A stretch of DNA of 64,000 nucleotides, from contig JAUWGP010000004.1 of NCBI GenBank assembly GCA_030606335.1, forward strand, positions 10,091 to 74,090, written 5' to 3'. Positions 1 through 64,000 of the stretch are shown here, in pieces. The notes beneath the pieces were generated by a model. That model saw nothing but the letters and a program-made list of their open reading frames with translations. It was not told where the DNA came from and did no database searches. Source of the stretch: a candidate division WOR-3 bacterium. Its GTDB lineage: Bacteria > Hydrothermota > UBA3073. How positions within the stretch are numbered: position 1 is the first letter of the stretch; the number at the start of each line of letters is the position of its first letter. The translations under genes and the position numbers were made by a program.

Positions 1-900
1 CAGATAGAGGGCAAGAATTTGGATAACAAGAGTGATTTATACTCACTTGGAATAGTCTTGCTTGAGCTTATTACGGGAAAGAAGGCATTTTGTGGTGGAA
101 GTTACGGAGAGGTTCTGAAAAAAGTGCTCACTTCTGAACCTGAGAATGCAGAAACCGCTCCAGAGGTAATCAGATTTCTTATAAATAAGGATAGAGATAG
201 AAGGGCAAGGAGTGCTGGTGAGGTTCTGGAGATGCTTGGAGAGAGGGCACAGCAAGAAGGAAGAATGAAAAGGATGCGAACTCCCTTAGTAATAGTGTCA
301 GGTTTGACTGCTGCGGTAATATTGTCTCTGGTGTATTTAAATTTTCACAATCAAAGATTGCAGGCCCCAGTTGACTATACCGATTTATTTATCTTTGCTC
401 CATTAGATTCTACTAAAGGAGAGGTAGAAGTAGTCCATAAAAAAGAAGAGGTTTCGGTGAACGAGACATCTGTTATTACTGATGCACCCCAGAGAAGGAA
501 TGTGTGGCTAAACGTCCTTCCATATGCAGAGATATACTATAAAGATAGGAAGATAGGAGAAACTCCACCACCCATTTTAACTCAGTTTGAAGAGGCATAT
601 CCCCTGTTATTTTTCAGGAACCCAGCATTTCCAGAGATAAAGAAAAAAATAGATGGTGATAGTGTTCTAATCAACCTGACAAGGGAGGTTTCGTATCTCC
701 GCCTGAGTGTACTTCCCTGGGCAGAGGTGTGGATCGATGGTGAACTAAAGGGTGTCACCCCACTTGATGAACCAATTACTATACTGCCAGGGCACCACGT
801 AGTAACACTGCATAATCCTTACTATAAGGATGAGAAAAAAGATATAACAGCAGAAAGGGGTGATACTGTCTCTATTATATTACAATTGAACAAGGAGTGA
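1..900 (+). CDS. Ser/Thr protein kinase, C-terminal part (5' end outside window), TM helix plus two PEGA-like domains
   Basis: Frame is open from nt 1. QIEGKNLDNKSDLYSLGIVLLELITGKKAF matches Hanks subdomains VIII/IX. Followed by a hydrophobic helix LVIVSGLTAAVILSLVYL and PEGA-type motifs LNVLPYAEIYYKDRKIGETP and LSVLPWAEVWIDGELKGVTPL. Confidence 0.8.
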   Translation, partial: QIEGKNLDNKSDLYSLGIVLLELITGKKAFCGGSYGEVLKKVLTSEPENAETAPEVIRFLINKDRDRRARSAGEVLEMLGERAQQEGRMKRMRTPLVIVSGLTAAVILSLVYLNFHNQRLQAPVDYTDLFIFAPLDSTKGEVEVVHKKEEVSVNETSVITDAPQRRNVWLNVLPYAEIYYKDRKIGETPPPILTQFEEAYPLLFFRNPAFPEIKKKIDGDSVLINLTREVSYLRLSVLPWAEVWIDGELKGVTPLDEPITILPGHHVVTLHNPYYKDEKKDITAERGDTVSIILQLNKE

Positions 901-1514
901 TTTTGTATCTTTTTTTACTCATACTCCTGTATCCTCTTGACTCTCTTTATGCGGCAGGTAATTACCTTGCTGTGATTGAAGAGGGTAATAGACTGTTTGA
1001 AGATACAACATTGACCTTAGAACAGAGGATAGACATACATAAAAAACTGGCTTCTTCCTATGTTGCTATAGGTAGTGAGAGACTTGCAAAGCTTGACTTT
1101 CTTGAAGCATTCTTCTTAGACCACGATTTGGAGCTAGACCCTCGTCTTACATCCCCTAAGGTTATGAGGGTATATATGGAGGCAAAATCGAGTTTTGCAT
1201 TTCCACCAACAAGAGTACCAAGACCTGAAAGGAGCCTTCCCTCCATATTGGTTCCAGGTATTGTACAGAGGAACGAAGGAAAAGCAAAACTGGGTAATAC
1301 GCTTCTTATCTCAGGTATTGTTTCAGTCGGTGGGATTATAACCTCCCACTATATGTATAACAGGACGCACAACCTCTATCTTGATGCAGGGAGCGAAGAA
1401 GAGATAGAGAGAAGATACAATGAATATAAGACCTGGTATAATTTTCGAGGATTCTTCATCTCTACAGGGGTCATAACCTACCTTGTCCATCTTTTTTCTC
1501 TTGCCAGTGATTGA
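897..1514 (+). CDS. hypothetical membrane protein (signal/TM at N-terminus, two C-terminal TM helices)
   Basis: ORF overlaps the kinase stop (GTG 897; TTG 903 is an alternative start after AAGGAG). No family recognised. Confidence 0.5.
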   Translation: MILYLFLLILLYPLDSLYAAGNYLAVIEEGNRLFEDTTLTLEQRIDIHKKLASSYVAIGSERLAKLDFLEAFFLDHDLELDPRLTSPKVMRVYMEAKSSFAFPPTRVPRPERSLPSILVPGIVQRNEGKAKLGNTLLISGIVSVGGIITSHYMYNRTHNLYLDAGSEEEIERRYNEYKTWYNFRGFFISTGVITYLVHLFSLASD

Positions 1515-1710
1515 CTGCAATTATTGCATAGATTTTGCAAAAATTGCACGGTCTTATTTACCCCCTATATTAGTTATTTATTGCTATTTCAGGATTAGCA
1601 AGTTCTGACACGGAATTTGCTCTTTAATTTGAGTGAGAAGGAATATTTAAGGGTGTTGTGCCACACATCACTTTGTGACATTTTTTTGTAACTGGAGGAA
1701 AGGAGGAGGT

Positions 1711-4380
1711 ATGAAGAGGATAGGCGTAATAGTGGGATGCATGGTACTGCTGACTGGAGTGATACGAGCAGACTGTGGAATAACTGGATTTGTAACAGAC
1801 GACTTGGGTTCTCCACTTCTTGGGGCTCTTGTCAGTGCACATTATACTCCCTTCGGTGGTTCTGTTGGTGAAGGTTACACGGATAGTACTGGAATATATA
1901 CAATATACCTGCTACCTGGTGTATACTATGCTTACTGTTTTAAGGATGGATATATACCCGAGTGGTGGGATGACCATGTTTCACCACAGGAGGCAGACCC
2001 AATATTTGTGGACTCGATGGGCGTGATTACATCCGATATTGATTTCGAGCTGTCCGAAGATAATCTAATATACGGCTATATAGAGGGAGCAGTCACTGAT
2101 GAAAGCTCCGGATATGTTATAAGTAGTGCCCTTATAACATTCTATATTCGGGGTTCTTACTTTCCTATCGCATCTACATTCTCAGATACTGATGGTTATT
2201 ATATTGACTCACTCCCGGTAAATGATGTCGGTTATCTGGTCAAGGCGGAAAAGGTAGGTTATGAAGAGGAATGGTATCTGGAATCGAGCACACAAGATAG
2301 TGCAACACTTGTGACTGTTGAGGAGGGAGAAACGACTTCAGATATTGACTTTACACTTATACCATCTACAGAAACAGGTTCCATAAATGGATATGTAATA
2401 TGTAATGATAGTCTCTTTTTAGATGCGGTCCTCTTCTTGTATACAGATTACTGGGGGATTCCAGTTGACACGACAGTAACAAACTATGGTTTTTATACCT
2501 TTGAGAATATCGAACCGGGAACCTATTATGTCTTCTGTGATGCCGGGAACAATGGCGAGATGTGGTGGGATAATGAGTCCAACCCTGAAGATGCTGACCC
2601 TATAGATGTATCCTGTGGAGAGACAGTCTGGGGAATAAATTTCTTCTTTGGAACACAGTCGGATGGTAGAACCGTTGCGGGATGGGTGTTTGATGAGGCA
2701 ACAGGCCTGGGTATTGGGGGTGCAGGTGTTATAATACATTCTGCCTTCCCACCAGGTGATTCCATAGGTGGGTATACAGACTTTTATGGAAGATACGTGA
2801 TAAATGATGTTCCAGCAGATAGTCTTTATGCTATTGCATGGGCAAGAGGTTATTTCTCTGAATGGTATTATGAATCAGATGGATTTGATGGTGCTACAGC
2901 CTTCATAGTGCCAGAGGGAGAGGTGGTTGATAATATTAACTTCACCCTTGCACCAGATACAATCTGGTTGCCTGGTTCAATATCAGGACAGGTAACGACC
3001 ACCGAGGGTATACCTATTTTAGATGCCTGGGTTACTGCCTATACAGGCGGCTATGTTGGAGGAATCTCGCAGGTAGATAGTGGTGGATTTTATATGATAG
3101 AGGATCTTTTACCGGATTCTTACTATGTGGTTGCCAGTGCTTTTGGTTTCTATGAAGAGTGGTATGAAGAATCACCTAATCCTCAAAGTGCAATACCTGT
3201 TGAGGTTACGGCTGGCGAGAACCACGGTGGTATTGATTTTACACTGGAGTCCATGGAAACGGGGACAGTCATAGGAAGAGTGATGGATACAGACTCTATT
3301 GGTATACCCAGAGCATACATATGGGCTGAAGGTATAGATAACTGGTCATGGGGTTATGCTGTGAGTGATGTAACTGGTGACTACATAATGGAGCTCGAAC
3401 CAGGTTTCTATTCAGTTTCTGCATATGCTGGTGGATATGAAATGGGAACATATCCTGAGCTTGTGGAGGTAATAGTAGACCAGATAACGCCAAATATTGA
3501 TATCGTGCTTGAAGAATATAATTATGAGGAAGGGACAATCTCTGGTCAGGTTTTAGAGGATACAACGTATTTAAATCCTATACAAGATGCACTGGTTATG
3601 ACATTTTCTATTGTTCCAAACAATATATTTTTTGGTTATGCATTTACTGACGAAAATGGGGAATACGTAATTGAGAATGTCCCTGCGGTGTACTGTGCAT
3701 GCTACTATGTAGTTGCCCTATCTGAAGGATATATACCCGAATTCTATGATAATGTATACACCTATGAAGAAGCGACATCTGTTGCCGCCTTTGCTGAGAA
3801 TATAGACTTCTCGCTTGGTTTGGGAGCAAGTGGTCCCAGGGGTATATCCGGAAGAGTCTTAGAGGGTAAGAGTGGGGTCTCAAATGCACTTGCCTTTGCA
3901 ATGGAGGGCTCAGAGGTAGTGGCGGCAGCGGTTACCCTTTCTGATGGGAGCTACAGGATTAGAGAGCTCCCGCCAAGTGTATACACAATAATGGTAACTG
4001 CGGTAGGTTATGAGACTACATCATTTCCATATCCTGTGGATGTTACAACAAACAATGTATCTGGAGTTGATGTTAATCTCGACCACCTTGGGGTTGAAGA
4101 GGAACACGATGTAGTATCAACCCTGATGCTTACGATGGCTCCAAATCCCACAAGGATGAAACCGACTATATCCTTCACCCTGCCAAAGGATTGTGAGGTC
4201 TCTCTCAGTTTGCATGACATATCAGGAAGAGTGGTAAAGGAAATAGCAAGTGGGTTTAGACATGCAGGTGTATATACAGGAGAGACTGTAGAAATAGAGA
4301 ATCTACCTGGAGGGATATATTTTGTAAGGCTTAAGGCAGGTAAGTCCACTCTTGTGAATAAGGTAGTTATTCTTAGATAG
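1711..4380 (+). CDS. large secreted protein with ~8-9 tandem carboxypeptidase-regulatory-like (CarboxypepD_reg) domains and a T9SS-type C-terminal sorting domain
   Basis: ATG 1711 follows GGAAAGGAGGAGG, with signal peptide MKRIGVIVGCMVLLTGV. A module GY..EWW/EWY...DIDF.L recurs through the protein. C-terminus NPTRMKPTISFTLPKDCEVSLSLHDISGRVV...GGIYFVRLKAGKSTLVNKVVILR is typical of a T9SS CTD. ORF track starts at 1675. Confidence 0.8.
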   Translation: MKRIGVIVGCMVLLTGVIRADCGITGFVTDDLGSPLLGALVSAHYTPFGGSVGEGYTDSTGIYTIYLLPGVYYAYCFKDGYIPEWWDDHVSPQEADPIFVDSMGVITSDIDFELSEDNLIYGYIEGAVTDESSGYVISSALITFYIRGSYFPIASTFSDTDGYYIDSLPVNDVGYLVKAEKVGYEEEWYLESSTQDSATLVTVEEGETTSDIDFTLIPSTETGSINGYVICNDSLFLDAVLFLYTDYWGIPVDTTVTNYGFYTFENIEPGTYYVFCDAGNNGEMWWDNESNPEDADPIDVSCGETVWGINFFFGTQSDGRTVAGWVFDEATGLGIGGAGVIIHSAFPPGDSIGGYTDFYGRYVINDVPADSLYAIAWARGYFSEWYYESDGFDGATAFIVPEGEVVDNINFTLAPDTIWLPGSISGQVTTTEGIPILDAWVTAYTGGYVGGISQVDSGGFYMIEDLLPDSYYVVASAFGFYEEWYEESPNPQSAIPVEVTAGENHGGIDFTLESMETGTVIGRVMDTDSIGIPRAYIWAEGIDNWSWGYAVSDVTGDYIMELEPGFYSVSAYAGGYEMGTYPELVEVIVDQITPNIDIVLEEYNYEEGTISGQVLEDTTYLNPIQDALVMTFSIVPNNIFFGYAFTDENGEYVIENVPAVYCACYYVVALSEGYIPEFYDNVYTYEEATSVAAFAENIDFSLGLGASGPRGISGRVLEGKSGVSNALAFAMEGSEVVAAAVTLSDGSYRIRELPPSVYTIMVTAVGYETTSFPYPVDVTTNNVSGVDVNLDHLGVEEEHDVVSTLMLTMAPNPTRMKPTISFTLPKDCEVSLSLHDISGRVVKEIASGFRHAGVYTGETVEIENLPGGIYFVRLKAGKSTLVNKVVILR

Positions 4381-4404
4381 TACTGTTGCAGTGGTAATGA
4401 TGCA

Positions 4405-4446
4405 GACGGGATGGGGGAAATATACCCCCGTCCCGTTTATTTAATT
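4405..4446 (+). terminator. rho-independent terminator after the T9SS cargo gene
   Basis: 12-bp stem GACGGGATGGGGG / CCCCCGTCCCGT with loop AAATATA, followed by TTATTTAATT. Confidence 0.6.
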
Positions 4447-4866
4447 ACCATAGACATAACAGCCACGAAGGCACCAAGACACAAAGTGATAGGTTATCGT
4501 TAATTGTTATCTGTTATTAGTTATTTTAATTCTAAAAACTGGGTGTCCTGGTGGTTAAAATAGTTTGCCACGAAGACACGAAGTATTGATAAATAGTAAA
4601 TGGTGAATTCCAAAGCGTATCAGGATACCAGGAAATCAGTAGGTAGAATATCAGATTATCAGTATATCAGAACCTGATGATCTGGTCTGCTGATGTCCTT
4701 CCCACCGATACACTGATTAGCTGATACACTGTGCTATATGAGGCTTATCAGGATATCAGCGAATCAGCAGGTAGAATATCAGATTATCAGTATATCAGAA
4801 CCTGATGCTCTGGTCTGCTGATGTCCTTCCCACTGATACACTGATTAGCTGATACACTGTGCCTTC
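4445..4866. repeat. left copy of a ~400-bp inverted repeat (contains two tandem ~125-bp ATCAG/CTGAT-rich units)
   Basis: Hand alignment to the reverse complement of 7457-7866 gives about 95 percent identity, with one ~12-nt indel near the outer end. Confidence 0.9.
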
Positions 4867-5007
4867 GTGTCTTAATGGTTAAAAGTTATTTAAATTGAAT
4901 AAAACTTGGTGCCTTAAAAACTGCAACAAGGCACAGCAAATAGGCTGAATTTTTGAATTTTACTTTTTGATATTTTATATTTGATTTTTTCTCTTATAGG
5001 GGAAGAT

Positions 5008-5577
5008 ATGGATTACTTCATACACAAAACCGCTGTAATAGATAAAGGAGCAACCATCGGGAAAGGAACGAAGATATGGCATTTTTCTCACATAATGGGT
5101 AAGGCAAGAATAGGTGATAATTGTGTTATAGGTCAGAACTGTTTCGTTGCAGATGGTGCTGTACTTGGAAACGTTGTCAAGCTTGAGAATAACGTATCAG
5201 TGTATACTTTTGTAACACTTGAGGATGGTGTATTTGTTGGACCCTCTGCGGTATTTACAAACGATATAAATCCAAGGTCTCTCTATCCTAAAGGAGGAAA
5301 ATGGATACCCACACTTGTCAAAAAAGGGTCAACCATTGGTGCAAACGCTACGATACGCTGTGGAATAACGATTGGTAGATGTGCACTTATTGGAGCAGGA
5401 GCTGTAGTGACAAAGGACATACCAGATTATGCTATTGTGGTTGGTGTTCCCGCAAAACAAATCGGTTGGGTATGTGAGTGTGGCAATAACCTTTCCTTTG
5501 AGAAGGAAAATACAATATGCAGCAAATGTGGAAGAAGATATACACTGAAACACGAGCTCTGCAGGCAAAATTCCTGA
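5008..5577 (+). CDS. left-handed beta-helix sugar N-acetyltransferase (WbpD/WlbB-like)
   Basis: Hexapeptide repeats [43 protein letters not shown]...[26 protein letters not shown] and a C-terminal Cys-rich tail. ATG 5008 follows GGGGAAG. Confidence 0.8.
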
Positions 5578-5612
5578 TTTAATCGTCTATCTTTAAATTC
5601 TATTATGACGGT

Positions 5613-6200
5613 ATGAACATATACAATTTCCCTCATTTATACGAAATTGCATTTAGAACCATCCCGCCCTTATGTATATGGAGAAGGGAATGGGAAAGAG
5701 AGGTATATAGATTCTTGGTTTCTCTTCCCAACCCTCCCGCATCTATCGTTGATTTATGTTGTGGAACAGGCTTCCTCTTTCCAATGATAAAGAGAATCTA
5801 CCCAAACTCAAAGATGGTCGGAGTTGATATTAGTGAATCTATGATAAAATTTGCTCACAAACACTACCCATTCGTAGAATTCAGGTGTGCCAATATTACC
5901 TCAATTACTAACAAGTTTGAGGTTATTATTATGGGGGGAGGTTTAACAACCATCCCGATTAATGTTGCAATCGATTCGATTCAAAGAATTTCACCAAGAC
6001 ATTTTATACTTTCAGGATATAGATTATCCCTCTGGAGTCTAACACATAGTTTCTTCGTTAAGACAGTAATGGGAATAATATGTCACATTATTTCTCCTTC
6101 TAAGGCCATAGAGACCTTCAAATCAAGAGGGATGGATGTCTCGATAAGATCGATAGATAGGATAGAGGGAAGTTATGCAATATACAATGGAATACAGTGA
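5613..6200 (+). CDS. class I SAM-dependent methyltransferase
   Basis: Motif I IVDLCCGTGFLF, followed by MVGVDISESMIKFA. Confidence 0.6.
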   Translation: MNIYNFPHLYEIAFRTIPPLCIWRREWEREVYRFLVSLPNPPASIVDLCCGTGFLFPMIKRIYPNSKMVGVDISESMIKFAHKHYPFVEFRCANITSITNKFEVIIMGGGLTTIPINVAIDSIQRISPRHFILSGYRLSLWSLTHSFFVKTVMGIICHIISPSKAIETFKSRGMDVSIRSIDRIEGSYAIYNGIQ

Positions 6201-6392
6201 CCATGTTTATCCTGTAGAGGAATACTCTACGGGGTTATTGCTTACTTATTATGGAGTGCCCCGCCAAAGCGGGGTACTCCAAAAAGTTGTCATTGCGAGC
6301 GAATGAAATGAACGTGGCAATCTCATTCGTTTCTTTCGCACGACCCCGCCTTTGGCGTGGTGCCCCGAAACCTGCGGCTACCATTATTAATC
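6201..6392. repeat. mosaic palindromic repeat cluster (families B, C, A)
   Basis: Contains cctgtagaggaatactcta, the palindrome ggagtgccccgccaaagcggggtactcc, and gtcattgcgagcgaatgaaatgaacgtggcaatctcat. Confidence 0.85.
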
Positions 6393-6394
6393 TC

Positions 6395-7354
6395 TTAATC
6401 AATCCAGAATCTTTTTGCTATTGACCTAGCTGTATTTCCATACTCATCTTCTGTTACAATCCAATAATAATACTCTCCTTCTGAGAGAGTAATGTCAACA
6501 GATGATATAGTATCCTGGGTACTCTCCTCCCATAACACCTGTGGAGGCCATCCAACAAATATCTGAGCGAGATATGATATTGGATAAGTTATTCTCAACT
6601 TATGCCATAGAAGCTGAAGCCCTACCGCCGAGACTGTATCACCATCTTGAGGATAGATTGAGATAGGAAATTCAGAGAATATCCTTGCAAGATAAAATTC
6701 ACTGGATGTATTCTCTGCCTGTTTTTCATCAACTGCAGTAGCTATAAATGGTTTACCTATGAGTAGTTCCGGATTTCCATTGGGGCACTCATTCTCAGAT
6801 ATCCTGCATTCATACACCTGAGTAAGGGGATTGAAATCCATTTTTTTCTCAATATCACTGATGACCACACTTACAGAGTCTATATCCTGTGTGCCATCAG
6901 GGTCATCTACTTGAGCTGATACAACTATCTCTACAATACTTCCCATCCAGGTAGCCATTCGTCCTGATGTTGCCATCTGTTGAACAAAGAATGGAATGCC
7001 ATTTATATGAAATAAAACCTCCTTTTCCTCGCCAGCATTTATGGCAATCTCCTCATAGCACTCCGTATAGCCGTCCTTGGTTGCAATCACATCATAGCTC
7101 CCTTTATTAATGGAAAGGGTAAATCTACCATCTCCATCTGTAAATGTAGAGACAAAATACTGGGAGTCTATAGAATAAGCGGATACAGAAGCATTTTCTA
7201 TTGGATTGCCAACAAAGTTACCAACAGTTCCCTTCAATGTTGCCTCTCCAGTATAATGTGGAGACTTCGGGTCCAATGGATTATCTCTCTCTGGACTACA
7301 TGCGATTACAACGGTTAAAACAACCAGAAAAATATATTTTAGAATATACATCAT
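6395..7354 (-). CDS. lipoprotein with CarboxypepD_reg-like domain
   Basis: Lipobox signal MMYILKYIFLVVLTVVIAC, then GTVGNFVGNPIENASVSAYS...TDGDGRFTLSINKGSYDVIATKDGY. The ORF track extends to a GTG at 7447, which is less likely to be the start. Confidence 0.7.
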   Translation of the reverse strand: MMYILKYIFLVVLTVVIACSPERDNPLDPKSPHYTGEATLKGTVGNFVGNPIENASVSAYSIDSQYFVSTFTDGDGRFTLSINKGSYDVIATKDGYTECYEEIAINAGEEKEVLFHINGIPFFVQQMATSGRMATWMGSIVEIVVSAQVDDPDGTQDIDSVSVVISDIEKKMDFNPLTQVYECRISENECPNGNPELLIGKPFIATAVDEKQAENTSSEFYLARIFSEFPISIYPQDGDTVSAVGLQLLWHKLRITYPISYLAQIFVGWPPQVLWEESTQDTISSVDITLSEGEYYYWIVTEDEYGNTARSIAKRFWID

Positions 7355-7456
7355 AGTTTTAGTCAACTTACTATTATAATACAAAATTATTAAAATTACA
7401 AGAATAAAATTCAGGAAGCATATTATTTCTGTTAAAATAGTAGCCACTAAGGCAAG

Positions 7457-7866
7457 AAGGCACAGTGTATCAGCTAATCAGTGTATCAGTGGGAAGGACA
7501 TCAGCAGACCAGATCATCAGGTTCTGATATACTGATAATCTGATATTCTACCTGCTGATTCGCTGATATCCTGATACGCCTCATATAGCACAGTGTATCA
7601 GCTAATCAGTGTATCGGTGGGAAGGACATCAGCAGACCAGAGCATCAGGTTCTGATATACTGATAATCTGATATTCTACCTGCTGATTTCCTGGTATCCT
7701 GATACGCCTTGGAATTCGTCATTTACCGTTTGTCGATACTCAGTGTCTTCGTGGCAAACTCTTTTAACCACCAGGACACTAAGTTTTTAAAATTAAAATA
7801 ACTAATAACAGATAACAATTAACGATAACCTATCACTTTGTGTCTTGGTGGCAGTTATGTTGGTAA
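7457..7866. repeat. right copy of the ~400-bp inverted repeat
   Basis: Reverse complement aligns to 4445-4866. It ends directly at the stop codon of the UbiA-family gene. Confidence 0.9.
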
Positions 7867-8697
7867 CTAAACAGCTGCAAGTATCAGGGAGCATAATGCT
7901 CCCAGCATACATGTCTTTAATATTCTGCTTGTAAGGGTAAATGAAATCCTATCCCTTTTGATTAGAAATAAAAGGACAACCAATGGGATGTCGACAAGTA
8001 TAACAACCGAAATAAGATAAGGCAGTCCATATATACCTGCCAAATATGGAAATAGTGTATATAATATGAGAATAACGGTTAGTACATTCACAAGTCTCCG
8101 TGCCCTTTTAATTCCATATACAATGGGATATGTTTGTGCATAACCCCTGTCTCCGTCAATATCCTCTATATCCTTTATCAGTTCTCTTAAAAGGTGAAAT
8201 AGAAAGGCGAAGAAGAAGGGTATTATAGTTGGTGTTATAAACTCAGCAGCTATTCCTCCATATATGAATGGAAGACCGCCAAGAAATGCAACTGCAATAT
8301 TTCCTCGAAACCCTCTCCTTTTAAGAGAGAACGAGTAGAGTAAGAGAAGAACTGTTACGAGTATCGCCATCTCAATTAACCAGAAAGATACAAGACCTGC
8401 AATGGATACTCCAGCTATAAATAGAGCGATGGAGATGATTCCCGCAGCTTTTCCTGATAGCCTTCCAGATGGTATGGGTCTTTCTGGTTTGTTTATCCTG
8501 TCAATATCCTTATCAACCATATCATTTATAGAATTACCACCACCTGTTATCAGAAAACATGAGAGGGCTGCAAGCCAGACAGACTGTGTTAGACCGCATT
8601 TTGTCAGTACGGCTCCGATTATTACGGACACAGCAGCTATTATGCCATTTATAGGTCTTACAACTTCCAACCCCGCCTTTATTTTATCTCCAAACAT
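7867..8697 (-). CDS. UbiA-family prenyltransferase, DGGGP-synthase-like (geranylgeranylglycerol-phosphate geranylgeranyltransferase-like)
   Basis: Polytopic membrane protein. First Asp-rich motif NSINDMVDKDIDRINKPERPIPSG and second motif LIKDIEDIDGDR. The specific subfamily assignment is from memory of archaeal DGGGPS motifs. Confidence 0.75.
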   Translation of the reverse strand: MFGDKIKAGLEVVRPINGIIAAVSVIIGAVLTKCGLTQSVWLAALSCFLITGGGNSINDMVDKDIDRINKPERPIPSGRLSGKAAGIISIALFIAGVSIAGLVSFWLIEMAILVTVLLLLYSFSLKRRGFRGNIAVAFLGGLPFIYGGIAAEFITPTIIPFFFAFLFHLLRELIKDIEDIDGDRGYAQTYPIVYGIKRARRLVNVLTVILILYTLFPYLAGIYGLPYLISVVILVDIPLVVLLFLIKRDRISFTLTSRILKTCMLGALCSLILAAV

Positions 8698-8844
8698 AAT
8701 TAATTGACATTTAGTGAGTTATTATTTACTTTGGACATTATCCATTTGCTGTAATTATGATACCATATAAATAAAAGAATGTCAAGTTTAAATTATGACC
8801 CTAAAGTTACTCTTGCCTGCCAACAAGTATTTATAAGTTTTTTC

Positions 8845-8873
8845 TTGACTTTTTTTCAAAATTGAGATATAAT
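8845..8873 (+). promoter_or_regulatory. sigma70-type promoter TTGACT-17-TATAAT upstream of tsaB
   Basis: -35 at 8845-8850 and -10 at 8868-8873. The tsaB ATG at 8880 lies ~7 nt downstream of the -10, so the transcript may be leaderless. Confidence 0.55.
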
Positions 8874-8879
8874 GATATA

Positions 8880-9566
8880 ATGATATGTCTTGGCATAGAT
8901 ACATCAAGTTTTGCAATTGGTTTGGGTATAGTAAGTGATGAGGAAACGATTTATAACATATATTGCAACAAAGGTAGTCCATCTGCAGATAAAATTCATA
9001 CAATGATCCTTGGGGCTTTGAAAGATGTTGATTTGACATTTGAGGATATAGGGGTATTTGCCTGTACAATTGGACCAGGTTCCTTCACTGGTATAAGAGT
9101 AGGAATCGCAACTATAAAGGGGTTATCTTTTTCACTCAACAGACCAGTTTATGGTATTCCAACCTTTGACGCACTTGTTTGTAGGTTTTTAAACCATTTT
9201 GAGCAGATCGTTCCAATACTTGATGCAAAAAGAAATAACGTATATGCTGCGGTATATAAAAAGGGTAAACAGGTAGTTCCTACAGGAAAGATGAGAATAG
9301 ATTGTTTATTTGAGAAAATAGAAGGAGATGTTTTATTTTTAGGAGATGGAGTAAAATTATATAGGGATTTAATACTGAAGAGGTTTAAAAATAGAGCAAA
9401 TTTATTGACACCGAATATAAATTCACCCAGGGGAGAGGATGTTGCATATCAGGGGTTGCTTTCATACAGGGAAGGAAAGGCCTCTGACGAGACAATAGAA
9501 CCAATATACATAGACCCGCTAAAGATAAGAAAGAAGAGCAGACCATCAGGGAATCAGACTTTTTGA
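8880..9566 (+). CDS. tsaB: tRNA threonylcarbamoyladenosine biosynthesis protein TsaB
   Basis: MICLGIDTSSFAIGLGIV and CTIGPGSFTGIRVGIATIKGL. Confidence 0.85.
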   Translation: MICLGIDTSSFAIGLGIVSDEETIYNIYCNKGSPSADKIHTMILGALKDVDLTFEDIGVFACTIGPGSFTGIRVGIATIKGLSFSLNRPVYGIPTFDALVCRFLNHFEQIVPILDAKRNNVYAAVYKKGKQVVPTGKMRIDCLFEKIEGDVLFLGDGVKLYRDLILKRFKNRANLLTPNINSPRGEDVAYQGLLSYREGKASDETIEPIYIDPLKIRKKSRPSGNQTF

Positions 9567-9642
9567 TAGTAAGGTTGTAGTATAAATTTTAACAGCATTG
9601 GATTGCTTGGTAGTGTCAAATAGAATATGAAAGAATATGATA

Positions 9643-9966
9643 AACCACAGAGGACACAGAGTATCTTTGAGGTAGAAAATAAGAAAAAAATAAAAAACCT
9701 CTGTGCTCTCTTCTATTGAACCCAAAGTTTGCCATAGGTGAGTTACAAGCAAGAAAAACGCTGATAGAGAATTTGAGCACATAGATAAAAATAAATATTG
9801 TCTCTCTGTGCCCTCCCTGCCTGACGGTAGGCAGGTGTGGTTTGAACTTGCATAGCAATATTAAAAGATGGAATAAAAAGATTAGTTTTGTAGAGGTCAC
9901 AGAGGGGAGACATAAGACTCTTTTGCAAATCTTTAATTAATAAAAATCTCTGTGTTCTCTGTGGTT
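9643..9966. repeat. MITE-like element bounded by 19-bp inverted repeats aaccacagag(g/a)acacagag
   Basis: 9643-9661 matches the reverse complement of 9948-9966 at 18/19 positions. Internal cacagag/ctctgtg half-sites and the hairpin cctgcctgacggtaggcagg are present. Confidence 0.75.
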
Positions 9967-10007
9967 AATTTTTTTGACAATATTGGATTACTTTTTCAGG
10001 AGGTTAC

Positions 10008-11249
10008 ATGTTAGTACTTCTTGTGCTTTTGTCGCTTTCACCAATATATTCAGCCAAAATAGATGGCATTATAGAACCCATGGGTTCAGATTATTGTAGA
10101 AGGTGTATAGAAATCGCTGAGGAGAACGAATCCCCTCTCATAATAGAGCTTGACACACCTGGGGGGTTAGATGAAGCCATGAGAGAGATTGTAAAGGCAG
10201 AATTGAATGCAGATGTGCCAGTTATCGTATATGTTACACCATCAGGTGCGAGGGCTGCATCGGCAGGAGTTTTTATTACACTGGCTTCTCATATTGCGGC
10301 TATGACACCCGGAACGAACATAGGAGCTGCACACCCTGTAAGCATAGGTCAACAGCAGGGAGGCGAGGAGATGGCAGAGAAGGTAGTTAATGACGCAGTA
10401 GCATATATAAGATCAATAGCAGAGAAGAAAGGGAGAAATGCAGATTGGGCAGAGGAGGCGGTTAGAAAAAGTGTATCAATAACTGAGCGTGAGGCACTTG
10501 ATATTGGTATAATAGATCTTATTGCAGAATCCAGAGAGGAATTGCTCTTGCGTATAGACGGCATGGAAATAGAGGTGTCCGGTAGAAAGGAGATACTTAG
10601 GACAGAGGGTAGAGAGGTTGTTGAGATTAAGCAAACATTCAGGGAGAGGCTCTTCTCGAAGCTGGCAAATCCCAACCTGGCATATATATTTCTTATTCTT
10701 GGTATTTATGGATTGATTCTTGAATTTTCAAGACCAGGCACATTCATACCCGGGGTCTTTGGTGCGATATGTTTGCTTCTTGCTTTTTTTGCATTCAGGA
10801 TGTTACCGATAAATTATGCTGGGCTTGGGCTGATAATTCTATCAGCTATTTTCTTCGTCCTTGAGGTGCTCACTCCCACTTATGGTCCCCTTGCTATTGG
10901 AGGTGTAGTATCACTTGTCCTGGGCTCGATAATGCTCATACGTTCTGAGGCAGAGTTTCTTCAAATTTCGATTCCTCTGATAATAACCACTACTATATTG
11001 GTTGGAGGTTTTTTTATGTTTGCTCTTGGGATGGCATTCCGGGCTATGAGAAGAAAACCAACGACTGGTGGCAAGGGTATTATAGGTCAGCTTGGTAAGG
11101 TTACAAAGAAAATAGAGAAGGAAGGTGTCATCTCAGTCTCTGGTGAACTCTGGAATGTCGAATCCGATGAGGTTATAGAAAAAGGTGAGAAGGTTGAAGT
11201 AGTGGGGATTGTAGGGCTCACATTAAAAGTGAGAAGAAAAGGGGTTTAA
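10008..11249 (+). CDS. NfeD-family membrane-bound ClpP-class serine protease
   Basis: LDTPGGLDEAMREIV and GARAASAGVFITLASHIAAMTPGTNIGAAHPV, then TM helices and a C-terminal OB-like GELWNVESDEVIEKGEKVEVV. AGGAGG RBS upstream. Confidence 0.85.
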   Translation: MLVLLVLLSLSPIYSAKIDGIIEPMGSDYCRRCIEIAEENESPLIIELDTPGGLDEAMREIVKAELNADVPVIVYVTPSGARAASAGVFITLASHIAAMTPGTNIGAAHPVSIGQQQGGEEMAEKVVNDAVAYIRSIAEKKGRNADWAEEAVRKSVSITEREALDIGIIDLIAESREELLLRIDGMEIEVSGRKEILRTEGREVVEIKQTFRERLFSKLANPNLAYIFLILGIYGLILEFSRPGTFIPGVFGAICLLLAFFAFRMLPINYAGLGLIILSAIFFVLEVLTPTYGPLAIGGVVSLVLGSIMLIRSEAEFLQISIPLIITTTILVGGFFMFALGMAFRAMRRKPTTGGKGIIGQLGKVTKKIEKEGVISVSGELWNVESDEVIEKGEKVEVVGIVGLTLKVRRKGV

Positions 11250-11263
11250 GTATTGTAAAATGA

Positions 11264-11355
11264 GGAGGGATGGCCGAGTGGAAGAAGGCGCACGACTCGA
11301 AATCGTGTTTCCGATAAAAGTCGGAACGGGGGTTCGAATCCCTCTCCCTCCGCCA
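11264..11355 (+). tRNA. tRNA-Ser (anticodon CGA), CCA encoded
   Basis: Acceptor GGAGGGA/TCCCTCC, anticodon stem CACGA/TCGTG with loop CTCGAAA, long variable arm TTCCGA-TAAAAG-TCGGAA, T loop TTCGAAT. Confidence 0.9.
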
Positions 11356-11463
11356 AAAGAGTTAAAAGGTTTATTATTGCTTTAAGTTCTTGCACAACAA
11401 TAACTTGTAATGTATATTATGGATTTATTTTAGAAACAGGATATAATTTTTTTTCTTTTTTAC

Positions 11464-11492
11464 TTGACTTTTATGAAAAATTGTTATATAAT
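11464..11492 (+). promoter_or_regulatory. sigma70-type promoter TTGACT-17-TATAAT
   Basis: -35 at 11464-11469 and -10 at 11487-11492, about 45 nt upstream of the receiver gene. Confidence 0.55.
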
Positions 11493-11535
11493 CTATGGTG
11501 ATTTTTTTCGGCATGAGTAAGTAACCCACAGAGTC

Positions 11536-11910
11536 ATGGATAAGTTAATAAAAACAGTTTTAGTAGTAGATGATGATAGAGATATTGTAGGTCTTATAAC
11601 AGACCTATTATCCAACAAGGGATATGAGGTGGTGGTTGCTTACGACGCTCTTCAGGCAATTCAATTTGCACACAGGGAAATTCCTGACATTATCATTCTT
11701 GACCTGGTTATGCCTGCAGGGGGTGGATTTACAACCCTGGAGAGACTAAAGGGTTCTGCAATGACCAGTAAAATACCAATAATTATACTTACCGGTAAAG
11801 GCTCTGATACGGACAGGAAGAGAGCTTTACAACTAAAGGCGGATGATTTTATAATGAAACCCTTCGATGCCGATATGCTAATTAGAAGAATAAAAGAACT
11901 CACCAGGTAA
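11536..11910 (+). CDS. single-domain response regulator (CheY-like receiver)
   Basis: VLVVDDD, phospho-acceptor IILDLVMP, ILTGKG, and KADDFIMKPF. Confidence 0.85.
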   Translation: MDKLIKTVLVVDDDRDIVGLITDLLSNKGYEVVVAYDALQAIQFAHREIPDIIILDLVMPAGGGFTTLERLKGSAMTSKIPIIILTGKGSDTDRKRALQLKADDFIMKPFDADMLIRRIKELTR

Positions 11911-11939
11911 TCCTATATTCCCATATTCCCACCATCTCG

Positions 11940-12078
11940 GACGTATCCCACACTTAATTTACATTAATATGGAGTGCATTATGGAGTGCATTATGGAGTG
12001 CATCAACCGTGTTGATGCATTGCTGTGACCCCATAGAGTATTCCTCTACAGGGTAAACACGGTCACAGCACTCCAGAA
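11940..12078. repeat. family-B repeat (3 x 11-bp tatggagtgca units + hairpins)
   Basis: atggagtgcattatggagtgcattatggagtgcatcaaccgtgttgatgca...ctgtgaccccatagagtattcctctacagggtaaacacggtcacag. Confidence 0.85.
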
Positions 12079-12083
12079 AGATT

Positions 12084-12467
12084 ATGAATATATTAATTGT
12101 AGATGATGAACCAGTACTTCACGAACTTTTGAGGGATATATTCGAACTCCACGGGGATTGTGTAGTTAGTGATGCCTATGATGGAGTAGAGGCACTGCGG
12201 ATTTATCGTAATCTTATATTGTCTTATAAAAGACCAGATTTGGTAATTATGGACCATCGTATGCCAAGAAAGGATGGTATTGAGACATCAGTCGAGATAT
12301 TACAAATTGATCCATCTGCGAAGATACTTTTTGCGAGTGCAGATGCAAAAGCCAAGGATAGAGCACTTCAAATAGGAGCTATTGATTTTATTAAAAAGCC
12401 TTTTGAAATATCAACTATGTATGAGGTAATAAATAAATTGAAAAAGAGTATTAGATGTAAAAAGTAG
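12084..12467 (+). CDS. single-domain response regulator (CheY-like receiver)
   Basis: ILIVDDE, VIMDHRMP, and AIDFIKKPF. Confidence 0.85.
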   Translation: MNILIVDDEPVLHELLRDIFELHGDCVVSDAYDGVEALRIYRNLILSYKRPDLVIMDHRMPRKDGIETSVEILQIDPSAKILFASADAKAKDRALQIGAIDFIKKPFEISTMYEVINKLKKSIRCKK

Positions 12468-12884
12468 CTTTTTATAGTTATCCAGAATATGGCCCATATT
12501 TAAATAATTTTTTTTATCTTTATATAATAAAAATTAATGAGTATTATAATATAACTTATTCATAATATAAACATATTTCTGTTGTGATATACATATAATA
12601 CCTAAATAATATATGGTTTTTACCCAGAAGCTGGCAGAAAGAGTTTCGAATTATTCAGGTTATATAGTAAACTTCGATATTTAATGTATAAATTAGAAAT
12701 GTATATCTACGGGGAGAAAATACTTATGGCATACAACAACTACCCTCGCAAATAAACGAAAATTTCATGTTTATAGTAAAAATTTATAATAGAATTTTAA
12801 TAGAGTATCTCAAGAATGTGTTTGACTCTGGGTTTGTGTAAAGTAGAACAATACTACCAATATTTTATTTTTTTAATTTTTTTC

Positions 12885-12913
12885 TTGACAATTTCGTTTT
12901 TTTGTATTATATT
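12885..12913 (+). promoter_or_regulatory. sigma70-type promoter TTGACA-17-TATATT
   Basis: -35 at 12885-12890 and -10 at 12908-12913. Confidence 0.45.
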
Positions 12914-12973
12914 GTATAGAGAGACATATTTCACTTTTCCAGATTATGGCCAAAAAATATATCTAAAAAAACC

Positions 12974-13002
12974 TTGACAAAAATAAAAAAAAGTGTTATA
13001 AT
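12974..13002 (+). promoter_or_regulatory. consensus extended -10 promoter TTGACA-17(TGt)-TATAAT upstream of pilB
   Basis: -35 at 12974-12979, TGT at 12994-12996, -10 at 12997-13002, about 70 nt upstream of the pilB ATG. Confidence 0.6.
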
Positions 13003-13070
13003 ATCTTATAAAGAATATTAAATATTAAAATGAATTTGTGAACTGAGTTTTAGATATTAGGGGTTTATAT

Positions 13071-14645
13071 ATGGAAGAAGTAGATACAGAAAAGAAGGAA
13101 AGTAAAAAAGAAATTAGCTCGTTCACTATTGATATATCCGAGATTAAGATTCCTGAGGATCTCTTAAGTCTTATACCTTCAGACTTTGCCAGAGCACGCA
13201 GGTGCTTACCAATTAAAAAAAGAGGTAGGGTACTTAATGTAGTTGTGAATGACCCATCGGATACACTACTTTTAACTGATCTCAGATTCATAACTGGTTA
13301 TGAAATCGAGCCATTTACAGCTAAACAGAAGGATTTTGATGACGCAATTACTCGTTACTATGGTGAGATTGAGAGCATTTCCTCAATTATCAGTGATTTA
13401 ACAAAAACTTCCGAACTCGAGCTTATAGAAACAGATAAAGAAGACCAGGGTGCTGAGGATTTGCTTGTCCTGGCAGAAGAAGCACCGGTTGTCCGATATG
13501 TAAATAGTCTTATCAGAGAGGCAATATTAAAGACTGCAAGTGATATACATATCGAACCCTATGAAAGTTTTATAAGGGCGAGAATTCGTATCGATGGCAA
13601 ACTACTTGAACTTCCTTCACCTCCATGGAGATTAAGGAGAGCTATATCATCAAGAGTTAAAGTGATGGCTAACCTTGACCTTGCCGAACACAGGATTCCA
13701 CAAGATGGTCGTATAATGGTTAAATATCAGGGTAGGACAGTGGATTTAAGGGTATCAACTACTCCTACTATATATGGGGAAAAGGTTGTAATGAGGATAC
13801 TCGATAAGGCAGCAGTTCCCCTTGATATGGAGAGTCTTGGAATGGATGAAACTGCATTGCAGAGATTTAAGGAGACTATAAATCTTCCCTATGGTCTCAT
13901 GCTTGTAACAGGACCAACCGGGTCTGGCAAGACCACAACCCTGTATTCTGCACTCACGCGTATTAATCGTCCAGATATAAACATTATGACAATTGAAGAC
14001 CCAGTGGAATTTGACTTTCCAGGTGTAAATCAGGTAGCCATCAGGGAGAAAATAGGTCTTACATTTGCATATGCATTGAGGTCTTTCCTACGTCAGGACC
14101 CAGATGTGATAATGGTTGGTGAGATAAGAGATAAAGAAACAGCGGATATAGCTATAAAGGCGTCTCTTACCGGTCACCTTGTCTTATCAACACTTCACAC
14201 GAATGACGCACCTTCTGCGATAACCAGATTACAGGATATGGGTCTCGAGTCCTATCTTATCTCTTCTTCTCTGGTTCTTGTCATGGCTCAGAGACTCGTT
14301 AGAAAGATATGTGAAAAGTGTAAAGAGGAAGTTGAGATTTCAATGGATATCATTGATAAAGCAGGAATTGACACATCCCTTTTCAAAAGAAATGTATTCT
14401 ATAAAGGTAAGGGATGTTCTTACTGCAATAATACAGGTTATAAGGGGAGAGAGGGTATATACGAGATAATGTATGTATCCCCTTTAATGAGGGAGATGAT
14501 AGTACAGCGTAAATCTATTGATGAGTTAAGAGAACTGGCGAAAAAAGGAGGTATGATTACACTAAGAGATGCTGCAATAGATAAATTCAAGAACGGTTTG
14601 ACAACACTCGATGAGGTTATTCGAGTAACGAAGGAGATCGAATGA
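13071..14645 (+). CDS. pilB: type IV pilus assembly ATPase PilB (GspE family)
   Basis: Walker A GPTGSGKTTT, DPDVIMVGEIRD, TGHLVLSTLHTN, and tetracysteine motif CEKC...CSYC. The N-terminus has only the alpha/beta half of T2SSE_N. Confidence 0.9.
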   Translation: MEEVDTEKKESKKEISSFTIDISEIKIPEDLLSLIPSDFARARRCLPIKKRGRVLNVVVNDPSDTLLLTDLRFITGYEIEPFTAKQKDFDDAITRYYGEIESISSIISDLTKTSELELIETDKEDQGAEDLLVLAEEAPVVRYVNSLIREAILKTASDIHIEPYESFIRARIRIDGKLLELPSPPWRLRRAISSRVKVMANLDLAEHRIPQDGRIMVKYQGRTVDLRVSTTPTIYGEKVVMRILDKAAVPLDMESLGMDETALQRFKETINLPYGLMLVTGPTGSGKTTTLYSALTRINRPDINIMTIEDPVEFDFPGVNQVAIREKIGLTFAYALRSFLRQDPDVIMVGEIRDKETADIAIKASLTGHLVLSTLHTNDAPSAITRLQDMGLESYLISSSLVLVMAQRLVRKICEKCKEEVEISMDIIDKAGIDTSLFKRNVFYKGKGCSYCNNTGYKGREGIYEIMYVSPLMREMIVQRKSIDELRELAKKGGMITLRDAAIDKFKNGLTTLDEVIRVTKEIE

Positions 14646-15700
14646 TCGACATGGAATTACTACTTGATGAAATGATTATGAAGGAGGCAACGGACCTACA
14701 TATAACCGTTGGGCTTCCAGCACAATTTCGAATTGCTCAAAGGTTAGTAAATTCTGAGTCAGTAGTTCTTACACCGGAGCTTGTAAAGGAACTCACATAT
14801 TCTCTTTTTACTGATGAACAGAGAACGAGATTTGAACATCAAAATGAAATCGATTTTTCATTTGGTAGAGACGGAGAGGCAAGATTCAGGGGAAATGCAT
14901 TTATTGAGAGAGGTAATGTAGCCTGCGCTATAAGATTTCTTCCATCAAGGATACCATCATTCGTGGAGTTGGGTCTACCTGAAATGACGAAGGAGCTTAC
15001 CAGGAAACCTAAAGGGCTCGTGCTCGTTACTGGTGCTACTGGCTCAGGCAAATCTACTACCCTTGCGTCGATGGTTCAGAGAATAAATAACGAGAGGGCG
15101 TGTCACATAATGACAATTGAGGACCCGATTGAGTATGTATTCGAGCATAAAAGGTCTATGGTGCATCAAAGAGAGGTAGGATACGATACAAAATCCTTTG
15201 CGAATGCTCTCAAATACTGCCTTAGAGAAGATCCTGATGTTATATTTGTTGGTGAGATGAGGGATATTGAAACTGTAAGCTTTGCCCTTACAGCTGCAGA
15301 GACAGGACATCTTTTGCTTTCAACTCTTCACACAAATTCAGCTGTGAGCTCAATTGAGAGGATAATAGACGTATTTCCTTCTGCTCAACAGAGACAGGTC
15401 AGGACACAGCTTTCTACTACATTACAGGCAATTTTTGCACAGGCACTCCTACCAGGGAAAAACGGGGGGCTTGTGCTTGCAGTTGAGATACTTATAGCTA
15501 CACCTGCGGTTCGCACAATGATAAGAGAAGGAAGGGAGCATGAGATATACGGCATTATCCAGGCAGGTCAGAAACATTATATGCAGACATTTAATATGAG
15601 TCTTGCCAAGCTTGTCAAAGATGATAGAGTAAGACGTTCTGAGGCATTAAACTATACAACCGACCAACGGGAACTTGAAACAATGCTGGGTAAGGGCTAA
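14642..15700 (+). CDS. pilT: type IV pilus retraction ATPase PilT
   Basis: GATGSGKSTT, DPDVIFVGEMRD, TGHLLLSTLHTNSA, and AIRTMIREG-type motif PAVRTMIREG. 4-nt overlap with pilB. Confidence 0.9.
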   Translation: MIDMELLLDEMIMKEATDLHITVGLPAQFRIAQRLVNSESVVLTPELVKELTYSLFTDEQRTRFEHQNEIDFSFGRDGEARFRGNAFIERGNVACAIRFLPSRIPSFVELGLPEMTKELTRKPKGLVLVTGATGSGKSTTLASMVQRINNERACHIMTIEDPIEYVFEHKRSMVHQREVGYDTKSFANALKYCLREDPDVIFVGEMRDIETVSFALTAAETGHLLLSTLHTNSAVSSIERIIDVFPSAQQRQVRTQLSTTLQAIFAQALLPGKNGGLVLAVEILIATPAVRTMIREGREHEIYGIIQAGQKHYMQTFNMSLAKLVKDDRVRRSEALNYTTDQRELETMLGKG

Positions 15701-15762
15701 GTATTGTATTATGGAGTGCCTTATGGAGTGTTCTATGGAGTGCATCAACCGTGTTGATGCAT
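15701..15762. repeat. family-B repeat fragment
   Basis: tattatggagtgccttatggagtgttctatggagtgcatcaaccgtgttgatgca. Confidence 0.8.
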
Positions 15763-15790
15763 ACTTTAAGGCATTAAAAAGGATATTTTT

Positions 15791-16837
15791 ATGTTCGAAA
15801 GGATAACTTTAAAAGATATAGCAACATTTACACGACAGTTCGGCGTTATGGTGAAGGCAGGTGTTCCTGTTGTAAGGTGTTTGAAGGGATTAGCAGAGCA
15901 GTTAACAAAGAAGAAGTTTCAGGCAGTTATAACTGGTATTGCGGAGAGTGTTGAGTCGGGATTATCTCTGTATGATGCATTTGGCCAAAAAATAGATGTC
16001 TTCGGACAACTTTATGTGGCGATGGTGAGAGCAGGTGAAGAGGGTGGGTTTTTAGGACAGGGTCTTGAAAATCTTGCCAAATGGTTCGACAAGTCACTTG
16101 CAATACAGCGAAAGATAAAAATGGCTATGGCATATCCAGCGGTTATATTTATCGTTGCAGTAGGTGTATTGATATTTATGCTTACTATGATTATACCAAC
16201 GTTTGCAGGGATGTTTGAACAGCTTGGGGGACAACTTCCTCTTCTGACCAGGGTTGTGGTTGGACTCTCTTCATTCATGAGAAGGTACATATGGCTTGTA
16301 ATATTGATAATAATTGGGCTGGTCTTCTTATTTCGATACCTGTTAAAGAAGGAGAATATCAGGATGGCTGTTGATGCTTTTATATTTAAGATTCCCATTT
16401 TTGGTGAACTTATCAGAAAGACTTCAATATCGAGATTTGCCGTAACAATGAGTTCACTGCTCACAAGTGGAGTTCCAGTAGTTGAATCGCTGGGTATCAC
16501 CGCACAAACATCAGGAAACAAGGTTGTTGAAAAGGCTGTCTTGTTATCTGCAGAGAGGATTGCAGCAGGAGAGAGCATCGTAACACCTTTGAAGGATTGC
16601 GGTGTCTTTCCCCCACTGGTTACTCAGCTTATAGCAACCGGTGAAGAAAGTGGTCAACTGCCTGATATGCTTGAAAATATATCTACGTTTTATGATGAGG
16701 AAGTGGATGCTGCTGTTAGCACACTTACATCCGTTATAGAACCAATAATGATTGTATTTATGGGAGGCTTGGTTGGTGTGATGCTCGTGGCGATGTATCT
16801 GCCAATGTTTGATATTATAGGACAGATGAGCAGATAA
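15791..16837 (+). CDS. pilC: type IV pilus platform protein PilC (T2SS F family), short N-terminus
   Basis: Two T2SSF repeats (FTRQFGVMVKAGVPV... and FAVTMSSLLTSGVPVVESL...) and 3 TM helices. The ORF begins right at the first T2SSF domain, just downstream of a repeat insertion. Confidence 0.85.
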   Translation: MFERITLKDIATFTRQFGVMVKAGVPVVRCLKGLAEQLTKKKFQAVITGIAESVESGLSLYDAFGQKIDVFGQLYVAMVRAGEEGGFLGQGLENLAKWFDKSLAIQRKIKMAMAYPAVIFIVAVGVLIFMLTMIIPTFAGMFEQLGGQLPLLTRVVVGLSSFMRRYIWLVILIIIGLVFLFRYLLKKENIRMAVDAFIFKIPIFGELIRKTSISRFAVTMSSLLTSGVPVVESLGITAQTSGNKVVEKAVLLSAERIAAGESIVTPLKDCGVFPPLVTQLIATGEESGQLPDMLENISTFYDEEVDAAVSTLTSVIEPIMIVFMGGLVGVMLVAMYLPMFDIIGQMSR

Positions 16838-16849
16838 GGTAAAAAAGAG

Positions 16850-17040
16850 TCGTAGGGTTTGTTGGGTCCCAGTGAAATATGCTTCCCGTTGAATAACTTC
16901 CTGCAGAAATAGCTAAGCATTTCACAGGACAAGTCGTTTCCACAGGACAGGTTGCATTTCACAGGATAAATTTATTGAGTTTGTTGTGTCCCAGTGAAAT
17001 ATGCTTTGCATTTCACGGGATAAATTTATTGAGTTATATA
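16850..17040. repeat. duplicated hairpin-containing repeat between pilC and pilA (family H)
   Basis: tttgttg(g/t)gtcccagtgaaatatgct occurs twice and gcatttcac(a/g)ggataaatttattgagtt occurs twice. gtgaaatatgc and gcatttcac form inverted arms. Confidence 0.75.
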
Positions 17041-17181
17041 GTCTTTGAAATTTTGATATTTAATATTTGATATTTGATTTTACTAAGGGGGGTGGTAATA
17101 GAAAACTACTTGAAAGGGTTGTGCGGGTTTAAAAAACCTGCACTATGTGGTTGTTATTTTATATGAAAGGAGGTGAAAATC

Positions 17182-17589
17182 GTGAGAAACAACAAGGGAT
17201 TTACACTCATAGAGTTGATGATCGTTGTGATCATCCTCGGAGTCCTGGCAGCAATATTGATACCGAGATTTATGGGTGCACAGAATGATGCAAGGATAAA
17301 TGCCGCTGTAGCAGATGTATCACTCGTAAGAGAGGGATTGGGTTTGTACTTTGTATATGAGGGACATTTTCCTGGTGACTGTGACTATCTACCTGATCTT
17401 CGTGATTCAATAGGTCAACATGTCTCCGCGCCTATAGACTCTCAGACATTTAGCGGTCTCACATACGACCAGGTCACTGATTACACATATCATATAGACG
17501 CTAAAGTACTAAAGGTCAAACCAAACCACTATGTCCATGCGAGTGAAGATAGTATTTTTCATAACGAAACTGCAGTTGGTCCCTGGTAA
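17182..17589 (+). CDS. pilA: type IV major pilin (prepilin N-terminal cleavage/methylation domain)
   Basis: NNKGFTLIELMIVVIILGVLAAI. GTG 17182 lies 8 nt after GGAGG. The ORF track start, GTG 17173, overlaps the RBS. Confidence 0.85.
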   Translation: MRNNKGFTLIELMIVVIILGVLAAILIPRFMGAQNDARINAAVADVSLVREGLGLYFVYEGHFPGDCDYLPDLRDSIGQHVSAPIDSQTFSGLTYDQVTDYTYHIDAKVLKVKPNHYVHASEDSIFHNETAVGPW

Positions 17590-17642
17590 TATTACAGTGA
17601 TACTTAAGATGGATAATGCATAGTTAAAAGGCGGCAAAACGA

Positions 17643-18374
17643 ATGGTCTTTCTACTATTCATTCTCGGTGCCTGTTTCGGGAGTTTCCTTGGTGTGGTTA
17701 TATATAGACTTCCCAGGAAACTCCCGGCAGGACTCTCCTTCTCTAAGTGTGAGAAATGTGGGAAAAGAATACTCTGGTATGATAATATACCAGTCCTGTC
17801 GTATATTATCCTGAAAGGGAGATGTAGATTCTGTAAAGCTCGTATTCCAATCAGGTATCCACTGATCGAGCTGACTACTGGATTTATATTTGTGTTTACA
17901 TTCTATCAGTTTGGTGTCTGTATCAGGACTCTTTCATTTCTCATTCTCTTTCTTTTTCTATTAGCAATCTCATTCATTGACCTTGATACAAATAGGATAC
18001 CTGATGTACTGACTCTGTCGGGTATGATAATTGGATTTGGGTTGAGCTTCTGGACAATTACCTGGTTTAGGTCAATTATTGGGATTGCAACAGGAATTGG
18101 GCTATTATATATTTTTGCAATTGTTGGGAAGTGGGTACTCAAACAGGATGCAATGGGTGGTGGAGATATCAAACTTCTTGGGATGATAGGCTCATTTCTT
18201 GGTCCGATTGGTGTACTCCTGACCCTGTTTTTTGGGGCAGTAATTGGTTTGGTGGTGAGCGTTCCAATGAAAAGGAGGAAGGTGCCATTTGGACCCTTTC
18301 TCTCAGCAGGTGCATTTATCTACGCCTTCTGGGGAGAAAAGTTAATAAAATTTATATGGAATTTTAATTTTTGA
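17643..18374 (+). CDS. pilD: prepilin peptidase / N-methyltransferase PilD (A24 family)
   Basis: Zn-finger-like CEKCGKRI...CRFC, IPD and GGGDIKLL catalytic Asp motifs, polytopic membrane protein. Confidence 0.9.
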   Translation: MVFLLFILGACFGSFLGVVIYRLPRKLPAGLSFSKCEKCGKRILWYDNIPVLSYIILKGRCRFCKARIPIRYPLIELTTGFIFVFTFYQFGVCIRTLSFLILFLFLLAISFIDLDTNRIPDVLTLSGMIIGFGLSFWTITWFRSIIGIATGIGLLYIFAIVGKWVLKQDAMGGGDIKLLGMIGSFLGPIGVLLTLFFGAVIGLVVSVPMKRRKVPFGPFLSAGAFIYAFWGEKLIKFIWNFNF

Positions 18375-18375
18375 T

Positions 18376-18580
18376 GAGATTGCCGCGTTCATTTCATTCA
18401 CTCGCAATGACACCTCCATTCTCGTCATTGCGAGCTGCAGGCGAAGCAATCGCTTTTAAGGAAAGATAGTTATTAGAAGGTGAGATTGCCGCACTCACTG
18501 CGTTCGTTCGCAATGACAGATTCGGGAATAAGATTGCCGCACTCACTGCGTTCGCTCGCAATGACAGGCGATATCTTATC
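18376..18580. repeat. family-A repeat cluster (4 units)
   Basis: gagattgccgc...cgcaatgaca occurs three times, plus gtcattgcgagctgcaggcgaagcaatcgc. Confidence 0.85.
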
Positions 18581-18636
18581 TGTAATTACGTAACTTTGGG
18601 ACAGCGTGTTATTTTTAATATTTGATATTGTTACTT

Positions 18637-19512
18637 ATGCGGACCAATAGAATAAAGGAAATAGATATACAGAAGTATGTGTTGAAAAAGGAGTGGGATA
18701 AAGCAATTGGACTATATAAAGATATAATTGGTGAAGGTGGAGAAAGCGGTGACATATATAACCGGCTCGGTGATATGTACATGAAGAAGGGAGAAAAAAC
18801 TGTTGCTTTAGAAAATTATTTGATATCGATAGAGTTGTATATAAAAGAGGAACTTTATGATAGTGGGACTGCTATATGTAGTAAGATGCTTAGATACGGT
18901 TTAGAAAGACCTGATCTTTATTTCAGGCTGGCACAGTTGAATACAAAACTTAACCTTGCTTTCGAGGCAATAAGATGGTTTAACACGTACTTGAGTAAGG
19001 ATTCAAAACTTATATACCTCAAGAAATATATAAATGAGTACCAGGAGATGATAACGCTACTTGCAGGCCATGACCTCCTTTTAGAAAAGGTAAAGAATAT
19101 TTATATTAAGGCGAATCTCAAGATCGAGGCATTAGATAAACTTTTCAGAATAAATGTAGAGGGTCTTACAGAAGAAGATACTGAATTTATGCTCTCTACA
19201 ATAAGGTCTATCAAGGGATATATTGAAGAAGGAGATACGAGAAATAGGGATGAAGAGATAGAGGTATACAGAAATCTCAAACTCCATAAGCAGGCAATAG
19301 CTGTATTACAGAAACCACTTAGAGACTCACCAAACGATATAGAGAAACTGAAACTCCTGGGTTTGTGTTTTCTTGAGAACCATAAACCACGACTTGCGAT
19401 TAGAATCTTCAATAATTTAATTGAAAAAAAAACGATGTCTAAAGATATAGTTGAAGAGATTAAGATGTATATTAGCCTGGCACAGACAATTAAAAAGTAT
19501 GTTACAGCTTAA
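18637..19512 (+). CDS. TPR-like helical-repeat protein
   Basis: WDKAIGLYKDII...IYNRLGDMYMKKGEKTVALENY and further helical repeats. ATG 18637 (ORF track TTG 18622). Confidence 0.55.
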   Translation: MRTNRIKEIDIQKYVLKKEWDKAIGLYKDIIGEGGESGDIYNRLGDMYMKKGEKTVALENYLISIELYIKEELYDSGTAICSKMLRYGLERPDLYFRLAQLNTKLNLAFEAIRWFNTYLSKDSKLIYLKKYINEYQEMITLLAGHDLLLEKVKNIYIKANLKIEALDKLFRINVEGLTEEDTEFMLSTIRSIKGYIEEGDTRNRDEEIEVYRNLKLHKQAIAVLQKPLRDSPNDIEKLKLLGLCFLENHKPRLAIRIFNNLIEKKTMSKDIVEEIKMYISLAQTIKKYVTA

Positions 19513-19942
19513 AACAAAAGAAAGATTAGTAGATTTACTCTTAAATGAAGAGATAATCTCAAAAGATGACCTTAACAAGGCGATGGAGCATCAATGGGAG
19601 AAAGGTGGGGAAATAGAAAAGAGCCTAATTCAGTGTGAGTCATTGGGTGAGATGGAGCTTGTGAAGATATTTGTAAGAATACTCGGGTTTCCTTTATACA
19701 ATCCGGATTCTATAGTTGATAAAAGACCATTGGCTCTTGTCTCGAAAGGAACAGCCAAGAAGTATTCTCTGATTCCCATCAAATCTAACAATAAATATAT
19801 AATTGTTTCCATGGCAAACCCCATTGATAAGGAGGCAATATCCACTGTAGAGGATGAAACAGGACTAAAAGTCATAGCAATGGTTGCACCAAAGAGCGAG
19901 ATTGATAATACTGTAATCAAGCACTATCGTTTATTTAAATGA
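19499..19942 (+). CDS. stand-alone T2SSE_N / MshEN-domain protein
   Basis: RLVDLLLNEEIISKDDLNKAMEHQ fits the spacing of the 24-residue MshEN helix motif. Followed by ALVSKGTAKKYSLIPI...IIVSMANPIDKEAISTVEDETGLKV, as in GspE N-domains. Starts 14 nt before the upstream stop. Confidence 0.7.
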   Translation: MLQLKTKERLVDLLLNEEIISKDDLNKAMEHQWEKGGEIEKSLIQCESLGEMELVKIFVRILGFPLYNPDSIVDKRPLALVSKGTAKKYSLIPIKSNNKYIIVSMANPIDKEAISTVEDETGLKVIAMVAPKSEIDNTVIKHYRLFK

Positions 19943-19976
19943 GGGAGTGAATAAAGAAGTAACAGGGATATAAATT

Positions 19977-20396
19977 ATGCTTATAGAAGATGTTCTTAAG
20001 TTAGACATTAGTAGAGATTGTATTGACGAGAAGGAGCCATTTACCCTTGGTGTAGTCTTTATAGAGATGGAATTGCTGGAATATGCCAGGGAAGAACTTA
20101 AAAAGGCAAAGAAGCATACAAAGGCACCAGTAAAGGAGATGGAGATACTCGGTCTTCTATATTTTGATACAGGAGAAGTAGAAAGTGCAATAAAAGAATT
20201 TAAGGAGGCGTTAAAATTGGCTGAAGAGTTTTCTCCAATATCCGTAAGACTATACTATAATCTGGGCATAGCCTACGAGAAGATAAGTCAACTTGAAAAG
20301 GCAATTGAATCTTATGAGAATGCTTATATAAGGGATATATATTACAAGGATATAGAGGAAAAGATAATCCAATTAAGGCAACTGACTCTTGAATAG
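19977..20396 (+). CDS. TPR protein
   Basis: LGLLYFDTGEVESAIKEFKEALKL and YYNLGIAYEKISQLEKAIESYENA. Confidence 0.65.
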   Translation: MLIEDVLKLDISRDCIDEKEPFTLGVVFIEMELLEYAREELKKAKKHTKAPVKEMEILGLLYFDTGEVESAIKEFKEALKLAEEFSPISVRLYYNLGIAYEKISQLEKAIESYENAYIRDIYYKDIEEKIIQLRQLTLE

Positions 20397-20497
20397 GATT
20401 TACGTCAGAATGTGAAAACCATTTATACATTTATAAGACTTTAATCATTTTAAGTGACACATTATTTATTAATTTTATCTTACACAAGGAAGATAGT

Positions 20498-21733
20498 ATG
20501 ACAGAGGGTATGTGGGATAAGGCAAAGGAGAATGGGATTATATCCGCTTCGCAACTCAAAGAAGCTCTCCAAGTGCAGAGAAATGAGGGTAAGGAGCTCG
20601 AATTCTGTCTTTTTGATATTGGGGCACTTGATGAGGATAAATGGATTGAATTTCTTATAAACAACTACGGCTGTCGCACCATTGACCTTGATAAGATGGA
20701 AATAGATGAGGAAGCAGTCAGAATCATTCCCGCACGTGTTGCGAAATCTTTATTTATAATACCAGTTAGAAAGGCAAGGGATGCAATTGCCATCTCGATG
20801 ATCAATCCTTTAAATCAGAATATACTCAAGTTTATCTCACATATTACAGATTATGAGATTTTACCCTTTGCAAGCAAAAAGAGTCAGATAGAAAAGGCGA
20901 TAGAGGTTTTTTATGCAGGAAGGGGGGAAGGGAAGCTTACTTTTTTCCCGCTTTTAGAGACTATGGAGGGAATTCCATTGGTTGATGAATTTTCTTTTGA
21001 AAAATTCGTAGTCGACCGTGGAAATGAATTCGCATACTCCCTTGCGCTTGCTGTTGCCAAGAGTTATAATGATGAATACAATCCATTCTTCATATGGGGT
21101 GATGTTGGACTTGGAAAAACGCATCTTCTAAATGCAGTTGGAAACTATGTAAAGAATGATTCTACAGAAAGAAGTTTCTGTTATACATCTGCAAAGAAGT
21201 TTGTTAATAGACTTCTTACTGCAATTCAGGAAAATACCCTTAAGGAATTCCAGGATAAATATAGTACAATAGATGTTTTACTTCTTGACGATGTAGAGTT
21301 TCTTATTGGAAGAGAGAGGACACAGGAGGAATTTTTTCATATTTTTGACCTTCTAAGTCACCGTAAGTGTCAGATAGTTTTAACCAGTGATAGACCTCCT
21401 GAAAAATTAACAGAGTTGATGAAGAGACTTACATCAAGATTTGCATCAGGTGTAGTAGTTGAGATAAAGGAGCCTGTTTTCGAGACTAAGATGGCTATTT
21501 TGAAGAAACATGTTGGGGACAAGAAGATTTCAGATGATATTATTGAATATATTGCCAAAGAAGGACCAGGCAGTGTAAGAGGGGTCCTTGGTTTACTTCA
21601 TAAGATTATCTCTCTTGCTGAATACAAGAAAGAAGAAGTGACCCTAACTCTTGCCAAAGAGGCTCTTGATTTGAAAACAGAGGAGGAGGAGCAATTCACT
21701 GTAAAAGATAACATAGAAACAGATAAGGATTAA
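20498..21733 (+). CDS. MshEN/T2SSE_N domain fused to a DnaA-type AAA+ (domain III) module, with no DnaA domain IV
   Basis: N-terminus NGIISASQLKEALQVQ...RIIPARVAKSLFIIPV...AISMINPLNQ. AAA+ region has GDVGLGKTHLLNAVGNYV, VLLLDDVEFL, RTQEEFFHIFDLL, QIVLTSDRPP, RLTSRFASGVVVEI and GSVRGVLGLL. The protein ends with an acidic tail. Confidence 0.75.
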   Translation: MTEGMWDKAKENGIISASQLKEALQVQRNEGKELEFCLFDIGALDEDKWIEFLINNYGCRTIDLDKMEIDEEAVRIIPARVAKSLFIIPVRKARDAIAISMINPLNQNILKFISHITDYEILPFASKKSQIEKAIEVFYAGRGEGKLTFFPLLETMEGIPLVDEFSFEKFVVDRGNEFAYSLALAVAKSYNDEYNPFFIWGDVGLGKTHLLNAVGNYVKNDSTERSFCYTSAKKFVNRLLTAIQENTLKEFQDKYSTIDVLLLDDVEFLIGRERTQEEFFHIFDLLSHRKCQIVLTSDRPPEKLTELMKRLTSRFASGVVVEIKEPVFETKMAILKKHVGDKKISDDIIEYIAKEGPGSVRGVLGLLHKIISLAEYKKEEVTLTLAKEALDLKTEEEEQFTVKDNIETDKD

Positions 21734-21819
21734 GATATTTTAGAAGAAGATAAGACCAAAGGAGGATTACCTTATTTGCTGATATATATGTATATTCTTA
21801 GTTTTGAAGGGGGAGAGAA

Positions 21820-23412
21820 ATGGAGATAAGTAGGATAAAAGAGGTTTTAGCCAGACCTGTCTTTTATACCGCAGAGAAAATACTTGGACTTGATATTGGT
21901 AGTAGATTTATTAAAGTCGTTCAAGTTCAAAAAACTACCGGGGGATATAGTGTTAAGAAAGTCGGGTTGAAAGAACTTCCTCTCGACGTAATAGTTGATG
22001 GAGAGGTGATGGATGATACTACACTTGTTGATTTAATAAGTTCATTTATCAAGGAATTCCAGGCTGAGGATACTCAAGATAAGGATGTTGCACTGATTAC
22101 ATCAGGTAGGGATGTTCTTATTAAATCAGTAGAGACAGAATTTAAGGAGAGGGAAATAGAAAGAAAGAAAAAGGATATTGCAACAGCCAATATACCTTAT
22201 GATATTGAGGATGTCTGCTATGATACAATGACGTTAAAGGGAAAGCCAAATAGGGTTGTTATAGCAGCAGCCAAGAAAGATAGGATATATTCTATACTTG
22301 GTATAATTCAAGATGTAGATCTCAAGCCAGTAATTATAAGCATGGTTCCAATTGTGCTTGCTAAGCTCTTTCGTATAAACGGACTCATTCCAGATAAGGG
22401 CGACTATTTAATAGTGAGTTTATGCAGTGATAGAACTAATGTCATATCAATTAGAGATGGCGTATTCAATAATTATTTAGATGTAAGGACAGGAGTCGAT
22501 GTTTACTTGAGGAGTATTGCTAAAGAGCAGCAAATACCCGTTGATGAAGCAGTGCCGATTATTCTTGGTGAGGGTACTATAACAGAGAGGGTTGCTAAGA
22601 CATTAAACTATAATAACCGTAGTATTGTGCAGCAGGTCAAGGCTTTTATAAAGGCAGACGGTTTGAAATGTGAAGAGATAATTCTTACAGGTGAGGGTGC
22701 AACTATCCCAGGTTTGAGTGAGTCCATACAAAATGCTACCGAGGTTGTTTGCAAAATAGGTGACCCTTTTGTGGGTATGTCAACTGAAACGACCATTGAA
22801 CTACCCAATAGATACGATATAGCATTCGGTCTTGCTATTCTTGGTCTCAGAAATGAAGGTGTGAATCTTCTTCCAGTTGAAATGAGACCCAGAAAAGAAC
22901 AGAAGTTGGTTTCTCTACTCAAAGGGAGCTTTCCTTTGTGGGCAGGAGGATTAACTTTTCTTGTGCTGGCTCTAATATATATTCTAACAGCAATGAGTGT
23001 GGGTAATTATAGAACTCAAACAAAATCATTAAGGGTTCAGGAAACAACTGTGATGGAGAGAATGGCACTCCTGGATGACCTGAAAAAGAAAAGGCAGGAA
23101 ATTAGAAAGAGAATTCAGATTGTAGAGCAATTAGAAGAAGGAAAATATTCCAGGGTTAAGTTATTAGACGAATTAAACCATATATTACCTCCTTATACAT
23201 GGCTTACGTATCTAAGTGAAGAAGGAGGCGAAAGGAGCTTTGCCGTCTTGATAAAGGGGATAACTGGAAGTAATCTTGGAACATCTGAGTTTCTTAAAAG
23301 ACTCGAGGATTCCCCGCATTTTTCAGGAGTTGAATTGTCTTTTACAAAGACTAGTGAAGCCAGCGGGGTTGAAATTACCGAATTTGAGATAAGAACAATA
23401 TTTAGTGAATAG
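21820..23412 (+). CDS. pilM: PilM-PilN fusion (actin-like ATPase fold + TM + PilN domain)
   Basis: ILGLDIGSRFIKVVQV is PilM-like. VNLLPVEMRPRKE followed by TM helix LWAGGLTFLVLALIYIL and a coiled coil is PilN-like. 530 aa. Confidence 0.8.
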   Translation: MEISRIKEVLARPVFYTAEKILGLDIGSRFIKVVQVQKTTGGYSVKKVGLKELPLDVIVDGEVMDDTTLVDLISSFIKEFQAEDTQDKDVALITSGRDVLIKSVETEFKEREIERKKKDIATANIPYDIEDVCYDTMTLKGKPNRVVIAAAKKDRIYSILGIIQDVDLKPVIISMVPIVLAKLFRINGLIPDKGDYLIVSLCSDRTNVISIRDGVFNNYLDVRTGVDVYLRSIAKEQQIPVDEAVPIILGEGTITERVAKTLNYNNRSIVQQVKAFIKADGLKCEEIILTGEGATIPGLSESIQNATEVVCKIGDPFVGMSTETTIELPNRYDIAFGLAILGLRNEGVNLLPVEMRPRKEQKLVSLLKGSFPLWAGGLTFLVLALIYILTAMSVGNYRTQTKSLRVQETTVMERMALLDDLKKKRQEIRKRIQIVEQLEEGKYSRVKLLDELNHILPPYTWLTYLSEEGGERSFAVLIKGITGSNLGTSEFLKRLEDSPHFSGVELSFTKTSEASGVEITEFEIRTIFSE

Positions 23413-23457
23413 GGTTAGCGTAGAGCGTATTGAGTAGGGCGATTGACGAGTACCAGA

Positions 23458-23543
23458 GTATATCAGGATATTAGCAGATCAGTAGGCAGAATATCAGATT
23501 ATCAGAGTATCAGGAGGTAGGAGTCCGTCGTTTGACGGACGAT
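23458..23543. repeat. ATCAG-family fragment plus gtccgtc hairpin
   Basis: tatcaggatattagcagatcagtaggcagaatatcagattatcag and gagtccgtcgtttgacggac. Confidence 0.7.
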
Positions 23544-23612
23544 AAAAGGTTATAGGGCAGGTCTGTGGTATAGATTTTTGACAATATTTTTTTGTAAATA
23601 AAAGGAGGTGGA

Positions 23613-24131
23613 ATGAAGAAGAAGGCGCTTATTTTACTGCTCTGTCTTTTGCCTATTTTAGGTTGTGAGCAGATGGAAGATGACCCTGATAACGCCATTG
23701 TAACTGGAGTTGTGTATAGACATGTTGTCTTTACTGATTCGATATTTCAGTGCGAGGATTCAATATGGGTTTATACAGATTGGTATTATACTGACCCAGC
23801 AGAGAGTGTTCAGGTATGGGTCGAAAGTGATGAGATGTCAGGGGTACCTTACATAGGACCTGATATTATGGGTTATACCGACTCAGAAGGAATATACAGA
23901 ATACCGATATATCTTGGACATACATATGGCACTTTTTCTGGGGATGTCTATAGTGAACTTTTAGAAGATTTCACAGGATATACCTTTAAGTATTATGCTG
24001 ACGTAAGGGTGTTCTGTGTATACAAGGGTGGATGGTTTTATGATTTTGGGGGAGGTCTTACTCTAAAGGCAGGCGAGGAATTTATTTTATTCCCTGTCTG
24101 TTTAGAGTGGTACGCATCCCAGGGAGATTAA
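23613..24131 (+). CDS. hypothetical lipoprotein inserted between pilMN and pilO
   Basis: Lipobox LLCLLPILGC after AAAGGAGGTGG. Contains a CarboxypepD_reg-like stretch VTGVVY...GYTDSEGIYRIPIYLG. Confidence 0.6.
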   Translation: MKKKALILLLCLLPILGCEQMEDDPDNAIVTGVVYRHVVFTDSIFQCEDSIWVYTDWYYTDPAESVQVWVESDEMSGVPYIGPDIMGYTDSEGIYRIPIYLGHTYGTFSGDVYSELLEDFTGYTFKYYADVRVFCVYKGGWFYDFGGGLTLKAGEEFILFPVCLEWYASQGD

Positions 24132-24144
24132 AAAAGGAGTTATC

Positions 24145-24714
24145 TTGGATGTGATGTTGAGAAATAAGATAATAGCCTCCGGTGTAATAGTGGGAATCCT
24201 CTGTCTTATCTTTTTCACCATAATTTATCCGTCAAAACGGAAGACATTTTTGAATCTTAAAGGAGAATATACAGAACTCGATAGAACAATGAGTATAGCA
24301 AGAGAAAATTTGAAACAATACAGCAGGTTAGAGAGAGAGTACGATTCCCTTATTACGACATGGAGGAGGATTGAGCTGCTTCTGCCTGAAGAGAGGGAGA
24401 TACCGAATCTTCTTGAAGATATTGCCAGGGTTGCAAAACGGTGTGGAGTGGTTGTTAGTGAATTCAAACCCCTGGGCCCTATTCCGCATGGTTTCTCTAC
24501 TGAAATCCCTATTAGTTTCAAATTACGCAGTAGTTACCACCAATTCGGAAAATTCCTATCAGAGATTTCGCGGCTTCCAAGATTGCTAAAGGTGGGACAA
24601 TTGAATATAAAACCGTTAAGAGAAAAAGATTCGGAGATAATTACTCTACAGGCAGATTTTATTGTTTCCGCATATACTGTAGCAAAAGAAATTTCGCAAG
24701 CGGGGGGAAAATGA
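24145..24714 (+). CDS. pilO: type IV pilus biogenesis protein PilO
   Basis: N-terminal TM, coiled coil, IPNLLEDIARVAKRCGV and FGKFLSEISRLPRLLKV. TTG 24145 lies 5 nt after AGGAG (alternative ATG 24154). Confidence 0.75.
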   Translation: MDVMLRNKIIASGVIVGILCLIFFTIIYPSKRKTFLNLKGEYTELDRTMSIARENLKQYSRLEREYDSLITTWRRIELLLPEEREIPNLLEDIARVAKRCGVVVSEFKPLGPIPHGFSTEIPISFKLRSSYHQFGKFLSEISRLPRLLKVGQLNIKPLREKDSEIITLQADFIVSAYTVAKEISQAGGK

Positions 24715-25481
24715 ACAAGTTTTTTGGAGCATTAGTATGTTTGTGGCTTTTCCTTCTTAATGGACAAGCATTCCCTGCAACTATAAACGACATAGCTGTT
24801 TCTATAACTGACACGTGCACTGTAATCTCCGTCATTACTGATGCAGCAGCCTACAAGGAGGTGCACGTTCCTCCTCCACCAAGAATTGTTGTAGATTTTT
24901 CTCAATCAGAGTATAGTGCAGATAAACTAAGAATTGATGTCAATAAAGGGAATCTCATAGCTGTTAGGATAGGTCAATACAAACCTGATGTAACAAGAGT
25001 GGTTCTGGATTTAAAAAAAGAAATGGCTTATACTATAAAGAAAACGGATAAAGGCTTTGATATTCTGCTTAAAGCAGGTGTATTACCTGAGGTTGGGAAG
25101 GAAGAGAAAAAGGAAATCGTAGAGCCGGAAGTAATAGAAGAGAAGGAGCAGAAAAAGATTATCGAAAGTCCGCAGGTACCGGAGATCTTTACGTATTCAA
25201 CAAGAGGAAGAAGAGATCCCTTTAAACCACTTGTTGGTTTAGCCTCTGAGGAGGATACACTTCTTGACATAAGGGGTGCGCAGGTTGTAGGAATTGTATG
25301 GAGTCCTCAGGAAAGATATGCCCTTATTCAGGCAGAAGATGGGGAGGTATTCATTGTTGAAGAGGGTGACAGAATAAGAAACGGAAAGGTAAGCAAGGTA
25401 GATAAGAAGAGTGTAGACTTTACTCTTTGGGAACTTGGAAGAACGGAGAGATTAACCCTTAGAATTATAGAAAAGGAGTAG
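24711..25481 (+). CDS. pilP: AMIN domain - K/E linker - PilP-like domain protein
   Basis: Signal peptide. AMIN-like IAVSITDTCTVISVI...PRIVVDF...VRIGQYKPDVTRVVLDL. PilP-like RRDPFKPLV...GIVWSPQERYALIQAEDGEVFIVEEGDRI. Confidence 0.7.
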   Translation: MNKFFGALVCLWLFLLNGQAFPATINDIAVSITDTCTVISVITDAAAYKEVHVPPPPRIVVDFSQSEYSADKLRIDVNKGNLIAVRIGQYKPDVTRVVLDLKKEMAYTIKKTDKGFDILLKAGVLPEVGKEEKKEIVEPEVIEEKEQKKIIESPQVPEIFTYSTRGRRDPFKPLVGLASEEDTLLDIRGAQVVGIVWSPQERYALIQAEDGEVFIVEEGDRIRNGKVSKVDKKSVDFTLWELGRTERLTLRIIEKE

Positions 25482-25483
25482 AA

Positions 25484-26677
25484 ATGAAAAGGTTGGTAGC
25501 TTCTTTACTCCTATCCCTTATCATATCTTTTTCATTGTATGCTGAGAGGGATAGACCCGTAACCCTGAAGTTTAAAAATGCTGATATAAGAACAGTTATA
25601 CAGGCATTTGCAGAGCTTGGTGATGTAAACATTGTAATATCTGAGAATGTAAGAGGAACAATATCCTTGAGTCTGAAAGATGTATCATGGGAAGATGCAT
25701 TCAAAACAGTACTACAGGTTCATGGTCTTGGAGCTGTTGAGCAGGAGGAAATGATTGGTGTAATGACTATGGTTGAGTTTGAAGAAAGAAGAAAGATGGT
25801 GGACCTTGAAACGCATGTCTTCAGGATAAGGTATGCTGATGCACGTGATATAATGGGCGTAGTAAGAGCTATGATGTCTGATAGGGGTGGTATAAATGTT
25901 GATACCAGAACAAACTCGTTAATAGTAACGGATATTCCGAGCAATATACCCAAACTTACAGCCTTGTTAGATACTATTGATAGTCCAACACCACAGGTAA
26001 TGATTCAGGCAAAGATAGTAGAAATTGATTATAAAACAGCGAGGGAGACAGGTATAAGGTGGTTTATAGGAGACCTGGATGATCCAACCAGAGACACCCA
26101 TATGGGAGGGGCATTAGATGCTCGTGGAGAAGCTCCATTTACCTTTACATTTGGGACGTTGCGAGCAGGCATAGATATAGATGCATTCATCGGACTATTA
26201 GAATCGAAGGATCAGGCGAGGATTCTATCAGAACCAAGTATTGCTGTAGCCGATAATGAGGAGGCGATGATTCTCTCTGGGAAAAAGGTTCCAGTAATTA
26301 CATTGGATATGGCAGGAAACAAAATAATTAGATTCTATGATGTGGCTCTCAAGTTTACTGTTAGGCCACATATAAATCCCAATAATGAAATTGTGCTTGA
26401 GCTCCATCCTGAGGTGAGTGACCTTTCAAGTGAGGCAACTGTTGAAGGTGGGATTATAATACTTTCGAACGAAATTAAAACGAAATTGAGAGTCTTAGAT
26501 GGAGAGACAGCAGTAATTGGTGGTGTTATAAGAGAGAGGGAGAGTAAAGTTGAAAAAGGTATTCCATTTTTGTCCAGCATTCCACTTCTTGGGCGTCTCT
26601 TTAAATACAGCAGTATAAGCAAGGACAGGGTCGAAATTATGATATTTGTAACACCCAGGATAATACAAACTCGATAA
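25484..26677 (+). CDS. pilQ: type IV pilus secretin PilQ (short form, no AMIN domain)
   Basis: N0-like VTLKFKNADIRTVIQAFAELGDVNIVIS, NSLIVTD, and secretin core ILSEPSIAVADNEEAMILSG...IPFLSSIPLLGRLFK...EIMIFVTPRI. Confidence 0.85.
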   Translation: MKRLVASLLLSLIISFSLYAERDRPVTLKFKNADIRTVIQAFAELGDVNIVISENVRGTISLSLKDVSWEDAFKTVLQVHGLGAVEQEEMIGVMTMVEFEERRKMVDLETHVFRIRYADARDIMGVVRAMMSDRGGINVDTRTNSLIVTDIPSNIPKLTALLDTIDSPTPQVMIQAKIVEIDYKTARETGIRWFIGDLDDPTRDTHMGGALDARGEAPFTFTFGTLRAGIDIDAFIGLLESKDQARILSEPSIAVADNEEAMILSGKKVPVITLDMAGNKIIRFYDVALKFTVRPHINPNNEIVLELHPEVSDLSSEATVEGGIIILSNEIKTKLRVLDGETAVIGGVIRERESKVEKGIPFLSSIPLLGRLFKYSSISKDRVEIMIFVTPRIIQTR

Positions 26678-26711
26678 ATCTTAATAATTAAAGAACTGAA
26701 ATAATTAACTT

Positions 26712-27110
26712 ATGCATGAAAAAATTATAATATCAAGAAAAAACGGATTTAGTCTGGTCTCAGTTATGGTAGCTTCTCTTATACTTGGGATTGGTATTGT
26801 TTCCCTAATGAGAATATTTACTGTTAATCCCTTTGTAAACGCTACTACAGATAGATTATCTCAGGCAACTAACTATGCACAGGACAAGATTGAGGAATTA
26901 AGGGCACTCGGATACATCAGTCTGGTGGATACAATAAATGCAGGATATACAACAGAAACAGACAGCATTGGACATATTGTAAGAAGATACATCCTTTCTG
27001 TTAATACGGTTAGTACTGTACAAGTAGATGTAAGGTGTTACTGGCAGGCACTACCCATAGGAGTAGTGGACACAGTAAGACTTATAACTCTCGTTTCCGG
27101 CCATGACTAG
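26712..27110 (+). CDS. minor (pseudo)pilin, PilV-like; Glu5 replaced by Ser
   Basis: KNGFSLVSVMVASLILGIGIV. Confidence 0.65.
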   Translation: MHEKIIISRKNGFSLVSVMVASLILGIGIVSLMRIFTVNPFVNATTDRLSQATNYAQDKIEELRALGYISLVDTINAGYTTETDSIGHIVRRYILSVNTVSTVQVDVRCYWQALPIGVVDTVRLITLVSGHD

Positions 27111-27198
27111 CAGGAATATAAGAGGATAAGAAATGTTAAATATCAAGAGGGTTTATTTCCGAGAATTAATCACAAGGTGTAATAAGGATATTAAAAAA

Positions 27199-27282
27199 TG
27201 AGATTGCCGCGTCCGTCAAACGACGGACTCGCAATGACCTTTTTCACTGTCATTGCGAACCGTAGGTGAAGCAATCGCTTTG
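27199..27282. repeat. family-A repeats (2 units)
   Basis: gagattgccgcgtccgtcaaacgacggactcgcaatgac and gtcattgcgaaccgtaggtgaagcaatcgc. Confidence 0.8.
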
Positions 27283-27329
27283 TTTGTTATCATAAAGGTT
27301 TGGGATATTCTCTAATTTTTTGATGTTAT

Positions 27330-27866
27330 ATGGGTTTTATAAATAATAACAGAGGTACTACATTAGTCGAGGTATTATTAGTAGCTGCGATAGGTGCCGT
27401 TATCGCTATTGTTGTGGTTGCGGTCCATATCAGTCAGGAAAGAATTTATGTGGGTGAAGATACCCTTATAAGGATGTTTCGAAATACAACGAGTGCAATG
27501 CTAAATATGACCAAGGTTCTGAGAATGGCAGGTTACAATCCTACTGAAAGTTCTATATTTGATAATTCTGTCAGTTACGGAGGTAGCGATAGCATTGAAG
27601 TGGTTATTGATTACAATGGAAACGGGGCACTGGATGGTTTGAATGAGATTGTAACATATTCGCTTAACGACTTTGCACCATGGGGTATTGATTCATTAGC
27701 ATTTGTATATCTAAATCGTAGGCATGATACACTCCCTCGACCTGTTCTTTCTGACAGTTTGCAATCTATAAACTCTATTCTGGTCACTGTTGTAATGAGA
27801 AGGGATAATAATGTTGCAGGACCTGAAAGATATGAGTTAGCACGAGAAATAAAGATGCGAAATTAA
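27330..27866 (+). CDS. minor pilin, PilW-like
   Basis: NNRGTTLVEVLLVAAIGAVIAIV prepilin-type N-terminus. Confidence 0.65.
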   Translation: MGFINNNRGTTLVEVLLVAAIGAVIAIVVVAVHISQERIYVGEDTLIRMFRNTTSAMLNMTKVLRMAGYNPTESSIFDNSVSYGGSDSIEVVIDYNGNGALDGLNEIVTYSLNDFAPWGIDSLAFVYLNRRHDTLPRPVLSDSLQSINSILVTVVMRRDNNVAGPERYELAREIKMRN

Positions 27867-27870
27867 AGAG

Positions 27871-28090
27871 GAGGTTGCCACGCTCATTTCATTCGCTCGC
27901 AATGACAGATTCGGGATAGAGATTGCCACGCTCATTTCATTCGCTCGCAATGACAGATTCGGGATAGAGATTGCCACGCTCATTTCATTCGCTCGCAATG
28001 ACAACTTTTTGGAGTACCCGACTGCCCAGCAAGCAGGTTTAATCTTTTATATTTAATTTTTGATTTTTAATATATTTTTGTGGGGGTTTT
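27871..28090. repeat. 3 x 48-bp tandem family-A array followed by a composite module that ends at the next ATG
   Basis: Unit gagattgccacgctcatttcattcgctcgcaatgacagattcgggata at 27871, 27919 and 27967 (the last is truncated). Then ggagtacccgactgcccagcaagcaggtttaatc plus an AT-rich tail. Confidence 0.9.
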
Positions 28091-28534
28091 ATGTTGAGAA
28101 ATGAAGAGGGAATGTCTATAGTAATGGTTTTCGGGATTATGGTTATACTCGGAATACTTGCATCTGCCCTCATCGTTAGAACCCTTGGTGAAAGACAGAT
28201 TACCACCTATATTAAGAGAAGTGAAACTGCATTTAATGCTGCAGAGGCGTGCCTTGACCTTGCAATATCTAAATTACACACGGAAACAAGCGCCATACCT
28301 GCGCCACCCGATACATGGGCAGCTCTTCCCAATAATGCATTGTACAAGACAGGACTCCCGGATTCTTTACCAGAGGAAATAAGCATCGAGGATATGTATA
28401 CACCACCACTTTGGAGTGCAGAATTGGTAAATATTATTTATGAAGTAAGGACATCAGGAAAGGAAAGAGATATAACACGTTCACTTGAAGCAGGTGTAAG
28501 AATAGGTCCCGTACCATTTATAACTCAACATTAA
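28091..28534 (+). CDS. PilX-like minor pilin
   Basis: EEGMSIVMVFGIMVILGILASALIV is a PilX_N-like N-terminus. Confidence 0.6.
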   Translation: MLRNEEGMSIVMVFGIMVILGILASALIVRTLGERQITTYIKRSETAFNAAEACLDLAISKLHTETSAIPAPPDTWAALPNNALYKTGLPDSLPEEISIEDMYTPPLWSAELVNIIYEVRTSGKERDITRSLEAGVRIGPVPFITQH

Positions 28535-28617
28535 AAATTTTTGGTTGTATATAACCTTTAATAAAATAATTATACAGTTTGAGATGTGAAAAGTGTAGAT
28601 TCGAAAAGGGAGGAGAA

Positions 28618-28989
28618 ATGGACATAAAGAAAGTGAATGCTGCTTTAAAAATCCTTAAGGATAACCTGGAAGATGCTCTCATTGCAACAGATATATATGG
28701 CTCTATGGATGGTCAATCTATAGCAGGTTATAATTCACAACCTAAGGCTGCAGCACTCTTCAATCGGGTTACAGGATTTCTTGTTGGTTTGTTAGAAGAG
28801 GGTGAGTTTCCAGAAATTGGCAGGTATTACATTTTAGACCTTGTTGATGGAAAAATATTGATAGTCATTCCACTTGGTGAATTTCAGTGGATAGTACTGG
28901 CCGACGGAAAGAAGGTTCAACTTGGACTTCTTTTAAATGTCTTTATACCCAAAATTGTTGATGCCTTTGAAGAAGCGATAGCAAGCTAA
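28618..28989 (+). CDS. Roadblock/LC7 (MglB-like) domain protein, paralog of the C-terminus of the 29238-30923 product
   Basis: LEDALIATDIYGSMDGQSIAGYN...IGRYYILDLVDGKILIVIPLGEFQW...QLGLLLNVFIPKIVDAF aligns residue-by-residue with LGDALITAVIYSSADGKSAASYN...IGRYYIVDLVDEKMLIVIPLGEYQW...QLGLLLNVVVPKIVAAF. ATG 28618 follows GGGAGGAG. Confidence 0.65.
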   Translation: MDIKKVNAALKILKDNLEDALIATDIYGSMDGQSIAGYNSQPKAAALFNRVTGFLVGLLEEGEFPEIGRYYILDLVDGKILIVIPLGEFQWIVLADGKKVQLGLLLNVFIPKIVDAFEEAIAS

Positions 28990-28995
28990 AGAGGT

Positions 28996-29199
28996 ATGAT
29001 GGGAGAAAAGTTAAAGGAAATATATAAAGTAACGACAAAAAAGGCGGGTTTTATAGGAAGAATGAAACTTGCAGAAAAAACAGGAATACCTTCGGTTAAG
29101 GCAGCCGAGAGTGAAGATTCAGATGAAGTTATCAAAAAGTTTAAAGAGGCTGCAACCGAGATAATCGGAAAGAATATAGATGAATTTTTAGAAAAGTAG
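28996..29199 (+). CDS. small K/E-rich helical protein (67 aa), hypothetical
   Basis: ATG lies 5 nt after AGAGG, wedged between the Roadblock gene and the REC gene. No family recognised. Confidence 0.45.
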   Translation: MMGEKLKEIYKVTTKKAGFIGRMKLAEKTGIPSVKAAESEDSDEVIKKFKEAATEIIGKNIDEFLEK

Positions 29200-29237
29200 A
29201 ACGGAAAGTATAATCTCAAAAATTTTTAAACGGAGGT

Positions 29238-30923
29238 ATGGTGAGGATTTTAATAGTTGATGATGATGCTGATTTAGCAGAAATCCTTTCTACAGCATTT
29301 ACCACACAGGGATATGATGTAGATATGGCATTTTCCGGAAAAGAAGGACTTGATAAATTGCTTGAAGAGGATTATGATTGTGTTGTTCTGGATGTGGTTA
29401 TGCCTGAAATGGATGGATTAGAGGTAATGAGGAAGATAAGGGCATCCAGACTCGATGTATGGGTTCCAGTAATATTGATTACAGGTAAAAATGTAATTGA
29501 GGATGAGAGGCGTGTTTTTTCCCTTGGAGCAGTTGATTATATTAAAAAACCATTTGAATTTGATGAACTATTAAAGAGAGTCAATTTGAGTGCGGAGAGA
29601 GGAAAGATATTAAGGAGGTTTCAGGGAAAGAAGAAGTTTTCAGGAAAGATCGATTTATTATTAATTCAACATATAATTGGGTTTATTTCAATAGGACAGC
29701 TTTCAGGTATGCTTCAGGTTACAAATGTGGATATGGAGGGAGTACTGTTTTTTATAAATGGTAATCTTGCAAATATTAGGTTAGAAGAACAAGTAGGAAT
29801 GAAAAATTTCGATGAAATTATGGAATGGAAGGATGGAATTTATTCATTTGTGGAATGGGAAACTGGGTTAGAGATGACCATAGAAACATTAAAGGATATG
29901 TTATTTTTTACAGAACTTGAGGAAGGAAGTTATATTTTGAGATGCGAAAGTGGGGGTAAAAAAGGAGAAATTCATATTAAAGGTGGGAATATTGTTTATG
30001 TAGAGGGTAACGGACTTAGAGGAGAAGATGCTTTGAAAGATATTCTAACATGGAGGAAGGGTACTCTTAATATTGAAAAAACAGATAGACTGAAAAAGGG
30101 GGTGAAACTTAAGAAATCTATTAGTGAAATTTTACTTGAGACATCACGATTTAAGATTAAAGAGAGTAAACCAGAAGAATTGAAAAAAGAGGAAGAGGAG
30201 AAAAAGATTGAAGAGAAGGTAAAAGCTGAGAAAAAGGAAGAGAAAAAAAAGGAGGCGAAGGAGAAGGTGGAAGAGGAGGAAGGGAGAAGAGGGAAGAGAG
30301 AAGAGGGAAGAGAGAAGAAGGTGGAAGAGAAAATAAAAGAGGAGAAAAAGATTGAAGGAAAGAAGGAAGATATAAAGGAGAAGGTAAAAATAGAGGTAAG
30401 GGTAAGAAAGGAGGAAGAAGAGATAAAAGAAGAGGTTAAAGGTAAGGAAAAGGAGGGGATTAAAATGGAGGAGAAGAAAAGAATAGAAGAGGAGGAAGAA
30501 AGAAGAGGGAAGAGAGAAGAGGGAAGAGAGAAGAAGGTGGAAGAAAAGATAAAAATAGATGTAGAAAAATTGAATAGTGTTATCGAGGACATGAAAAAAG
30601 ACCTTGGAGATGCCCTCATTACAGCGGTTATATATAGTTCTGCAGATGGGAAATCTGCAGCAAGTTACAATGAAAAGTCTAAGACATCTGCTATTTTCAA
30701 TCAAGCTACCAGGTATCTTTTTAATGCATTAAAGGATAGTGAATTCTCAAGTATTGGAAGGTATTACATTGTGGATCTTGTGGATGAAAAAATGTTAATA
30801 GTCATACCACTTGGTGAGTATCAATGGGGAATGTTAATAGACCGTGAGAAGGCTCAACTTGGACTTCTTTTAAATGTAGTTGTTCCCAAAATAGTCGCTG
30901 CCTTTAAAGATGCAGTAGCATAA
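29238..30923 (+). CDS. response-regulator receiver - 2 x DUF4388-like - ~140-aa E/K/R-rich segment - Roadblock/LC7-like domain
   Basis: REC: ILIVDDD, VVLDVVMPEMDG, ILITGK, AVDYIKKPF. DUF4388-like: LSGMLQV...GVLFFINGNLANI...EIMEWKDGIYSF and GEIHIKGGNIVYVEG...GEDALKDILTWRKGTLNIE. Followed by a KEEEEKK... tract and a C-terminal Roadblock-like domain. Confidence 0.75.
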   Translation: MVRILIVDDDADLAEILSTAFTTQGYDVDMAFSGKEGLDKLLEEDYDCVVLDVVMPEMDGLEVMRKIRASRLDVWVPVILITGKNVIEDERRVFSLGAVDYIKKPFEFDELLKRVNLSAERGKILRRFQGKKKFSGKIDLLLIQHIIGFISIGQLSGMLQVTNVDMEGVLFFINGNLANIRLEEQVGMKNFDEIMEWKDGIYSFVEWETGLEMTIETLKDMLFFTELEEGSYILRCESGGKKGEIHIKGGNIVYVEGNGLRGEDALKDILTWRKGTLNIEKTDRLKKGVKLKKSISEILLETSRFKIKESKPEELKKEEEEKKIEEKVKAEKKEEKKKEAKEKVEEEEGRRGKREEGREKKVEEKIKEEKKIEGKKEDIKEKVKIEVRVRKEEEEIKEEVKGKEKEGIKMEEKKRIEEEEERRGKREEGREKKVEEKIKIDVEKLNSVIEDMKKDLGDALITAVIYSSADGKSAASYNEKSKTSAIFNQATRYLFNALKDSEFSSIGRYYIVDLVDEKMLIVIPLGEYQWGMLIDREKAQLGLLLNVVVPKIVAAFKDAVA

Positions 30924-31084
30924 GATAGTCTTGCGAATACCGACCCGTATACGCTATACAACACACCTTGTCACTTAAATTAAAACAGATTCAGGTAGAA
31001 TTTTCTGATAATTAAAAGAATAAAACTCTTCTACAGATATTGGAGAGGAGTATATAGCATTTAATAATAATTTAGGAGGTTAAA

Positions 31085-31741
31085 ATGAGAATAGTTAAAT
31101 ATATATCCACTGCAATATTTGTCTTTTTACCCATTATTGCTATGTCTGAAGATATAGCAGTACCGAGCGATGTGGGAACTGAGGTTTTAATGGAGACGAC
31201 TTACAAAACCGGTAAAGATATTACAACAAAGGGTAAAATGATACTAATGAAACAGGGTAATAGGGTAAGAATAGAAAAACTTGTTGAGATTGAAGGCAAG
31301 GAAAGACTCACAGGTGTTTCAATATATGATGGTCAAACAACCTGGGAAATATCACCGATGGGAACACACAAAAGCGATGACCCAATGAGTTATCCATGGA
31401 ATTGTCCACAGTGTGCTGAATTAAAATCAAAGACAGGATATCTTGAAGGAAGAGAGGTTAATATTATTGAAACAGTGGGAGCAAAGATATACATAGATGC
31501 TGAGAGGAATGTAATTCTTCTTGAGGAGAGAGAAGGTGAGAATATTTATTATAGAGACTATTTGATTGTAGGGGATTTAGGATATATACCATCAGTTATA
31601 GAGAGGATAAGTAGACAGGGTAAACTTCTGGAAAAAACGGAATTAATAAACGTAGATAAGATGAAGGTGTTACCCAGTTCAACCTTCGACCCGGATGAGG
31701 TAGAAATAGAATTTCCCGAGGAAATAAAAATACTTAACTAA
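31085..31741 (+). CDS. secreted LolA-like / outer-membrane lipoprotein-sorting-like protein (tentative)
   Basis: Signal peptide, TKGKMILMKQGNRVRIE...SIYDGQTTWEISP...KIYIDAERNVILLEE pattern. Family assignment is weak. Confidence 0.4.
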   Translation: MRIVKYISTAIFVFLPIIAMSEDIAVPSDVGTEVLMETTYKTGKDITTKGKMILMKQGNRVRIEKLVEIEGKERLTGVSIYDGQTTWEISPMGTHKSDDPMSYPWNCPQCAELKSKTGYLEGREVNIIETVGAKIYIDAERNVILLEEREGENIYYRDYLIVGDLGYIPSVIERISRQGKLLEKTELINVDKMKVLPSSTFDPDEVEIEFPEEIKILN

Positions 31742-31803
31742 AGGTGTTTTGAGGTTAATATCTGAGCAATCAGCTATTAATGAATATTATACCAGGAGGG
31801 TAT

Positions 31804-34500
31804 ATGAAAAGGTTAATATGTTTTATTATATTACTTATACTGCCTGTTGCAGTACTTACTGATGACGAGGTCTTTTTTATGCTCTGGATGGATCCATGTA
31901 TTATGATTATACTTGACTCGTCAGGCAGTATGACCTGGGATATGGCAGGAAATGCAACCTGTGGGGATGGAAGTATTGTCTATCAGGGAAGGGATACAAA
32001 TTTAGATGGATTTGCTGATGACAGCAGGCTCTATATCGTGAAGAGAGCACTTCGGGATATAACAACTGAAAATACCCAATTCCAATTTGGCCTTATGACT
32101 TATGGTCAGGATTATGAATGGACTAATCTGTATAGTTACGGTGGAGGAAATTATGCGAACTGGTACTGGCCGTATTACTGTAGTGGATGTACCTGGAACT
32201 GGTATCCACCATACAAGTACCAGTACGGTTATTATACGGCATACATGTGGTGGTGGGGTATGACCTGGCCCACAAGTTATCCTGATTATGCACATTATCC
32301 ACTCAGAGTCCCGGTTAGTCCCCATACTCCTGCACACAGAGATTCAATCTTAGCCTGGATAGATAATGATTGTGGTTACCCATCCATTGAGGATGGAGAC
32401 CATGAGATAAGGGCATGCGGAAGTACACCTATTGGTGGTTCTCTTTATTGGGTAAGAGAATATTATAGATTAGAATATATACCTAACGATCCTGCCAGAA
32501 ATTGCCGTAGATATTTTGTTTTGCTTGTCTCAGATGGTGAAGAGCAGGAATGGACACTTAACCCCTATACTTGGGCTTCAAATCTGAGAAGTACTAAAGT
32601 TTTTGAAACAACTCATGATATTCAGACCTTTGCCCTTGGTATAGGAGAGAATATGTCGGGTTCTCCTATGCTTGATTCCCTTGCTAAATTAGGAGGCACT
32701 CAACGTGCTCACTTTGCTACGACTCCCGAAGCCCTTGATACTGCCTTTGCTGCTATCCTGGGAGATGTATACGAGAGGTCTTTCTCATTCAGTGCACCTG
32801 AGGTTCCCGCAGTGCGTGTAAAACAGCAGGATAAACTCTATATGGGCTCTTTTTTGCCATCATATGATATATTTTGGAAGGGTTACCTTAAATGCTACCA
32901 GCTTAACCCAGATGGTTCTCTTCCCGTTGATTCGCAGGGTGTTCCTCTTAATCTACCGCTCTGGGAGGCGGGAAAAAGGCTTCAGTCTACATCAAGTAAC
33001 TCAAGAAATATATATACTGAGGTAAATGGTTCACTTGTTCCCTTTATTCCTGCATTTATAGATAGCACGATGCTTGGAGTGCCAGGTAACGATGTTACTA
33101 ATTTGATAAACTGGGTAAGAGGTGATAATGGTATGAATTGGAAACTTGGCGATATTTTTCACTCCGAACCTCTTGGAATTATGAATCCAAACCCATTTTA
33201 CAACGAGGAGGGTTACAACGAGTTTAAGGTTACATACGAAAACAGAGATAGAATAATACTTGCAGGCGCGAATGACGGTATGCTCCATGCCTTCGATGCT
33301 GGAATATACAGTGCAGGAACTGATTCATTTAGTGATGGCTCCGGCGATGAGTTATGGGCATTCATACCCCATAATTTACTATCCAAATTGAAGAATATGC
33401 GAAACAGTCATCAATATATGGTTGATGGCTCACCAGGCGCTGCAGGTGTGTGGATACCTTCAGGTCCATTAGATATCACAAAGGATGCAGATGAGTGGAA
33501 GACCATTCTTGTATGCGGGGAAAGGTCTGGTGGGAATCACTATTTCTCACTCGACATCACTGATACCCACAGTCCATCATATATGTGGGAATTTACAGAT
33601 ACTGAACTCAGTGAGACCTGGTCAGGACCATTGATAAGAAAGGTAAGAGTACCGAGGGATAAATGGGTTACAGTGTTTGGTGGTGGATTTCACCCAGATA
33701 ACGAAAAGGGTAGGGCATTATATATCTTGGATATTAGCGACGGTAATATAGTCTTTAAATTTGATAGTACTGTCAATGCAAACATACAATACTGTTTCCC
33801 ATCAAGACCGATAGGCATTGACCTGTCACCGATAGACAAGTTTATGGATAGGATTTATATAGGAGATGTTAGTGGGCAGATGTGGAGATTCAATGTATCT
33901 GATACAAGTGTATCATCCTGGTCGAGTCAAGTTATATTTGCAAGTGAACCGATTGCTCCAAGAGTTACACCCATATTCTATCCTCCCTCCCTCTCTTATG
34001 ACGAAGAGGGTAACCTCTGGGTCTTCTTTGGTACGGGAGATAGGGAAGATCCGAGGAATGTAGATAGTTTTGAAAGGTTTTACGGGATAATAGATAGAGG
34101 AGTACTTCTCAGGGAATCAGATCTTGCTGAGATAACACATGGAGGAAATCCACCCTCAGATGATGGTTGGTTTATTAAGTTAGAGAGAGGGGAAAAGGTT
34201 CTTGCAGGTTCTGCAGTTATATCTGGCACGGTTTACTTCACGACATATAAGTGTATAGATACAGATGACCCATGTGAGATTCAGGGTTTAGCAAGATTAT
34301 ATAAAGTAGACTTCCTGGAAGGAACGGTTACATTTGAAACTATAGGAACATCACTACCAACTACTCCCCAAATAACTATATCTCCCGAGGGATATCTTAC
34401 GATAATGATAACGCTTGCTGAAGGAAAGATATTTACTGAGGTTATGGAACTACCTGCTTCATTTAAGGAAACAATATACTGGAAAGAGATAAGACCTTAG
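31804..34500 (+). CDS. pilY1: PilY1-like pilus tip adhesin with N-terminal vWA (MIDAS) domain and C-terminal beta-propeller
   Basis: MIDAS motif IMIILDSSGSMTW, CGSTPIGGSL, LVSDGEE. PilY1 signatures ILAGANDGMLHAFDA...GDELWAFIPHNLL and IYIGDVSGQMWRF. ATG 31804 follows AGGAGGG. Confidence 0.85.
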   Translation: MKRLICFIILLILPVAVLTDDEVFFMLWMDPCIMIILDSSGSMTWDMAGNATCGDGSIVYQGRDTNLDGFADDSRLYIVKRALRDITTENTQFQFGLMTYGQDYEWTNLYSYGGGNYANWYWPYYCSGCTWNWYPPYKYQYGYYTAYMWWWGMTWPTSYPDYAHYPLRVPVSPHTPAHRDSILAWIDNDCGYPSIEDGDHEIRACGSTPIGGSLYWVREYYRLEYIPNDPARNCRRYFVLLVSDGEEQEWTLNPYTWASNLRSTKVFETTHDIQTFALGIGENMSGSPMLDSLAKLGGTQRAHFATTPEALDTAFAAILGDVYERSFSFSAPEVPAVRVKQQDKLYMGSFLPSYDIFWKGYLKCYQLNPDGSLPVDSQGVPLNLPLWEAGKRLQSTSSNSRNIYTEVNGSLVPFIPAFIDSTMLGVPGNDVTNLINWVRGDNGMNWKLGDIFHSEPLGIMNPNPFYNEEGYNEFKVTYENRDRIILAGANDGMLHAFDAGIYSAGTDSFSDGSGDELWAFIPHNLLSKLKNMRNSHQYMVDGSPGAAGVWIPSGPLDITKDADEWKTILVCGERSGGNHYFSLDITDTHSPSYMWEFTDTELSETWSGPLIRKVRVPRDKWVTVFGGGFHPDNEKGRALYILDISDGNIVFKFDSTVNANIQYCFPSRPIGIDLSPIDKFMDRIYIGDVSGQMWRFNVSDTSVSSWSSQVIFASEPIAPRVTPIFYPPSLSYDEEGNLWVFFGTGDREDPRNVDSFERFYGIIDRGVLLRESDLAEITHGGNPPSDDGWFIKLERGEKVLAGSAVISGTVYFTTYKCIDTDDPCEIQGLARLYKVDFLEGTVTFETIGTSLPTTPQITISPEGYLTIMITLAEGKIFTEVMELPASFKETIYWKEIRP

Positions 34501-34680
34501 TAACCAATATACTTGAAAGTAAACACCAAAAGTAGGAAAAGATTATATAGAATTGCACGAGTTATCGCTTCCATAGTGGTATACCTTTCTACAGGAAATT
34601 CGTGCTTGCAATTGCTACAAACAACCCTCGAATAAAACTTTCTGTCTTGCCATTCATGTTTGCTGAAATATCCTCAGTTT

Positions 34681-35372
34681 TTTTGGAGTACCCCGCCAAG
34701 GCGGGGCACTCCTTAGTGTTAAAAATGAGATTGCCGCGCTCCTGTTGTTCGCTCGCAATGACAGATAACGACTAAAGATGGTAGCCTGCGAATAAAAGAA
34801 AACAGGAAATTGTCATTGCGAGTAGTCCGTCGGTTGACGGACGACGAAGCAATCTCATCTCTCAGCATTCTATGGAGTGTATTATGGAGTGCATTAACCG
34901 TGTTAATGCACCACTGTGACCCCATATAGAGTATTCCTCTACAGGGTAAACACGGTCACAGCACTCCAAAAGGGCATTGCTGTTACCCTATAGAGTAATC
35001 CTATACAGGGTAAATACGGTCATTGAAATTTTTGGAGTACATCGACCATGTCGATGTAAGCAATAACAAGGAAATGAATGAGATTGCCGCGCTCCCATTG
35101 GTCGCTCGCAATGACAGGTAACGACTAAAAATGGTAGCCGCAGGCTTTAGCCTGCGAATAACAGAAAACAGGTAATTGTCATTGCGAGGAGTCCGTCGGT
35201 TGACGGACGATGAAGCAATCTCATCTCTCAGCATTCTATGGAGTGACAGTCTTTAGACTGTTAAAAAGGCGTTAAGGATGAGATTGCCGCGCTCCCGTTG
35301 GTCGCTCGCAATGACAGCTAAAGGAATAAGATTGCGACGTCCCGATTATCATCGGGACTCACAATGACAGAC
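34681..35372. repeat. ~700-bp mosaic palindromic repeat cluster (families A-E)
   Basis: ggagtaccccgccaaggcggggcactcc, several gagattgccgcgctc...cgctcgcaatgaca units, gtcattgcgag...gaagcaatctcatctctcagcattctatggagtg, ctgtgaccccat...ggtcacag, gtagccgcaggctttagcctgcg, and gacagtctttagactgt. Confidence 0.9.
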
Positions 35373-35415
35373 AACCATAATTGTCATTTTTTAATTTTAT
35401 CCCGGGGGTGATACT

Positions 35416-37122
35416 ATGAATGGATGTTTTCTTTTAATATTACTCTTTCTTCCAATTTTTTCTGTTTACCCCTTAGAATGGGTCCAGACAGACTGGTCTG
35501 GGGGAGGTGGTGAATTCTATTGGGGTGATTCCACAAAATACTACAGCAGCACACTTAATGGGTGGAGAAATCCAGGAATTCTTACCCTTGATACACCTTC
35601 TGATAAATGGGAGGTTATGGGTGACCCGGATGGGGCTAAAAATATCTGGGTACTGCTTGAATTTGTGGGGAATATATATGCGGGTGTTGACAACTATCCG
35701 ACTACAGGAACAGGTAGAGTGCTATTTTCAAACGACAATGGACATAACTGGACAGCAGGTGGAGCTCTTGGTTCTTCTAATTTTGTACACGCTCTACTTG
35801 AATACAATGACGTAATATATGCAGGTACAGATGGGAATGTATATAAATCCTCTGATGCTGGAACAACGTGGACACAAACTGGGAGTCTCTCGGGTGTAAC
35901 AAGGGTTGATGCTCTTGCCTTAAGGAATGATACCATCTTTGCAGGAACAGGGACAGGTGGTGATGTATTCAAATCAGGTAATTGCATGAATTGGACCAAC
36001 ACAGGAGAGCTCACAGATGCAACAATAATATGGGATTTACTTGTGGGTTTTGATGGAACAATGTATGCTGCTGGAACAAAGAATAATACATCATCCTGTA
36101 TATTCAGGTCCACTGATGGCGGTGGAACATGGGTGGATCTTGGCTTCTCCCATGATGTGGTCTGTTATGCACTTGCTCAGGCAGCAGATTCTACCATATA
36201 TGCTGGGATAGGAGTAGATAGTGGATATGTATATAAATCTACAGATGGAGGAGACACCTGGATTGTGACATCTGATCTGGGAAGTGGACTTTCAAAGGCG
36301 AATATTGTTTATAGTATAATTATAGCAGATGATGGTAGTATATATGCAGGCACTCTTGCAGGTACAGGAGCAGGGAGGGTATTTAAATCTAAAGATGGAG
36401 GAAATAGTTGGTCTGGTATATCTCTTGGTAATGCCCATATTTATTCACTGCTTCAATCAGATGAGGGTTTTATCTACGCAGGACAGGATAGAATAATGAC
36501 AAATCCAATTTCAAGGACCGCATATGATTCAACAGGTTATCTTAACTCATCAGTGTACGATACAGAGATTGATACGGTGAAATATGGGATAATTCACTGG
36601 GATGCAGACCTACATGGGTGTAACATTACTGTGGGTGTACAGGCAGATACGAGCAATTGGTTTTGGCCAGAACCTGAGACAATTGAGGTTATGAATAACA
36701 CCCAGCTGCCAGAGGCGTTAAACGATAAACGATATGTGCGGTATATATTTGAGGTATACAGTTCCTCTGCTGATTCCTCACCTGTAATTGATGAGATTAG
36801 TATAGGTTATTCACCAGGAGGTTCAGGCATAGGAGTGGATGAGTTTAGTGATATATACCTGTATACACCAGTTCCCAATCCATTTACCCATTCAACGACC
36901 ATCAGGTATATCAATCCCAGAAGTGAACCGCTTTCTATAGATGTTTACGATATCTGCGGAAGGCTCATACGAAATCTTATTAATGGTTTTGATAGAGAAG
37001 GATGTATTAAGTGGAAGGGACAGGATAAATTGGGACGGAGATTGCCTCCAGGGGTTTATTTCGTGAGATTAGATATAGAAGAGAGAAGTATTGGTAAAAA
37101 GGTGATTTTTCTTGGGCAATGA
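35416..37122 (+). CDS. secreted BNR/Asp-box (sialidase/Ycf48-like) beta-propeller protein with T9SS-type C-terminal domain
   Basis: Asp-box repeats SNDNGHNWT, SSDAGTTWT, STDGGGTWV, STDGGDTWI, SKDGGNSWS. C-terminus NPFTHSTTIRY...IDVYDICGRLI...GVYFVRLDIEERSIGKKVIFL. Confidence 0.8.
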   Translation: MNGCFLLILLFLPIFSVYPLEWVQTDWSGGGGEFYWGDSTKYYSSTLNGWRNPGILTLDTPSDKWEVMGDPDGAKNIWVLLEFVGNIYAGVDNYPTTGTGRVLFSNDNGHNWTAGGALGSSNFVHALLEYNDVIYAGTDGNVYKSSDAGTTWTQTGSLSGVTRVDALALRNDTIFAGTGTGGDVFKSGNCMNWTNTGELTDATIIWDLLVGFDGTMYAAGTKNNTSSCIFRSTDGGGTWVDLGFSHDVVCYALAQAADSTIYAGIGVDSGYVYKSTDGGDTWIVTSDLGSGLSKANIVYSIIIADDGSIYAGTLAGTGAGRVFKSKDGGNSWSGISLGNAHIYSLLQSDEGFIYAGQDRIMTNPISRTAYDSTGYLNSSVYDTEIDTVKYGIIHWDADLHGCNITVGVQADTSNWFWPEPETIEVMNNTQLPEALNDKRYVRYIFEVYSSSADSSPVIDEISIGYSPGGSGIGVDEFSDIYLYTPVPNPFTHSTTIRYINPRSEPLSIDVYDICGRLIRNLINGFDREGCIKWKGQDKLGRRLPPGVYFVRLDIEERSIGKKVIFLGQ

Positions 37123-37134
37123 TAATTATTGGAT

Positions 37135-37510
37135 CTGTCATTGCGAGCGACCAATGGGAGCGCGGCAATCTCATTCATTTCCTTTGCAGGCTAAAGCCTT
37201 CAGCTACAATTTTTAACACTATGGAGTATCCCGCCTTGGAGGGGTACTCCAAAAATTTCAATGACCGTGTTTACCCTGTATAGGATTACTCTATCAGGTC
37301 ACAGTGGTGCCCTTTTGGAGTGCTGTGACCGTGTTTACCCTGTAGAGGAATACTCTACTATGGGGTCACAGTGGTGCATTAACACGGTTAATGCACTCCA
37401 TAATACACTCCATATAGCACTCCATAGAATGCTTAGAGATGAGATTGCTTCGTCGCTTCACTCCTCGCAAAGACAAATAAGGTAGTGTCAGTCTAAAGAC
37501 TGTCATTATA
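37135..37510. repeat. mosaic palindromic repeat cluster
   Basis: Same modules as 34681-35372, mostly in the opposite orientation (gtcattgcgagcgaccaatgggagcgcggcaatctcat; tgcactccataatacactccatatagcactccatagaatgc). Confidence 0.9.
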
Positions 37511-37546
37511 TAAGGCATTAATTATGTTGCACAACATGTAGGCATG

Positions 37547-38479
37547 TTATAAAGAATTTCTAAAGAATTCTATCACCTTCTTCTCATATTTTCTTTCATC
37601 TTTTGCATAGTATTTTAAATGTTCCGCATCACTAAGTATCCACTTATATTTTTGTCCTTTGAGTATCTTATATATCTCTAAACCTTCAGATAATGGTATC
37701 TCTTTATCTTCGGCGCTGTGAATAATCAAAACAGGAGCGTGGAGTGTATCTTGTAGGAGTATATTTAGGTCAAGAGCCTTTGGGTTGAAGCCAAGCCGTA
37801 TGCATGCTGTCCATATTGCAGGAGGAAGAAAGGGATATCTTGGCGCATGATAATAACAATTTGCAAATGAATATACAGCAGAATGGAATGAGATATATGC
37901 GCCTTCACTCACTACTGCATCTATATCTGGAGAGAGTAAAGCTCCAAATAGGGCAACAGTTCCTCCCATAGAAAAACCCATAACACCTATTTTATTGACT
38001 CCCATTTCCTTCAGGAATGATACTGCTGCAAGTAGGTCTTTTACCTCATAATATCCAAGGGAACAATTCCTTCCACCACTTTTTCCATGAGCCCTGAAAT
38101 CGAACATAAGGATATCATAGCCAAACTGATTTAGGAATTTTGCATGAGGGATACAATGGCCTTTATCCATTCCATATGGATGACAGAGAATTATTGACTC
38201 GTTTTTATCTCCGGTTATATACCAACCCATTATCTTAACACCATCATCTGTGTAAAATTCGACCTCAGAATAATTCATTTGAAATTTTTTTAGAGTATAA
38301 GGTGTTTTAAATCTCGGTGGTGTTATTATTAACTCCGATGATTTGAAACAGTATACTAAAAATAGAAGGATGAGATAAATGGGTAGTTTTAAAAAAAGGC
38401 TCTTTATAAGCCTTGATACTATAAAAACGACTGCAATTGATATGATGAGGACGATTGTGGTAAGAATTGTTGAGGACAT
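37547..38479 (-). CDS. membrane-anchored alpha/beta hydrolase
   Basis: Nucleophile elbow GFSMGG, FDFRAHGKSGG, and late AEDKEIP / H in SDAEHLKYY. Confidence 0.75.
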   Translation of the reverse strand: MSSTILTTIVLIISIAVVFIVSRLIKSLFLKLPIYLILLFLVYCFKSSELIITPPRFKTPYTLKKFQMNYSEVEFYTDDGVKIMGWYITGDKNESIILCHPYGMDKGHCIPHAKFLNQFGYDILMFDFRAHGKSGGRNCSLGYYEVKDLLAAVSFLKEMGVNKIGVMGFSMGGTVALFGALLSPDIDAVVSEGAYISFHSAVYSFANCYYHAPRYPFLPPAIWTACIRLGFNPKALDLNILLQDTLHAPVLIIHSAEDKEIPLSEGLEIYKILKGQKYKWILSDAEHLKYYAKDERKYEKKVIEFFRNSL

Positions 38480-38594
38480 AATTACAATGAGGTGAGAATA
38501 GTAACAGTTATCATAGTCGCTAATTCATGCTTTATCCTATAGTGCTTACTGACTACTGCATACTATTTTTTTATATGTTGTCCGTATTATGATT

Positions 38595-40037
38595 TCACTT
38601 AATCTGGAACTTGAAGGGAAACGCAATAGTAACCTTTACAACTTTGTCTCTCTGTTTTGCAGGGTAGAATTCCCACTTATACGATTCTTCAATCACAATT
38701 TCTCCAATCCAGTCCGGGGCATCAGAACGAAGTAGTTTAGAATCAACTACACTACCAGTAGTATCTATGGTTAGACCAAGTATCCCAGAACACTCAATTT
38801 GTCTCTGTCTGAGATAATCAGGGTAGGTCATCTTTTTAACTCGAGGAGATTCATCGTAGGCAACAAATTCAGGAGCTTCGGTTACCAGAGATTCTTCAGA
38901 CTCACCCTCTTCTTTCACATCGGGTAGTGGAAGTTGAGGTTTCTCGATATTTGGCTCAAGTGTGGTCACTCTTTGAACAACTGCCTTCTTTTCAATTATC
39001 TTTCCAAGAGAAACATCTCGTACTGCATCTCCTTTTGGGGTAAATGATATGGAACCAGTAATACACTTTATAGGCTCCCGTTCATTGCCGAGACTTGTAA
39101 GAAAATTTTTTACGGATTGTCGACTGTTTGCAGATGGTAGTGAAGCTAAAATAAGATTTGCAGCATCATAAGAGAGTATACCCCAATCACAGGGTAATTC
39201 ACCATATCTTGCCCGGTATCTATCGATGAATGCCTTTACTTCCTGCTTTGATGTATCAATATAGGTAAAATGTTCAATTCTTGAGGCATTGCTGCTTGCC
39301 CACCTTTTGAATCTCTGTGAGGACATTACATCACTTCCAAGTTTGAATGGGTTACCACCCCTGATTAACTCATCGCAGATATTGATCATTGCGATTGGAC
39401 CACAGGCAATGAAAACAATATCTGCTTCGATTACACTTGATAGATCGACTCCTCTGCTGTAAGGAATTGTTGCAAGTAGTACCCCTCCTTTAGATTTTAT
39501 TTCGTCATTAAAAAAGAACTTGAGTCCCTGTCCATAGAGATTATCCTCATATATCGTCGCAATATTTTTGCCTTTGGTTATTGCATAGTTACCAAGAAAT
39601 CTCCCCTGGTATTCGTCATTAGGGCAGATACGAAATAGATATTCTCCCATTTCCGAGATGATTGAATTTATGGAACTTGGTGTGATAGTAGGAAGCCTGT
39701 ATTTGGTTAAAAGAGGTGAAATAGCCCGAACACACCAATCATTATAAGGACCAATCAATGCAATAACATTATTATCTCTTGCAATAATCTCTGTTACTAA
39801 TAGTGCACCGGAGACAGTGGAGCTATCGTCATATGGTATCAGTTCAAGGTCAGTTAAACCGCTCCTACCCGCATCCTCTATTGCCATCTCGATACATCTC
39901 AGGGCACATCTCCCCTCCAATGTAAATTCACCGCTTAATGGGATAACGGCTCCTATCTTTACTGCCTGCAGTTCAGAAGAGCTTACAAGATATATTATGG
40001 ATATGAATACTATGATTAATTTTACAAAATTTTTCAT
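38595..40037 (-). CDS. LivK-like periplasmic binding protein (Peripla_BP_6) fused to a TonB C-terminal-like domain
   Basis: Signal peptide, VKIGAVIPLSGEFTLEG. After a P/E-rich linker: PRVKKMTYPDYLRQRQIECSGILGLTIDTTGSVVDSKLLRS...KWEFYPAKQRDKVVKVTIAFPFKF. Confidence 0.65.
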   Translation of the reverse strand: MKNFVKLIIVFISIIYLVSSSELQAVKIGAVIPLSGEFTLEGRCALRCIEMAIEDAGRSGLTDLELIPYDDSSTVSGALLVTEIIARDNNVIALIGPYNDWCVRAISPLLTKYRLPTITPSSINSIISEMGEYLFRICPNDEYQGRFLGNYAITKGKNIATIYEDNLYGQGLKFFFNDEIKSKGGVLLATIPYSRGVDLSSVIEADIVFIACGPIAMINICDELIRGGNPFKLGSDVMSSQRFKRWASSNASRIEHFTYIDTSKQEVKAFIDRYRARYGELPCDWGILSYDAANLILASLPSANSRQSVKNFLTSLGNEREPIKCITGSISFTPKGDAVRDVSLGKIIEKKAVVQRVTTLEPNIEKPQLPLPDVKEEGESEESLVTEAPEFVAYDESPRVKKMTYPDYLRQRQIECSGILGLTIDTTGSVVDSKLLRSDAPDWIGEIVIEESYKWEFYPAKQRDKVVKVTIAFPFKFQIK

Positions 40038-40750
40038 GTGAGTCTTTTGATTGCAATTTTTATTGATGCTGCCATTCTTCTGATGGATTCGGCAAGTTGC
40101 CCTATCTCATCTTTTGAACTTATATCCACAGTTACATCAACTTCACCCATAGATATTCGATTTGTTACATCTATCAGATGTTTGATAGGATTAGTGATAC
40201 TGCGTGCTGTAAATATACTGGCAATGATACCAACTATAAGGATTATAGCTACTATGATGAACATTCTAAGAAGTAAACCTCTGAAGTATACGGTTAAATA
40301 TTTTTCTGTATATCCAATCCTTGCATATCCAAGAGTTCCATCACGAATTGGAAAACTGACATCTTGGATATTAATACCATGTATATTCAAAAATTGGGCA
40401 TTGTAATTTTTCCCACCAGTAAAACTGGGGATACTCAGGAGTTTAGAAGGTACATCCGACAAGAATGTATGTGCTATAGGATTCCCCTCTCTATCTATTA
40501 TTATGGCATATATAATGTCGTCACTCAGCTGTTTTGTGTCATTAACTAGCCCATTTAAGGAAATCATATCTTCTGCAATAATAAGCTGGCTTGCTTGTTT
40601 GGAGAAGACCCTTGTTACAGGAACACCTACTCTTTCAATATCGGTCTTCAAAAGATTTTTGAAGGAAAACCATACAAAGACCATGGTGCCAATACCTATG
40701 AGGATGATAGCGCTCATGGTAATAGTTAGAACCCTCATTTTTAGACTCAT
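40034..40750 (-). CDS. TM - extracytoplasmic sensor - TM - HAMP protein without an output domain
   Basis: Two TM helices flank ~140 aa. HAMP: ITNPIKHLIDVTNRISMGEVDVTVDISSKDEIGQLAESIRRMAASI. The protein ends 10 aa later and overlaps the binding-protein gene by 4 nt. Confidence 0.65.
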   Translation of the reverse strand: MSLKMRVLTITMSAIILIGIGTMVFVWFSFKNLLKTDIERVGVPVTRVFSKQASQLIIAEDMISLNGLVNDTKQLSDDIIYAIIIDREGNPIAHTFLSDVPSKLLSIPSFTGGKNYNAQFLNIHGINIQDVSFPIRDGTLGYARIGYTEKYLTVYFRGLLLRMFIIVAIILIVGIIASIFTARSITNPIKHLIDVTNRISMGEVDVTVDISSKDEIGQLAESIRRMAASIKIAIKRLT

Positions 40751-40870
40751 ATATCCTCCCTGTTATAATATTAGGTTTGTTAAAAAATCTTTTGCATATT
40801 TTCTTCTAATTCGTTAGTTAATGGATAACTCACAATTTTAAAAGCAGTTATCTACTTTTTGCTCTACCTC

Positions 40871-41024
40871 GTGGGTTCGATAAATCGAACCCCTACATTT
40901 TCGCTTTCATATTCTCTCTTCGTCCCACGCCCTTTTCTCTTATCGTCCGTCAAACGACGGACTCCTACCTTATAATTAGTCTTCTGTCTGCTTGCCCCGT
41001 TGCTCCAAAGGAGCTTTACGGGGT
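40871..41024. repeat. hairpin repeat cluster
   Basis: gtgggttcgataaatcgaacccctac, cgtccgtcaaacgacggac, ccccgttgctccaaaggagctttacgggg. Confidence 0.7.
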
Positions 41025-41251
41025 GGTCTATTGTCTAATATCTCTTTACTCTTTTATCAGCTATAAATTTCAGTATATATACCTATTTGTTTATAGATTA
41101 TTGAACAAGGAGTTAAAACGACAAGATTTGACTCGGTTATTCAATAAGAGTGTTATGTTTATTATAGGATATGTTAAAAAGGAAATTTTCTTTAGCAGAT
41201 GGGTTTGGCTCAACAAACAAAATTTTATACGAGTAATAGTATAGAAGAGTT

Positions 41252-41491
41252 TTAGAGATTTATAAGGATATCCAATAGAGCAGATTGAAACTGTATCTCT
41301 ATTGCTTCTTCATCTATCTCAGTACTAAGCAACTCGACCAGTTGAGCAGCCATCTCCTTTGGAAAATTACTCTCCTTTTTACCAAGCTGGCTAATCTTCT
41401 CACTAACAAGGGCGGGAGCTAATGGTCCTATTGCCTTGGCCAGCTCTGAATTCAATGTGTAAAAAAAAGACTTCCTGTCGAATTCAGCCAT
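41252..41491 (-). CDS. small helical protein (79 aa), hypothetical, last gene of the DUF4388/Roadblock operon
   Basis: Lies 1 nt after the upstream stop. No family recognised. Confidence 0.5.
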   Translation of the reverse strand: MAEFDRKSFFYTLNSELAKAIGPLAPALVSEKISQLGKKESNFPKEMAAQLVELLSTEIDEEAIEIQFQSALLDILINL

Positions 41492-41492
41492 C

Positions 41493-41828
41493 TTATCTCC
41501 TTACACTCTTTTCGGTTTCGTAGGATGCTACATTCATTGCAATACGTAGAAGGGACATGTTTATTGTAGGATTGTGGAAAACAACGATAAAGAAACTACC
41601 AGCACGTTTCAGAGTAATTTCACCCTTCTCGTAGGATATACGTAGAGTTTTAGGAATGTTATCGTCAGTCCCAAATGCATCGACCATTTGAGAAATTTCC
41701 ATTGAGATGTTGCGAAGCACCTTACCATCCGGAGTTCCGTGTCCAGCCTGAATACCCTCAGTAAAACCAAATATATAGCACCCTGTAACTTCGGGAATTG
41801 ACAATATTTTATCAACAATTTTATCCAT
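41493..41828 (-). CDS. Roadblock/LC7 (MglB-like) domain protein
   Basis: ILSIPEVTGCYIFGFTEGIQAGHG...ISYEKGEITLKRAGSFFIVVFHNPTINMSLLRIAM. Confidence 0.6.
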   Translation of the reverse strand: MDKIVDKILSIPEVTGCYIFGFTEGIQAGHGTPDGKVLRNISMEISQMVDAFGTDDNIPKTLRISYEKGEITLKRAGSFFIVVFHNPTINMSLLRIAMNVASYETEKSVRR

Positions 41829-41845
41829 AGTAACACCTATTGTAG

Positions 41846-42481
41846 TTAAGTTATCTCTTTTTCAATCTTAGTTTTTACATTATCCATTATAGCTGTGGGT
41901 TTTATCCATGCAATAAGATAGCCACTTCCAAGTTTATAGACAAAGCAGTTTTTCTTATCTCCTTGCATCTGTATGTATCTAAATTCACTCAGTTCCATTT
42001 CTTTTGATATTATCTCCGCCTTTGTACATATGGTTGCAAGGTAATTTTTCTTACCAATTTGTGATCCAACCCAGAGGTCGTTTGGAGATAGTGTAGCTAC
42101 ATTATCAATACCATCTATTACCTTTAAGCGTTCTTTCACAGTATTAAGTATTGCATCATCTTCGCCACCCTCAATTTTTTTAAGCGCCTCTTTTAGGAGT
42201 TCATTTGTATTTTTTACAATAGTAACCTTTGGAAGTTCCACATCAGTATCTATGTCGGTTTCAATTTTGAATGTGCCCTCCTTCCACTTTAATAGTTGAA
42301 TGAAGGCTTCCTCGGCAATGAGTGGACCTACAGAAGCATGGACAATATTCCCCTCATGGAAGAAGATCATACCCTCGAGTGAACCGTACTTCGTGGTAAT
42401 TCTACAGGTTCTTCCCTTGCTACTGTATATCTGGATAAGGTCGCCGATTTCAATATCTTTTAAACTACCTTCAAGAGCCAT
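41846..42481 (-). CDS. DUF4388-like domain protein with Roadblock-like C-terminal half
   Basis: GSLKDIEIGDLIQIYSSKGRTCRITTKYGSLEGMIFFHEGNIVHAS...AEEAFIQLLKWKEGTFKIE, then IDGIDNVATLSPNDLWVGS...CFVYKLGSGYLIAWIKP. Confidence 0.6.
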   Translation of the reverse strand: MALEGSLKDIEIGDLIQIYSSKGRTCRITTKYGSLEGMIFFHEGNIVHASVGPLIAEEAFIQLLKWKEGTFKIETDIDTDVELPKVTIVKNTNELLKEALKKIEGGEDDAILNTVKERLKVIDGIDNVATLSPNDLWVGSQIGKKNYLATICTKAEIISKEMELSEFRYIQMQGDKKNCFVYKLGSGYLIAWIKPTAIMDNVKTKIEKEIT

Positions 42482-42672
42482 TAACCCATCACCCCCTTGT
42501 TTTTTACTTCTATCATGTGATAAGGCATTAGTGTGAATAACCTATATAGATTAAATATATTTACTCTAATGAGATTTTACTACAAAAAAACCATTTTGTC
42601 AAGAAAAATTTTACATTATTAAAAATATAATAAGTTTTATACCATACAGGTAATACTTTATTTACTTTTTCC

Positions 42673-42700
42673 TTGACATTTATTGGAATTGTGATATAAT
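42673..42700 (+). promoter_or_regulatory. extended -10 promoter TTGACA-16(TGa)-TATAAT upstream of miaA
   Basis: -35 at 42673-42678 and -10 at 42695-42700. Confidence 0.55.
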
Positions 42701-42797
42701 ATAAAAAAGGCTTTTAATGGAGTGATAGCTTGAAATACATAGATATTTAAAATTGATTCATGTTCTTAAGTTTCTTAAGTCGAACGAAGAAGATTGA

Positions 42798-43667
42798 ATG
42801 AGAACTATTGCAGCAATTGTTGGTCCAACAGGTGTTGGAAAAACAGAAATAGCATTTAAAATAGCATTAAGGTGGGGGGTCTCTATTGTCTCTTGCGATG
42901 CAAGGCAGGTATACAAGTATATGGACATAGGAACCGCCAAGCCAAACAAAAAGATTAGAAATACGGTTTCTCATTATATGATAGACATAGTGGAGCCGAA
43001 TGAAAGATATACAGCATATGATTATGCGAGAGATGGAAGAAAGGTTATAGGGAAGCTCGAAAGTCCTATTATAGTCGGTGGATCAGGTCTCTATCTGAGT
43101 GCACTCATTGATGGGCTGTTCCCAATGCCAAAAATGGATTTAACCCTCAGGCAGAGGTTATCTTTAAGAAGTGCAAAGGAATTATATATGGAATTAATGA
43201 GGATTGATAAATCCACTGCAGACAGACTTCATCCCAATGACAGGGTTAGAATAATAAGAGCTCTTGAAGTTTATAAAGATACTGGTAAACCTATTTCCGA
43301 ATGGAGAAAGGTGGTAGAATCGGTGGATTTCCAAGTTGAGTATTTAGGTGTTCATATGGAAAGAGAAAAACTTTATAGGAAGATAGAAGAGAGGGTAGAT
43401 TCCATGATTACAGACGGGTTGGTTGAGGAGGTAGAATTTTTACTTGACAGATATGGTGAAACCCTGACAATCTTATCTTCGATAGGATACTGCGAGATAA
43501 TCTCTTATCTTAAAGGGGATATCGATCTTGAAAAGGCGATATATCTGATAAAGAGAAATACAAAAAGATACGCAAAACGTCAACTTACATGGTTCAGACA
43601 TATTAAAGGTATTAAATGGTTGCCGGCAGAACTTTTATTAGAGAATTTTAAAGAAGCCAGGCATTGA
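42798..43667 (+). CDS. miaA: tRNA dimethylallyltransferase MiaA
   Basis: IVGPTGVGKTEIA, SCDARQVYKYMDIGTAKP, GGSGLYLSALIDG, RYAKRQLTWFR. Confidence 0.9.
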   Translation: MRTIAAIVGPTGVGKTEIAFKIALRWGVSIVSCDARQVYKYMDIGTAKPNKKIRNTVSHYMIDIVEPNERYTAYDYARDGRKVIGKLESPIIVGGSGLYLSALIDGLFPMPKMDLTLRQRLSLRSAKELYMELMRIDKSTADRLHPNDRVRIIRALEVYKDTGKPISEWRKVVESVDFQVEYLGVHMEREKLYRKIEERVDSMITDGLVEEVEFLLDRYGETLTILSSIGYCEIISYLKGDIDLEKAIYLIKRNTKRYAKRQLTWFRHIKGIKWLPAELLLENFKEARH

Positions 43668-43689
43668 GAGGTAGAAATAATCTTAGAAT

Positions 43690-44886
43690 ATGAAGTATTT
43701 TAGTGATTTTGACCATATCTTTCTTGTGCTTATAGCATTTGTAGTGGCCTTGGGTCTTATTACACTCTATTCCGCAAGCATAAACGAGGGTGGTGAGGCT
43801 TTTCAGAGACAGGTTATATGGGTGTTCATTGGATTATGTGTCTTATTTCTTTTTTCACGTGTCCCATTTCGTTTTTGGCAAAGTATTGCTCCCTTTCTAT
43901 ACTTATTGTCATTGATTTTACTGATATTAGTGCTGTTGACAGGTAAAGGTGTAAAGAGATGGATAGAAATTGGTCCTATCTCATTCCAACCCTCAGAATT
44001 TGCAAAGGTATCAACAGTACTTTATATCTCTGATATTTTGTCTATAAGAAGATTTGAGCTTAAGTCTCTACGCTCATTTCTCATACCAATTGTTATTTGT
44101 CTCATACCATTTATTCTGGTTTTAATTGAGCCAGATCTTGGCACATCCCTTATCTTTATCTTCATATTCTTTTCGCTTATCTTCTGTAAGGGCACAAGAC
44201 CAGTTTACATATTTATTTGGGCATCTCCGTTTATTTCTCTCCTCACAGCTTTCCATTGGGGTATTTGGGTTGTTTGGCTTGTTCTGCTCTTTTCTGTAAT
44301 ATACTGGGCAAAAATTCCCCTAAATGAGGCAATTATAGTCTTTGTAGTTAATATAGTTGTTGGTCTTTTAAATCCATTAGTATGGCAGGCATTGTTACCT
44401 TACCAAAAGGCAAGAATAACAGGCTTTCTTTCACCTGAGACTAATCCTGCTGGAATAGGTTGGCAGATCTTACAATCGAAGATAGCTATAGGCTCAGGAA
44501 GTTTTTTAGGAAAGGGGTTTCTGGAAGGCACACAAAAGGGTTTTGCCTTTTTGCCACACAAACAAACCGATTTTGCCTTCTCAACATTTGCAGAGGAATT
44601 TGGTTTTTTAGGTGTTTCTCTCCTTTTTGCTGCCTTAGTTGGGATTATAATGAGGGGAGTAAAAATAGCAAACGAATCGAGAAACCAGTTTGCATCACTG
44701 TGTGCATTTGGTCTTGTATCGCTGATTTTCTGCCAGGTGGTCGTAAATGTTGGTATGACTATGGGTATATTTCCTGTTGTGGGTATGCCTTTTCCTTTAC
44801 TATCCTATGGAGGCTCTTCAATGATTGTTTTCCTTGGAATAGTAGGGATAATTCTTGGAATGGGTAGACAGAGGTATAAGTACTGA
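43690..44886 (+). CDS. rodA: peptidoglycan glycosyltransferase RodA (SEDS family)
   Basis: FQPSEFAKV, EPDLGTS, QSKIAIGSGSFLGKG...LPHKQTDFAFS..AEEFGF, GMPFPLLSYGGSS. Confidence 0.85.
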   Translation: MKYFSDFDHIFLVLIAFVVALGLITLYSASINEGGEAFQRQVIWVFIGLCVLFLFSRVPFRFWQSIAPFLYLLSLILLILVLLTGKGVKRWIEIGPISFQPSEFAKVSTVLYISDILSIRRFELKSLRSFLIPIVICLIPFILVLIEPDLGTSLIFIFIFFSLIFCKGTRPVYIFIWASPFISLLTAFHWGIWVVWLVLLFSVIYWAKIPLNEAIIVFVVNIVVGLLNPLVWQALLPYQKARITGFLSPETNPAGIGWQILQSKIAIGSGSFLGKGFLEGTQKGFAFLPHKQTDFAFSTFAEEFGFLGVSLLFAALVGIIMRGVKIANESRNQFASLCAFGLVSLIFCQVVVNVGMTMGIFPVVGMPFPLLSYGGSSMIVFLGIVGIILGMGRQRYKY

Positions 44887-45352
44887 TGTATTCTATGGAG
44901 TGCATCAACCGTGTTGATGCATTGCTGTGACCCCATATAGAGTATTCCTCTACAGGGTAAACACGGTCACAGCACTCCAAAATGCATTGCTGTTACCCTA
45001 TAGAGTATTCCTCTACAGGGTAAACACGGTCATTGTAATTTTTGGAGTACCCCGCCTTTGGCAGGGTCGTGCGAATGACATATATTCACCCCTGTCATTG
45101 TGAATCAGTACGATAATCGGATGAAGCAATCTCATCTCTCAGCATTCTATGGAGTGACAGTCTTTAGACTGTTAAAAAGGCGTTAAAAGATGAGATTACC
45201 ATTCTGCATTACCAAGGTAATGCACTCCATAGTGGCAACTGATTAATTACAGAAAATGAGATTGCCGCGCTCACTTCGTTCGCTCGCAATGACACCACCA
45301 TAATTGTCATTGCGAGGAGTCCGTCGGTTGACGGACGACGAAGCAATCACAT
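44887..45352. repeat. mosaic palindromic repeat cluster
   Basis: Contains family B, C, A and E modules. 45101-45200 is nearly identical to 35181-35280. Confidence 0.9.
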
Positions 45353-45426
45353 TAATATCTTTTGGTTTGTTGTCTTTTGTCTGATGTCTGTTGTATATCT
45401 TTTACAAGAATTTAACATAATAAAAT

Positions 45427-46638
45427 ATGGTTGTTATAACTGGCAGAGAAAATGTTGGGAAATCCACGCTTCTTAACCGTATGATGGGAAAGAATGTAGC
45501 TGTTGTTGGAAAGACCCCGGGTATAACAAGAGACTTTATTGAGAAATGGATTGAAAATGAAGGTAGGGGATTCAGAATGGTTGATACAGGTGGAATCTAT
45601 CCCTCAAAGGATGGAATAAAGGAAAAGGTTCAGAAAAAGCTGAACCAGGTACTGAAACAGGCATATATAATTCTCTTTATGGTAGATGTTAAAGATGGAG
45701 TTACCGAGTTTGATAAGGAAATTGCAGTTACTTTAAGAAAGCTGGAGAAACCTATATGGCTTGTTGTAAATAAGGTTGATAGGAGGGATAGGCTCTTTAC
45801 AGCTCAAAATTTCCGTATACTTGGTTTTGATAATCTCTATCCTATCTCAGCTCTGAAAGGTTATGGGATTAAAGACCTGATAGACGATATATTAAAAGGA
45901 ATTTCTCATCACAAAAGACCCTCTCGCTCTTTACCTGTGATCTCTATAATGGGGAGACCAAATGTAGGCAAATCAACCTATACGAATGCACTTTTAGGGA
46001 AGGAAAGGATGATTGTTGATGAATTACCTGGAACTACAATAGATGTGTGTGATATCAATATAAGTTTTCATGGAAAAGAGCTTATATTAGCGGATACGCC
46101 TGGTTTAAAAAGGAGTTCCAGAATTAGGACTGATGTAGAAAAAGGAGCTACAGCGCTTACAATTTCAAATACAAAGAGGATAGATGTTGGAATATTATTG
46201 ATAGAATCAAATTCAGGCATAAAAAAAGAGGATAAGAAGATTATCCAGCTTTTATTTAGAAGAGGAAAGGGAGTTGTTATAGCAGCAAACAAGAGTGATT
46301 TGGGGAAATATTTTCTTGGGCACAATCTTCATTTTGCCTTACATATTCCATTAGTATATATATCGGCATATTTTAAGAGGAACATTGACAAACCTCTAAA
46401 GGAAGCAATCAAGGTATATGATGAAAGAAGAAAGAAGGTTTGTGCGGATGACCTTGATAGGTTGAGAAGTATCATGAAGCATATTAGGCTTTCTGGACTC
46501 GTTCAGGTATCAACATCCCCACCACGCTTCAAGGTAACCACGAGGAGGAAACTATCAAAAGGAGATCTGCGGTATATAGAAAAATGTATAAGGCAGGAAT
46601 TTGGTTTTCTTGGTGTACCTATTGAGTTTAAATTGTGA
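45427..46638 (+). CDS. der: ribosome-biogenesis GTPase Der (EngA)
   Basis: Two G domains (GRENVGKSTLLNRM...DTGG...NKVD and GRPNVGKSTYTNAL...DTPG...NKSD) plus a KH-like C-terminus. Confidence 0.85.
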   Translation: MVVITGRENVGKSTLLNRMMGKNVAVVGKTPGITRDFIEKWIENEGRGFRMVDTGGIYPSKDGIKEKVQKKLNQVLKQAYIILFMVDVKDGVTEFDKEIAVTLRKLEKPIWLVVNKVDRRDRLFTAQNFRILGFDNLYPISALKGYGIKDLIDDILKGISHHKRPSRSLPVISIMGRPNVGKSTYTNALLGKERMIVDELPGTTIDVCDINISFHGKELILADTPGLKRSSRIRTDVEKGATALTISNTKRIDVGILLIESNSGIKKEDKKIIQLLFRRGKGVVIAANKSDLGKYFLGHNLHFALHIPLVYISAYFKRNIDKPLKEAIKVYDERRKKVCADDLDRLRSIMKHIRLSGLVQVSTSPPRFKVTTRRKLSKGDLRYIEKCIRQEFGFLGVPIEFKL

Positions 46639-46683
46639 AAAATGTTTTTTTTGACAATACTTTTATAATAACAGGAATAGGGT

Positions 46684-47295
46684 ATGTATGTACTATCCTT
46701 TATAGTAGGCTATCTTCTTGGTTCAATACCTTTTGGTGTTTTAATAGCAAGGATTAAGGGTATTGACATCAGGAGTGTAGGCAGCGGAAACATTGGTTTT
46801 ACGAATGTATTGAGAACCTGTGGTACGATGTCAGGTCTGATTGTTTGCATACTCGATGTTTTAAAGGGGTTCATACCATCCTTTATATTTTCCAGATTAG
46901 TAACTTCCCATTTGATCTTCTCATCACCGTTACCGATATGCGGGGTTTTAGCAGGAGCGGGTGCTATATCTGGACACATTTTCAGTATATGGCTCAAATT
47001 CAGAGGGGGGAAGGGAGTTGCGACGAGTCTCGGTGTCTTTCTGGCATTAGCACCTACAGCAGTCCTGATAGCTCTCTTATCCTGGGGTGTTGGAGTTGCA
47101 GTTACTCGAATGGTTTCGGTTGGTTCTTTACTAAGTGGTATAGCGTTACCAACTGCCTGCTTTATCCTATACGGTAATAATCCTGTTTCTTATCTTGCCC
47201 TCTTTGCTGCTATTCTAAGTATGATAAAACACCTGGGAAATATCAAAAGGCTTGTTAAAGGGAACGAGTCAAGACTTGGAAGAAAGGGTAGGTGA
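46684..47295 (+). CDS. plsY: glycerol-3-phosphate acyltransferase PlsY
   Basis: YLLGSIPFGVLIAR...GSGNIGFTNVLR...HIFSIWLKFRGGKGVATSLG. Confidence 0.9.
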   Translation: MYVLSFIVGYLLGSIPFGVLIARIKGIDIRSVGSGNIGFTNVLRTCGTMSGLIVCILDVLKGFIPSFIFSRLVTSHLIFSSPLPICGVLAGAGAISGHIFSIWLKFRGGKGVATSLGVFLALAPTAVLIALLSWGVGVAVTRMVSVGSLLSGIALPTACFILYGNNPVSYLALFAAILSMIKHLGNIKRLVKGNESRLGRKGR

Positions 47296-47302
47296 TTTCA
47301 AT

Positions 47303-49180
47303 ATGTATGCGGAAGTAGCCCTTACACAGGGTAATTTTACATATCTTCTAAATAAAGAATTTGAGTGGGTAACCCCCGGTATTCCAGTGCTGGTACCATT
47401 TAAAAACACCATAAGAATGGGCTTTGTTGTAGATATGAAGAGCAAAACCACATTGGAAAGGGTAAAACCTATTAAGGCTGTTCTCTATGAGGAGGTTATC
47501 TTGAGTAATAATATGATTACTCTCTCATTAGAGATGGCAAAGTACTATGGTGTAACTCAGGGAGTCTGTATAAAACATATGATGCCACCATGGGTGAGAA
47601 ACCGTTTAAAAAACAGTAAGCCACTTCTCTGTGATAATAGTGTAAGAGATTCTATAAAACGAAAGAAAAGAAAATTACATTCCGAGCTAAAAGATGCAAT
47701 TTCTTCCCATTACTTCAAGACCTTCCTTCTATTCGGTAAAAATAGGTTAGATACATATTTTACCTCCATAGAATATACTGTAGCTGAAGAAAGGAGTGTT
47801 ATTTTTTTAACACCTGAGATAGTACATACACCACAGTCATTAGAGATAATGAGAGAAAATTTTGGAGATGGTGTCGTAGTTATGCACTCCAGGTTGAGAG
47901 AGAGGGAAAAAGGACTCATCTGGGAAGGTATACGCAGGAGAAGATTCAATATATGTTTTGGTTCTATAAGTGCGGTTTTTGCCCCATTTCCAGATCTGGG
48001 TTTGATAATAGTGGATGAGGAACAATCTGATGCATATAAGGTGGGACAGCGTCCCTGGCATAATGTAAGAGATGTTGCAGTTATGAGATCAATGATTGAT
48101 AAGATACCCTGTATACTCGGGAGTGCTACACCATCATTTGAGTCGTATAATAATTCAAACTGTGGCAAGTATAGGCTGATAGACACCAGAAGGGAAGGAA
48201 AGACTATTTCTACAAAAGTTGTCGATATGAAGGATGAGAAGAAATTTATCCTCTCTCGATATCTTGTAAAAACAATGAGGGAGAGGTTTACAAGAGGGGA
48301 GAAGGTCATCCTTTTTTTACCCAAAAAGGGTTATTCTCGATTTTGTATGTGCCTTGACTGCGGATGGATACCCTACTGCCCAAAATGCTCTGTAACACTC
48401 GACTATTATCGAAAAAAACATATGCTCAGGTGCCATTATTGTGGATATGAGAAACCTGCTCCTGATATGTGTGAAAAATGTAGGGGGATAAGATTTGTGT
48501 ATCCCGGTGAGGGTACTGAGCGGTTGGAGGCCAATCTGAAATCGATCTTTAGGGACAAGAAGATGATTCGAATGGATGCTGATATACTTAAAACACCAGG
48601 AGAGTGTAAAGAAGCATATAGACAATTTATAGAAGAGGGAGACATTCTTCTGGGAACACAACTTGTTATGAAAACACCGCAACTGGATTCCGTTACACTG
48701 GTTGGTATAATCTCCTGTGATGCACTATTATCTTTCCCGGATTTCAGAACCTCTGAGAGGTTTTTTTCTCAGATATTGAGAGCAAAGGCTATGATAAAGG
48801 CTGGTGAGGTTGTTCTTCAGACATATAATCCCTTAAATCCAATATTCAGGTTTATAAAAGATAATGATTATCCTGCATTCTATTCAGAGGAGATTGGAAA
48901 AAGACAGGATTTTGGACTACCGCCTTATTCCCACCTGATCAGGATATTGTCATATTCAATGACAAGGAATAAAGCCAAGGATTTGGCAGATAAGGTGGCA
49001 GAGGGTTTGAAGAAAAAGGGATATGAATTTTTTGGTGCCTCACCTTGTCCCATAGAAATGATAAAGGGCAAGTGGAGGTATCATATACTCATAAAGGTAA
49101 ATAATCCCAAGGTGTTCTTTCAGAGTGTTAATATACCAAAAGGCGTTTCAGTAGAAGTAGACCCTCAAGATATGCTTTGA
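47303..49180 (+). CDS. priA: primosomal protein N' (PriA) with degenerate helicase motifs
   Basis: Collinear with E. coli PriA as recalled from memory: LTPEI, VDEEQSDAYK, LGSATPS, Cys-rich CLDCGW..CPKC...CHYC...CEKC, GEVVLQT. Walker A is replaced by LLFGKNRLD and GRAGR by RAKAM. ATG 47303 (ORF track 47252). Confidence 0.8.
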   Translation: MYAEVALTQGNFTYLLNKEFEWVTPGIPVLVPFKNTIRMGFVVDMKSKTTLERVKPIKAVLYEEVILSNNMITLSLEMAKYYGVTQGVCIKHMMPPWVRNRLKNSKPLLCDNSVRDSIKRKKRKLHSELKDAISSHYFKTFLLFGKNRLDTYFTSIEYTVAEERSVIFLTPEIVHTPQSLEIMRENFGDGVVVMHSRLREREKGLIWEGIRRRRFNICFGSISAVFAPFPDLGLIIVDEEQSDAYKVGQRPWHNVRDVAVMRSMIDKIPCILGSATPSFESYNNSNCGKYRLIDTRREGKTISTKVVDMKDEKKFILSRYLVKTMRERFTRGEKVILFLPKKGYSRFCMCLDCGWIPYCPKCSVTLDYYRKKHMLRCHYCGYEKPAPDMCEKCRGIRFVYPGEGTERLEANLKSIFRDKKMIRMDADILKTPGECKEAYRQFIEEGDILLGTQLVMKTPQLDSVTLVGIISCDALLSFPDFRTSERFFSQILRAKAMIKAGEVVLQTYNPLNPIFRFIKDNDYPAFYSEEIGKRQDFGLPPYSHLIRILSYSMTRNKAKDLADKVAEGLKKKGYEFFGASPCPIEMIKGKWRYHILIKVNNPKVFFQSVNIPKGVSVEVDPQDML

Positions 49181-49181
49181 T

Positions 49182-49409
49182 TTATTTAACTTTTATACAG
49201 GTAATTGTGGAGGAGACACCATCAACACGGTGAATCTTTTCAGCTACTATTTCCCCCAGGTCTTTTAAATCTGCGACATCTACAACGGCAATTATATCAT
49301 ATATACCTGTAACAAGATAAACCTGTGATACTTGCTTGAATTTTTTTGTAGCTTTCAGAACCTTTTCAGCACTGCTGGGCCTTACTTTTATTAGTATAAA
49401 CGCCGACAC
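49182..49409 (-). CDS. stand-alone Lrp/AsnC ligand-binding (RAM) domain protein
   Basis: 75 aa, AFILIKV...VSQVYLVTGIYDIIAVVDVADLKDLGEIV..KIHRVDGVSSTIT. Confidence 0.7.
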   Translation of the reverse strand: MSAFILIKVRPSSAEKVLKATKKFKQVSQVYLVTGIYDIIAVVDVADLKDLGEIVAEKIHRVDGVSSTITCIKVK

Positions 49410-49506
49410 ATATCCCCCTTGTTGATGAGGAAAAATGATAAATATAATTGCCTTAATCTGCGTTAATTATTATAACACAAAATATTGAAAAGTCAAGTAA
49501 AAAATC

Positions 49507-49535
49507 TTGACATTTAAGTATTTATGCATTATAAT
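49507..49535 (+). promoter_or_regulatory. promoter TTGACA-17-TATAAT
   Basis: -35 at 49507-49512 and -10 at 49530-49535, about 20 nt upstream of ATG 49557. Confidence 0.55.
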
Positions 49536-49556
49536 ATCCAAAAACCTATGTGAAAT

Positions 49557-50177
49557 ATGTGCGCGCTTATATTTCTTATTATATTAACTCCCTGGGAGGA
49601 ATATACATCAGTAAGAAAATTGTATGACCAGGGAGAATTTATTGAGGCTAAAAGTGAGTTTGAATTTCTTTTGCAGAAGTATCCTCAAAGTGATATAACT
49701 CCATATTGTATGTTCTATATTGCGAACCTATCAAGAGACCCTGAAGAGGCGATAGAATACTACAATACAATTACTAACCTAAGCCCCGAGAGTAAAGTTG
49801 CCGATAATGCATTTGCCAGGTTGGCTTCATACTACTTTGTAACTACTAAATATCAAATTGCCGATTCTATATGTCGGATAATTCTAAAGGAATATCCAGA
49901 TGGTGATTGTGTGGATGATTCAAACGACTGGATAGATAGAATAAGGAGTTTTAACGATGTTCAGCTGTTTGCCATTCAAATTGGTGCATTCAAAGACCTG
50001 AAGAATGCAGAAGGATGTATTTCAGAATATAATAATTTTAGTACTATGATTGTATTTGATGGAAGTTTTCACAAGGCTCTTCTTGGTAGATTTTACTCCA
50101 GAGAGGATGCTAAAAGTTTCAAGGAAGAGATGAAGGTTGAGGGTTTCGTTGTTCAGATTCCCGAAGGTTGTGATTAA
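49557..50177 (+). CDS. TPR + SPOR domain protein
   Basis: TPR-like YDQGEFIEAKSEFEFLLQKYPQS. C-terminal SPOR-like FAIQIGAFKDLKNAEGCISEY...HKALLGRFYSREDAKSFKEEM. Confidence 0.65.
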   Translation: MCALIFLIILTPWEEYTSVRKLYDQGEFIEAKSEFEFLLQKYPQSDITPYCMFYIANLSRDPEEAIEYYNTITNLSPESKVADNAFARLASYYFVTTKYQIADSICRIILKEYPDGDCVDDSNDWIDRIRSFNDVQLFAIQIGAFKDLKNAEGCISEYNNFSTMIVFDGSFHKALLGRFYSREDAKSFKEEMKVEGFVVQIPEGCD

Positions 50178-50241
50178 ATTATGGTGAACATCCAGAGCAA
50201 GAAATTCCCCTTTTTGAATGCCTGGTATACCCCTTTTTCTC

Positions 50242-50270
50242 TTGACATTTTATTAGTTTTATGTTATAAT
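50242..50270 (+). promoter_or_regulatory. extended -10 promoter TTGACA-17(TGt)-TATAAT driving tRNA-Leu
   Basis: -35 at 50242-50247 and -10 at 50265-50270. The tRNA starts at 50292. Confidence 0.6.
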
Positions 50271-50291
50271 TATGTCGCTTCAGGTCTACCT

Positions 50292-50373
50292 GCCGGAGTG
50301 GCGGAATTGGCAGACGCGCTGGGTTTAGGACCCAGTGGGGAGACCTGTGAGAGTTCGAACCTCTCCTCCGGCA
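50292..50373 (+). tRNA. tRNA-Leu (anticodon TAG)
   Basis: Acceptor GCCGGAG/CTCCGGC, anticodon stem CTGGG/CCCAG with loop TTTAGGA, long variable arm, T loop TTCGAAC. No encoded CCA. Confidence 0.9.
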
Positions 50374-50471
50374 CAATATGTGAGGTAAAGAAATCCTTAG
50401 GATTCAAATCCCTTTCTACTCAAGGTAGATATTGTAAAATCATATAGGCTGGATTAATTCCGCACTTCTAT

Positions 50472-50544
50472 GGCCCTATCATCTAAAGGTTTAGGATGCA
50501 TGGTTCTCAGCCATGTCATACGGGTTCGAATCCCGTTAGGGCTA
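50472..50544 (+). tRNA. tRNA-Glu (anticodon CTC)
   Basis: Acceptor GGCCCTA/TAGGGCT (G1-U72 pair), D stem ATCT/GGAT, anticodon stem CATGG/CCATG with loop TTCTCAG, T arm ACGGG-TTCGAAT-CCCGT. Confidence 0.8.
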
Positions 50545-50557
50545 TAATAGTACTTAA

Positions 50558-50772
50558 AATGGTAGGCGCAGGCGAAGCAATCGCATTTCTTAGCATTATA
50601 TGGAGTGACAGTCTTCAGACTGTTAAAAAGACGTTAAAGATGAGATTGCCACGCTCATTTCATTCGCTCGCAATGACAACTTTTTGGAGTACCCGACTAC
50701 CAGCAAGCAGGTTTAATCTTTTATTTTTAATTTTTGATATTTAATATTTTATATGTTTTTGTGGGGGGTTAT
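50558..50772. repeat. mosaic repeat cluster ending at the ATG of the PLD-like gene
   Basis: Family D, A and E modules. 50641-50775 is a near copy of 27965-28093. Confidence 0.9.
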
Positions 50773-51342
50773 ATGAAAACAATATACATCACTCTATTTA
50801 TCCTATCAGTCTCAATAACCGCATGTTCAGGTGTGCCTGCGGAAAGTGTTGAAATGATAAACAACAGGGATTGTGCACCTGCTCTATTCAATGCTATTGT
50901 ATCTGCAGAGGAGTCCATACACATTATAATGTATTCAGGTGGCTATTATCCTGACCACCCGGAGGGTATAAATAGGAGGATTTATGGTGCACTTATTAAG
51001 GCAAAAGAGGATGGATTGGATGTTAAAATTATTCTTGATGCATCGGACTGGAATCCTGGTAACACAGAGAAGAATAGTCGTCTCGGAGAATATCTCGAGG
51101 CAAATGGTGTACCTGTATGGTGGGATCCCCCGGATATAACTACGCATTGTAAGTGCATAATTGTGGATGGTCACACTGTTATAATCGGATCAACAAACTG
51201 GACATACTACGCCCTTTCCCATAATAACGAAGCAAATGTATTGATAAAATCAGAACCACTTGCTCAGCAATTTGAGACATATTTCCAGGATGTACTCACA
51301 GTATCTACAGATGAACTTGATGTAGTTTACAAGGGAGACTGA
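50773..51342 (+). CDS. PLD-superfamily (single HKD motif, Nuc-like) lipoprotein, nuclease or phospholipase
   Basis: Lipobox LSVSITAC and HKD motif HCKCIIVDGHTVIIGSTNWT. ATG 50773 (ORF track 50734). Confidence 0.75.
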   Translation: MKTIYITLFILSVSITACSGVPAESVEMINNRDCAPALFNAIVSAEESIHIIMYSGGYYPDHPEGINRRIYGALIKAKEDGLDVKIILDASDWNPGNTEKNSRLGEYLEANGVPVWWDPPDITTHCKCIIVDGHTVIIGSTNWTYYALSHNNEANVLIKSEPLAQQFETYFQDVLTVSTDELDVVYKGD

Positions 51343-51418
51343 GGTAGTTCAGGTTTATTATTGGATTCCAGTATTTATTGATTGCGATTTTATTTATTTA
51401 CTATTTATACTACTTATT

Positions 51419-52306
51419 ATGCTACTTCTTCTATCTCTACTGTTCTTATCAAATGAAATTGTAATTTATCACACAAACGATATTCATGCAAGCTTTACCC
51501 CAACCTTAGCCAGATGGATGAACCCTGACTTTCCTCCCCCTCTTGGAAAGGGAGCATCTCTCTCTACTCTTTTAGCAAAGGCAAGAGAGGAATATCCTGA
51601 TTTACTCTTGCTTGATGCAGGGAATTTTATGCCTGAGACCTTTCTTCCTGAGGACATTGATTGGGAAAGGTATATGGAAATTATGAACTTTTTGTCATAT
51701 GATGCTGCAGCAGTTGGGATATCAGAGCTCTCGTATGGTATAGATATACTGGGAAGAATGTCCAAAATTTCAAATTTTCCGTTTCTATCTGCAAATCTTA
51801 AGGTAAAAGAAGAGGATTACAATTATATCAAACCTTACAGGATATTTCATAGAGAAGGTGTAAGGATTGGTATCTTTGGACTCATATCTGAACGCACTCC
51901 CCTTATGCTGTTACGGGAGATAAGGAATGAGATTATTGTATTCAGCGAGATTGAGACAGCAAAGAGAATTGTTGGCGAACTGAAAGAAAATGGGGTGGAT
52001 TTAATAATAGCAATCACATCTATAGGATTTGTAAAGGATAAAAAACTCGCCAGAGATGTTCCAGGAATTGATGTAATAATAGGGGGATATACGGGTTGGG
52101 CACGATATGAACCTTACGAAGACCCGGTTACTCATACTCTTATTGTTAGACTCTATCCAGATTTTTCCTCTGTGGGAAGATTTTTGCTCGAGATAGACCC
52201 AATAACGAAGAAAATTAGCCGGTATGACTATAAGACGATCACACTTATCACAGGAGAGTATCCATTAGACCTACACTTTATCCAAATTCTACAGGACGTA
52301 AATTAA
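51419..52306 (+). CDS. UshA/5'-nucleotidase-like metallophosphoesterase-fold protein with degenerate metal-binding motifs
   Basis: IVIYHTNDIHASF keeps the DxH motif. GD is GN (LDAGNFMPE), GNHE is GISE (AAVGISELSYG) and GGHSH is GGYTG. No 5'-nucleotidase C-terminal domain. Confidence 0.6.
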   Translation: MLLLLSLLFLSNEIVIYHTNDIHASFTPTLARWMNPDFPPPLGKGASLSTLLAKAREEYPDLLLLDAGNFMPETFLPEDIDWERYMEIMNFLSYDAAAVGISELSYGIDILGRMSKISNFPFLSANLKVKEEDYNYIKPYRIFHREGVRIGIFGLISERTPLMLLREIRNEIIVFSEIETAKRIVGELKENGVDLIIAITSIGFVKDKKLARDVPGIDVIIGGYTGWARYEPYEDPVTHTLIVRLYPDFSSVGRFLLEIDPITKKISRYDYKTITLITGEYPLDLHFIQILQDVN

Positions 52307-52341
52307 CCTGGGTGAATGTTCTAAAACCGTCCTTATATATA

Positions 52342-53283
52342 ATGAAAAAAAGGATTTGCATTTCAATAAAACCCTTCCTGTACCTGCTTCCCGCCATTAT
52401 TATAGTGTTAGTCTTTAGATTTTTTCCAATACTATATGTGGCAAGGGTAAGTCTGTTTAAATGGGGGATAGGGGGAGCGGAGAGATTTACAGGATTTGGC
52501 AATTACCTGAAGGCATTGAGCGACCCATATTTCTGGCAGTCACTTACGAATACGCTCTGGTATGTAGTATTTGTGGTTCCACTATCTATATTTTTTTCGT
52601 TGTTTATTGCACTGCTGTTAAACAGCAAGATTAAAAGAATTGGTTTTTTTAGAACCGTATATTTCCTTCCTGTCGTAACATCAATTGTTGCCATATCTAT
52701 GGTATGGAAGTGGATATATCATCCCAAAATTGGTCTTTCAAATTATACCCTAACTTTTCTTCACTTTCCTCCACAACGCTGGTTATCTGAATGGAGAGGG
52801 ATATTCGAGATTATTATTGGAAGAAATCTGCCCGATGTTTTAGCAGGACCCTCACTGGCACTTCTCTCGATAATAATCATGATGGTATGGAAGGGTATCG
52901 GATATAATATGGTAATATTCCTTGCAGGGCTTCAGAATATACCTCGTAACTATTATGAGGCGGCTGAAGTAGATGGTGCAAGTGGATTTTCAGTATTCAG
53001 ACATATCACATGGCCGCTTCTTTCTTCAACAACCTTTTATGTGCTCATTATAAGTACTATAACCTCTTTTCAGGTGTTTGCTCCAGTGTGGCTTATGACA
53101 GGACCTCCTGCAGGAGGACCACTTGGTTCAACCAATGTACTTGTTTATCATTTATACGATGCGGCGTTCAACTTTTCAAGTTATGGATATGCAAGCGCAA
53201 TAAGTATGATATTATTTCTGATAGTATTAACCCTCACAATTGTTCAGAGAAAGGTGGTTGAACGCAGGGTTTATTATGAATAA
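52342..53283 (+). CDS. carbohydrate-type ABC transporter permease (MalF/UgpA-like)
   Basis: PFLYLLPAIIIVLVFRFFPILY and EAA loop YYEAAEVDGASGFSVFRHITWPLL. Alternative GTG start at 52312. Confidence 0.85.
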   Translation: MKKRICISIKPFLYLLPAIIIVLVFRFFPILYVARVSLFKWGIGGAERFTGFGNYLKALSDPYFWQSLTNTLWYVVFVVPLSIFFSLFIALLLNSKIKRIGFFRTVYFLPVVTSIVAISMVWKWIYHPKIGLSNYTLTFLHFPPQRWLSEWRGIFEIIIGRNLPDVLAGPSLALLSIIIMMVWKGIGYNMVIFLAGLQNIPRNYYEAAEVDGASGFSVFRHITWPLLSSTTFYVLIISTITSFQVFAPVWLMTGPPAGGPLGSTNVLVYHLYDAAFNFSSYGYASAISMILFLIVLTLTIVQRKVVERRVYYE

Positions 53284-53307
53284 ACTTTCGATTCAATAGA
53301 AAATTAA

Positions 53308-54117
53308 ATGAAGAAGTTTTTGATATACATCTTCTTAAGCGTTGGGGCACTTCTTTTTATAGTCCCTTTCTACTGGATGGTTGTAACCTCTCTAAAGCCA
53401 GCTGTTGAAGCAGTAAAATTTCCCCCCACATGGATACCCATGGCTCCAAGACCGGAGAATTATATTGACGCACTAAAGGCTGCACCCTTTGGAAGATACT
53501 TTTTGAATACTTTGTTTATAGCAATAATTACTACTTTGGGTGTTATTATTACCTCATCTCTTGCTGCATATGCCTTTGCAAGAATGCAATTCAAGGGAAG
53601 AGATGTAATTTTTCTTCTATTTTTGGCAATGATGATGGTGCCTATGCCAGTTTATATAATCCCCGGTTATCTCATACTCGCATCCTTTGGTTGGATAGAT
53701 ACATTTTATGCGCTTATCGTTCCCTGGATTGTTAACGTTTTTGCAATATTTCTACTAAGACAACACTTCAGGACGATACCAAAGGCTCTCTATGATGCTG
53801 CAACTATTGATGGTTGTTCAGAGCTTGGATTTTTATGGAGAATAGCAGTACCACTTTCAAAACCTGCGGTAGTAACGATTGCAATATTTTCGCTTCTTGC
53901 TTCCTGGAATTCTTTCGTGTGGCCACTTGTAATGACGAATCGTGAAGAAATAAGACCAGTTCAGGTAGGTTTAGCATATTTTATACAGGAACAATCGACT
54001 AACTACACTCTCCTCTCCGCAGCATCCACCCTTGTTGTTTTACCTGTAATCATCCTCTTTTTCTTCTTCCAGAGACAGATTATAGAGAGCCATATGAAAT
54101 CCGGGATGAAAGAATAA
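53308..54117 (+). CDS. carbohydrate-type ABC transporter permease (MalG/UgpE-like)
   Basis: LLFIVPFYWMVVTSLK and EAA loop LYDAATIDGCSELGFLWRIAVPL. Confidence 0.85.
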   Translation: MKKFLIYIFLSVGALLFIVPFYWMVVTSLKPAVEAVKFPPTWIPMAPRPENYIDALKAAPFGRYFLNTLFIAIITTLGVIITSSLAAYAFARMQFKGRDVIFLLFLAMMMVPMPVYIIPGYLILASFGWIDTFYALIVPWIVNVFAIFLLRQHFRTIPKALYDAATIDGCSELGFLWRIAVPLSKPAVVTIAIFSLLASWNSFVWPLVMTNREEIRPVQVGLAYFIQEQSTNYTLLSAASTLVVLPVIILFFFFQRQIIESHMKSGMKE

Positions 54118-54164
54118 AAAAACTTGTAATTTATTGATTTTTGGGTTATAATATATTTAATTAG

Positions 54165-54545
54165 GGGTGACAGTCTTCAGACTGCTAAAAAGGTGTTAAA
54201 GATGAGATTGCCGCGCTTACGCTCGCAATGACTACTTTTTGGAGCACCCCGCCAAAGCGGGGTAAGCATGACCCCGTAGAGTGTTCTTTGGAGTGCATTA
54301 TGGAGTGCCCCGCCATAGCGGGGCACCACTGTGACGCGTGTTTGTCATTGCGAGGAGTCCGTCGATTGATGGACGACGAAGCAATCTCATCTCTCAGCAT
54401 TCTATGGAGTGTTCTATGGAGTGCCCCGCCTTAGCGGGGCCCTACTGTGACCCTGTTGAGTATTCCTCTACAGGGTAAACACGGTCACAGCACTCCAAAG
54501 TTATATAATGGTAGCCGCAGGCTTAAGCCTGCGAAGAACAAGGAC
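54165..54545. repeat. mosaic palindromic repeat cluster
   Basis: Module order is similar to 60100-60385: family A, then tatggagtg units, then ccccgccttagcggggc, then ctgtgacc...ggtcacag, then gtagccgcaggcttaagcctgcg. Confidence 0.9.
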
Positions 54546-54600
54546 ATACTATAAAACATGGATTTCAGTAATCATTTTTATTATTTAGTATTTTACAACT

Positions 54601-56298
54601 ATGCAGGGTAAATTGTATATACCTCTAGAGAAAGAGGATGAGATGGTTTCAGTTCTCTTAGAAAGTTGGGAAAGGGAAAAAGGGAAGAAGAATATCATAC
54701 TTCACATACCCCTGGAAGGAATAAAGAAGTTCCCAGCTTTATATCCTTTAGGTGTTTTGGGTGTTGACTGGCCAGGTATGCTTGAAACAGTGACGAGTGT
54801 GGTGCATAACCTTGATTGGAACATTTGTTATATAAGAGGGTTTACATTAAAACGGGATGGGAGTTCACTTTTTCTGTTCCTGTTGGGGGTAGAAATAATA
54901 TCCTTGGATTTGTATAAAAAGTTTAAGGGAGATAGAGTGTATATAAAGAGAACTCTGGAATTGTTGACAGAAGGTCATGGAGGGGTTAAACAGAAGGTTT
55001 TATTAAAGGAGTTAAGAAAGTTACCGAGACTTGAAGAAACACTACAATGTATGAGAGATATGTTAGGTGGAAGCATAAAAGAGGAACTTGAAGAGGAAAC
55101 ACTGAAGTTTTTCGTAGGTAGGACAGAGGATTATCTTAGTAAAAGGGCTCCCAAATATCTTGCAAGGCAGATTTTTGCGAACTATCGAATGAAGAAGAAA
55201 GTTAGGGACTCTGGTGGTGTATCCCAGGTGAATGTTGATATCTATAAAATTAAGAACGAGAAGTATACTGGTGTATCGATTTCTGGTTTATTAAGGGATC
55301 TCTCTTTAACAGACTGTCTGGAAACTATAGAAGAGTTATTTCCTGGAAGCACAATTATATACAGCAAGGAATTCATAACAAGTGATGGAATAACGAACTA
55401 CAGGATAGAGCTTGAGAGAACACCAAAAAACAGGGCAAAATTGGAAAAGACTCTCAAGGATGTGGTGAGAGGAAGAAAGATGAAACGTCAGATATTTATT
55501 GAGGAAAAGGGAGGTGTTGAACAGTATGCAAGGATTATAATACCACATCTAATTAAAGAAAATGCAATATCAGGTATACCCCAGGTTTTTATTGTGCCTC
55601 TTACTCAGACTAAGGATTCGATGTCATTGAAATTGATTATAGTGCACAAAGAGGGTGAAATTAGGAAGATAGTGCATGGACTACAAAAGGTAAATAAGTT
55701 TTCTGTGAAGACAGTTCATCCTACGAGAAATATGCAGGATACAAAGCTGGATATGTTAGATATTGATATACCGAAAGAAATGTTGGAAGATAGAGAAAAG
55801 GTTTATCCTGCAATAAAATCTGTTATACATGAGGAAATTGGTACTTTTAGAGATTTTGACGAGGGTATGCGCACCCTGGATATGACGAAGTTAAAGCAGG
55901 TTGAAAAGATTACGAAGACAACTGTCCCTAAAAATTTCCTCAGGAGTATATATTATAATCTTGAAGGCTTCTATAGGGTCAGGGCATCTGTGAATGAGAT
56001 TACAACACTTGTTAGGATGGGATACTCCCTGTATAAAAGAGGCATCAAAAGACCTGAAGTATTACATGTCGTGACCAGAGAGGAACAATCAAATCATAAG
56101 TTTGCACTTTTGGGGGTTGCAACCAAAAAAAACATTCTTGCTGATGTCCTCGAACTTATGTCATCATACAAAACCACAACTTCGAGTGTCAATATAGGGA
56201 ATATGTATTTTCACCTCTTTAGACTTGAAAAGAGTGAAGGTCAAATAACAAGAAATGAGTTGAACAGACTTGTCTATTCTATAAAGAGGCTTGTATGA
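54601..56298 (+). CDS. hypothetical protein (565 aa), possible N-terminal ACT-like domain
   Basis: Long uninterrupted ORF. LGVLGVDWPGMLETVTSVVHNLDWNI resembles an ACT strand-helix. No family recognised. Confidence 0.5.
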   Translation: MQGKLYIPLEKEDEMVSVLLESWEREKGKKNIILHIPLEGIKKFPALYPLGVLGVDWPGMLETVTSVVHNLDWNICYIRGFTLKRDGSSLFLFLLGVEIISLDLYKKFKGDRVYIKRTLELLTEGHGGVKQKVLLKELRKLPRLEETLQCMRDMLGGSIKEELEEETLKFFVGRTEDYLSKRAPKYLARQIFANYRMKKKVRDSGGVSQVNVDIYKIKNEKYTGVSISGLLRDLSLTDCLETIEELFPGSTIIYSKEFITSDGITNYRIELERTPKNRAKLEKTLKDVVRGRKMKRQIFIEEKGGVEQYARIIIPHLIKENAISGIPQVFIVPLTQTKDSMSLKLIIVHKEGEIRKIVHGLQKVNKFSVKTVHPTRNMQDTKLDMLDIDIPKEMLEDREKVYPAIKSVIHEEIGTFRDFDEGMRTLDMTKLKQVEKITKTTVPKNFLRSIYYNLEGFYRVRASVNEITTLVRMGYSLYKRGIKRPEVLHVVTREEQSNHKFALLGVATKKNILADVLELMSSYKTTTSSVNIGNMYFHLFRLEKSEGQITRNELNRLVYSIKRLV

Positions 56299-57278
56299 AA
56301 TATATATTGATTCTGATTTCTATCCTTTGTGTTTCAGTACTCACTGTAAATTGTGTTAAAAGATTGAATAAAGCTGGAGGAGACGAGACAGAGATTATAG
56401 TATTCGCAGATGAAGAAACATTCAATGTAATTGAAGAAGAATTATCCTCTGCATTGGAACGTGAGGTTTTTACACCTACGAAAGAGATAATATTTACATT
56501 AAAACCAAAATTACCCTCTGAAATTGCGATGTATGGTAGAAGAAGGAATGTACTTATGGTGGATATAGTTAACAAACCATTTATTGATTCCGTACTTTCA
56601 CTATCTGCAAAGGGAGATGTAAATAAAGGGAAGACATTTGTTTTTGGAGAGAAGGATATATTTGCGAAAGGACAATCAGTATTAGTGGTGAGTGCAAGGA
56701 ATTTAGATGAGTTGAGAGAGGTAATAAGAGTTAATAATGATGTGATATTCACATATTTTTTTCAAGCAATATTACAGCGCATTCGTGATGTGCTTTATAA
56801 GGATAGTTTCCAGGAAGAACTCGGAGAAAGATTGTCTCTGTCATACAACTTCACCATAGATATTCCTCCAGGTTGGAAGATAGAGGAACATGGAGAGAAG
56901 CGACTATTAAAGATATATCGACATTATCCTGATAGATTCATCACCATATACTGGGAGTATTCCCCAAGACCTCTCCTCTCGTTTGATGAAGCTTGTGATT
57001 TAAGGAATAGTATCTGTGTTGAGCTACATGATGGAGATAAAGTAGATAGAGAGAGAAGCAGAATGTTTAATGTAGACTTTCAAAATATGAATGCGCAGAA
57101 ACTTGAGGGTACATGGGAGAATGATGAACTGGTAATGGGCGGTCCTTTCAGGACATACATTTTTTCTACTGATGAGGCGTTCTATTTCATAGATGTGTAT
57201 GTATTTGCTCCAGGTGAAAAAAAATGGATACCTCTTCATCAACTTGCGAGCATAATATCTACCTGGAGAGAGGAGTGA
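56295..57278 (+). CDS. hypothetical lipoprotein (possibly DUF4837-like)
   Basis: Lipobox-like LTVNC with 4-nt overlap with the upstream gene. Family guess is weak. Confidence 0.5.
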   Translation: MKYILILISILCVSVLTVNCVKRLNKAGGDETEIIVFADEETFNVIEEELSSALEREVFTPTKEIIFTLKPKLPSEIAMYGRRRNVLMVDIVNKPFIDSVLSLSAKGDVNKGKTFVFGEKDIFAKGQSVLVVSARNLDELREVIRVNNDVIFTYFFQAILQRIRDVLYKDSFQEELGERLSLSYNFTIDIPPGWKIEEHGEKRLLKIYRHYPDRFITIYWEYSPRPLLSFDEACDLRNSICVELHDGDKVDRERSRMFNVDFQNMNAQKLEGTWENDELVMGGPFRTYIFSTDEAFYFIDVYVFAPGEKKWIPLHQLASIISTWREE

Positions 57279-57479
57279 CAATTGACGATTGTCGATTGTC
57301 GATTGAAGATTGCAGAATGATTATTGACAAATGATAAATGAAATAAATCTAAAATTGATAGGGTATTTTTCAATTTAAAATATAAAATCGAAAATCTAAA
57401 ATTAAAAGAGATTTACAGCGTTCTTTACTCTTACTACGGGTCTCAAAATTGGTGGCCTGCAGGTTCTCCCTTTGAGGTT

Positions 57480-58025
57480 ATGGTTGGAGCAATCCTTACT
57501 CAAAACGCGAACTGGAAGAATGTCGAGAAGGCAATTATAAACCTTGAGCCCTATCTTGATCCATTTGTGCTCTTTAATATGGATATCGAAAAGCTTGCTT
57601 CTCTTATAAAGCCATCAGGTTATTATAGACTTAAGGCGCAAAGGCTGAAGAATTTCATTTCTTTTTTTATAGAAAGATTCAGCGGAAGCGTGAACGATAT
57701 GAAGAAGATGAAACTTAAGGAACTACGAAAGGAATTATTGACAGTACCTGGAGTAGGAAGAGAAACCTGCGATTCGATACTGTTGTATGCACTTTCGAAA
57801 CCTGTGTTTGTTGTGGATGCATATACAAAGAGGATAGGTGTTAGGCATGGTTTGTTTGGTGACAAGGTTGGTTATGAGGAGATTAGAAAGAGGTTTGAGG
57901 AAGAGATAGGTAGAGATGTATATATATATAACGAGTTTCATGCTCTTCTTGTAAAAGTAGGAAAGGAAAAATGTAAGAAGAGAGAGTCCAAGTGTAAGAC
58001 CTGTCCGTTGGAGAGTTTTTTATAA
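57480..58025 (+). CDS. endonuclease III-related HhH-GPD base-excision protein (N-terminus probably longer than the first ATG)
   Basis: VGAILTQNANWKNVEKAI, HhH motif LLTVPGVGRETCDSILLYA, VVDAYTKRI. The family-typical IYSVLYSYYGSQNWWPAGSPFEV is encoded in frame upstream of ATG 57480. Confidence 0.75.
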   Translation: MVGAILTQNANWKNVEKAIINLEPYLDPFVLFNMDIEKLASLIKPSGYYRLKAQRLKNFISFFIERFSGSVNDMKKMKLKELRKELLTVPGVGRETCDSILLYALSKPVFVVDAYTKRIGVRHGLFGDKVGYEEIRKRFEEEIGRDVYIYNEFHALLVKVGKEKCKKRESKCKTCPLESFL

Positions 58026-58067
58026 GGTTTTATTTAATAACAATTTACAAATGGAGACGATGATACT

Positions 58068-59957
58068 ATGAAATTATGGAAAAAACCCAAAAATAAAGGT
58101 AACCCACCATCCGGTAAACCCAAAGGTATGCCGCCCAAATATTCTATAATTCGTGGTTTGATTCTGTGGTTAGCATTTTTCGTTATTCTTTCTCTATTTT
58201 TTAGATTTACCAGTAGGGAAGGAATTTCTTCTGCGAAGATTCCTTATTCCACTTTCTACAGTGAGGTGAAAGAAGGAAATGTAAAGAGAATATCGATTTC
58301 TGAACTGACAGTCAAGGGAGAGTTTCATACTCCTATTATTGTTGACGAAAGGTCATATGAGGGATTTGTAACTATACTGCCTTATGAGGATAAGGATTTG
58401 GTAAAGGAAGTTTTGGAGAGTGGTGTTGTCGTAAATGTTGAGACTGCAAGATTCTGGAGGAATGCACTACCATGGATAATTATGCTACTTTTTATAGGCT
58501 TCTGGATATTCTTTATATTTCAGATGCAATCGGCGCCAAGGGGTGCAGCAGCTTTTGGAAGGAGCAAGGCTAAGCCAGTATCAGATGATACACCGAAAGT
58601 AACATTTGATGATGTTGCAGGTATTGATGAGGCAAAGGAGGAATTAAAGGAGGTTATTGAGTTTTTGAAAAACCCGCAAAAATTCACCTCTCTCGGTGCA
58701 AAGGTGCCAAAGGGTGTGTTATTAATTGGACCTCCTGGCACAGGCAAGACGCTTCTTGCAAGAGCTGTAGCAGGTGAGGCGGACGTGCCCTTCTTCTCTA
58801 TGTCTGGTTCAGACTTCGTTGAACTCTTTGTAGGCGTTGGTGCAGCAAGGGTAAGAGATCTATTTGATAAGGGGAAAAAGAACAACCCAAGTATTATATT
58901 CATAGATGAGCTTGATGCCGTTGGCAGACACAGAGGCGCAGGTATAGGTGGTGGACATGATGAAAGAGAACAAACCCTGAATGCACTCCTTGTTGAGCTG
59001 GATGGTTTTGAGGCTAATAAGGGAGTTATAGTAATGGCTGCTACAAATCGTCCGGATGTGTTAGATCCTGCGCTTCTCAGACCAGGGAGGTTTGACAGAA
59101 GGGTGGTGGTGGACAGACCAGATATAAGGGGAAGGGAGGCAATATTCAAGGTGCATACAAAGAATATACCTCTTGCAAAGAATATAAACCTTTCCACAAT
59201 TGCACGGACCACACCAGGATTCTCAGGTGCAGATATTGCTAATCTGGTTAATGAGGCTGCTTTGATTGCTGCAAAGAAGGGAAGAAAAAAGGTTTTGATG
59301 CGTGACTTCGAGGAAGCGAGAGATAAGGTTCTTATGGGTGTCGAACGAAAGAGTCTTGTTATAAAAGAGGATGAGAAAAGGAATATTGCTTATCATGAGT
59401 CAGGACATGCCATTGTAGGAAAATTCTTAAAGGAGGCTGATCCCATACATAAGGTCTCCATAGTTCCAAGAGGACTTGCACTCGGTATGACGCAACCCCT
59501 TCCTGTCGATGACAGGCATAATTTCTCAAGAGAGTATTGTAAGGCACAACTTGTTTCACTTCTTGGTGGTAGGGCATCAGAGATTGAGGCATTGAACACA
59601 TTAACAACAGGTGCAGGTAACGATATTGAAAAGGCTACCGAACTTGCAAGGAAGATGGTTTGCGAATGGGGTATGAGCGAGAAGATTGGTGCTGTAACCT
59701 TTGGAAAGAGAGAAAAGGAGGTATTTCTCGGAAGGGATATAGCTACCCGTAATGATTATTCTGAGGAAACCTCACGTGAGATAGACAGTGAGATAAGGAG
59801 GTTTGTAGATGAGGCAGAAAAAACTGCAAGGGTCATTGTAAAGAAGCACAGAAAGGTTTTAGAAAAGATGGTAGAGAAACTACTTGAAAAAGAGGTGCTG
59901 ACAGGTGAGGAGTTAGACACAATTGTTATAGAGGTAGAGGGGAAAAGAGTAACCTGA
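58068..59957 (+). CDS. ftsH: ATP-dependent zinc metalloprotease FtsH
   Basis: [30 protein letters not shown] motif [20 protein letters not shown], Zn site HESGHA. Confidence 0.95.
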
Positions 59958-60039
59958 TTTTTATAAGGTGAAATGGAGAATAGGGAGAAGAGGAGAACTT
60001 ACCTGTTGCTGGGATAAAATTTATTTTTATATGGTTATA

Positions 60040-60508
60040 AACCCTGACTGCCGTCAGGTAGGCGTTCCTACACAGCTAATGCGACGATGCGATCGCAACA
60101 CGTGTTTGTCATTGCGAGGAGTGGTAGCGACGAAGCAATCGCAGCACACATTTGTCATTGCGAGGAGTGAAGCGACGAAGCAATCTCATCTCTCAGCATT
60201 CTATGGAGTGCATTATGGAGTGCCCCGCCTTAGCGGGGCCCTACTGTGACGCGGTCACAGTACTCCAAAAGGGCACCACTGTGACCCCATAGAGTATTCC
60301 TCTACAGGGTAAACGCGGTCACAGTACTCCAAAGTTACATAATGGTAGCCGCAGGCTTTATGCCTGCGAATGAAACGAATGAGATTGCCGCATTCACTTT
60401 GTTCATTCGCAATGACAGATACCGATTGAATGCGTAAAAATGGGGTAGCAGGCAGTTACTCAATGATTAATGTAAAAAAATGGAGTGCCCCGCCTTGGCG
60501 GGGCAAGA
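60040..60508. repeat. mosaic palindromic repeat cluster reaching to 3 nt before the folE ATG
   Basis: Contains cctgactgccgtcagg, two gtcattgcgagg...gaagcaatc units, tatggagtg units, ccccgccttagcggggc twice, and ctgtgacc...ggtcacag modules. Confidence 0.9.
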
Positions 60509-60510
60509 AT

Positions 60511-61080
60511 ATGATAAATAAGAAACTTATAGAAAAATCAGTCAAAGATTTTCTTATAGCCATAAGAGAAGACCCTGATAGGGAAGGTCTTAAAGATACA
60601 CCCAGGAGGGTTGCAGAGATGGCGGAGGAGCTCTTCTTAGGGGTTGGTGTTGACCCCAAGGAGGAATTAAAGTGTTATACAACCAGGAATGAAGATGAGA
60701 TGATTCTAATCAGGGATATACCCTTCTATTCTATATGTGAACATCACCTGCTACCGTTTATTGGTAAGGTTCATCTGGCATATATACCAAACGAGAACAG
60801 GATTACAGGATACTCGAGCCTCGTCAGGTTAGTCGAAGTTATGGCTAAACGTCCGCAGCTTCAGGAGAGACTAACAACGGATATCGCCGATGCGATAATG
60901 GATACACTAAAGCCCAAAGGAGTTCTCGTTGTAATTGAGGCAGAACATCTTTGTATGACAATGAGAGGGGTTAGAAAACCAGGACATATAGCGATAACAT
61001 CTGCAATGAGAGGGATAATGCGTAAACCCGCAACCAGGGCTGAGGCATTTGCACTAATAAAGGACAGTGGCAGGAGGTGA
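60511..61080 (+). CDS. folE: GTP cyclohydrolase I FolE
   Basis: REGLKDTPRRVAEM, FYSICEHHLLPFIGKVHLAYIP, RPQLQERLT, EAEHLCMTMRGV. The ORF-track start at 60430 runs through repeat sequence. Confidence 0.9.
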   Translation: MINKKLIEKSVKDFLIAIREDPDREGLKDTPRRVAEMAEELFLGVGVDPKEELKCYTTRNEDEMILIRDIPFYSICEHHLLPFIGKVHLAYIPNENRITGYSSLVRLVEVMAKRPQLQERLTTDIADAIMDTLKPKGVLVVIEAEHLCMTMRGVRKPGHIAITSAMRGIMRKPATRAEAFALIKDSGRR

Positions 61081-61161
61081 TAGGTTTTTTTGTTGATTGT
61101 TTACCTTACTTGGTTGTACTGGTTTAGCAGATAGTATAATAAAACTTATTTTATGTTAATT

Positions 61162-61192
61162 ATGACAGGCATTAAATTCCTGTCATTTTTTA
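61162..61192 (+). terminator. rho-independent terminator after folE
   Basis: ATGACAGG-cattaaatt-CCTGTCAT followed by TTTTTTATTT. Confidence 0.6.
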
Positions 61193-61204
61193 TTTGTCTT
61201 ATTT

Positions 61205-61960
61205 TGGGGTATCCCGTAGGGTATTTTATGGAGTGTTCTATGTAGTGCATTATGGAGTGCATTATGTAGTGCATTATGGAGTGCATTAACCGTGTTAATG
61301 CACCACTGTGACCCCATAGAGTATTCCTCTACAGGGTAAACGCGGTCACAGCACTCCAAAAGGGTATCACTGTGACCCCATAGAGTAATCCTCTACAGGG
61401 TAAAACGCGGTCACAGCACTCCAAAAGGGTACCACTGTGACCCCATAGAGTAATCCTCTACAGGGTAGACATATCATTGAAATTTTTGGAGTACCCCGCC
61501 AAGGCGGGGTAAGCAATAACACGGTTATTGCACTCCAAAGTTGTTAAAAAATGGTAGCCGTAGGCTTCGGGGCACCACGCCAAAGGCGGGGTCGTGCGAA
61601 TTAAAGATGATGAGTCCTGTCATTGCGAGTCCATACGGACGAAGCAATCTCATGTACCACCCTGTCATTGCGAGGAGTGAAAATAACGAAGCAATCGCAT
61701 GTACCACCCTGTCATTGCGAGGAGTGAAAATAACGAAGCAATCGCATGTACCACCCTGTCATTGCGAGTCCATACGGACGAAGCAATCTTATTTTATGGT
61801 ATTATGTAATAAAAGATTTAAATGCTGTATTGCATTACCAAGGTAATGCACTCCGGAAAAACAACAGATTGATAACAAGAGATGAGATTGCCGCGCTCAT
61901 CCCCCAAGTTACAGAAGGATAGGTCATTGCGAGTCCATACGGACGAAGCAATCTCATATA
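61205..61960. repeat. largest mosaic repeat cluster (~750 bp): five 11-bp units, three ctgtgacc...ggtcacag modules, and a four-unit family-A tandem array
   Basis: See findings. 61227-61281 is (tatgKagtgca) x5. 61616-61792 is a 45/47/47/38-bp array with ABBA loop variants. Confidence 0.9.
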
Positions 61961-62108
61961 AAGGAGATAAAAAACAGTAGATTAACGGCTGTTAAATATA
62001 ATAATTAAAAGTTTACATTCAATTAAAAGGATTATAAAATACGTGTAAAATTTAATAATATTGAAAATATTAGAGTAATTTTTAGATAAAGATATTAAAT
62101 TTTTTTCT

Positions 62109-62137
62109 TGACTTTTATATCATTTTATACTATACTA
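62109..62137 (+). promoter_or_regulatory. promoter TTGACT-17-TATACT
   Basis: -35 at 62109-62114 and -10 at 62132-62137. This would give a ~310-nt leader before ATG 62454. Confidence 0.4.
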
Positions 62138-62453
62138 TATATAGTATATGCGTATTAACATACAGTTGATATATTAGAACACTTAATAACAAGGTTTAAA
62201 ATATTGAAGTCATATCTCCTTATAGTCTAAAGCTAATATTCCAGTAATAGAAATATATACACATTTGTATTAGTAAGGGAATAAATAGTCCTCTACAAAT
62301 CCTATTACCATTAGAGTAGCTCTCCTATAGCTCTGAAACACCAAAAGAAGAATAATAACCAAATTCATTTAGTCATATAAGCATAGTGTGTTATATGCTT
62401 ATTCTTTCAGTAACTCAGACAGGAAACAAGCAAATAGTATGGGAGGTAACAAA

Positions 62454-62816
62454 ATGGAAAAGGTAAAGATATTAGTAGTTGAAGATCAAAGTATTATTGC
62501 AAAGGATATACAGATGAGATTGAATGGTATGGGCTACGATGTTCCTGTTATCGCTTTTTCGGGTGAGGAGGCTGTTAAAATGACAGAGGAAATACAACCA
62601 GATTTAGTACTGATGGACATAGTTATTCCATTGATGGATGGTATTGAGGTAACGAGAGAGATATTGAAAATAGACTCAGGGGCAAAGGTATTGGCACAGA
62701 CGGCATATGCCAGTACAAAGGGTAAAGAAATTTTAGAAGCTGGTGCTTTAGATGTCATAGAAAAACCATTCGACTTGAAAAAGTTACAAGATACCATAAA
62801 AAAGTATCTTAAATGA
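62454..62816 (+). CDS. single-domain response regulator (CheY-like receiver)
   Basis: ILVVEDQ, LVLMDIVIP, AQTAYAS, ALDVIEKPF. ATG 62454 follows GGGAGGT. Confidence 0.8.
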   Translation: MEKVKILVVEDQSIIAKDIQMRLNGMGYDVPVIAFSGEEAVKMTEEIQPDLVLMDIVIPLMDGIEVTREILKIDSGAKVLAQTAYASTKGKEILEAGALDVIEKPFDLKKLQDTIKKYLK

Positions 62817-62825
62817 ACTCGTTTC

Positions 62826-62966
62826 GGAATACCCCGCCAAGGCAGGATGTGCAATGACAGCTGGCGGGGTGAGATTGCCGCGCTCCTGTTAGTCGCTCGC
62901 AATGACACCACCCTTCCTGTCATTGCGAGGAGTCCGTCGGTTGACGGACGACGAAGCAATCTCATA
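62826..62966. repeat. family C/A repeat cluster
   Basis: ccccgccaaggcagg, gagattgccgcgctcctgttagtcgctcgcaatgaca, gtcattgcgaggagtccgtcggttgacggacgacgaagcaatctcat. Confidence 0.85.
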
Positions 62967-63047
62967 TAAGGAAGGATTAGTTAAAAAGAAAATTAGATAG
63001 GTACGTGCATTTTTAAAGACAAGAAATAATCTAAAAAAGGAAAATAA

Positions 63048-64000
63048 ATGAAGATAAAAATAAAAATACCTATCATCATATTCTCAATTGTATTAATCAT
63101 TGGTTTGGTTATAACCATAGTTAGTCAGACCATATTAAGAAATATTGTTCAACAACAGGTTTTCAGGCATTTAGAGACCACTGCACAGTCAAGAGTGGCT
63201 CATATTGAGCCTTTTTTGGATATACAAAAAAAGAGTACATTGCAGTTATCAGAAAGTATTGTTATTGAAAGATTATTGATTTCGAACAGAACAGATAAAG
63301 ACTATAACGATAGATTAAATGACGTTATAACCAGGTTTAAAAATTCTGCGAGTATCAATGAAGAAATATATGATATATTCGTTACTGATACCAATGGAGT
63401 GATTATCGCTTCAAACATTGAAGAAAGACATGGTTTAGATAGGAGCGATGACCCCTGTTTTATCTATGGAAAAAAGGGAGTTTACATAAAAGATGCCTAT
63501 TTTTCTCGATTTTTTATGGAACAACCTTCGCTTGCTTTTTCAGCACCAGTTTTTGAGGATGTAACTAATAATTTATTGGGTGTTGTAGTTATTAGAATCA
63601 AATTGTATCCCTTGAACGATATAATGACATATAGAACTGGATTAGGAGAAACTGGAGAGATATACCTATTAAACAAAGACGGATATATGATTACTCCCTC
63701 AAGGTTTATAGATAATACATTCCTTAAACAAAAGGTTGAAACAGAGAATGCACGAAATTGCTTTAAAGATGTCGAACAATTTGGTTCAGAAAAGCATGAA
63801 TATAGGGCTATTTTATGCGAAAATTATCTGGGTAAGAGTGTTCTCGGGATTCATGCACACATACCGGAGACGGGCTGGTGTTTGCTGGCAGAGATGAGCG
63901 AGAAGGAGGCATTTGCTTCAATAATTAAGCTAACTCACACAAGGATATTAATTCTTACAGTTTTTTTAGTTGGTGGTATAATACTTTCTATAATACTGTC
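63048..64000 (+). CDS. membrane sensor with Cache-like extracytoplasmic domain (3' end outside window; probably a kinase, MCP or cyclase N-terminus)
   Basis: Not in the ORF track because it has no stop in the window. ATG 63048, TM IIIFSIVLIIGLVITIV, ~270-aa domain (IFVTDTNGVIIASN...LLGVVVIRIKL...GETGEIYLLNKDGYMITPSR), and a second TM at the window edge. Confidence 0.6.
   Translation, partial: MKIKIKIPIIIFSIVLIIGLVITIVSQTILRNIVQQQVFRHLETTAQSRVAHIEPFLDIQKKSTLQLSESIVIERLLISNRTDKDYNDRLNDVITRFKNSASINEEIYDIFVTDTNGVIIASNIEERHGLDRSDDPCFIYGKKGVYIKDAYFSRFFMEQPSLAFSAPVFEDVTNNLLGVVVIRIKLYPLNDIMTYRTGLGETGEIYLLNKDGYMITPSRFIDNTFLKQKVETENARNCFKDVEQFGSEKHEYRAILCENYLGKSVLGIHAHIPETGWCLLAEMSEKEAFASIIKLTHTRILILTVFLVGGIILSIIL

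Follow-up and report, generated by a model that had tools for sequence, protein, structure and literature searches.

How three genes came to lie between two long inverted repeats, in the space separating two convergent genes, is the question raised by a locus in an uncultured candidate division WOR-3 bacterium from cold seeps, which we examined within one 64-kb stretch of DNA (hereafter the window). The first-pass annotation had read the arrangement either as a transposase-less composite cassette inserted between the convergent genes, perhaps a mobile surface-glycan modification module, or as a segment able to flip by homologous recombination. We find that the 410-base inverted repeats are real and that the three genes are old residents of the locus, not a mobile cassette. 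The explanation we favor, with a probability of roughly 0.6, is a passive repeat-mediated inversion that followed an inverted duplication of one intergenic spacer (spacer S), the orientation being taken from the window assembly alone. The genes and signals concerned are the following:

1711 to 4380, plus strand: T9SS cargo protein, with five CarboxypepD_reg repeats and a Por_Secre_tail sorting domain (Pfam)
4404 to 4438, plus strand: intrinsic terminator hairpin of the cargo gene, directly past whose T-run the left arm begins
4441 to 4881, plus strand: left arm, paralogous second copy of spacer S
4953 to 4981, plus strand: promoter-like site of the acetyltransferase gene (TTGAAT-17-TATATT), inside the flipped segment
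5008 to 5577, plus strand: hexapeptide-repeat acyltransferase with a C-terminal CxxC...CxxC tail
5613 to 6200, plus strand: class I SAM-dependent methyltransferase, conserved beside the acyltransferase
6201 to 6394: convergent spacer with high-copy "cattgcgag"-type modules (~30x single-copy depth), its content unlike that of relative L010
6395 to 7354, minus strand: CarboxypepD_reg lipoprotein, in relatives directly 3' of the cargo gene and on the same strand
7373 to 7401, minus strand: promoter-like site of the lipoprotein gene (TTGTAA-17-TATAAT), inside the flipped segment
7441 to 7870, minus strand: right arm, orthologue of the spacer S found between cargo and lipoprotein genes in relatives, here adjoining the UbiA stop codon
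7867 to 8697, minus strand: UbiA-family prenyltransferase, the right flank (closest NCBIfam family: geranylgeranylglycerol-phosphate geranylgeranyltransferase)

A repeat search placed the two arms at 4472-4881 and 7441-7850 (410 nt ungapped, 95% complementary, spaced 2559 nt apart), in agreement with the ~400 bp and ~95% identity first reported, and window-wide this pair is by far the longest repeat of the 64 kb. Gapped alignment carries the match out to 4441 and 7870 (4441-4881 against 7870-7441), that is from the cargo gene terminator to the UbiA stop codon, over 441 columns of which 407 are identical and 23 mismatched, the remainder falling in two gaps (3 and 8 nt) close to the outer end; these figures replace an earlier hand count of about 18 mismatches and one ~12-nt indel. 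The longest run of identity between the arms is 64 nt, and the inner ~250 nt (4615-4862), previously described as almost identical, differ at only four sites (4640, 4680, 4745, and 4808). The proposed position of the unit, between the T9SS cargo terminator (hairpin 4404-4438) and the UbiA stop codon (7867-7869), held up on re-analysis, as did its content of a hexapeptide acyltransferase, a class I methyltransferase and a CarboxypepD_reg lipoprotein.

The possibility that the inverted duplication was an assembly artefact, raised by the same annotation, was examined in public contigs, which are built from 31-base words and in which minor variants are dropped. Two runs from different studies, X1 (SRR14876847) and X12, provide independent contigs in which the cargo flank and the UbiA flank each enter one and the same outer module, and contigs of both extend from UbiA up to 7821. 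Contigs from X1 cover 3800-4501, 4472-4644 and 4837-6233 with 0 differences to the window, and in this run the ATCAG unit of the arms adjoins the acetyltransferase side and also the lipoprotein side. All four junctions are thus found in public contigs, without outer and inner arm parts being linked, and because these independent contigs confirm the arm junctions, the duplication is not an assembly chimera. The stretch specific to the right arm (7710-7820) had no match at ≥97% identity in X1, X5, X7, X8, X9, X11 or X12, and may correspond to a minor variant dropped by the contigs or to another sample; we take its absence there to reflect the loss of a variant in assembly, and not a true lack of the sequence. 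Exact-protein look-ups with UbiA, the cargo protein and the acetyltransferase returned only short contigs ending in repeats. Other assemblies of these samples stop at the arms, with contigs of ~1-3 kb.

Gene order was then compared with four relatives: L010/L091, L004, L092 and, for the UbiA side only, L011. The first, L010/L091, is a WOR-3 MAG with a UbiA 97% identical and an interior 98% identical (DNA) to the window, in which the cargo and lipoprotein genes run forward, followed in reverse by the methyltransferase, acetyltransferase, GxxExxY and UbiA genes, and then by tsaB and NfeD forward. The flanks of the window are colinear with L010 (kinase, 205-aa ORF and cargo gene on one side; UbiA, tsaB, NfeD and response regulator on the other), and the interior alone is reversed, as assembled. 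In L092, which has short spacers and is devoid of repeats, the order is again cargo and lipoprotein genes forward, then methyltransferase, acetyltransferase and UbiA genes in reverse. L004 encodes a lipoprotein 100% identical to that of the window, 373 nt past the cargo gene and on the same strand, and L011, a Stahlbacteria MAG, has the UbiA, GxxExxY, acetyltransferase and methyltransferase genes in this order on one strand.

Two conserved neighborhoods emerge from this comparison: in L011, L092 and L010, UbiA is succeeded on its own strand by the acetyltransferase and methyltransferase genes, and in L092, L010 and L004 the lipoprotein gene comes after the cargo gene, likewise in the same direction. 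The three bracketed genes are thus no single unit but two halves of two neighboring conserved gene groups. A composite-transposon-like cassette of three genes, carried as a glycan-modification module into the space between convergent genes, would account for the geometry, and the geometry alone. It is hardly credible given that L092, L010, L004 and (UbiA side) L011 all retain the genes at this locus, that the three genes belong to two different neighbor groups, that the interior does not depart from the flanks in GC content (0.36-0.42), and that no transposase accompanies them. No empty cargo-UbiA site was found among these four relatives, and the same locus is occupied in the repeat-free L092. 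Relatives therefore do carry the genes without the repeats, which refutes mobility of either an inserted cassette or a glycan module, but they carry them in the opposite orientation, which supports the other proposal, that the segment can flip.

The interior is oriented opposite to the window in all four comparable relatives, with breakpoints within the two repeat-filled spacers. The right arm and the region upstream of the lipoprotein gene align with the cargo-to-lipoprotein spacers of L010 and L004, and the right arm has the L010 allele at all 4 inner diagnostic sites. By these alignments, spacer S of the relatives has its orthologue in the right arm, and the left arm is an inverted second copy of that spacer. 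The repeat pair is absent altogether in L092 and L004, and the two L010 spacers already hold 20 inverted module pairs, of up to 85 nt at 92% identity, on which recombination could act.

Chromosomal inversions can arise by homologous recombination between inverted dispersed repeats such as IS elements, rrn operons, REP/BIME sequences and MITEs, and here a history in two steps seems the likeliest. The ancestral order would have been cargo and lipoprotein genes forward, then methyltransferase, acetyltransferase and UbiA genes in reverse; in relatives, S is present once, between cargo and lipoprotein genes. First, S would have been duplicated in inverted orientation or copied by gene conversion, probably seeded by similar stems in both spacers, and the second copy would have taken the place of the GxxExxY-bearing spacer next to UbiA. 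RecA-type homologous recombination between the two copies would then have inverted the 2.56-kb interior. At 410 nt and 95% identity, with as many as 64 nt in an unbroken identical run, the arms are long and similar enough for such recombination. The resulting flip would be a passive structural polymorphism, presumably neutral. The arms, at 92-95% identity, have diverged further than the genes have between strains (98%), so the event is not very recent, and no evidence points to ongoing flipping. As in known repeat-mediated inversions, two similar copies lie inverted, orientation varies between strains with breakpoints in the repeats, and this occurs without a dedicated recombinase or a disrupted gene; here, however, the repeat is a whole spacer of stacked hairpin modules instead of an IS or rRNA operon, no more than 2.56 kb is inverted, which is very little, and one of the two arms is a duplicate specific to this locus and seen in this strain only. 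A crossover point was also sought from the matches of the arms to L010, which read L,L,L,R,L,R,R,R,R,R,L,L,R,R from the outer to the inner end, and was rejected, as independent mutations after duplication give a similar mosaic.

The four junctions are equally compatible with the ancestral orientation and an S duplicated upstream of the acetyltransferase gene. The living strain might thus have no inversion at all: a second S would simply sit between UbiA and the acetyltransferase, and the assembler would have mis-threaded the interior through the inner 250 nt of the arms. All four X1 junction contigs fit both orientations, every independent assembly that crosses a spacer (L004, L010, L092) has the ancestral one, units at 10-40x single-copy depth tangle assembly graphs, and the ~1-3 kb contigs of other assemblies break at these very arms. 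Nonetheless, we regard mis-threading as rather unlikely, since 23 mismatches and 11 gap positions separate the two arms, with no identical run above 64 nt, so that 150-nt reads or assembly word sizes of at least 79 can phase them, and since the window contig passes many other repeat-filled spacers with no visible problems. More generally, the assembled orientation of repeat-bounded segments needs read-level proof.

Spacer S, and with it each arm, is built of stacked repeat modules that form hairpins. Module order is the same in the right and left arms, and for the left arm is as follows:

~4461-4556, left arm: module H1, with CACNAAG-word stems enclosing a 50-nt loop
4567-4583, left arm: H2 opening stem GCCACGAAGACACGAAG
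~4615-4862, left arm: two 128-nt ATCAG/CTGAT units
4863-4878, left arm: H2 closing stem CTTCGTGTCTTAATGG
4882 to 4925, plus strand: 3' half of an AT-loop hairpin module (AAAGTTATTTAAATTGAATAAAACTTGGTGCC...), recognized by sequence comparison

The last of these, a half module similar to those found between UbiA and the acetyltransferase gene in L010, sits at the point where the left arm joins the interior. Tandem Repeats Finder returned a 128-nt unit in 1.9-2.0 copies with 94-95% matches in both arms (4618-4862 and 7460-7709), close to the two tandem ~125-bp units per arm initially described, with ATCAG words at an 8-nt period in the left half of each unit and CTGAT words in the right half. Single units, initially described as imperfect palindromes, fold as hairpins with no clear advantage over shuffled sequences (z -1.5 to -1.8); for the arm as a whole there is such an advantage (z -5.0). 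The stems of the arms consist of CACNAAG words phased at 8 nt, and all 4 CCACNAAGNCAC words of the window, against 0.08 expected, are in the arms. Rfam gave no credible match.

The ATCAG/CTGAT units are a dispersed multi-copy family. Their ATCAG core reached a depth of 500-800 in X1, against ~16 for single-copy sequence, and the units stood at 10-40x single-copy depth in X1 and X5, where other unique flanks appear as loose ends; this depth sums all organisms of the metagenome and is not a per-genome copy count. The H1 loop, by the same measure, has only ~2 copies. Within the window, an ATCAG half unit also occurs at 23453-23513, and viral contigs scanned with the ATCAG core yielded no match.

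Alternatively, S, or a sub-element of it, might have behaved as a non-autonomous transposable element, in which case the duplication and the flip could have a one-step origin: a replicative, intramolecular transposition in trans with the UbiA-proximal spacer as its target. For IS26 and Tn4401, such events are described as leaving one copy in its old place and a second, inverted one at the target, with the DNA between them inverted (He et al., 2015; PMC4471558). The topology here is identical (flank, element, inverted interior, inverted element, flank), the original inner end still adjoins the lipoprotein gene, and the modules, which vary in presence between strains, belong to a type associated with GxxExxY elements. 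We nevertheless judge this origin improbable: unlike in these systems, no transposase, clean ends or inverted target-site duplication were found, the new junctions after 4881 and after 7870 being compared for the latter; the duplicated segment does not end in clean terminal inverted repeats; the window contains neither a transposase nor a PDDEXK_3 gene; and an extra ~75-nt deletion would be required relative to an L010-like ancestor. The outer end of the second S copy is the TTTA common to the terminator tail and the UbiA stop, and its inner end falls inside the loop of another module, so that neither looks like a clean element boundary. Apart from this shared TTTA, native to both flanks, no direct or inverted target duplication was detected at 4441/7870, and no ORF in the arms matched a transposase. 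Within the modules, the stem words serve as inverted termini. In L010, two copies of GCCTTCGTGTCTTAGTGGCTA frame the ATCAG-bearing module, and since this sequence is itself a module stem, a target duplication there would be indistinguishable from stacking.

Site-specific inversion is a further way to flip a segment. Invertase-driven switches such as Hin/Gin, fim, the Bacteroides capsule promoters and shufflons act at sites of 10-30 nt, and programmed phase variation of this kind would alter expression of a surface protein or of lipid modification. The locus resembles these switches in being an invertible segment, bounded by inverted repeats, near surface-protein genes, and found in opposite orientations in different strains. 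Its repeats, at 410-440 nt, are however 15-40 times longer than invertase sites, L092 and L004 are without the repeat pair, and neither promoter-in/promoter-out logic nor gene-fragment shuffling is apparent. Each of the two arm-facing genes has its promoter-like site within the segment and keeps it on inversion, which leaves no built-in expression switch; the cargo gene, for its part, is closed by a terminator of its own, a hairpin shared with L010, L004 and L092. The promoter-like sequence of the lipoprotein gene is conserved in L010 and L004, and the AT-rich region upstream of the acetyltransferase gene is similar in L011. No recombinase or transposase was identified among the 36 window ORFs scanned, nor a recombinase in the L091 gene table. 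Altogether, a programmed switch is very doubtful.

Passive inversion between duplicated spacers, the reading we retain, fits with a turnover of the modules themselves, whose content differs between near-identical strains. Within a species of 98-100% identical genes, four structural alleles of this one spacer were observed: the ATCAG pair is absent in L004, occurs once in L010 together with three AT-loop modules, and occurs twice with H1 in the window, while H1 is absent in run X3. Stacked hairpin modules thus turn over within species and can supply substrate for rearranging neighboring genes. They recall REP/BIME mosaics and MITEs as short, stacked, intergenic, multi-copy hairpin modules of variable order and strain-variable presence, but differ in that their stems are 8-nt-phased word arrays (CACNAAG; ATCAG) of the type flanking GxxExxY/PDDEXK_3 genes in sister genomes. 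Two such genes, at 4042-4434 in L010 and 1668-2048 in L011, are both flanked by CAC(N)AAG word arrays, and the window has none, at the locus or among the ORFs scanned. It is tempting to speculate that S moved as a unit through a structure-directed replicative mechanism, possibly with a GxxExxY PD-(D/E)XK nuclease, encoded at another site of the genome, acting in trans, one event both copying the whole spacer in inverted form into a neighboring spacer that already bears hairpins and flipping the intervening genes. Such a mechanism seems quite improbable at present; if true, elements of this kind would actively drive micro-inversions in repeat-rich uncultured bacteria. A brief literature search returned no published description of such elements, GxxExxY being mentioned only in passing in work on another subject.

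What looked like a mobile glycan cassette is probably, then, a more ordinary small strain-level inversion between copies of a repeat-laden spacer, and genome scans should treat long inverted repeats around genes in repeat-rich MAGs with caution, checking synteny before calling mobility. As for the genes themselves, the order shared among relatives shows the predicted acetyltransferase-methyltransferase pair to be a conserved partner of a DGGGP-synthase-like prenyltransferase, a pairing that points to prenyl-lipid chemistry and away from surface glycans. The window acyltransferase shares 78% identity with that of L011 and 84% with that of L092, the methyltransferase is 61% identical to its L011 counterpart (a metagenome-contig scan with it gave one distant match only), and the lipoprotein is 59% identical to that of L092. 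The cargo protein has an exact match on an X1 contig (L095), and orthologues in L091 and L092.

The window contains one outstanding inverted repeat, with arms at 4472-4881 and 7441-7850 (410 nt, 95% complementary, 2559 nt apart), and the next-longest repeat pair in a window-wide scan is less than one third of that length. When gaps were allowed, the match extended to 4441-4881 against 7870-7441, with 407 of 441 columns identical, 23 mismatches and two gaps (3 and 8 nt) close to the outer end. Identity is unbroken for at most 64 nt, and the inner ~250 nt differ at four sites only. The left outer end lies directly after the terminator hairpin of the T9SS cargo gene (4404-4438), and the right outer end at the stop codon of UbiA (7867-7869). 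The long near-identical inverted repeats noticed around three genes in the first-pass annotation are thus borne out, and annotation yielded the same gene content (acetyltransferase, methyltransferase and CarboxypepD_reg lipoprotein):

5008-5577, plus strand: hexapeptide acyltransferase
5613-6200, plus strand: class I methyltransferase
6395-7354, minus strand: CarboxypepD_reg lipoprotein

The tandem ATCAG/CTGAT-rich units also described there were recovered as two 128-nt units per arm (94-95% alike), with ATCAG words at an 8-nt period in the left half and CTGAT words in the right half. From the outside inward, each arm comprises:

Part 1: a short degenerate word sequence, TTACCATAGACATAAC
Part 2: module H1, with CACNAAG-word stems GCCACGAAGGCACCAAGACACAAAG ... 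CTGGGTGTCCTGGTGG and a 50-nt loop
Part 3: a second stem pair, GCCACGAAGACACGAAG ... CTTCGTGTCTTAATGG, around both ATCAG units

The entire arm folds far better than shuffled sequence (z -5.0), and single 128-nt units show no clear folding excess (z about -1.5 to -1.8); Rfam returned no credible match for the arms. All four CCACNAAGNCAC words of the 64-kb window (0.08 expected) are inside the arms. In contigs from the public metagenome run X1 (SRR14876847), the ATCAG core reaches a depth of 500-800 vs. about 16 for adjoining single-copy genes, a value summed over all organisms of the metagenome rather than a per-genome copy number. Other X1 contigs, with different unique flanks, terminate in this core, which is a dispersed multi-copy family. 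A half unit consisting of the ATCAG-word half alone is found at 23453-23513, in the spacer upstream of an ORF (23613-24131), and is followed by a GC-rich hairpin of a different type.

The gene order of the window, which stems from a cold-seep WOR-3 bacterium, was compared with that of four contigs from relatives. In L010/L091 (JAGMCL010000064.1; UbiA 97% and interior DNA 98% identical, alignment A2), the order is kinase, 205-aa ORF, cargo and lipoprotein genes (both forward), methyltransferase, acetyltransferase, GxxExxY nuclease and UbiA genes (all reverse), tsaB and NfeD (both forward), and response regulator. The lipoprotein gene of L004 (JAGMEM010000807.1; 100% identical) is on the same strand as the cargo gene, 373 nt after it, and L092 (CAZRTU010000024.1; lipoprotein 59%, acetyltransferase 84% identical) has the order and orientation of L010, with short, clean spacers (163 and 264 nt) holding neither hairpin modules nor inverted repeat. 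In L011, from a Stahlbacteria MAG (UbiA 70% identical), UbiA, GxxExxY, acetyltransferase (78%) and methyltransferase (61%) genes share the forward strand, followed by unrelated housekeeping genes. The difference is the same in all four: gene order in the flanks of the window agrees with theirs, and the 2.56-kb interior alone is reversed, as assembled. It follows from this synteny that acetyltransferase and methyltransferase together are a long-standing neighbour of UbiA on its own strand, as the lipoprotein is of the cargo gene; the three genes are therefore no single unit and were not inserted here. An empty cargo-UbiA site was seen in none of the four contigs. The first-pass proposal of a mobile cassette or glycan module is therefore contradicted, the genes being resident at this locus in relatives, whereas its suggestion of a flip by homologous recombination is backed by the comparison.

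In both L010 (4042-4434) and L011 (1668-2048), the UbiA-acetyltransferase spacer contains a GxxExxY/PDDEXK_3 gene, with no such gene in L092. The two proteins are 42% identical, vs. 61-78% for flanking orthologues, a pattern which suggests repeated insertion into one spacer, or fast evolution.

As for the arms, the right one aligns, together with the lipoprotein promoter region, with the cargo-to-lipoprotein spacer (hereafter S) of L010 and L004 (alignment A1), and carries the L010 allele at the four inner diagnostic sites. The right arm is thus the orthologue of S, and the left arm a second copy. At its inner end the left arm passes into an AT-loop module, of which the 3' half is present and whose type fills the UbiA-acetyltransferase spacer of L010, and at its outer end the homology starts with a TTTA native to terminator tail and UbiA stop alike. 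The GxxExxY-bearing spacer known from L010 has given way to this second copy of S in the window strain. The content of S varies among strains whose genes are 98-100% identical:

S in L004: two AT-loop modules, ATCAG pair absent
S in L010: three AT-loop modules and the ATCAG pair, whose units are separated by a 30-nt insert
S in run X3: ATCAG pair, H1 absent
S in the window: H1 and ATCAG pair, in two copies

The spacers of the genome are under fast remodelling by hairpin modules. In run X3, the cargo, acetyltransferase, methyltransferase and lipoprotein genes were found at depth 15-23, with no sequence at 90% or more over the UbiA gene (window 7825-8600); the right flank of this strain may be diverged or rearranged.

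Two changes are required to arrive at this structure, namely that S be duplicated in inverted orientation and that the interior be flipped, and a two-step route is favoured over a single step. S would have been duplicated or gene-converted, seeded by stems common to both spacers, after which homologous recombination between the two copies would have flipped the interior. The two spacers of L010 hold 20 inverted module pairs (longest 85 nt at 92%), and recombination substrates between the spacers therefore predate the long arms. Intramolecular replicative transposition in trans offers an alternative, one-step origin, as it yields exactly the topology seen here (PMC4471558), but no inverted target duplication was found, the ends of the duplicated segment are not clean, and neither a transposase nor a PDDEXK_3 gene was found in the window. 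A programmed switch is unlikely, given arms far above invertase-site length, no recombinase among 36 scanned window ORFs, and promoter-like sites (4953-4981 and 7401-7373) that lie inside the segment and travel with their own genes. With recombination between the copies of S as the preferred route, the locus is read as a repeat-mediated micro-inversion, a known type of rearrangement.

Public contigs (31-base words, minor variants stripped) were used to evaluate the junctions. X1 shows zero differences from the window across long pieces, and both in X1 and in X12, a run from a separate study, the contigs that extend from the cargo gene and from UbiA meet at a common 30-mer (4472-4501, reverse complement of 7821-7850). 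The inverted duplication, flagged at first pass as a possible assembly artefact, is therefore real in two samples. The unit ends in X1 adjoin the acetyltransferase side (contig L002) and the lipoprotein side (contig L005). These four junctions are compatible with either interior orientation, so the inversion itself depends on the window's assembly. An interior merely mis-oriented in assembly would fit all four equally well; we consider this rather improbable, and the assembled orientation plausible, because the arms never share an identical run above 64 nt. In none of the seven runs tried did the right-type stretch 7710-7820 have a match of 97% or more, which we read as minor-variant dropping.

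A cluster of DGGGP-synthase-like UbiA prenyltransferase, hexapeptide acyltransferase and methyltransferase is conserved in WOR-3/Stahlbacteria relatives (window 5008-8697; L011 570-3382; L092 5930-8223). The acyltransferase has a zinc-ribbon-like C-terminal tail and is only a weak match to the NCBIfam model for heptaprenylglyceryl phosphate O-acetyltransferase, scoring 47 bits against a cut-off of 300; the substrate of the cluster may be a prenyl-glycerol lipid instead of a surface sugar. The convergent methyltransferase/lipoprotein spacer (6201-6394) is made up of 'cattgcgag'-type modules, whose depth in four runs is about 30 times that of single-copy sequence, and its left part is wholly unlike L010 despite 98% identical genes on either side. 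In contigs L093 (351-2756) and L094, from a species with a 65% identical lipoprotein, rpoN (sigma-54) directly follows the lipoprotein gene in place of the methyltransferase, so lipoprotein and methyltransferase genes are not neighbours everywhere. Elsewhere in the window, a second inverted repeat pair (34927-35040 and 37244-37357; 114 nt, 94%) surrounds a 2.2-kb segment with a single gene, encoding another T9SS cargo protein (35416-37122, Por_Secre_tail), and this segment may also be flip-prone.

Follow-up and report, generated by a model that had tools for sequence, protein, structure and literature searches.

The AAA+ module of the replication initiator DnaA (i.e., domain III) is regarded as replication-specific, and the known DnaA relatives without the DNA-binding domain IV, Hda and HdaA, in which a short N-terminus carries a beta-clamp-binding motif, also act on replication. 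DnaC and IstB, which belong to the same AAA+ initiator clade, join an AAA+ core to a separate N-terminal targeting domain. In type IV pilus systems, PilB cofactors such as PilZ-FimX of Xanthomonas and Pseudomonas and SgmX with MglA of Myxococcus are cytoplasmic accessories that target the extension motor through its N-terminal domain or its localization. No PilB cofactor covered in a 2024 review has an AAA+ or DnaA-like module, and the terms "DnaA" and "AAA+" are absent from that review, according to which the contacts between PilB N1D and PilM are inferred from the EpsE:EpsL and GspE:GspL structures of type II secretion (PMC11656802).

We analyzed a 64,000-nt stretch of contig JAUWGP010000004.1 from a candidate division WOR-3 bacterium (referred to here as the window), in which a gene within a type IV pilus operon encodes a fusion of a PilB-type N-terminal domain and DnaA domain III. 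The gene was confirmed to be real, with the architecture described in a first-pass annotation made from the sequence alone.

Domain architecture of the fusion protein

The fusion gene starts with ATG, and an AGGAAG ribosome-binding site is found 7 nt 5' of this codon. In its product, a complete MshEN/GspE-N1 domain is joined through a disordered linker to the whole of DnaA domain III (Table 1), and the AF2 model (mean pLDDT 88.7) likewise contains two domains and a disordered linker. As the first-pass annotation had predicted, Pfam matches were obtained for PF00308 and PF05157 and none for Bac_DnaA_C (PF08299), and Foldseek recovered both folds (TMt 0.91 for domain III; TM 0.67-0.82 for the N-domains of MshE and PilF). 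The protein was said to end about 40 aa past sensor II in an acidic tail; in fact, 50 aa follow the sensor II arginine, as a helix and then an acidic stretch that is not conserved across relatives.

Table 1. Features of the fusion gene and of the pilus operon in which it lies (window coordinates).
Feature	Coordinates	Strand	Residues	Evidence and remarks
Candidate operon promoter	12974..13002	+		Sigma-70-type consensus, 12/12 positions, with TG; 5' of pilB; consensus match only
pilB, extension ATPase	13071..14645	+		T2SSE 469 bits; MshEN at residues 20-101
pilT	14642-15700	+		Pfam T2SSE
pilC	15791-16837	+		Pfam T2SSF
Major pilin	17173-17589	+		Pfam N_methyl
pilD, prepilin peptidase	17643-18374	+		Pfam A24_N_bact, Peptidase_A24
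TPR protein, 296 aa	18622..19512	+		Weak TPR matches; L002 orthologue in equivalent position
Stand-alone complete MshEN protein, ~147 aa	19499..19942	+		PF05157 35 bits; type_IV_pilB N-terminus 51 bits
TPR protein, 139 aa	19977..20396	+		TPR_2, TPR_1, TPR_8; directly 5' of fusion gene
MshEN-DnaA-III fusion gene	20498..21733	+	411 aa	Stop codon included; ORF, Pfam, NCBIfam, AF2
Four-helix MshEN_N-like subdomain	20498..20668	+	1-57	Helices 5-11, 17-30, 34-40, 46-57; degenerate c-di-GMP motifs
MshEN_C/T2SSE_N (GspE N1-type) alpha/beta subdomain	20666..20926	+	57-143	PF05157, Foldseek
Linker, first part disordered	20924..20983	+	143-162	pLDDT <50 at residues 143-156
DnaA domain IIIa, AAA+ base	20984..21460	+	163-321	PF00308, PDB 8bv3, Foldseek
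DnaA domain IIIb, lid with sensor II R361	21461..21673	+	322-392	TIGR00362 alignment over residues 157-404
End of last helix and acidic tail	21674..21730	+	393-411	pLDDT <50 from residue 399
Fused pilM-pilN (GspL-like)	21820..23412	+		PilM_2 89 bits, PilN 52 bits; directly 3' of fusion gene
pilO	24145-24714	+		Pfam
AMIN-pilP	24711-25481	+		Pfam
pilQ, secretin	25484-26677	+		Pfam
Response-regulator receiver and PATAN (DUF4388) protein	29238..30923	+		Response_reg 103 bits, DUF4388 51 bits; distal end of pilus cluster

The AAA+ module matched Bac_DnaA (PF00308) with 189 bits (E 8.8e-56) over residues 163-321, corresponding to profile positions 3-161 of 162. It matched the B. subtilis DnaA domain III structure 8bv3 with 193 bits in sequence, and superposed on it with a TMt of 0.91 and an rmsd of 2.1 Å. 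Compared with DnaA (TIGR00362; PDB 8bv3, 8btg, 2z4r, 1l8q, and 3r8f), domain III is complete and 39-45% identical, and comprises Walker A (G201-T208), Walker B (D264, D265), sensor I (T296-R299), box VII with the arginine finger (R310, R314), the sensor II lid and a two-helix insertion of the initiator type (residues 232-255). In the AF2 model this insertion (helices 232-244 and 248-255) lies between the strands 227-231 and 260-264; proteins of the initiator clade (DnaA/DnaC/Orc/Cdc6) have additional helices inserted between strand 2 and the strand that carries Walker B. All the motifs quoted previously were found (Walker A GDVGLGKTHL, Walker B VLLLDDVEFL, RTQEEFFHIF, sensor I LTSDRPP, box VII RLTSRFASG, and sensor II SVRGV), and the whole set is kept in relatives. 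Among 98 MshEN-fused modules, the Walker A lysine and the sensor II arginine (R361) are invariant, the two aspartates of Walker B are found in 98 and 97, and the arginine finger is found in 90. The finger is retained in the window protein, as are the ATPase motifs; it is missing in about 8% of the family modules, including those of P0167, P0240, and a 398-aa paralogue (L087).

The DnaA model TIGR00362 scored 275.1 bits against a cut-off of 343.9 and covered profile positions 100-350 only. The fusion protein differs from DnaA in having neither domains I and II nor the helix-turn-helix of domain IV. Hda and HdaA also combine a DnaA-family AAA+ module and a kept arginine finger with the lack of domain IV. 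The fusion protein is, however, only 18-19% identical to them, scored 97.1 bits with the Hda model TIGR03420 (cut-off 194.8), has no replication context and carries a 145-residue MshEN domain where Hda has its clamp-binding N-terminus. The similarity to IstB (35-56 bits) and DnaC (24 bits) is weak in comparison with the 189-275 bits of the DnaA models. Given that TIGR00362 scored 275 bits compared to 97 for Hda and 56 for IstB, and that the TM was 0.91 for DnaA compared to 0.65 for Hda, these results support assignment of the AAA+ core to DnaA proper and not to Hda, IstB, or DnaC.

The absence of domain IV, claimed earlier, was upheld. The TAA stop codon lies at 21731-21733, every one of the three frames is closed ahead of the pilMN start, and a tblastn search of the whole window with 22 domain IV sequences returned only noise (best E 0.057), so that no remnant is recoverable by frameshift correction in any frame. 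Without domain IV, the fusion protein cannot read DnaA boxes.

The N-terminal domain matched MshEN (PF05157) with 44.4 bits (E 1.7e-11) over residues 57-143 and has the two-subdomain fold, a four-helix bundle and an alpha/beta subdomain, that is found in the N-domains of PilB, MshE, PilF, and GspE/XpsE (Foldseek, 5htl E 3.5e-11; 9g1w TM 0.82). The sequence nearest to it is M. xanthus PilB (65 bits), and the nearest structures are PilF GSPIIA and MshE. The whole domain also superposes on the N-domain of X. citri PilB from its complex with PilZ (7lko). The MshEN_C subdomain taken by itself matched PilF GSPIIA (TM 0.82) and the XpsE N-domain (TM 0.72), and it could be overlaid on EpsE-N1 as complexed with EpsL (2bh1_X, TMt 0.70) and on GspE as complexed with GspL (4pht), although the EpsE-N1 and GspE matches are statistically weak (E 0.35-0.5, probability 0.82-0.91). 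These matches bear out the earlier suggestion that a GspE/PilB-type N-domain takes the place of DnaA domains I and II. The likeness to PilB is limited to the N-terminal 142 residues: no match to the hexameric ATPase domain T2SSE (PF00437) was found in the fusion protein, in which the N-domain is followed by a DnaA-type AAA+ module instead.

The pilus operon and the distribution of the family

The fusion gene lies inside the pilus operon rather than beside dnaN or an origin, which is the genomic position of DnaA, and is co-directional with its flanking TPR and pilM-pilN genes, as claimed before. No intergenic terminator-like site was found on the forward strand through position 31500, and the cumulative GC skew showed no sustained reversal of the origin or terminus type. 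In addition to the fusion protein, two other proteins of the operon contain MshEN sequences. The N-terminus of the window PilB has the MshEN_C subdomain without MshEN_N, and its residues 19-98 align with residues 61-140 of the fusion protein. The stand-alone MshEN protein, whose ORF at maximum length starts with TTG at 19451 and whose orthologue in L002 has 146 aa, is 23% identical to the fusion N-domain (E 6e-12). TPR and PATAN/receiver genes occur in the pilus cluster of the window, a likeness to the PilB cofactors mentioned above.

The gene had been treated as a one-off, but it belongs to a large family. When 297 collected proteins were sorted with our own HMMs for the three regions, 89 had the architecture MshEN-III and 5 had MshEN-III-III, the window protein included, and domain IV was found in none of them. 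At least 94 representative clusters have the fusion architecture, with linkers of 3-780 aa. Members come from several phyla of uncultured bacteria: they are found in WOR-3 and Hydrothermota and are phylum-wide in Hydrogenedentota. No description of such proteins was found in the literature searched, which agrees with the earlier remark that no pilus component of this architecture had been described. We propose that they constitute an undescribed family, defined by an MshEN domain, a variable flexible linker, one DnaA domain III and the lack of domain IV.

Conserved synteny with pilus genes, anticipated in the first-pass annotation, was observed across distant lineages. Pilus genes adjoin the family gene in every case examined, including eight lineages that were checked individually, and in each lineage examined the gene shares an operon arrangement with pilB or pilMN. 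The loci of the WOR-3 orthologues are colinear with the window, and P0240 and P0167, which are 32-35% identical, fill the equivalent slot in TPR-[gene]-pilMN-pilO-pilP-pilQ. The gene follows pilB-pilC-pilT in P0061 and P0125 and lies directly 5' of pilB in Hydrogenedens P0143, while the lineages of P0122 and P0137 have three DnaA-III paralogues together with a 436-aa MshEN-only protein next to pilB. In Hydrogenedentota (80 loci), pilB is directly downstream in all 67 evaluable loci, and pilT comes next in 53 of 61. As a control, canonical dnaA loci were taken from a contig scan with the full-length WOR-3 alignment; among the matches listed, which were nearly all of this kind, none of the 76 had pil genes within 10 kb. 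A TPR gene adjoins the family gene in 6 of the 7 short-linker lineages examined, but no TPR neighbors were found in Hydrogenedentota, where the upstream gene is variable. Thus, any TPR partnership is lineage-specific.

A profile search with an 18-member family alignment added few named taxa and returned mostly tandem DnaA-III proteins, as each of these scores twice. In a neighbor-joining tree of 198 domain III segments (100 bootstraps), the backbone was unresolved. A clade with 87 of 88 MshEN-fused modules and without any canonical DnaA had 2% support, and only the groups formed by each half of the tandem proteins were supported (77-85%).

Related modules without domain IV are found in other settings. 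They occur in TPR-DnaA-III fusion proteins, of which the giant P0154 sits on a short contig. They are also duplicated inside che/MglA/PATAN clusters, and in one pilus locus a DnaA domain III is fused to a PilB3_N-T2SSE ATPase, with this PilB and its locus being apparently archaeal. The contexts and fusions of these related modules point to motility machinery. A large group of DnaA-III modules has therefore been relocated to such machinery, where some are fused to the domain with which pilus motors dock, some to TPR arrays and some to PilB itself, and others are duplicated.

Proposed role and alternative readings

From homology and gene context, we lean towards the reading that the fusion protein docks on the platform of the pilus motor and works there as an accessory, ATP-dependent switch or scaffold. 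The MshEN domain, which motors of the PilB/GspE type use both for docking on the PilM/GspL platform and for binding PilZ-like partners, would serve as the anchor and keep the AAA+ module on the cytoplasmic side of the pilus machine, attached either to PilM-PilN or to PilB. PilM, PilB, the TPR proteins and the stand-alone MshEN protein are all candidate binding partners, and the neighboring TPR proteins probably join the AAA+ module at the machine. Domain III would act as it does in DnaA, with the arginine finger linking ATP-bound protomers head to tail in an open oligomer, which ATP hydrolysis would take apart. Given that about 8% of the modules are without the finger, head-to-tail hydrolysis cannot be universal in the family. 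An ATP-dependent oligomerization that is tethered by a flexible linker could, in this way, license, cluster, or time the engagement of the PilB extension motor. For the pilus field, the family offers a candidate for a conserved partner of PilB or PilM that lists of such partners have not included so far; it occurs throughout the phylum Hydrogenedentota and in WOR-3 and Hydrothermota as well.

Alternatively, the MshEN domain may bind c-di-GMP and pass the signal to the AAA+ module, which would tie pilus assembly to the level of the second messenger, a link that had been raised in the first-pass annotation. The fold matches those of c-di-GMP-bound MshE (5htl) and the GSPII domains of PilF, and one canonical 24-residue motif is kept in 29 of the 94 family proteins; motif I of P0137 agrees at 11/11 constrained positions, and both motifs are kept only in P0121. 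Binding is associated with two tandem 24-residue motifs, [RKPN]hGxxhhxx[GAS]hhxxxxhxxxhxx[QNKRYWST], that are spaced by about 5 residues (PMC5013675). The published relaxed motif fits neither half of the window protein or of any close WOR-3 relative, and a pattern search gave no match in the window protein or in 8 close relatives. In the window protein, motif I agrees at 8/11 constrained positions and starts with GMW, and motif II agrees at 9/11 and starts with ELE; the corresponding starts in the group as a whole are G/N-M/I-W and E-L-E, where the Arg-hydrophobic-Gly that cradles the guanine is required. In XpsE, c-di-GMP binding is reported to have been lost through R38G and G40L at the equivalent positions (PMC5013675). 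Consistent with these observations, the NCBIfam model of the c-di-GMP motif (NF053729) scored 30.1 for the window protein, below its cut-off of 38, and a strict motif is absent in 64 of the 94 family proteins. We consider a c-di-GMP receptor unlikely; since the binding motifs of the WOR-3 protein are degenerate, c-di-GMP probably does not gate the switch proposed here for it.

It is similarly doubtful that domain III forms an ATP-dependent filament at the pilus base that either binds ssDNA, linking retraction to DNA uptake, or joins DnaA, linking the pilus or surface state to initiation. Such roles directed at ssDNA or DnaA would require the arginine finger as well as the RERTQ segment, and the window protein has kept both.

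As for DnaA, the module could act in the manner of Hda or as a filament cap, with domain III co-oligomerizing with DnaA-ATP. Its 39-49% identity to domain III of canonical DnaA and the kept arginine finger and sensor II make such hetero-oligomerization sterically plausible. Against this are the MshEN domain in place of a clamp-binding end and the low score with the Hda model described above. Moreover, in no examined locus does the family gene adjoin dnaA or dnaN, and pil genes are always next to it, while related modules without domain IV occur in chemosensory/MglA clusters, and one is fused to PilB in the archaeal-looking locus; to our knowledge, archaea have no DnaA. Coupling to replication is thus very unlikely: nothing favors the link to the replication or cell-cycle state that had been suggested earlier, and the contexts and fusions of the related modules argue for motility.

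As for ssDNA, a tethered DnaA-III filament could handle DNA at the pilus base (e.g., during type IV pilus-dependent uptake). The window protein has RERTQ at the position of K243-Q247 of E. coli DnaA and a hydrophobic residue adjoining that of V211, positions that we take to contact ssDNA. The title of PDB entry 3r8f describes ssDNA bound by DnaA domain III as an ATP-dependent helical filament. In the family, however, these positions have drifted: among 98 modules, 73 have Ala at the equivalent of S/T246 and 43 have Glu at that of R245. No comEC, dprA, or comEA was seen in the annotated loci, and the related modules in che/Mgl/PATAN clusters argue for signaling over DNA transactions. DNA handling is accordingly quite improbable.

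The notion that the gene is a truncated or frameshifted dnaA, a product of chimeric assembly, or a decaying pseudogene, which might be prompted by the label "chromosomal replication initiator protein DnaA" that JGI pipelines give to relatives, is effectively refuted by conservation of the architecture across independent NCBI, ENA, JGI, and Logan assemblies, and is further contradicted by catalytic residues that are kept down to 32% identity, the lack of a domain IV remnant in any frame, and the confident AF2 model. Family genes are mislabeled in public databases under that name or as "DnaA/Hda family protein", by which origin prediction and dnaA counts in metagenome-assembled genomes can be misled.

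The fusion gene and its pilus cluster

The fusion ORF was found as the first-pass annotation had placed it, encoding 411 aa from an ATG start to a TAA stop; a ribosome-binding site (AGGAAG) precedes the ATG by 7 nt. Pfam bore out its proposed architecture, an MshEN domain joined to DnaA domain III (DnaA-III) without domain IV: Bac_DnaA matched residues 163-321 over almost the entire profile (189 bits, E 8.8e-56), MshEN matched residues 57-143 (44.4 bits, E 1.7e-11) and Bac_DnaA_C had no match in the fusion. In NCBIfam, residues 157-404 corresponded to positions 100-350 of the 437-position DnaA equivalog with 275 bits, which falls short of the full-length cut-off of 343.9; the Hda, IstB and DnaC models scored 97, 56 and 24, respectively, and residues 10-142 matched the type IV-A PilB N-terminus. 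The absence of domain IV does not result from a frameshift, as all three frames are closed between the stop codon and position 21820, and tblastn with 22 domain IV sequences as queries found none in the 64-kb window. The DNA comes from a WOR-3 bacterium; one protein with 97% identity bears the name "candidate division WOR-3 bacterium," and WOR-3 isolate RS_17_14 and a Candidatus Stahlbacteria MAG are closest among species-representative genomes.

Among solved structures, the top sequence match was B. subtilis DnaA domain III (8bv3, 193 bits) and Hda entries scored ~40 bits, while the N-terminal 145 residues matched M. xanthus PilB, T. thermophilus PilF, Geobacter PilB and V. cholerae MshE. From an alignment of 36 sequences, AlphaFold2 gave a confident model (mean pLDDT 88.7) of two folded domains with a disordered stretch at 143-156 between them. 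With Foldseek, residues 160-392 superposed on DnaA domain III with TM 0.91 and rmsd 2.1 Å and on Hda with TM about 0.65, and the N-domain superposed on the MshE and PilF GSPII domains.

Pfam confirmed that the gene is part of a type IVa pilus cluster with all genes in the same direction, in the order pilB, pilT, pilC, pilin, pilD, a 296-aa TPR protein, a stand-alone MshEN protein between two TPR genes, a 139-aa TPR protein, the fusion gene, a fused pilM-pilN gene, an unknown lipoprotein, pilO, AMIN-pilP, the secretin gene pilQ, minor pilins, a receiver-PATAN (DUF4388) protein and PilY1. By consensus matches only, a perfect sigma-70 consensus is immediately 5' of pilB, and no intergenic terminator-like sites follow 3' of it on the plus strand. 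Of the two MshEN subdomains, the window PilB carries the C-terminal one alone; the four-helix MshEN_N is missing, and the T2SSE_N subdomain is almost at the start; the only complete MshEN domains in the window are those of the stand-alone protein and the fusion. The pilM-pilN fusion has a GspL-like layout and is also found in the WOR-3, P0240 and P0167 lineages. The receiver-PATAN protein has a repetitive, Lys/Glu-rich middle region and a ~120-aa C-terminal domain clearly homologous to the upstream 136-aa ORF; neither had a Pfam match. A second DUF4388 protein adjoins a 111-aa ORF, on the strand opposite to the pilus cluster.

Coordinates of features in the window and at other loci (L-numbers)
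Sequence	Coordinates	Strand	Feature
Window	13071-14645	+	PilB
Window	19499-19942	+	stand-alone MshEN protein, ~147 aa
Window	20498-21733	+	MshEN-DnaA-III fusion
Window	21820-23412	+	pilM-pilN fusion, 530 aa
Window	28579-28989		136-aa ORF
Window	29238-30923	+	receiver-PATAN (DUF4388) protein
Window	41493-41828		111-aa ORF
Window	41846-42481	-	second DUF4388 protein
L087	4309-15923		four adjacent paralogues
L088	5619-17217		four adjacent paralogues
L005	10001-11914		tandem DnaA-III
L181	10001-11959		tandem DnaA-III
L006	5642-10897		TPR-DnaA-III (Candidatus Sumerlaeota)
L014	6647-10741		TPR-DnaA-III (Candidatus Sumerlaeota)
L095	10001-12421		DnaA-III-PilB3_N-T2SSE, 806 aa
L022	9470-11350		central DnaA-III, 627 aa (Endomicrobia MAG)

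The MshEN-DnaA-III family and its synteny with pilus genes

Word-indexed searches and exhaustive HMMER searches of 1.84 billion representatives revealed that proteins of the same architecture reach far past the close WOR-3 set. When HMMs of our own, covering the N-domain and domains III and IV, were applied to 297 collected proteins, 89 had MshEN with one DnaA-III, five had MshEN with two (including giants of ~1,900-2,000 aa), 148 had tandem DnaA-III, 33 had DnaA-III alone and 21 had canonical domains III and IV; in ten distant representatives the architecture was borne out by Pfam. Recurrence of the architecture in independent assemblies excludes an artefact. Among the clusters with an organism name, the carriers are WOR-3, Candidatus Hydrothermota and Candidatus Hydrogenedens, and of 121 species-level genomes picked up by a genome scan with a long-linker N-domain, nearly all are Hydrogenedentota. 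The domain III tree left the branching order without resolution. The linker between MshEN and DnaA-III varies from 3 to 779 aa, and long linkers are Glu/Ala/Ser-rich with repeated amphipathic segments. In the Hydrogenedentota proteins P0143, P0148, P0187 and P0239, linkers of 270-780 aa contain ~30-residue amphipathic repeats (e.g., ..EFA..IRESV.GA.QEA...I..), which may be repeated binding sites rather than mere spacers.

The association with pilus genes also holds beyond the window, as the gene was found among them in every lineage examined. Gene order in the WOR-3 orthologues is colinear with the window, and P0240 and P0167 (32-35% identity) occupy the same slot (TPR-[gene]-pilMN-x-pilO-AMIN/pilP-pilQ-minor pilins). 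The genes for P0061 and P0125 are 3' of pilQ-...-pilB-pilC-pilT and 5' of a TPR gene, and in two lineages three DnaA-III paralogues and a 436-aa MshEN-only protein lie between pilD and pilB. In Hydrogenedens, the gene for a 913-aa protein is immediately 5' of pilB. An MshEN-DnaA-III ORF was present in 71 of 80 Hydrogenedentota loci, with pilB directly downstream on the same strand in all 67 evaluable loci and pilT next in 53/61. The control was 80 loci among the matches listed for generic DnaA peptides; canonical dnaA was present in 76, and in none of these were pil genes found within 10 kb of it. The exceptions lacked domain IV (two Sumerlaeota TPR-DnaA-III giants and the Endomicrobia protein next to a PilT-like ATPase).

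At L087 and L088, the paralogues next to pilB are a ~980-aa MshEN-III-III protein, a 436-aa MshEN-only protein, a ~400-aa MshEN-III protein and a ~1,990-aa MshEN-III-(1,280 aa)-III giant, followed by a TonB_C protein, pilB, pilT, pilC and pilS/pilR. The Hydrogenedentota-type [MshEN-DnaA-III]-pilB-pilT unit was also seen at L141, labelled Candidatus Bathyarchaeia, and at many of the loci L101-L180, labelled "uncultured Nitrospirales/Nitrospiraceae." These proteins are 50-76% identical to those of Hydrogenedens, and the names given to the source organisms probably reflect mistakes in binning or labelling.

Related modules without domain IV

DnaA-III is repeatedly joined, by fusion or neighbourhood, to TPR proteins, PATAN regulators and pilus motor ATPases, all three of which are present in the window. 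Tandem DnaA-III proteins of ~640 aa from Gemmatimonadota are encoded inside a chemosensory cluster (CheW-CheY-CheA-CheC-TPR-PATAN-...-[tandem]-PATAN/TPR-CheR-CheD-CheB-CheW) at both loci examined (L005 and L181); at L005, Roadblock (Robl_LC7, MglB-like) and Arf-family (MglA-like) genes are also present immediately 5'. Each half of the tandem proteins forms a clade of its own (77-85% bootstrap), implying that the duplication is old. The TPR-DnaA-III fusions of 530-2,150 aa (L006, L014, P0154, P0174, P0246, P0138, P0166 and P0218) carry a long TPR array and a C-terminal domain III, which shares 45-49% identity with domain III of the window protein.

On L095 (ENA contig k141_203906), an N-terminal DnaA-III precedes PilB3_N and a T2SSE ATPase. 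This locus looks archaeal, because Pilin_N and DUF7289 genes (5') and genes for deoxyhypusine synthase and pyruvoyl arginine decarboxylase are nearby; two pilC-like T2SSF genes are 3'. Archaea are not known to have DnaA. The Endomicrobia protein of L022 lacks both MshEN and domain IV, and a PilT-like T2SSE ATPase gene adjoins it.

Predicted activity and rival readings

Residues were surveyed in 98 MshEN-fused modules, with E. coli numbers from our own alignment to MG1655 DnaA; the roles of the aligned residues are established. The Walker A lysine, first Walker B aspartate and sensor II arginine are invariant, and the second Walker B aspartate is found in 97/98, the arginine finger (R285 equivalent) in 90/98 and the R281 equivalent in 86/98. 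Given these retained residues, ATP binding, ATP hydrolysis and head-to-tail contacts like those of DnaA are predicted for the module.

The folds, the retained ATPase and arginine-finger residues, the flexible tether and the strict linkage in operons to pilB and pilM are established here. We infer that the MshEN domain is an anchor, because its C-subdomain superposes on EpsE-N1 in EpsE:EpsL (2bh1, TMt 0.70) and on GspE in GspE:GspL (4pht), both statistically weak matches, the entire domain superposes on X. citri PilB-N from the PilZ complex (7lko), and PilB N1D-PilM contacts have been inferred from those type II secretion structures in a 2024 review, which lists no AAA+ or DnaA-like cofactor (PMC11656802). 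We propose that the fusion protein docks on PilM-PilN, on PilB or on TPR partners of these; ATP binding would lead to self-assembly of DnaA-III and hydrolysis to disassembly, and this cycle would gate or organize engagement of the extension motor.

Sensing of c-di-GMP is possible for relatives with intact motifs; strict motifs were absent from 64 of 94 family proteins, with one in 29 and both in one. For the window protein, the c-di-GMP link suggested earlier is unlikely. Neither half of the relaxed 24-residue MshEN motif (PMC5013675) is matched in it or its close relatives, in which motif I starts with GMW or NIW and motif II reads ELE where Arg-hydrophobic-Gly is needed, and loss of binding by XpsE was traced to changes that include those positions (PMC5013675). 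The motifs of the stand-alone MshEN protein are likewise degenerate.

The suggested link to replication or the cell cycle, as by Hda-like action on DnaA, is highly improbable, as supporting context is absent and it fits badly with the apparently archaeal PilB fusion and the relatives in che clusters. Binding of ssDNA by the WOR-3 protein, which keeps RERTQ, is possible but improbable; those positions have drifted across the family, and competence genes were not seen nearby.

The architecture was supposed to be undescribed, and full-text literature searches agree: they returned nothing relevant for MshEN with DnaA or for DnaA-like proteins with pilB or type IV pili, nothing for Bac_DnaA with T2SSE_N (synonyms included), and only Hda and HdaB for DnaA paralogues or domain-IV-less proteins. 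The MshEN fusions in the main text and supplementary architecture table of the discovery paper involve REC, HD-GYP, CheA, CheX, cyclase, kinase and AAA_31, with no DnaA (PMC5013675), and NCBIfam has no dedicated model for MshEN-DnaA-III. Each of the domains is already known; what appears to be new is the architecture, the family and the association with pili. Naming domain-IV-less proteins DnaA could make dnaA counts in MAGs too high and lead origin prediction astray. NCBI names MshEN-DnaA-III proteins "ATP-binding protein" or "DnaA/Hda family protein," and JGI/IMG wrongly names P0004, P0121, P0125, P0134, P0140, P0187 and many tandem proteins "chromosomal replication initiator protein DnaA."

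Follow-up and report, generated by a model that had tools for sequence, protein, structure and literature searches.

A response regulator combining PATAN and predicted Roadblock domains within a cluster of type IV pilus genes in a WOR-3 bacterium

Our analysis of a 64-kb window (the whole stretch of DNA studied, to which all positions below refer) from an uncultured WOR-3 bacterium revealed a cassette of three genes that lies entirely within a type IV pilus (T4P) gene cluster. It encodes a 561-aa response regulator, made of a receiver (REC), two PATAN (DUF4388) domains, a charged tract and a C-terminal domain, as well as a free paralogue of this last domain. Structure prediction confirmed that the C-terminal domain and the free paralogue have the Roadblock/LC7 fold, as had been proposed in a preliminary description of this DNA, and both belong to a divergent and unannotated subfamily that we call RoblX. 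The gene in the middle, s67, is the most constant partner of RoblX and the third part of the cassette, a role that the preliminary description had missed. The connection of PATAN regulators and of MglA/MglB modules to the T4P motor is unsettled outside a few model organisms, and the link between PATAN and MglB has hitherto been based on gene neighbourhood. Here, the two kinds of domains are covalently fused, and the location of this fusion between minor pilins and pilY1 points to the pilus machine as a target.

A three-gene cassette between minor pilins and pilY1

The three genes are on one strand, separated by gaps of 7 and 39 bp. The first encodes the stand-alone RoblX (28618..28989 (+)), which has 123 aa when counted from the ATG. 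The mechanical start of this open reading frame is a TTG at 28579; its homologues start instead with MDIKK or MNVKK, and a Shine-Dalgarno sequence, GGGAGGAG, is found 4 nt 5' of the ATG. Such sequences precede all three genes of the cassette, which continues with s67 (28996..29199 (+), 67 aa) and with the gene of the regulator (29238..30923 (+)). A scan for promoters and terminators from 26000 to 35500 found no terminator-like sites between the cassette genes; its counts were no better than chance and it was otherwise uninformative. Immediately 5' of the cassette are three minor-pilin-like genes (26712..28534 (+)) with matches to N_methyl and PilX_N. Two of the three are above the Pfam cut-off of 21.2 bits (N_methyl, 23.0 and 21.3 bits), and the PilX_N similarity is weak. 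On the other side, a 218-aa protein with a signal-peptide-like N terminus (31085..31741 (+)) separates the regulator from a PilY1-like beta-propeller protein (31780..34500 (+); T4P_PilY1, E 7.1e-14), which weakly resembles the model of the Neisseria PilC tip adhesin. The 218-aa protein matches nothing in Pfam or NCBIfam and was found elsewhere only in a locus of the same lineage (L004). The location previously assigned to the cassette is thus borne out. The wider window encodes a complete T4aP set (PilB, PilT, PilC, pilin, PilD, PilM-N, PilO, PilP and PilQ), in which PilB has an N-terminal MshEN domain (13071..14645 (+); T2SSE 1e-140, MshEN 4e-20). The same window contains a second PATAN gene and two additional genes with MshEN domains (19451-19942 and 20498-21733).

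The four-part organization read from the sequence in the preliminary description is real. The receiver (aa 4-116; 29247..29585 (+)) matches Pfam Response_reg with an E value of 1.1e-29 and has all the residues of a CheY-like domain, i.e., D8, D9, D52 (within VVLDVVMP), T82 and K104. After it come two PATAN/DUF4388 domains in tandem, at aa 132-217 and aa 212-311 (29631..30170 (+)), matched by Pfam DUF4388 in two stretches (E 1.5e-13) and scored at 2.7e-09 and 1.4e-14 by a purpose-built PATAN HMM. The two copies are hardly alike (17% identity, E 0.059), and having two is infrequent, since it concerns just 8 of 106 proteins with PATAN and RoblX. The next part is an E/K/R-rich tract (about aa 306-439, 134 aa; 30153..30554 (+)) with 37% E, 31% K and 8% R (76% charged residues), 15% hydrophobic residues, a net charge of +2 and opposite charges at 39 of 130 i/i+4 pairs. 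This composition fits a single alpha-helix (SAH), which makes the tract a candidate for a helical spacer. It includes a 144-nt duplication with 81% identity between the copies, and regulators that are 95-97% identical differ in length (556, 560 and 561 aa). The linkers of the family have a median of 34.5 aa, and the other long ones are acidic or rich in S, T and P, not in E and K. The last part, the RoblX domain (aa 440-561, 122 aa; 30555..30923 (+)), is homologous to the free RoblX encoded two genes upstream. The two align without gaps (55% identity, 76% positives, E 3e-44), far above chance, which agrees with the homology noted earlier. Near-identical proteins (P0090-P0092) are also from WOR-3.

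The RoblX family and its predicted fold

The AF2 model of RoblX was built from an alignment (A1) in which the C-terminal domain of the regulator is one row. It has a pLDDT of 93.9 and an alpha-beta-beta-alpha-beta-beta-beta-alpha topology (H3-20, E21-28, E34-38, H42-61, E71-74, E79-85, E89-96 and H102-122), in which the C-terminal helix H102-122 is as in MglB-type members of the Roadblock group. The motif GRYYI(L/V)DL, common to both RoblX copies, falls at strand beta3. Foldseek gave 150 matches in the PDB at E<=0.001, the best being MglB of Myxococcus xanthus (6izw_C/6hjm; TM 0.79-0.83, rmsd about 2.1 A); the best matches listed include MglB, Asgard Roadblocks, LAMTOR subunits and the C-terminal domains of Rag proteins. 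All sequence profiles failed, and structure prediction alone led to the Roadblock fold. Of the Pfam families anticipated for the regulator, Response_reg and DUF4388 were found, but Robl_LC7 (PF03259) had no match at E<=1 in either the 123-aa protein or the C-terminal domain, and none at 1e-3 in the 72 long RoblX fusion proteins. Similarly, the 123-aa protein had no NCBIfam match, a profile search of PDB sequences with RoblX gave nothing relevant, and hhalign of A1 against a single canonical Robl_LC7 protein gave a probability of 0.1. The evidence that places RoblX in the Roadblock/LC7 superfamily is thus its predicted fold and its gene context. Since Pfam and NCBIfam miss both RoblX and s67, surveys of MglB-like regulators under-count them.

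We found 89 homologues of the 123-aa RoblX, in a family that is small (476 clusters at 50% identity). Among the members listed, about half are stand-alone proteins and the remainder are C-terminal fusions, with RoblX at the C terminus in nearly every fusion listed. Of the 72 long RoblX proteins, 59 have DUF4388 and 32 have REC in addition; metagenomes commonly encode REC-PATAN-RoblX proteins of 360-430 aa. These counts of recurrent covalent fusions are evidence of the Rosetta-stone type, and predict that the PATAN and Roadblock domains act jointly in one complex. Relatives of 190-214 aa were considered as fusions of RoblX and s67, but they turned out to be either truncated REC-PATAN-RoblX genes or RoblX carrying a K/E/R-rich tail. 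Roadblock domains dimerize, with an edge beta-strand and helix alpha2 as the interface. Pairs of RoblX paralogues occur in the window and recur in six further loci (L017, L022, L026, L027, L031 and L050); this and the motif at strand beta3 that both copies have are suggestive of, and consistent with, a possible heterodimer between the regulator and the free RoblX.

A possible adaptor between the pilus motor and Roadblock dimers

How could these proteins act together? We propose, giving it slightly less than even chances, that the cassette works as an adaptor, switched by phosphorylation, between the T4P motor and a Roadblock-dimer regulatory module. A histidine kinase would phosphorylate D52 (in most relatives, an adjacent kinase would also feed a sigma54 NtrC-type regulator), and this would gate the PATAN domains. 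By analogy with the cyanobacterial PatA-type regulators, these could dock on the MshEN region at the N terminus of PilB, on the N-terminal domain of PilC, or on both. RoblX, at the C terminus, would form dimers, either of its own kind or with its free paralogue; s67 would be an accessory subunit, and the resulting platform would localize or regulate the motor. As in relatives, the platform would most probably also dock a small GTPase of the MglA type, whose gene would be at another place in the genome. With 134 residues at 0.15 nm each, the E/K tract could keep the motor end and the platform end apart as a rigid spacer, about 20 nm long at most. The intact receiver residues, the domain content and the Roadblock fold argue for such an adaptor; the embedding of the cassette in a T4aP cluster and the PilB-like ATPase that follows s67 in one relative link it to the pilus. 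Against it, the window has neither a small Ras-like GTPase nor a complete histidine kinase.

The part played by PATAN has a precedent. In Synechocystis, the PATAN domain of PixE binds the N-terminal half of PilB1; more generally, PATAN is an output domain that binds this half of PilB1 and the N-terminal domain of PilC, and sets the direction of pilus activity (bioRxiv 10.1101/2021.06.11.447907). This binding is documented solely for cyanobacterial proteins of the opposite order, i.e., PATAN then REC. Like the PatA-type regulators (PixG, PixE, LsiR and PatA), our regulator has REC and PATAN/DUF4388 and a genomic link to T4P. Unlike them, it has REC first (aa 4-116, with PATAN at aa 132-311), a duplicated PATAN and two parts that they lack, the E/K spacer and the Roadblock domain, and no Tax/Che-type chemosensory operon adjoins its gene. 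Because of the order of its domains, we do not class it as PatA-type, but it may still use PATAN as these regulators do.

The second precedent is the MglB/MglC-RomR-MglA module of M. xanthus, with which the cassette has in common the Roadblock fold, a tie to the type IV pilus (polarity in Myxococcus) and, in the relatives of RoblX, the proximity of MglA-like GTPases. The complex of RomR, MglC and MglB, like the cassette, brings together two Roadblock paralogues and a receiver protein with a long non-globular linker (PMC10329633). In the cassette, the receiver and one Roadblock are in one polypeptide with PATAN inserted between them, there is no mglA nearby, and the sequence similarity of RoblX to MglB or Robl_LC7 is undetectable.

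Whether a GTPase is part of the system is the point on which a first alternative turns. RoblX could merely dimerize the regulator, making it bivalent with four PATAN domains per dimer, in an organism with no small GTPase. The free RoblX would then cap the assembly or compete within it through heterodimers with one PATAN arm, and so tune motor binding. We regard such a scaffold as unlikely, even if the window itself speaks in its favor: no small Ras-like GTPase was found in the 64 kb by tblastn, phmmer or Pfam, the only GTPase being Der/EngA (45427-46638). The relatives give evidence on both sides. We examined 52 loci, 44 of them from GTDB, where the locus search used a 12-sequence alignment. 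Most loci with REC-PATAN-RoblX (histidine kinase, sigma54 response regulator, fusion and s67) have no GTPase within 10 kb, as the scaffold would have it. Against it, several lineages far from one another have a GTPase gene in close linkage to the stand-alone RoblX. Operons joining RoblX, MglA-like GTPases and canonical Robl_LC7 proteins were found in L015, L021 and L025 (the latter two from Methanobacterium), L033, L051, L052 and 13 loci of Actinomycetota. In L015, the MglA-like GTPase is between PATAN-Robl fusions. In Actinobacteria, a P-loop GTPase gene precedes RoblX by about 0.6-1.5 kb; in L039, for example, the order is GTPase, a Roadblock-like gene of 188 aa and RoblX. Among the carriers of the module are Methanobacterium sp. 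MZD130B (L025), the Desulfococcaceae HSG9 lineage (L013) and, for the operon with the GTPase, Nocardioides. On the same contig as the module and 7-10 kb from it, two further loci (L048 and L049) encode an MglB-like protein and a genuine homologue of MglA (E 6e-51 to MglA in the PDB). A co-encoded MglA-like GTPase, the mark of MglB-type systems, is thus a feature of relatives and not of the window. A scan of the GTDB genomes with an MglA alignment gave mostly Desulfobacterota and related lineages, and no WOR-3; the GTPase of our bacterium may be encoded outside the window. The window also has a second operon, with PATAN, Roadblock-like and DUF8082-like genes. It has no counterpart of the GTPase found with DUF8082 in L048/L049, and this would again suit the scaffold.

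A second alternative concerns the pilus. The cassette could be a general two-component module unrelated to pili, with a meaningless insertion between the minor pilins and pilY1. The module is portable: its neighbours are pairs of histidine kinases and sigma54 regulators, V4R-like genes with an aminotransferase or, in another WOR-3 locus (L019), the tuf/ribosomal operon, next to PATAN-RoblX and s67. A tblastn search of the 44 GTDB loci with the pil proteins of the window found pil genes in the locus from the window's own lineage and in none of the other 43, including L019. Hence, a role in the pilus may be confined to particular lineages, or the adjacency could be a coincidence. We nevertheless find the unrelated module improbable. 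The cassette has its strand in common with the pilus genes, is tightly spaced and has no terminator-like sites between its genes. The arrangement is kept beside pil genes in L004, which is from the same species-level lineage (92-99% identical). In a Desulfobacterota-like locus (L049), a PilB-like ATPase of 836 aa with MshEN and T2SSE is encoded directly 3' of s67. The documented link of PATAN to PilB and PilC and the second PATAN and extra MshEN genes of the window also disagree with it. The conservation of the triplet with pil genes therefore holds weakly: it stands in L004 and, through the ATPase, in L049, and fails in L019 and the other GTDB loci. The adjacency is specific to this WOR-3 species, plus the one Desulfobacterota-like relative.

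The architecture had been thought to be undescribed. This was an overstatement: REC-PATAN-RoblX proteins are common, L015 encodes a REC-DUF4388-Robl_LC7 fusion above the Pfam cut-off, and homologues of MglA and MglB encoded beside PATAN proteins have been published (PMC4316618, in a passage citing Makarova 2006; bioRxiv 10.1101/2021.06.11.447907). Since such neighbourhoods and Pfam-detectable fusions exist, the cassette is a variant of a known association. The published neighbourhoods (Wuichet and Sogaard-Andersen 2014, PMC4316618) have the same three players as L015, L021 and L048/L049; the cassette differs by the covalent fusion, by a Roadblock subfamily invisible to profiles and by the conserved s67. 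Within the searchable literature, whose scope leaves aside the fused architectures in Makarova et al. 2006, neither the fusion with this profile-missed subfamily nor the s67 partner is described.

The s67 protein and other Roadblock modules

In a tblastn search of the 52 loci, 22, which come from bacterial phyla and from Methanobacterium, had a gene for s67 (64-67 aa) directly 3' of RoblX, usually 10-30 bp away; s67 is also present in L048/L049. Its alignment (A3) has a mean column identity of 53%, and its AF2 model consists of three helices (pLDDT 93.8). No match to s67 was found in Pfam, NCBIfam or the PDB sequences, where the matches were noise. An assignment to helix-turn-helix proteins was discarded, because HTH_IclR (E 0.063 in 2 of 20 homologues) and DUF2683 (E 0.0075 in 1 of 20) give no Pfam support. 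The genes 3' of s67 in relatives are often p173, of 173 aa and with a weak V4R match, and p206, of 206 aa. RoblX and s67 could therefore be imagined as a small-molecule or gas sensor, in which an H-NOX/V4R-like s67, complemented in relatives by p173 and p206, reports a metabolite to the receiver and the PATAN output; this is very improbable, since the N-terminal helical subdomain of H-NOX, although the best Foldseek match of the s67 model (TMq 0.68, 26% identity), reaches an E value of only 0.07 for a three-helix protein (0 of 78 matches at E 0.001), the V4R match is below threshold (16.8 vs 31 bits), the window has neither p173 nor p206, and Roadblock domains have, to our knowledge, no role as ligand sensors.

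A broader, rather doubtful idea is that RoblX and s67 are an ancient two-protein core, spread over at least eight bacterial phyla and Methanobacterium, that couples Roadblock/small-GTPase modules to PATAN effectors. The WOR-3 lineage would have fused a RomR-like receiver, a PixE-like PATAN and an MglB/MglC-like Roadblock in its pilus operon. If so, the fusion would be a Rosetta stone, placing PATAN and Roadblock dimers in one complex at the T4P motor, possibly free of GTPase. The practical value of these findings is limited by the uncultured host, by the lineage-specific adjacency to the pilus and by a mechanism that is inferred beyond the domain content. We know of no counterpart of s67 in the Myxococcus module.

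Two other Roadblock systems invite comparison. The conservon of Streptomyces is made of the kinase CvnA, the Roadblock CvnB, the DUF742 protein CvnC and the GTPase CvnD. The relatives of RoblX have similar ingredients: a histidine kinase, a Roadblock, a small protein encoded right after it and a GTPase. However, no DUF742 match was found in 20 s67 homologues even at E<=10, the gene order is not alike, the Roadblock is in one protein with PATAN and REC, and the window has no GTPase. The Ragulator/LAMTOR-Rag system resembles RoblX by its fold matches and by its gene set, and in these respects only, RoblX being prokaryotic, unrelated in sequence and with no evident membrane anchor subunit; in L051 and L052, for example, one GTPase is encoded amid three or four Roadblock-like proteins.

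The fusion regulator and its Roadblock-fold domain

The cassette consists of three co-directional genes encoding free RoblX (28618-28989, 123 aa), s67 (28996-29199, 67 aa), and the fusion regulator (29238-30923, 561 aa). RoblX is our name for a divergent Roadblock/LC7-fold domain, occurring either as a free protein or as the C terminus of the fusion. The mechanical ORF of the free RoblX gene opens with a TTG at 28579; in the alignment of the family, the sequences begin with MDIKK/MNVKK, and the ATG at 28618 is preceded, 4 nt away, by a GGGAGGAG Shine-Dalgarno sequence. Good Shine-Dalgarno sequences also precede s67 and the fusion gene. The four-part build proposed for the regulator in the preliminary description, and the paralogy of its C terminus with the free protein, were borne out in full by Pfam, by a PATAN (DUF4388) HMM built in this analysis, by composition, and by alignment. 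The receiver (residues 4-116; Pfam Response_reg, E 1.1e-29) has D8, D9, D52, T82, and K104 all in place and is, judging from its sequence, intact. DUF4388 is matched in two stretches (Pfam, E 1.5e-13), and our HMM places two PATAN copies at residues 132-217 and 212-311. A charged tract follows (residues 306-439; 37% E, 31% K, 8% R, 15% hydrophobic), and the 122 C-terminal residues give an ungapped alignment with the 123-aa protein (55% identity, E 3e-44).

Pfam searches of the regulator found the expected Response_reg and DUF4388 domains but not Robl_LC7. RoblX had no match in Pfam (E<=1), NCBIfam, or a PDB-sequence profile search, hhalign detected no relationship to a canonical Robl_LC7 protein, and none of 72 RoblX fusion proteins matched Robl_LC7 at 1e-3. 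The AlphaFold2 model of RoblX, built on a 56-sequence alignment, has a mean pLDDT of 93.9 and the topology alpha-beta-beta-alpha-beta-beta-beta-alpha. Its first Foldseek matches in the PDB are to Myxococcus xanthus MglB (6izw_C and 6hjm chains; TM 0.79-0.83, rmsd about 2.1 A, E about 5e-7), followed by Asgard Roadblocks, Thermus MglB, LAMTOR subunits, and Rag C-terminal domains. These matches show that the early guess of a Roadblock/LC7 fold was right: as modeled, the C-terminal domain and its free paralogue are Roadblock-fold proteins.

The family is small: among 1.84 billion representatives, searched exhaustively with an HMM, just 476 clusters reach E<=1e-3. Free proteins, about 123 aa long, make up roughly half of the members listed; the listed fusions (240-605 aa in total) nearly all have RoblX at the C terminus. 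Among the 72 long proteins, 59 have DUF4388/PATAN, 32 have REC as well, one is a TPR fusion, and one is fused to an MCP-signaling domain; a 554-aa metagenome homolog (P0333) has RoblX joined to such a methyl-accepting chemotaxis signaling domain. A typical relative has 360-430 aa and the build REC-PATAN-linker-RoblX. The double PATAN of the window protein is found in just 8 of 106 PATAN+RoblX proteins, and by HMM boundaries its linker is 128 aa long, where the family median is 34.5 aa. Long linkers in other members are acidic or S/T/P-rich, not E/K-rich. Within the E/K tract (30153-30554) a 144-nt stretch is present twice, at 81% identity and with the copies 216 nt apart, and the tract's length differs between 95-97% identical proteins of 556, 560, and 561 aa, which suggests that its repeats are still expanding and contracting. 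The coding strand of the tract is purine-rich, with the top GC/AT skew of the window (0.41/0.24 in 30001-32000). RoblX bears charged tracts outside the window too: at locus L050 (8535-9173) a free RoblX is followed by a second one with a K/R/E-rich C-terminal tail.

Small GTPases and the pilus cluster around RoblX

We tentatively propose that the cassette could be a phosphorylation-gated adaptor between the pilus motor and a Roadblock/GTPase module. In cyanobacteria, PATAN binds PilB1 in its N-terminal half and PilC in its N-terminal domain (bioRxiv 10.1101/2021.06.11.447907); in the proposed adaptor, phosphorylation of D52 would gate PATAN binding to PilB and/or PilC. The C-terminal RoblX could form a homodimer or pair with the free paralogue; both copies have a GRYYI(L/V)DL segment, placed at strand beta3 by the model, and paired RoblX paralogues occur in the window and six other loci. 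The E/K tract would act as a spacer and s67 as an accessory subunit. The resulting platform would localize or regulate the pilus motor and would probably dock an MglA-like GTPase.

Alternatively, RoblX might be a dimerization scaffold working without a GTPase. The 64-kb window has no small Ras-like GTPase, only Der/EngA, and no complete histidine kinase. At the 52 loci examined for genomic context, the commonest arrangement combines a histidine kinase and a sigma54 NtrC-type response regulator with REC-PATAN-RoblX and s67. Behind these often come a 173-aa gene with weak V4R likeness, a gene for a 206-aa protein, one for a class-V aminotransferase, and one for a 135-aa protein. Yet RoblX occurs with small GTPases in a number of distant lineages, which argues for its place among GTPase-associated Roadblocks and leaves the scaffold unlikely. 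A Thermodesulfobacteriota locus (L015) encodes, in this order, REC-DUF4388-Robl_LC7, DUF4388-Robl_LC7, an MglA-like GTPase, DUF4388-RoblX, s67, and one more REC-DUF4388 protein. Two Methanobacterium loci (L021 and L025) encode, again in order, a GTPase, Robl_LC7, RoblX, s67, a protein that matches DUF4388 weakly, and a second Robl_LC7. Thirteen loci of Actinomycetota have a P-loop GTPase some 0.6-1.5 kb upstream of RoblX; at the one read in detail (L039), a Roadblock-like 188-aa gene stands between them. At L033, an MglA-like domain is part of a longer ORF immediately downstream of RoblX, and L048 and L049 have a Robl_LC7 gene and a true MglA homolog (E 6e-51 to PDB MglA) 7-10 kb from the module. 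L051 (8001-11389) and L052 (8001-11421) encode, in order, RoblX, a Roadblock-like 132-aa protein, a 354-359-aa protein, Robl_LC7/MAPKK1_Int, an Arf/Ras-like GTPase, and another Roadblock-like protein; these three or four Roadblock-type genes around one GTPase are reminiscent of Ragulator-Rag.

The cassette sits in a complete T4aP cluster, on one strand throughout. The cluster starts with two single-domain REC genes, PilB (with MshEN), PilT, PilC, a pilin, and PilD, continues with TPR and MshEN proteins, a PilM-N fusion (21820-23412, 530 aa), PilO, PilP with an N-terminal AMIN domain (24711-25481), and PilQ, and ends with three minor-pilin-like genes, the cassette, a 218-aa gene, and PilY1. The 218-aa protein (31085-31741), between regulator and pilY1, has a signal-peptide-like N terminus and no Pfam or NCBIfam family; it was seen solely in the same lineage (L004). 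Three MshEN-bearing proteins are candidate PATAN targets: PilB, a stand-alone 163-aa protein (19451-19942) inside the pilus cluster, and a 411-aa fusion to a DnaA-type AAA+ ATPase (20498-21733; Bac_DnaA E 9e-56). The latter two, candidate extra docking sites for PATAN, score below threshold against an MshE-related c-di-GMP-binding motif model (26.8 and 30.1 versus 38 bits).

The adjacency to pilus genes could also be incidental. Recurrence of the gene triplet beside pil genes, raised in the preliminary description, was found within the lineage but not beyond it: L004 (WOR-3 JAGMCL01, 92-99% identical) is the one other locus with the complete arrangement, and tblastn found no PilB, PilT, PilC, PilM/N, PilO, PilP, PilQ, PilD, PilY1, or pilins in the other 43 GTDB loci. 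In another WOR-3 genome (L019), PATAN-RoblX and s67 adjoin tuf and ribosomal protein genes; at L049, an 836-aa MshEN+T2SSE (PilB-like) gene is immediately 3' of s67. We regard the link of RoblX to the pilus as genuine but confined by lineage, and a chance adjacency as quite improbable.

The s67 gene

The 67-aa ORF is, from its conservation, a genuine gene. Homologs labeled as hypothetical proteins in public annotations were found by tblastn in 22 loci, usually 10-30 bp 3' of the last RoblX-encoding gene, and L048 and L049 are two further loci. Twenty aligned copies have 36-58% identity to the window s67, and the 22 loci span WOR-3, Aminicenantes, Acidobacteriota, Desulfobacterota, Clostridia-labeled MAGs, and Methanobacterium. 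The gene order is RoblX, s67, fusion in the window versus fusion, sometimes free RoblX, then s67 at other loci. The sequence matches no Pfam or NCBIfam family and no solved PDB structure. The AF2 model has three helices (pLDDT 93.8), and its best fold match, the N-terminal helical subdomain of H-NOX, is weak (E 0.07, TMq 0.68, 26% identity); we take this modeled likeness as nothing beyond a lead. Many relatives (L001, 11497-12650; L011, L016, L024, L026, and L029) have 3' of s67 the conserved 173-aa protein, with a weak V4R match (16.8 bits), and after it the 206-aa, aminotransferase, and 135-aa genes; this set is absent from the window. The V4R-like 173-aa/206-aa genes and the H-NOX match hint at a ligand-binding branch of the module, but that the cassette itself is a ligand sensor seems very improbable.

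Relation to known systems and other loci of the window

The best-studied analogue is RomR/MglC/MglB of M. xanthus, a receiver protein with two Roadblock paralogues (PMC10329633). The 561-aa protein would work like a PatA-type regulator merged with an MglB/MglC-RomR unit, and belongs to neither family: its PATAN-REC order is reversed relative to PatA-type regulators and, in contrast to MglB/MglC-RomR, it lacks a Robl_LC7 profile match and no mglA adjoins the window cassette. The architecture had been thought undescribed. This does not hold, and its kind is already known, because published work already associates PATAN, Roadblock, and small GTPase, with MglA/MglB homologues "regularly encoded" near PATAN proteins (PMC4316618), and Pfam-detectable REC-DUF4388-Robl_LC7 fusions exist, such as the first fusion of L015 (23.5 bits, cut-off 23). 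New here are the profile-invisible RoblX subfamily and s67 as its near-constant partner and, in the window lineage, the double PATAN, the E/K spacer, the free paralogue, and the insertion between minor pilins and pilY1. In the searchable literature, Makarova et al. 2006 aside, we found no description of the subfamily, the s67 partner, or the window-lineage version.

The window has a second operon of the PATAN/Roadblock type, 10 kb downstream of the cassette (41252-42481, minus strand), with no GTPase there. Its products are a DUF4388 protein of 211 aa (E 1.7e-17), a 111-aa protein that matches Robl_LC7 weakly (E 0.049), and a 79-aa protein that across 64 aa is 39% identical (E 3e-13) to the C-terminal half of a DUF8082 protein, which in L048 and L049 belongs to an operon of Robl_LC7, MglA, X, and DUF8082. 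Two large secreted proteins (1675-4380 and 35416-37122) carry Por_Secre_tail (T9SS C-terminal sorting) domains, and the gene of one is less than 1 kb downstream of pilY1. Next to the second operon, two minus-strand genes (38595-40750) form an odd sensor-like pair. One encodes a 238-aa sCache/HAMP protein without kinase or output domain and has a 4-nt overlap with the next, whose product joins a periplasmic-binding-protein domain to a TonB C-terminal domain.
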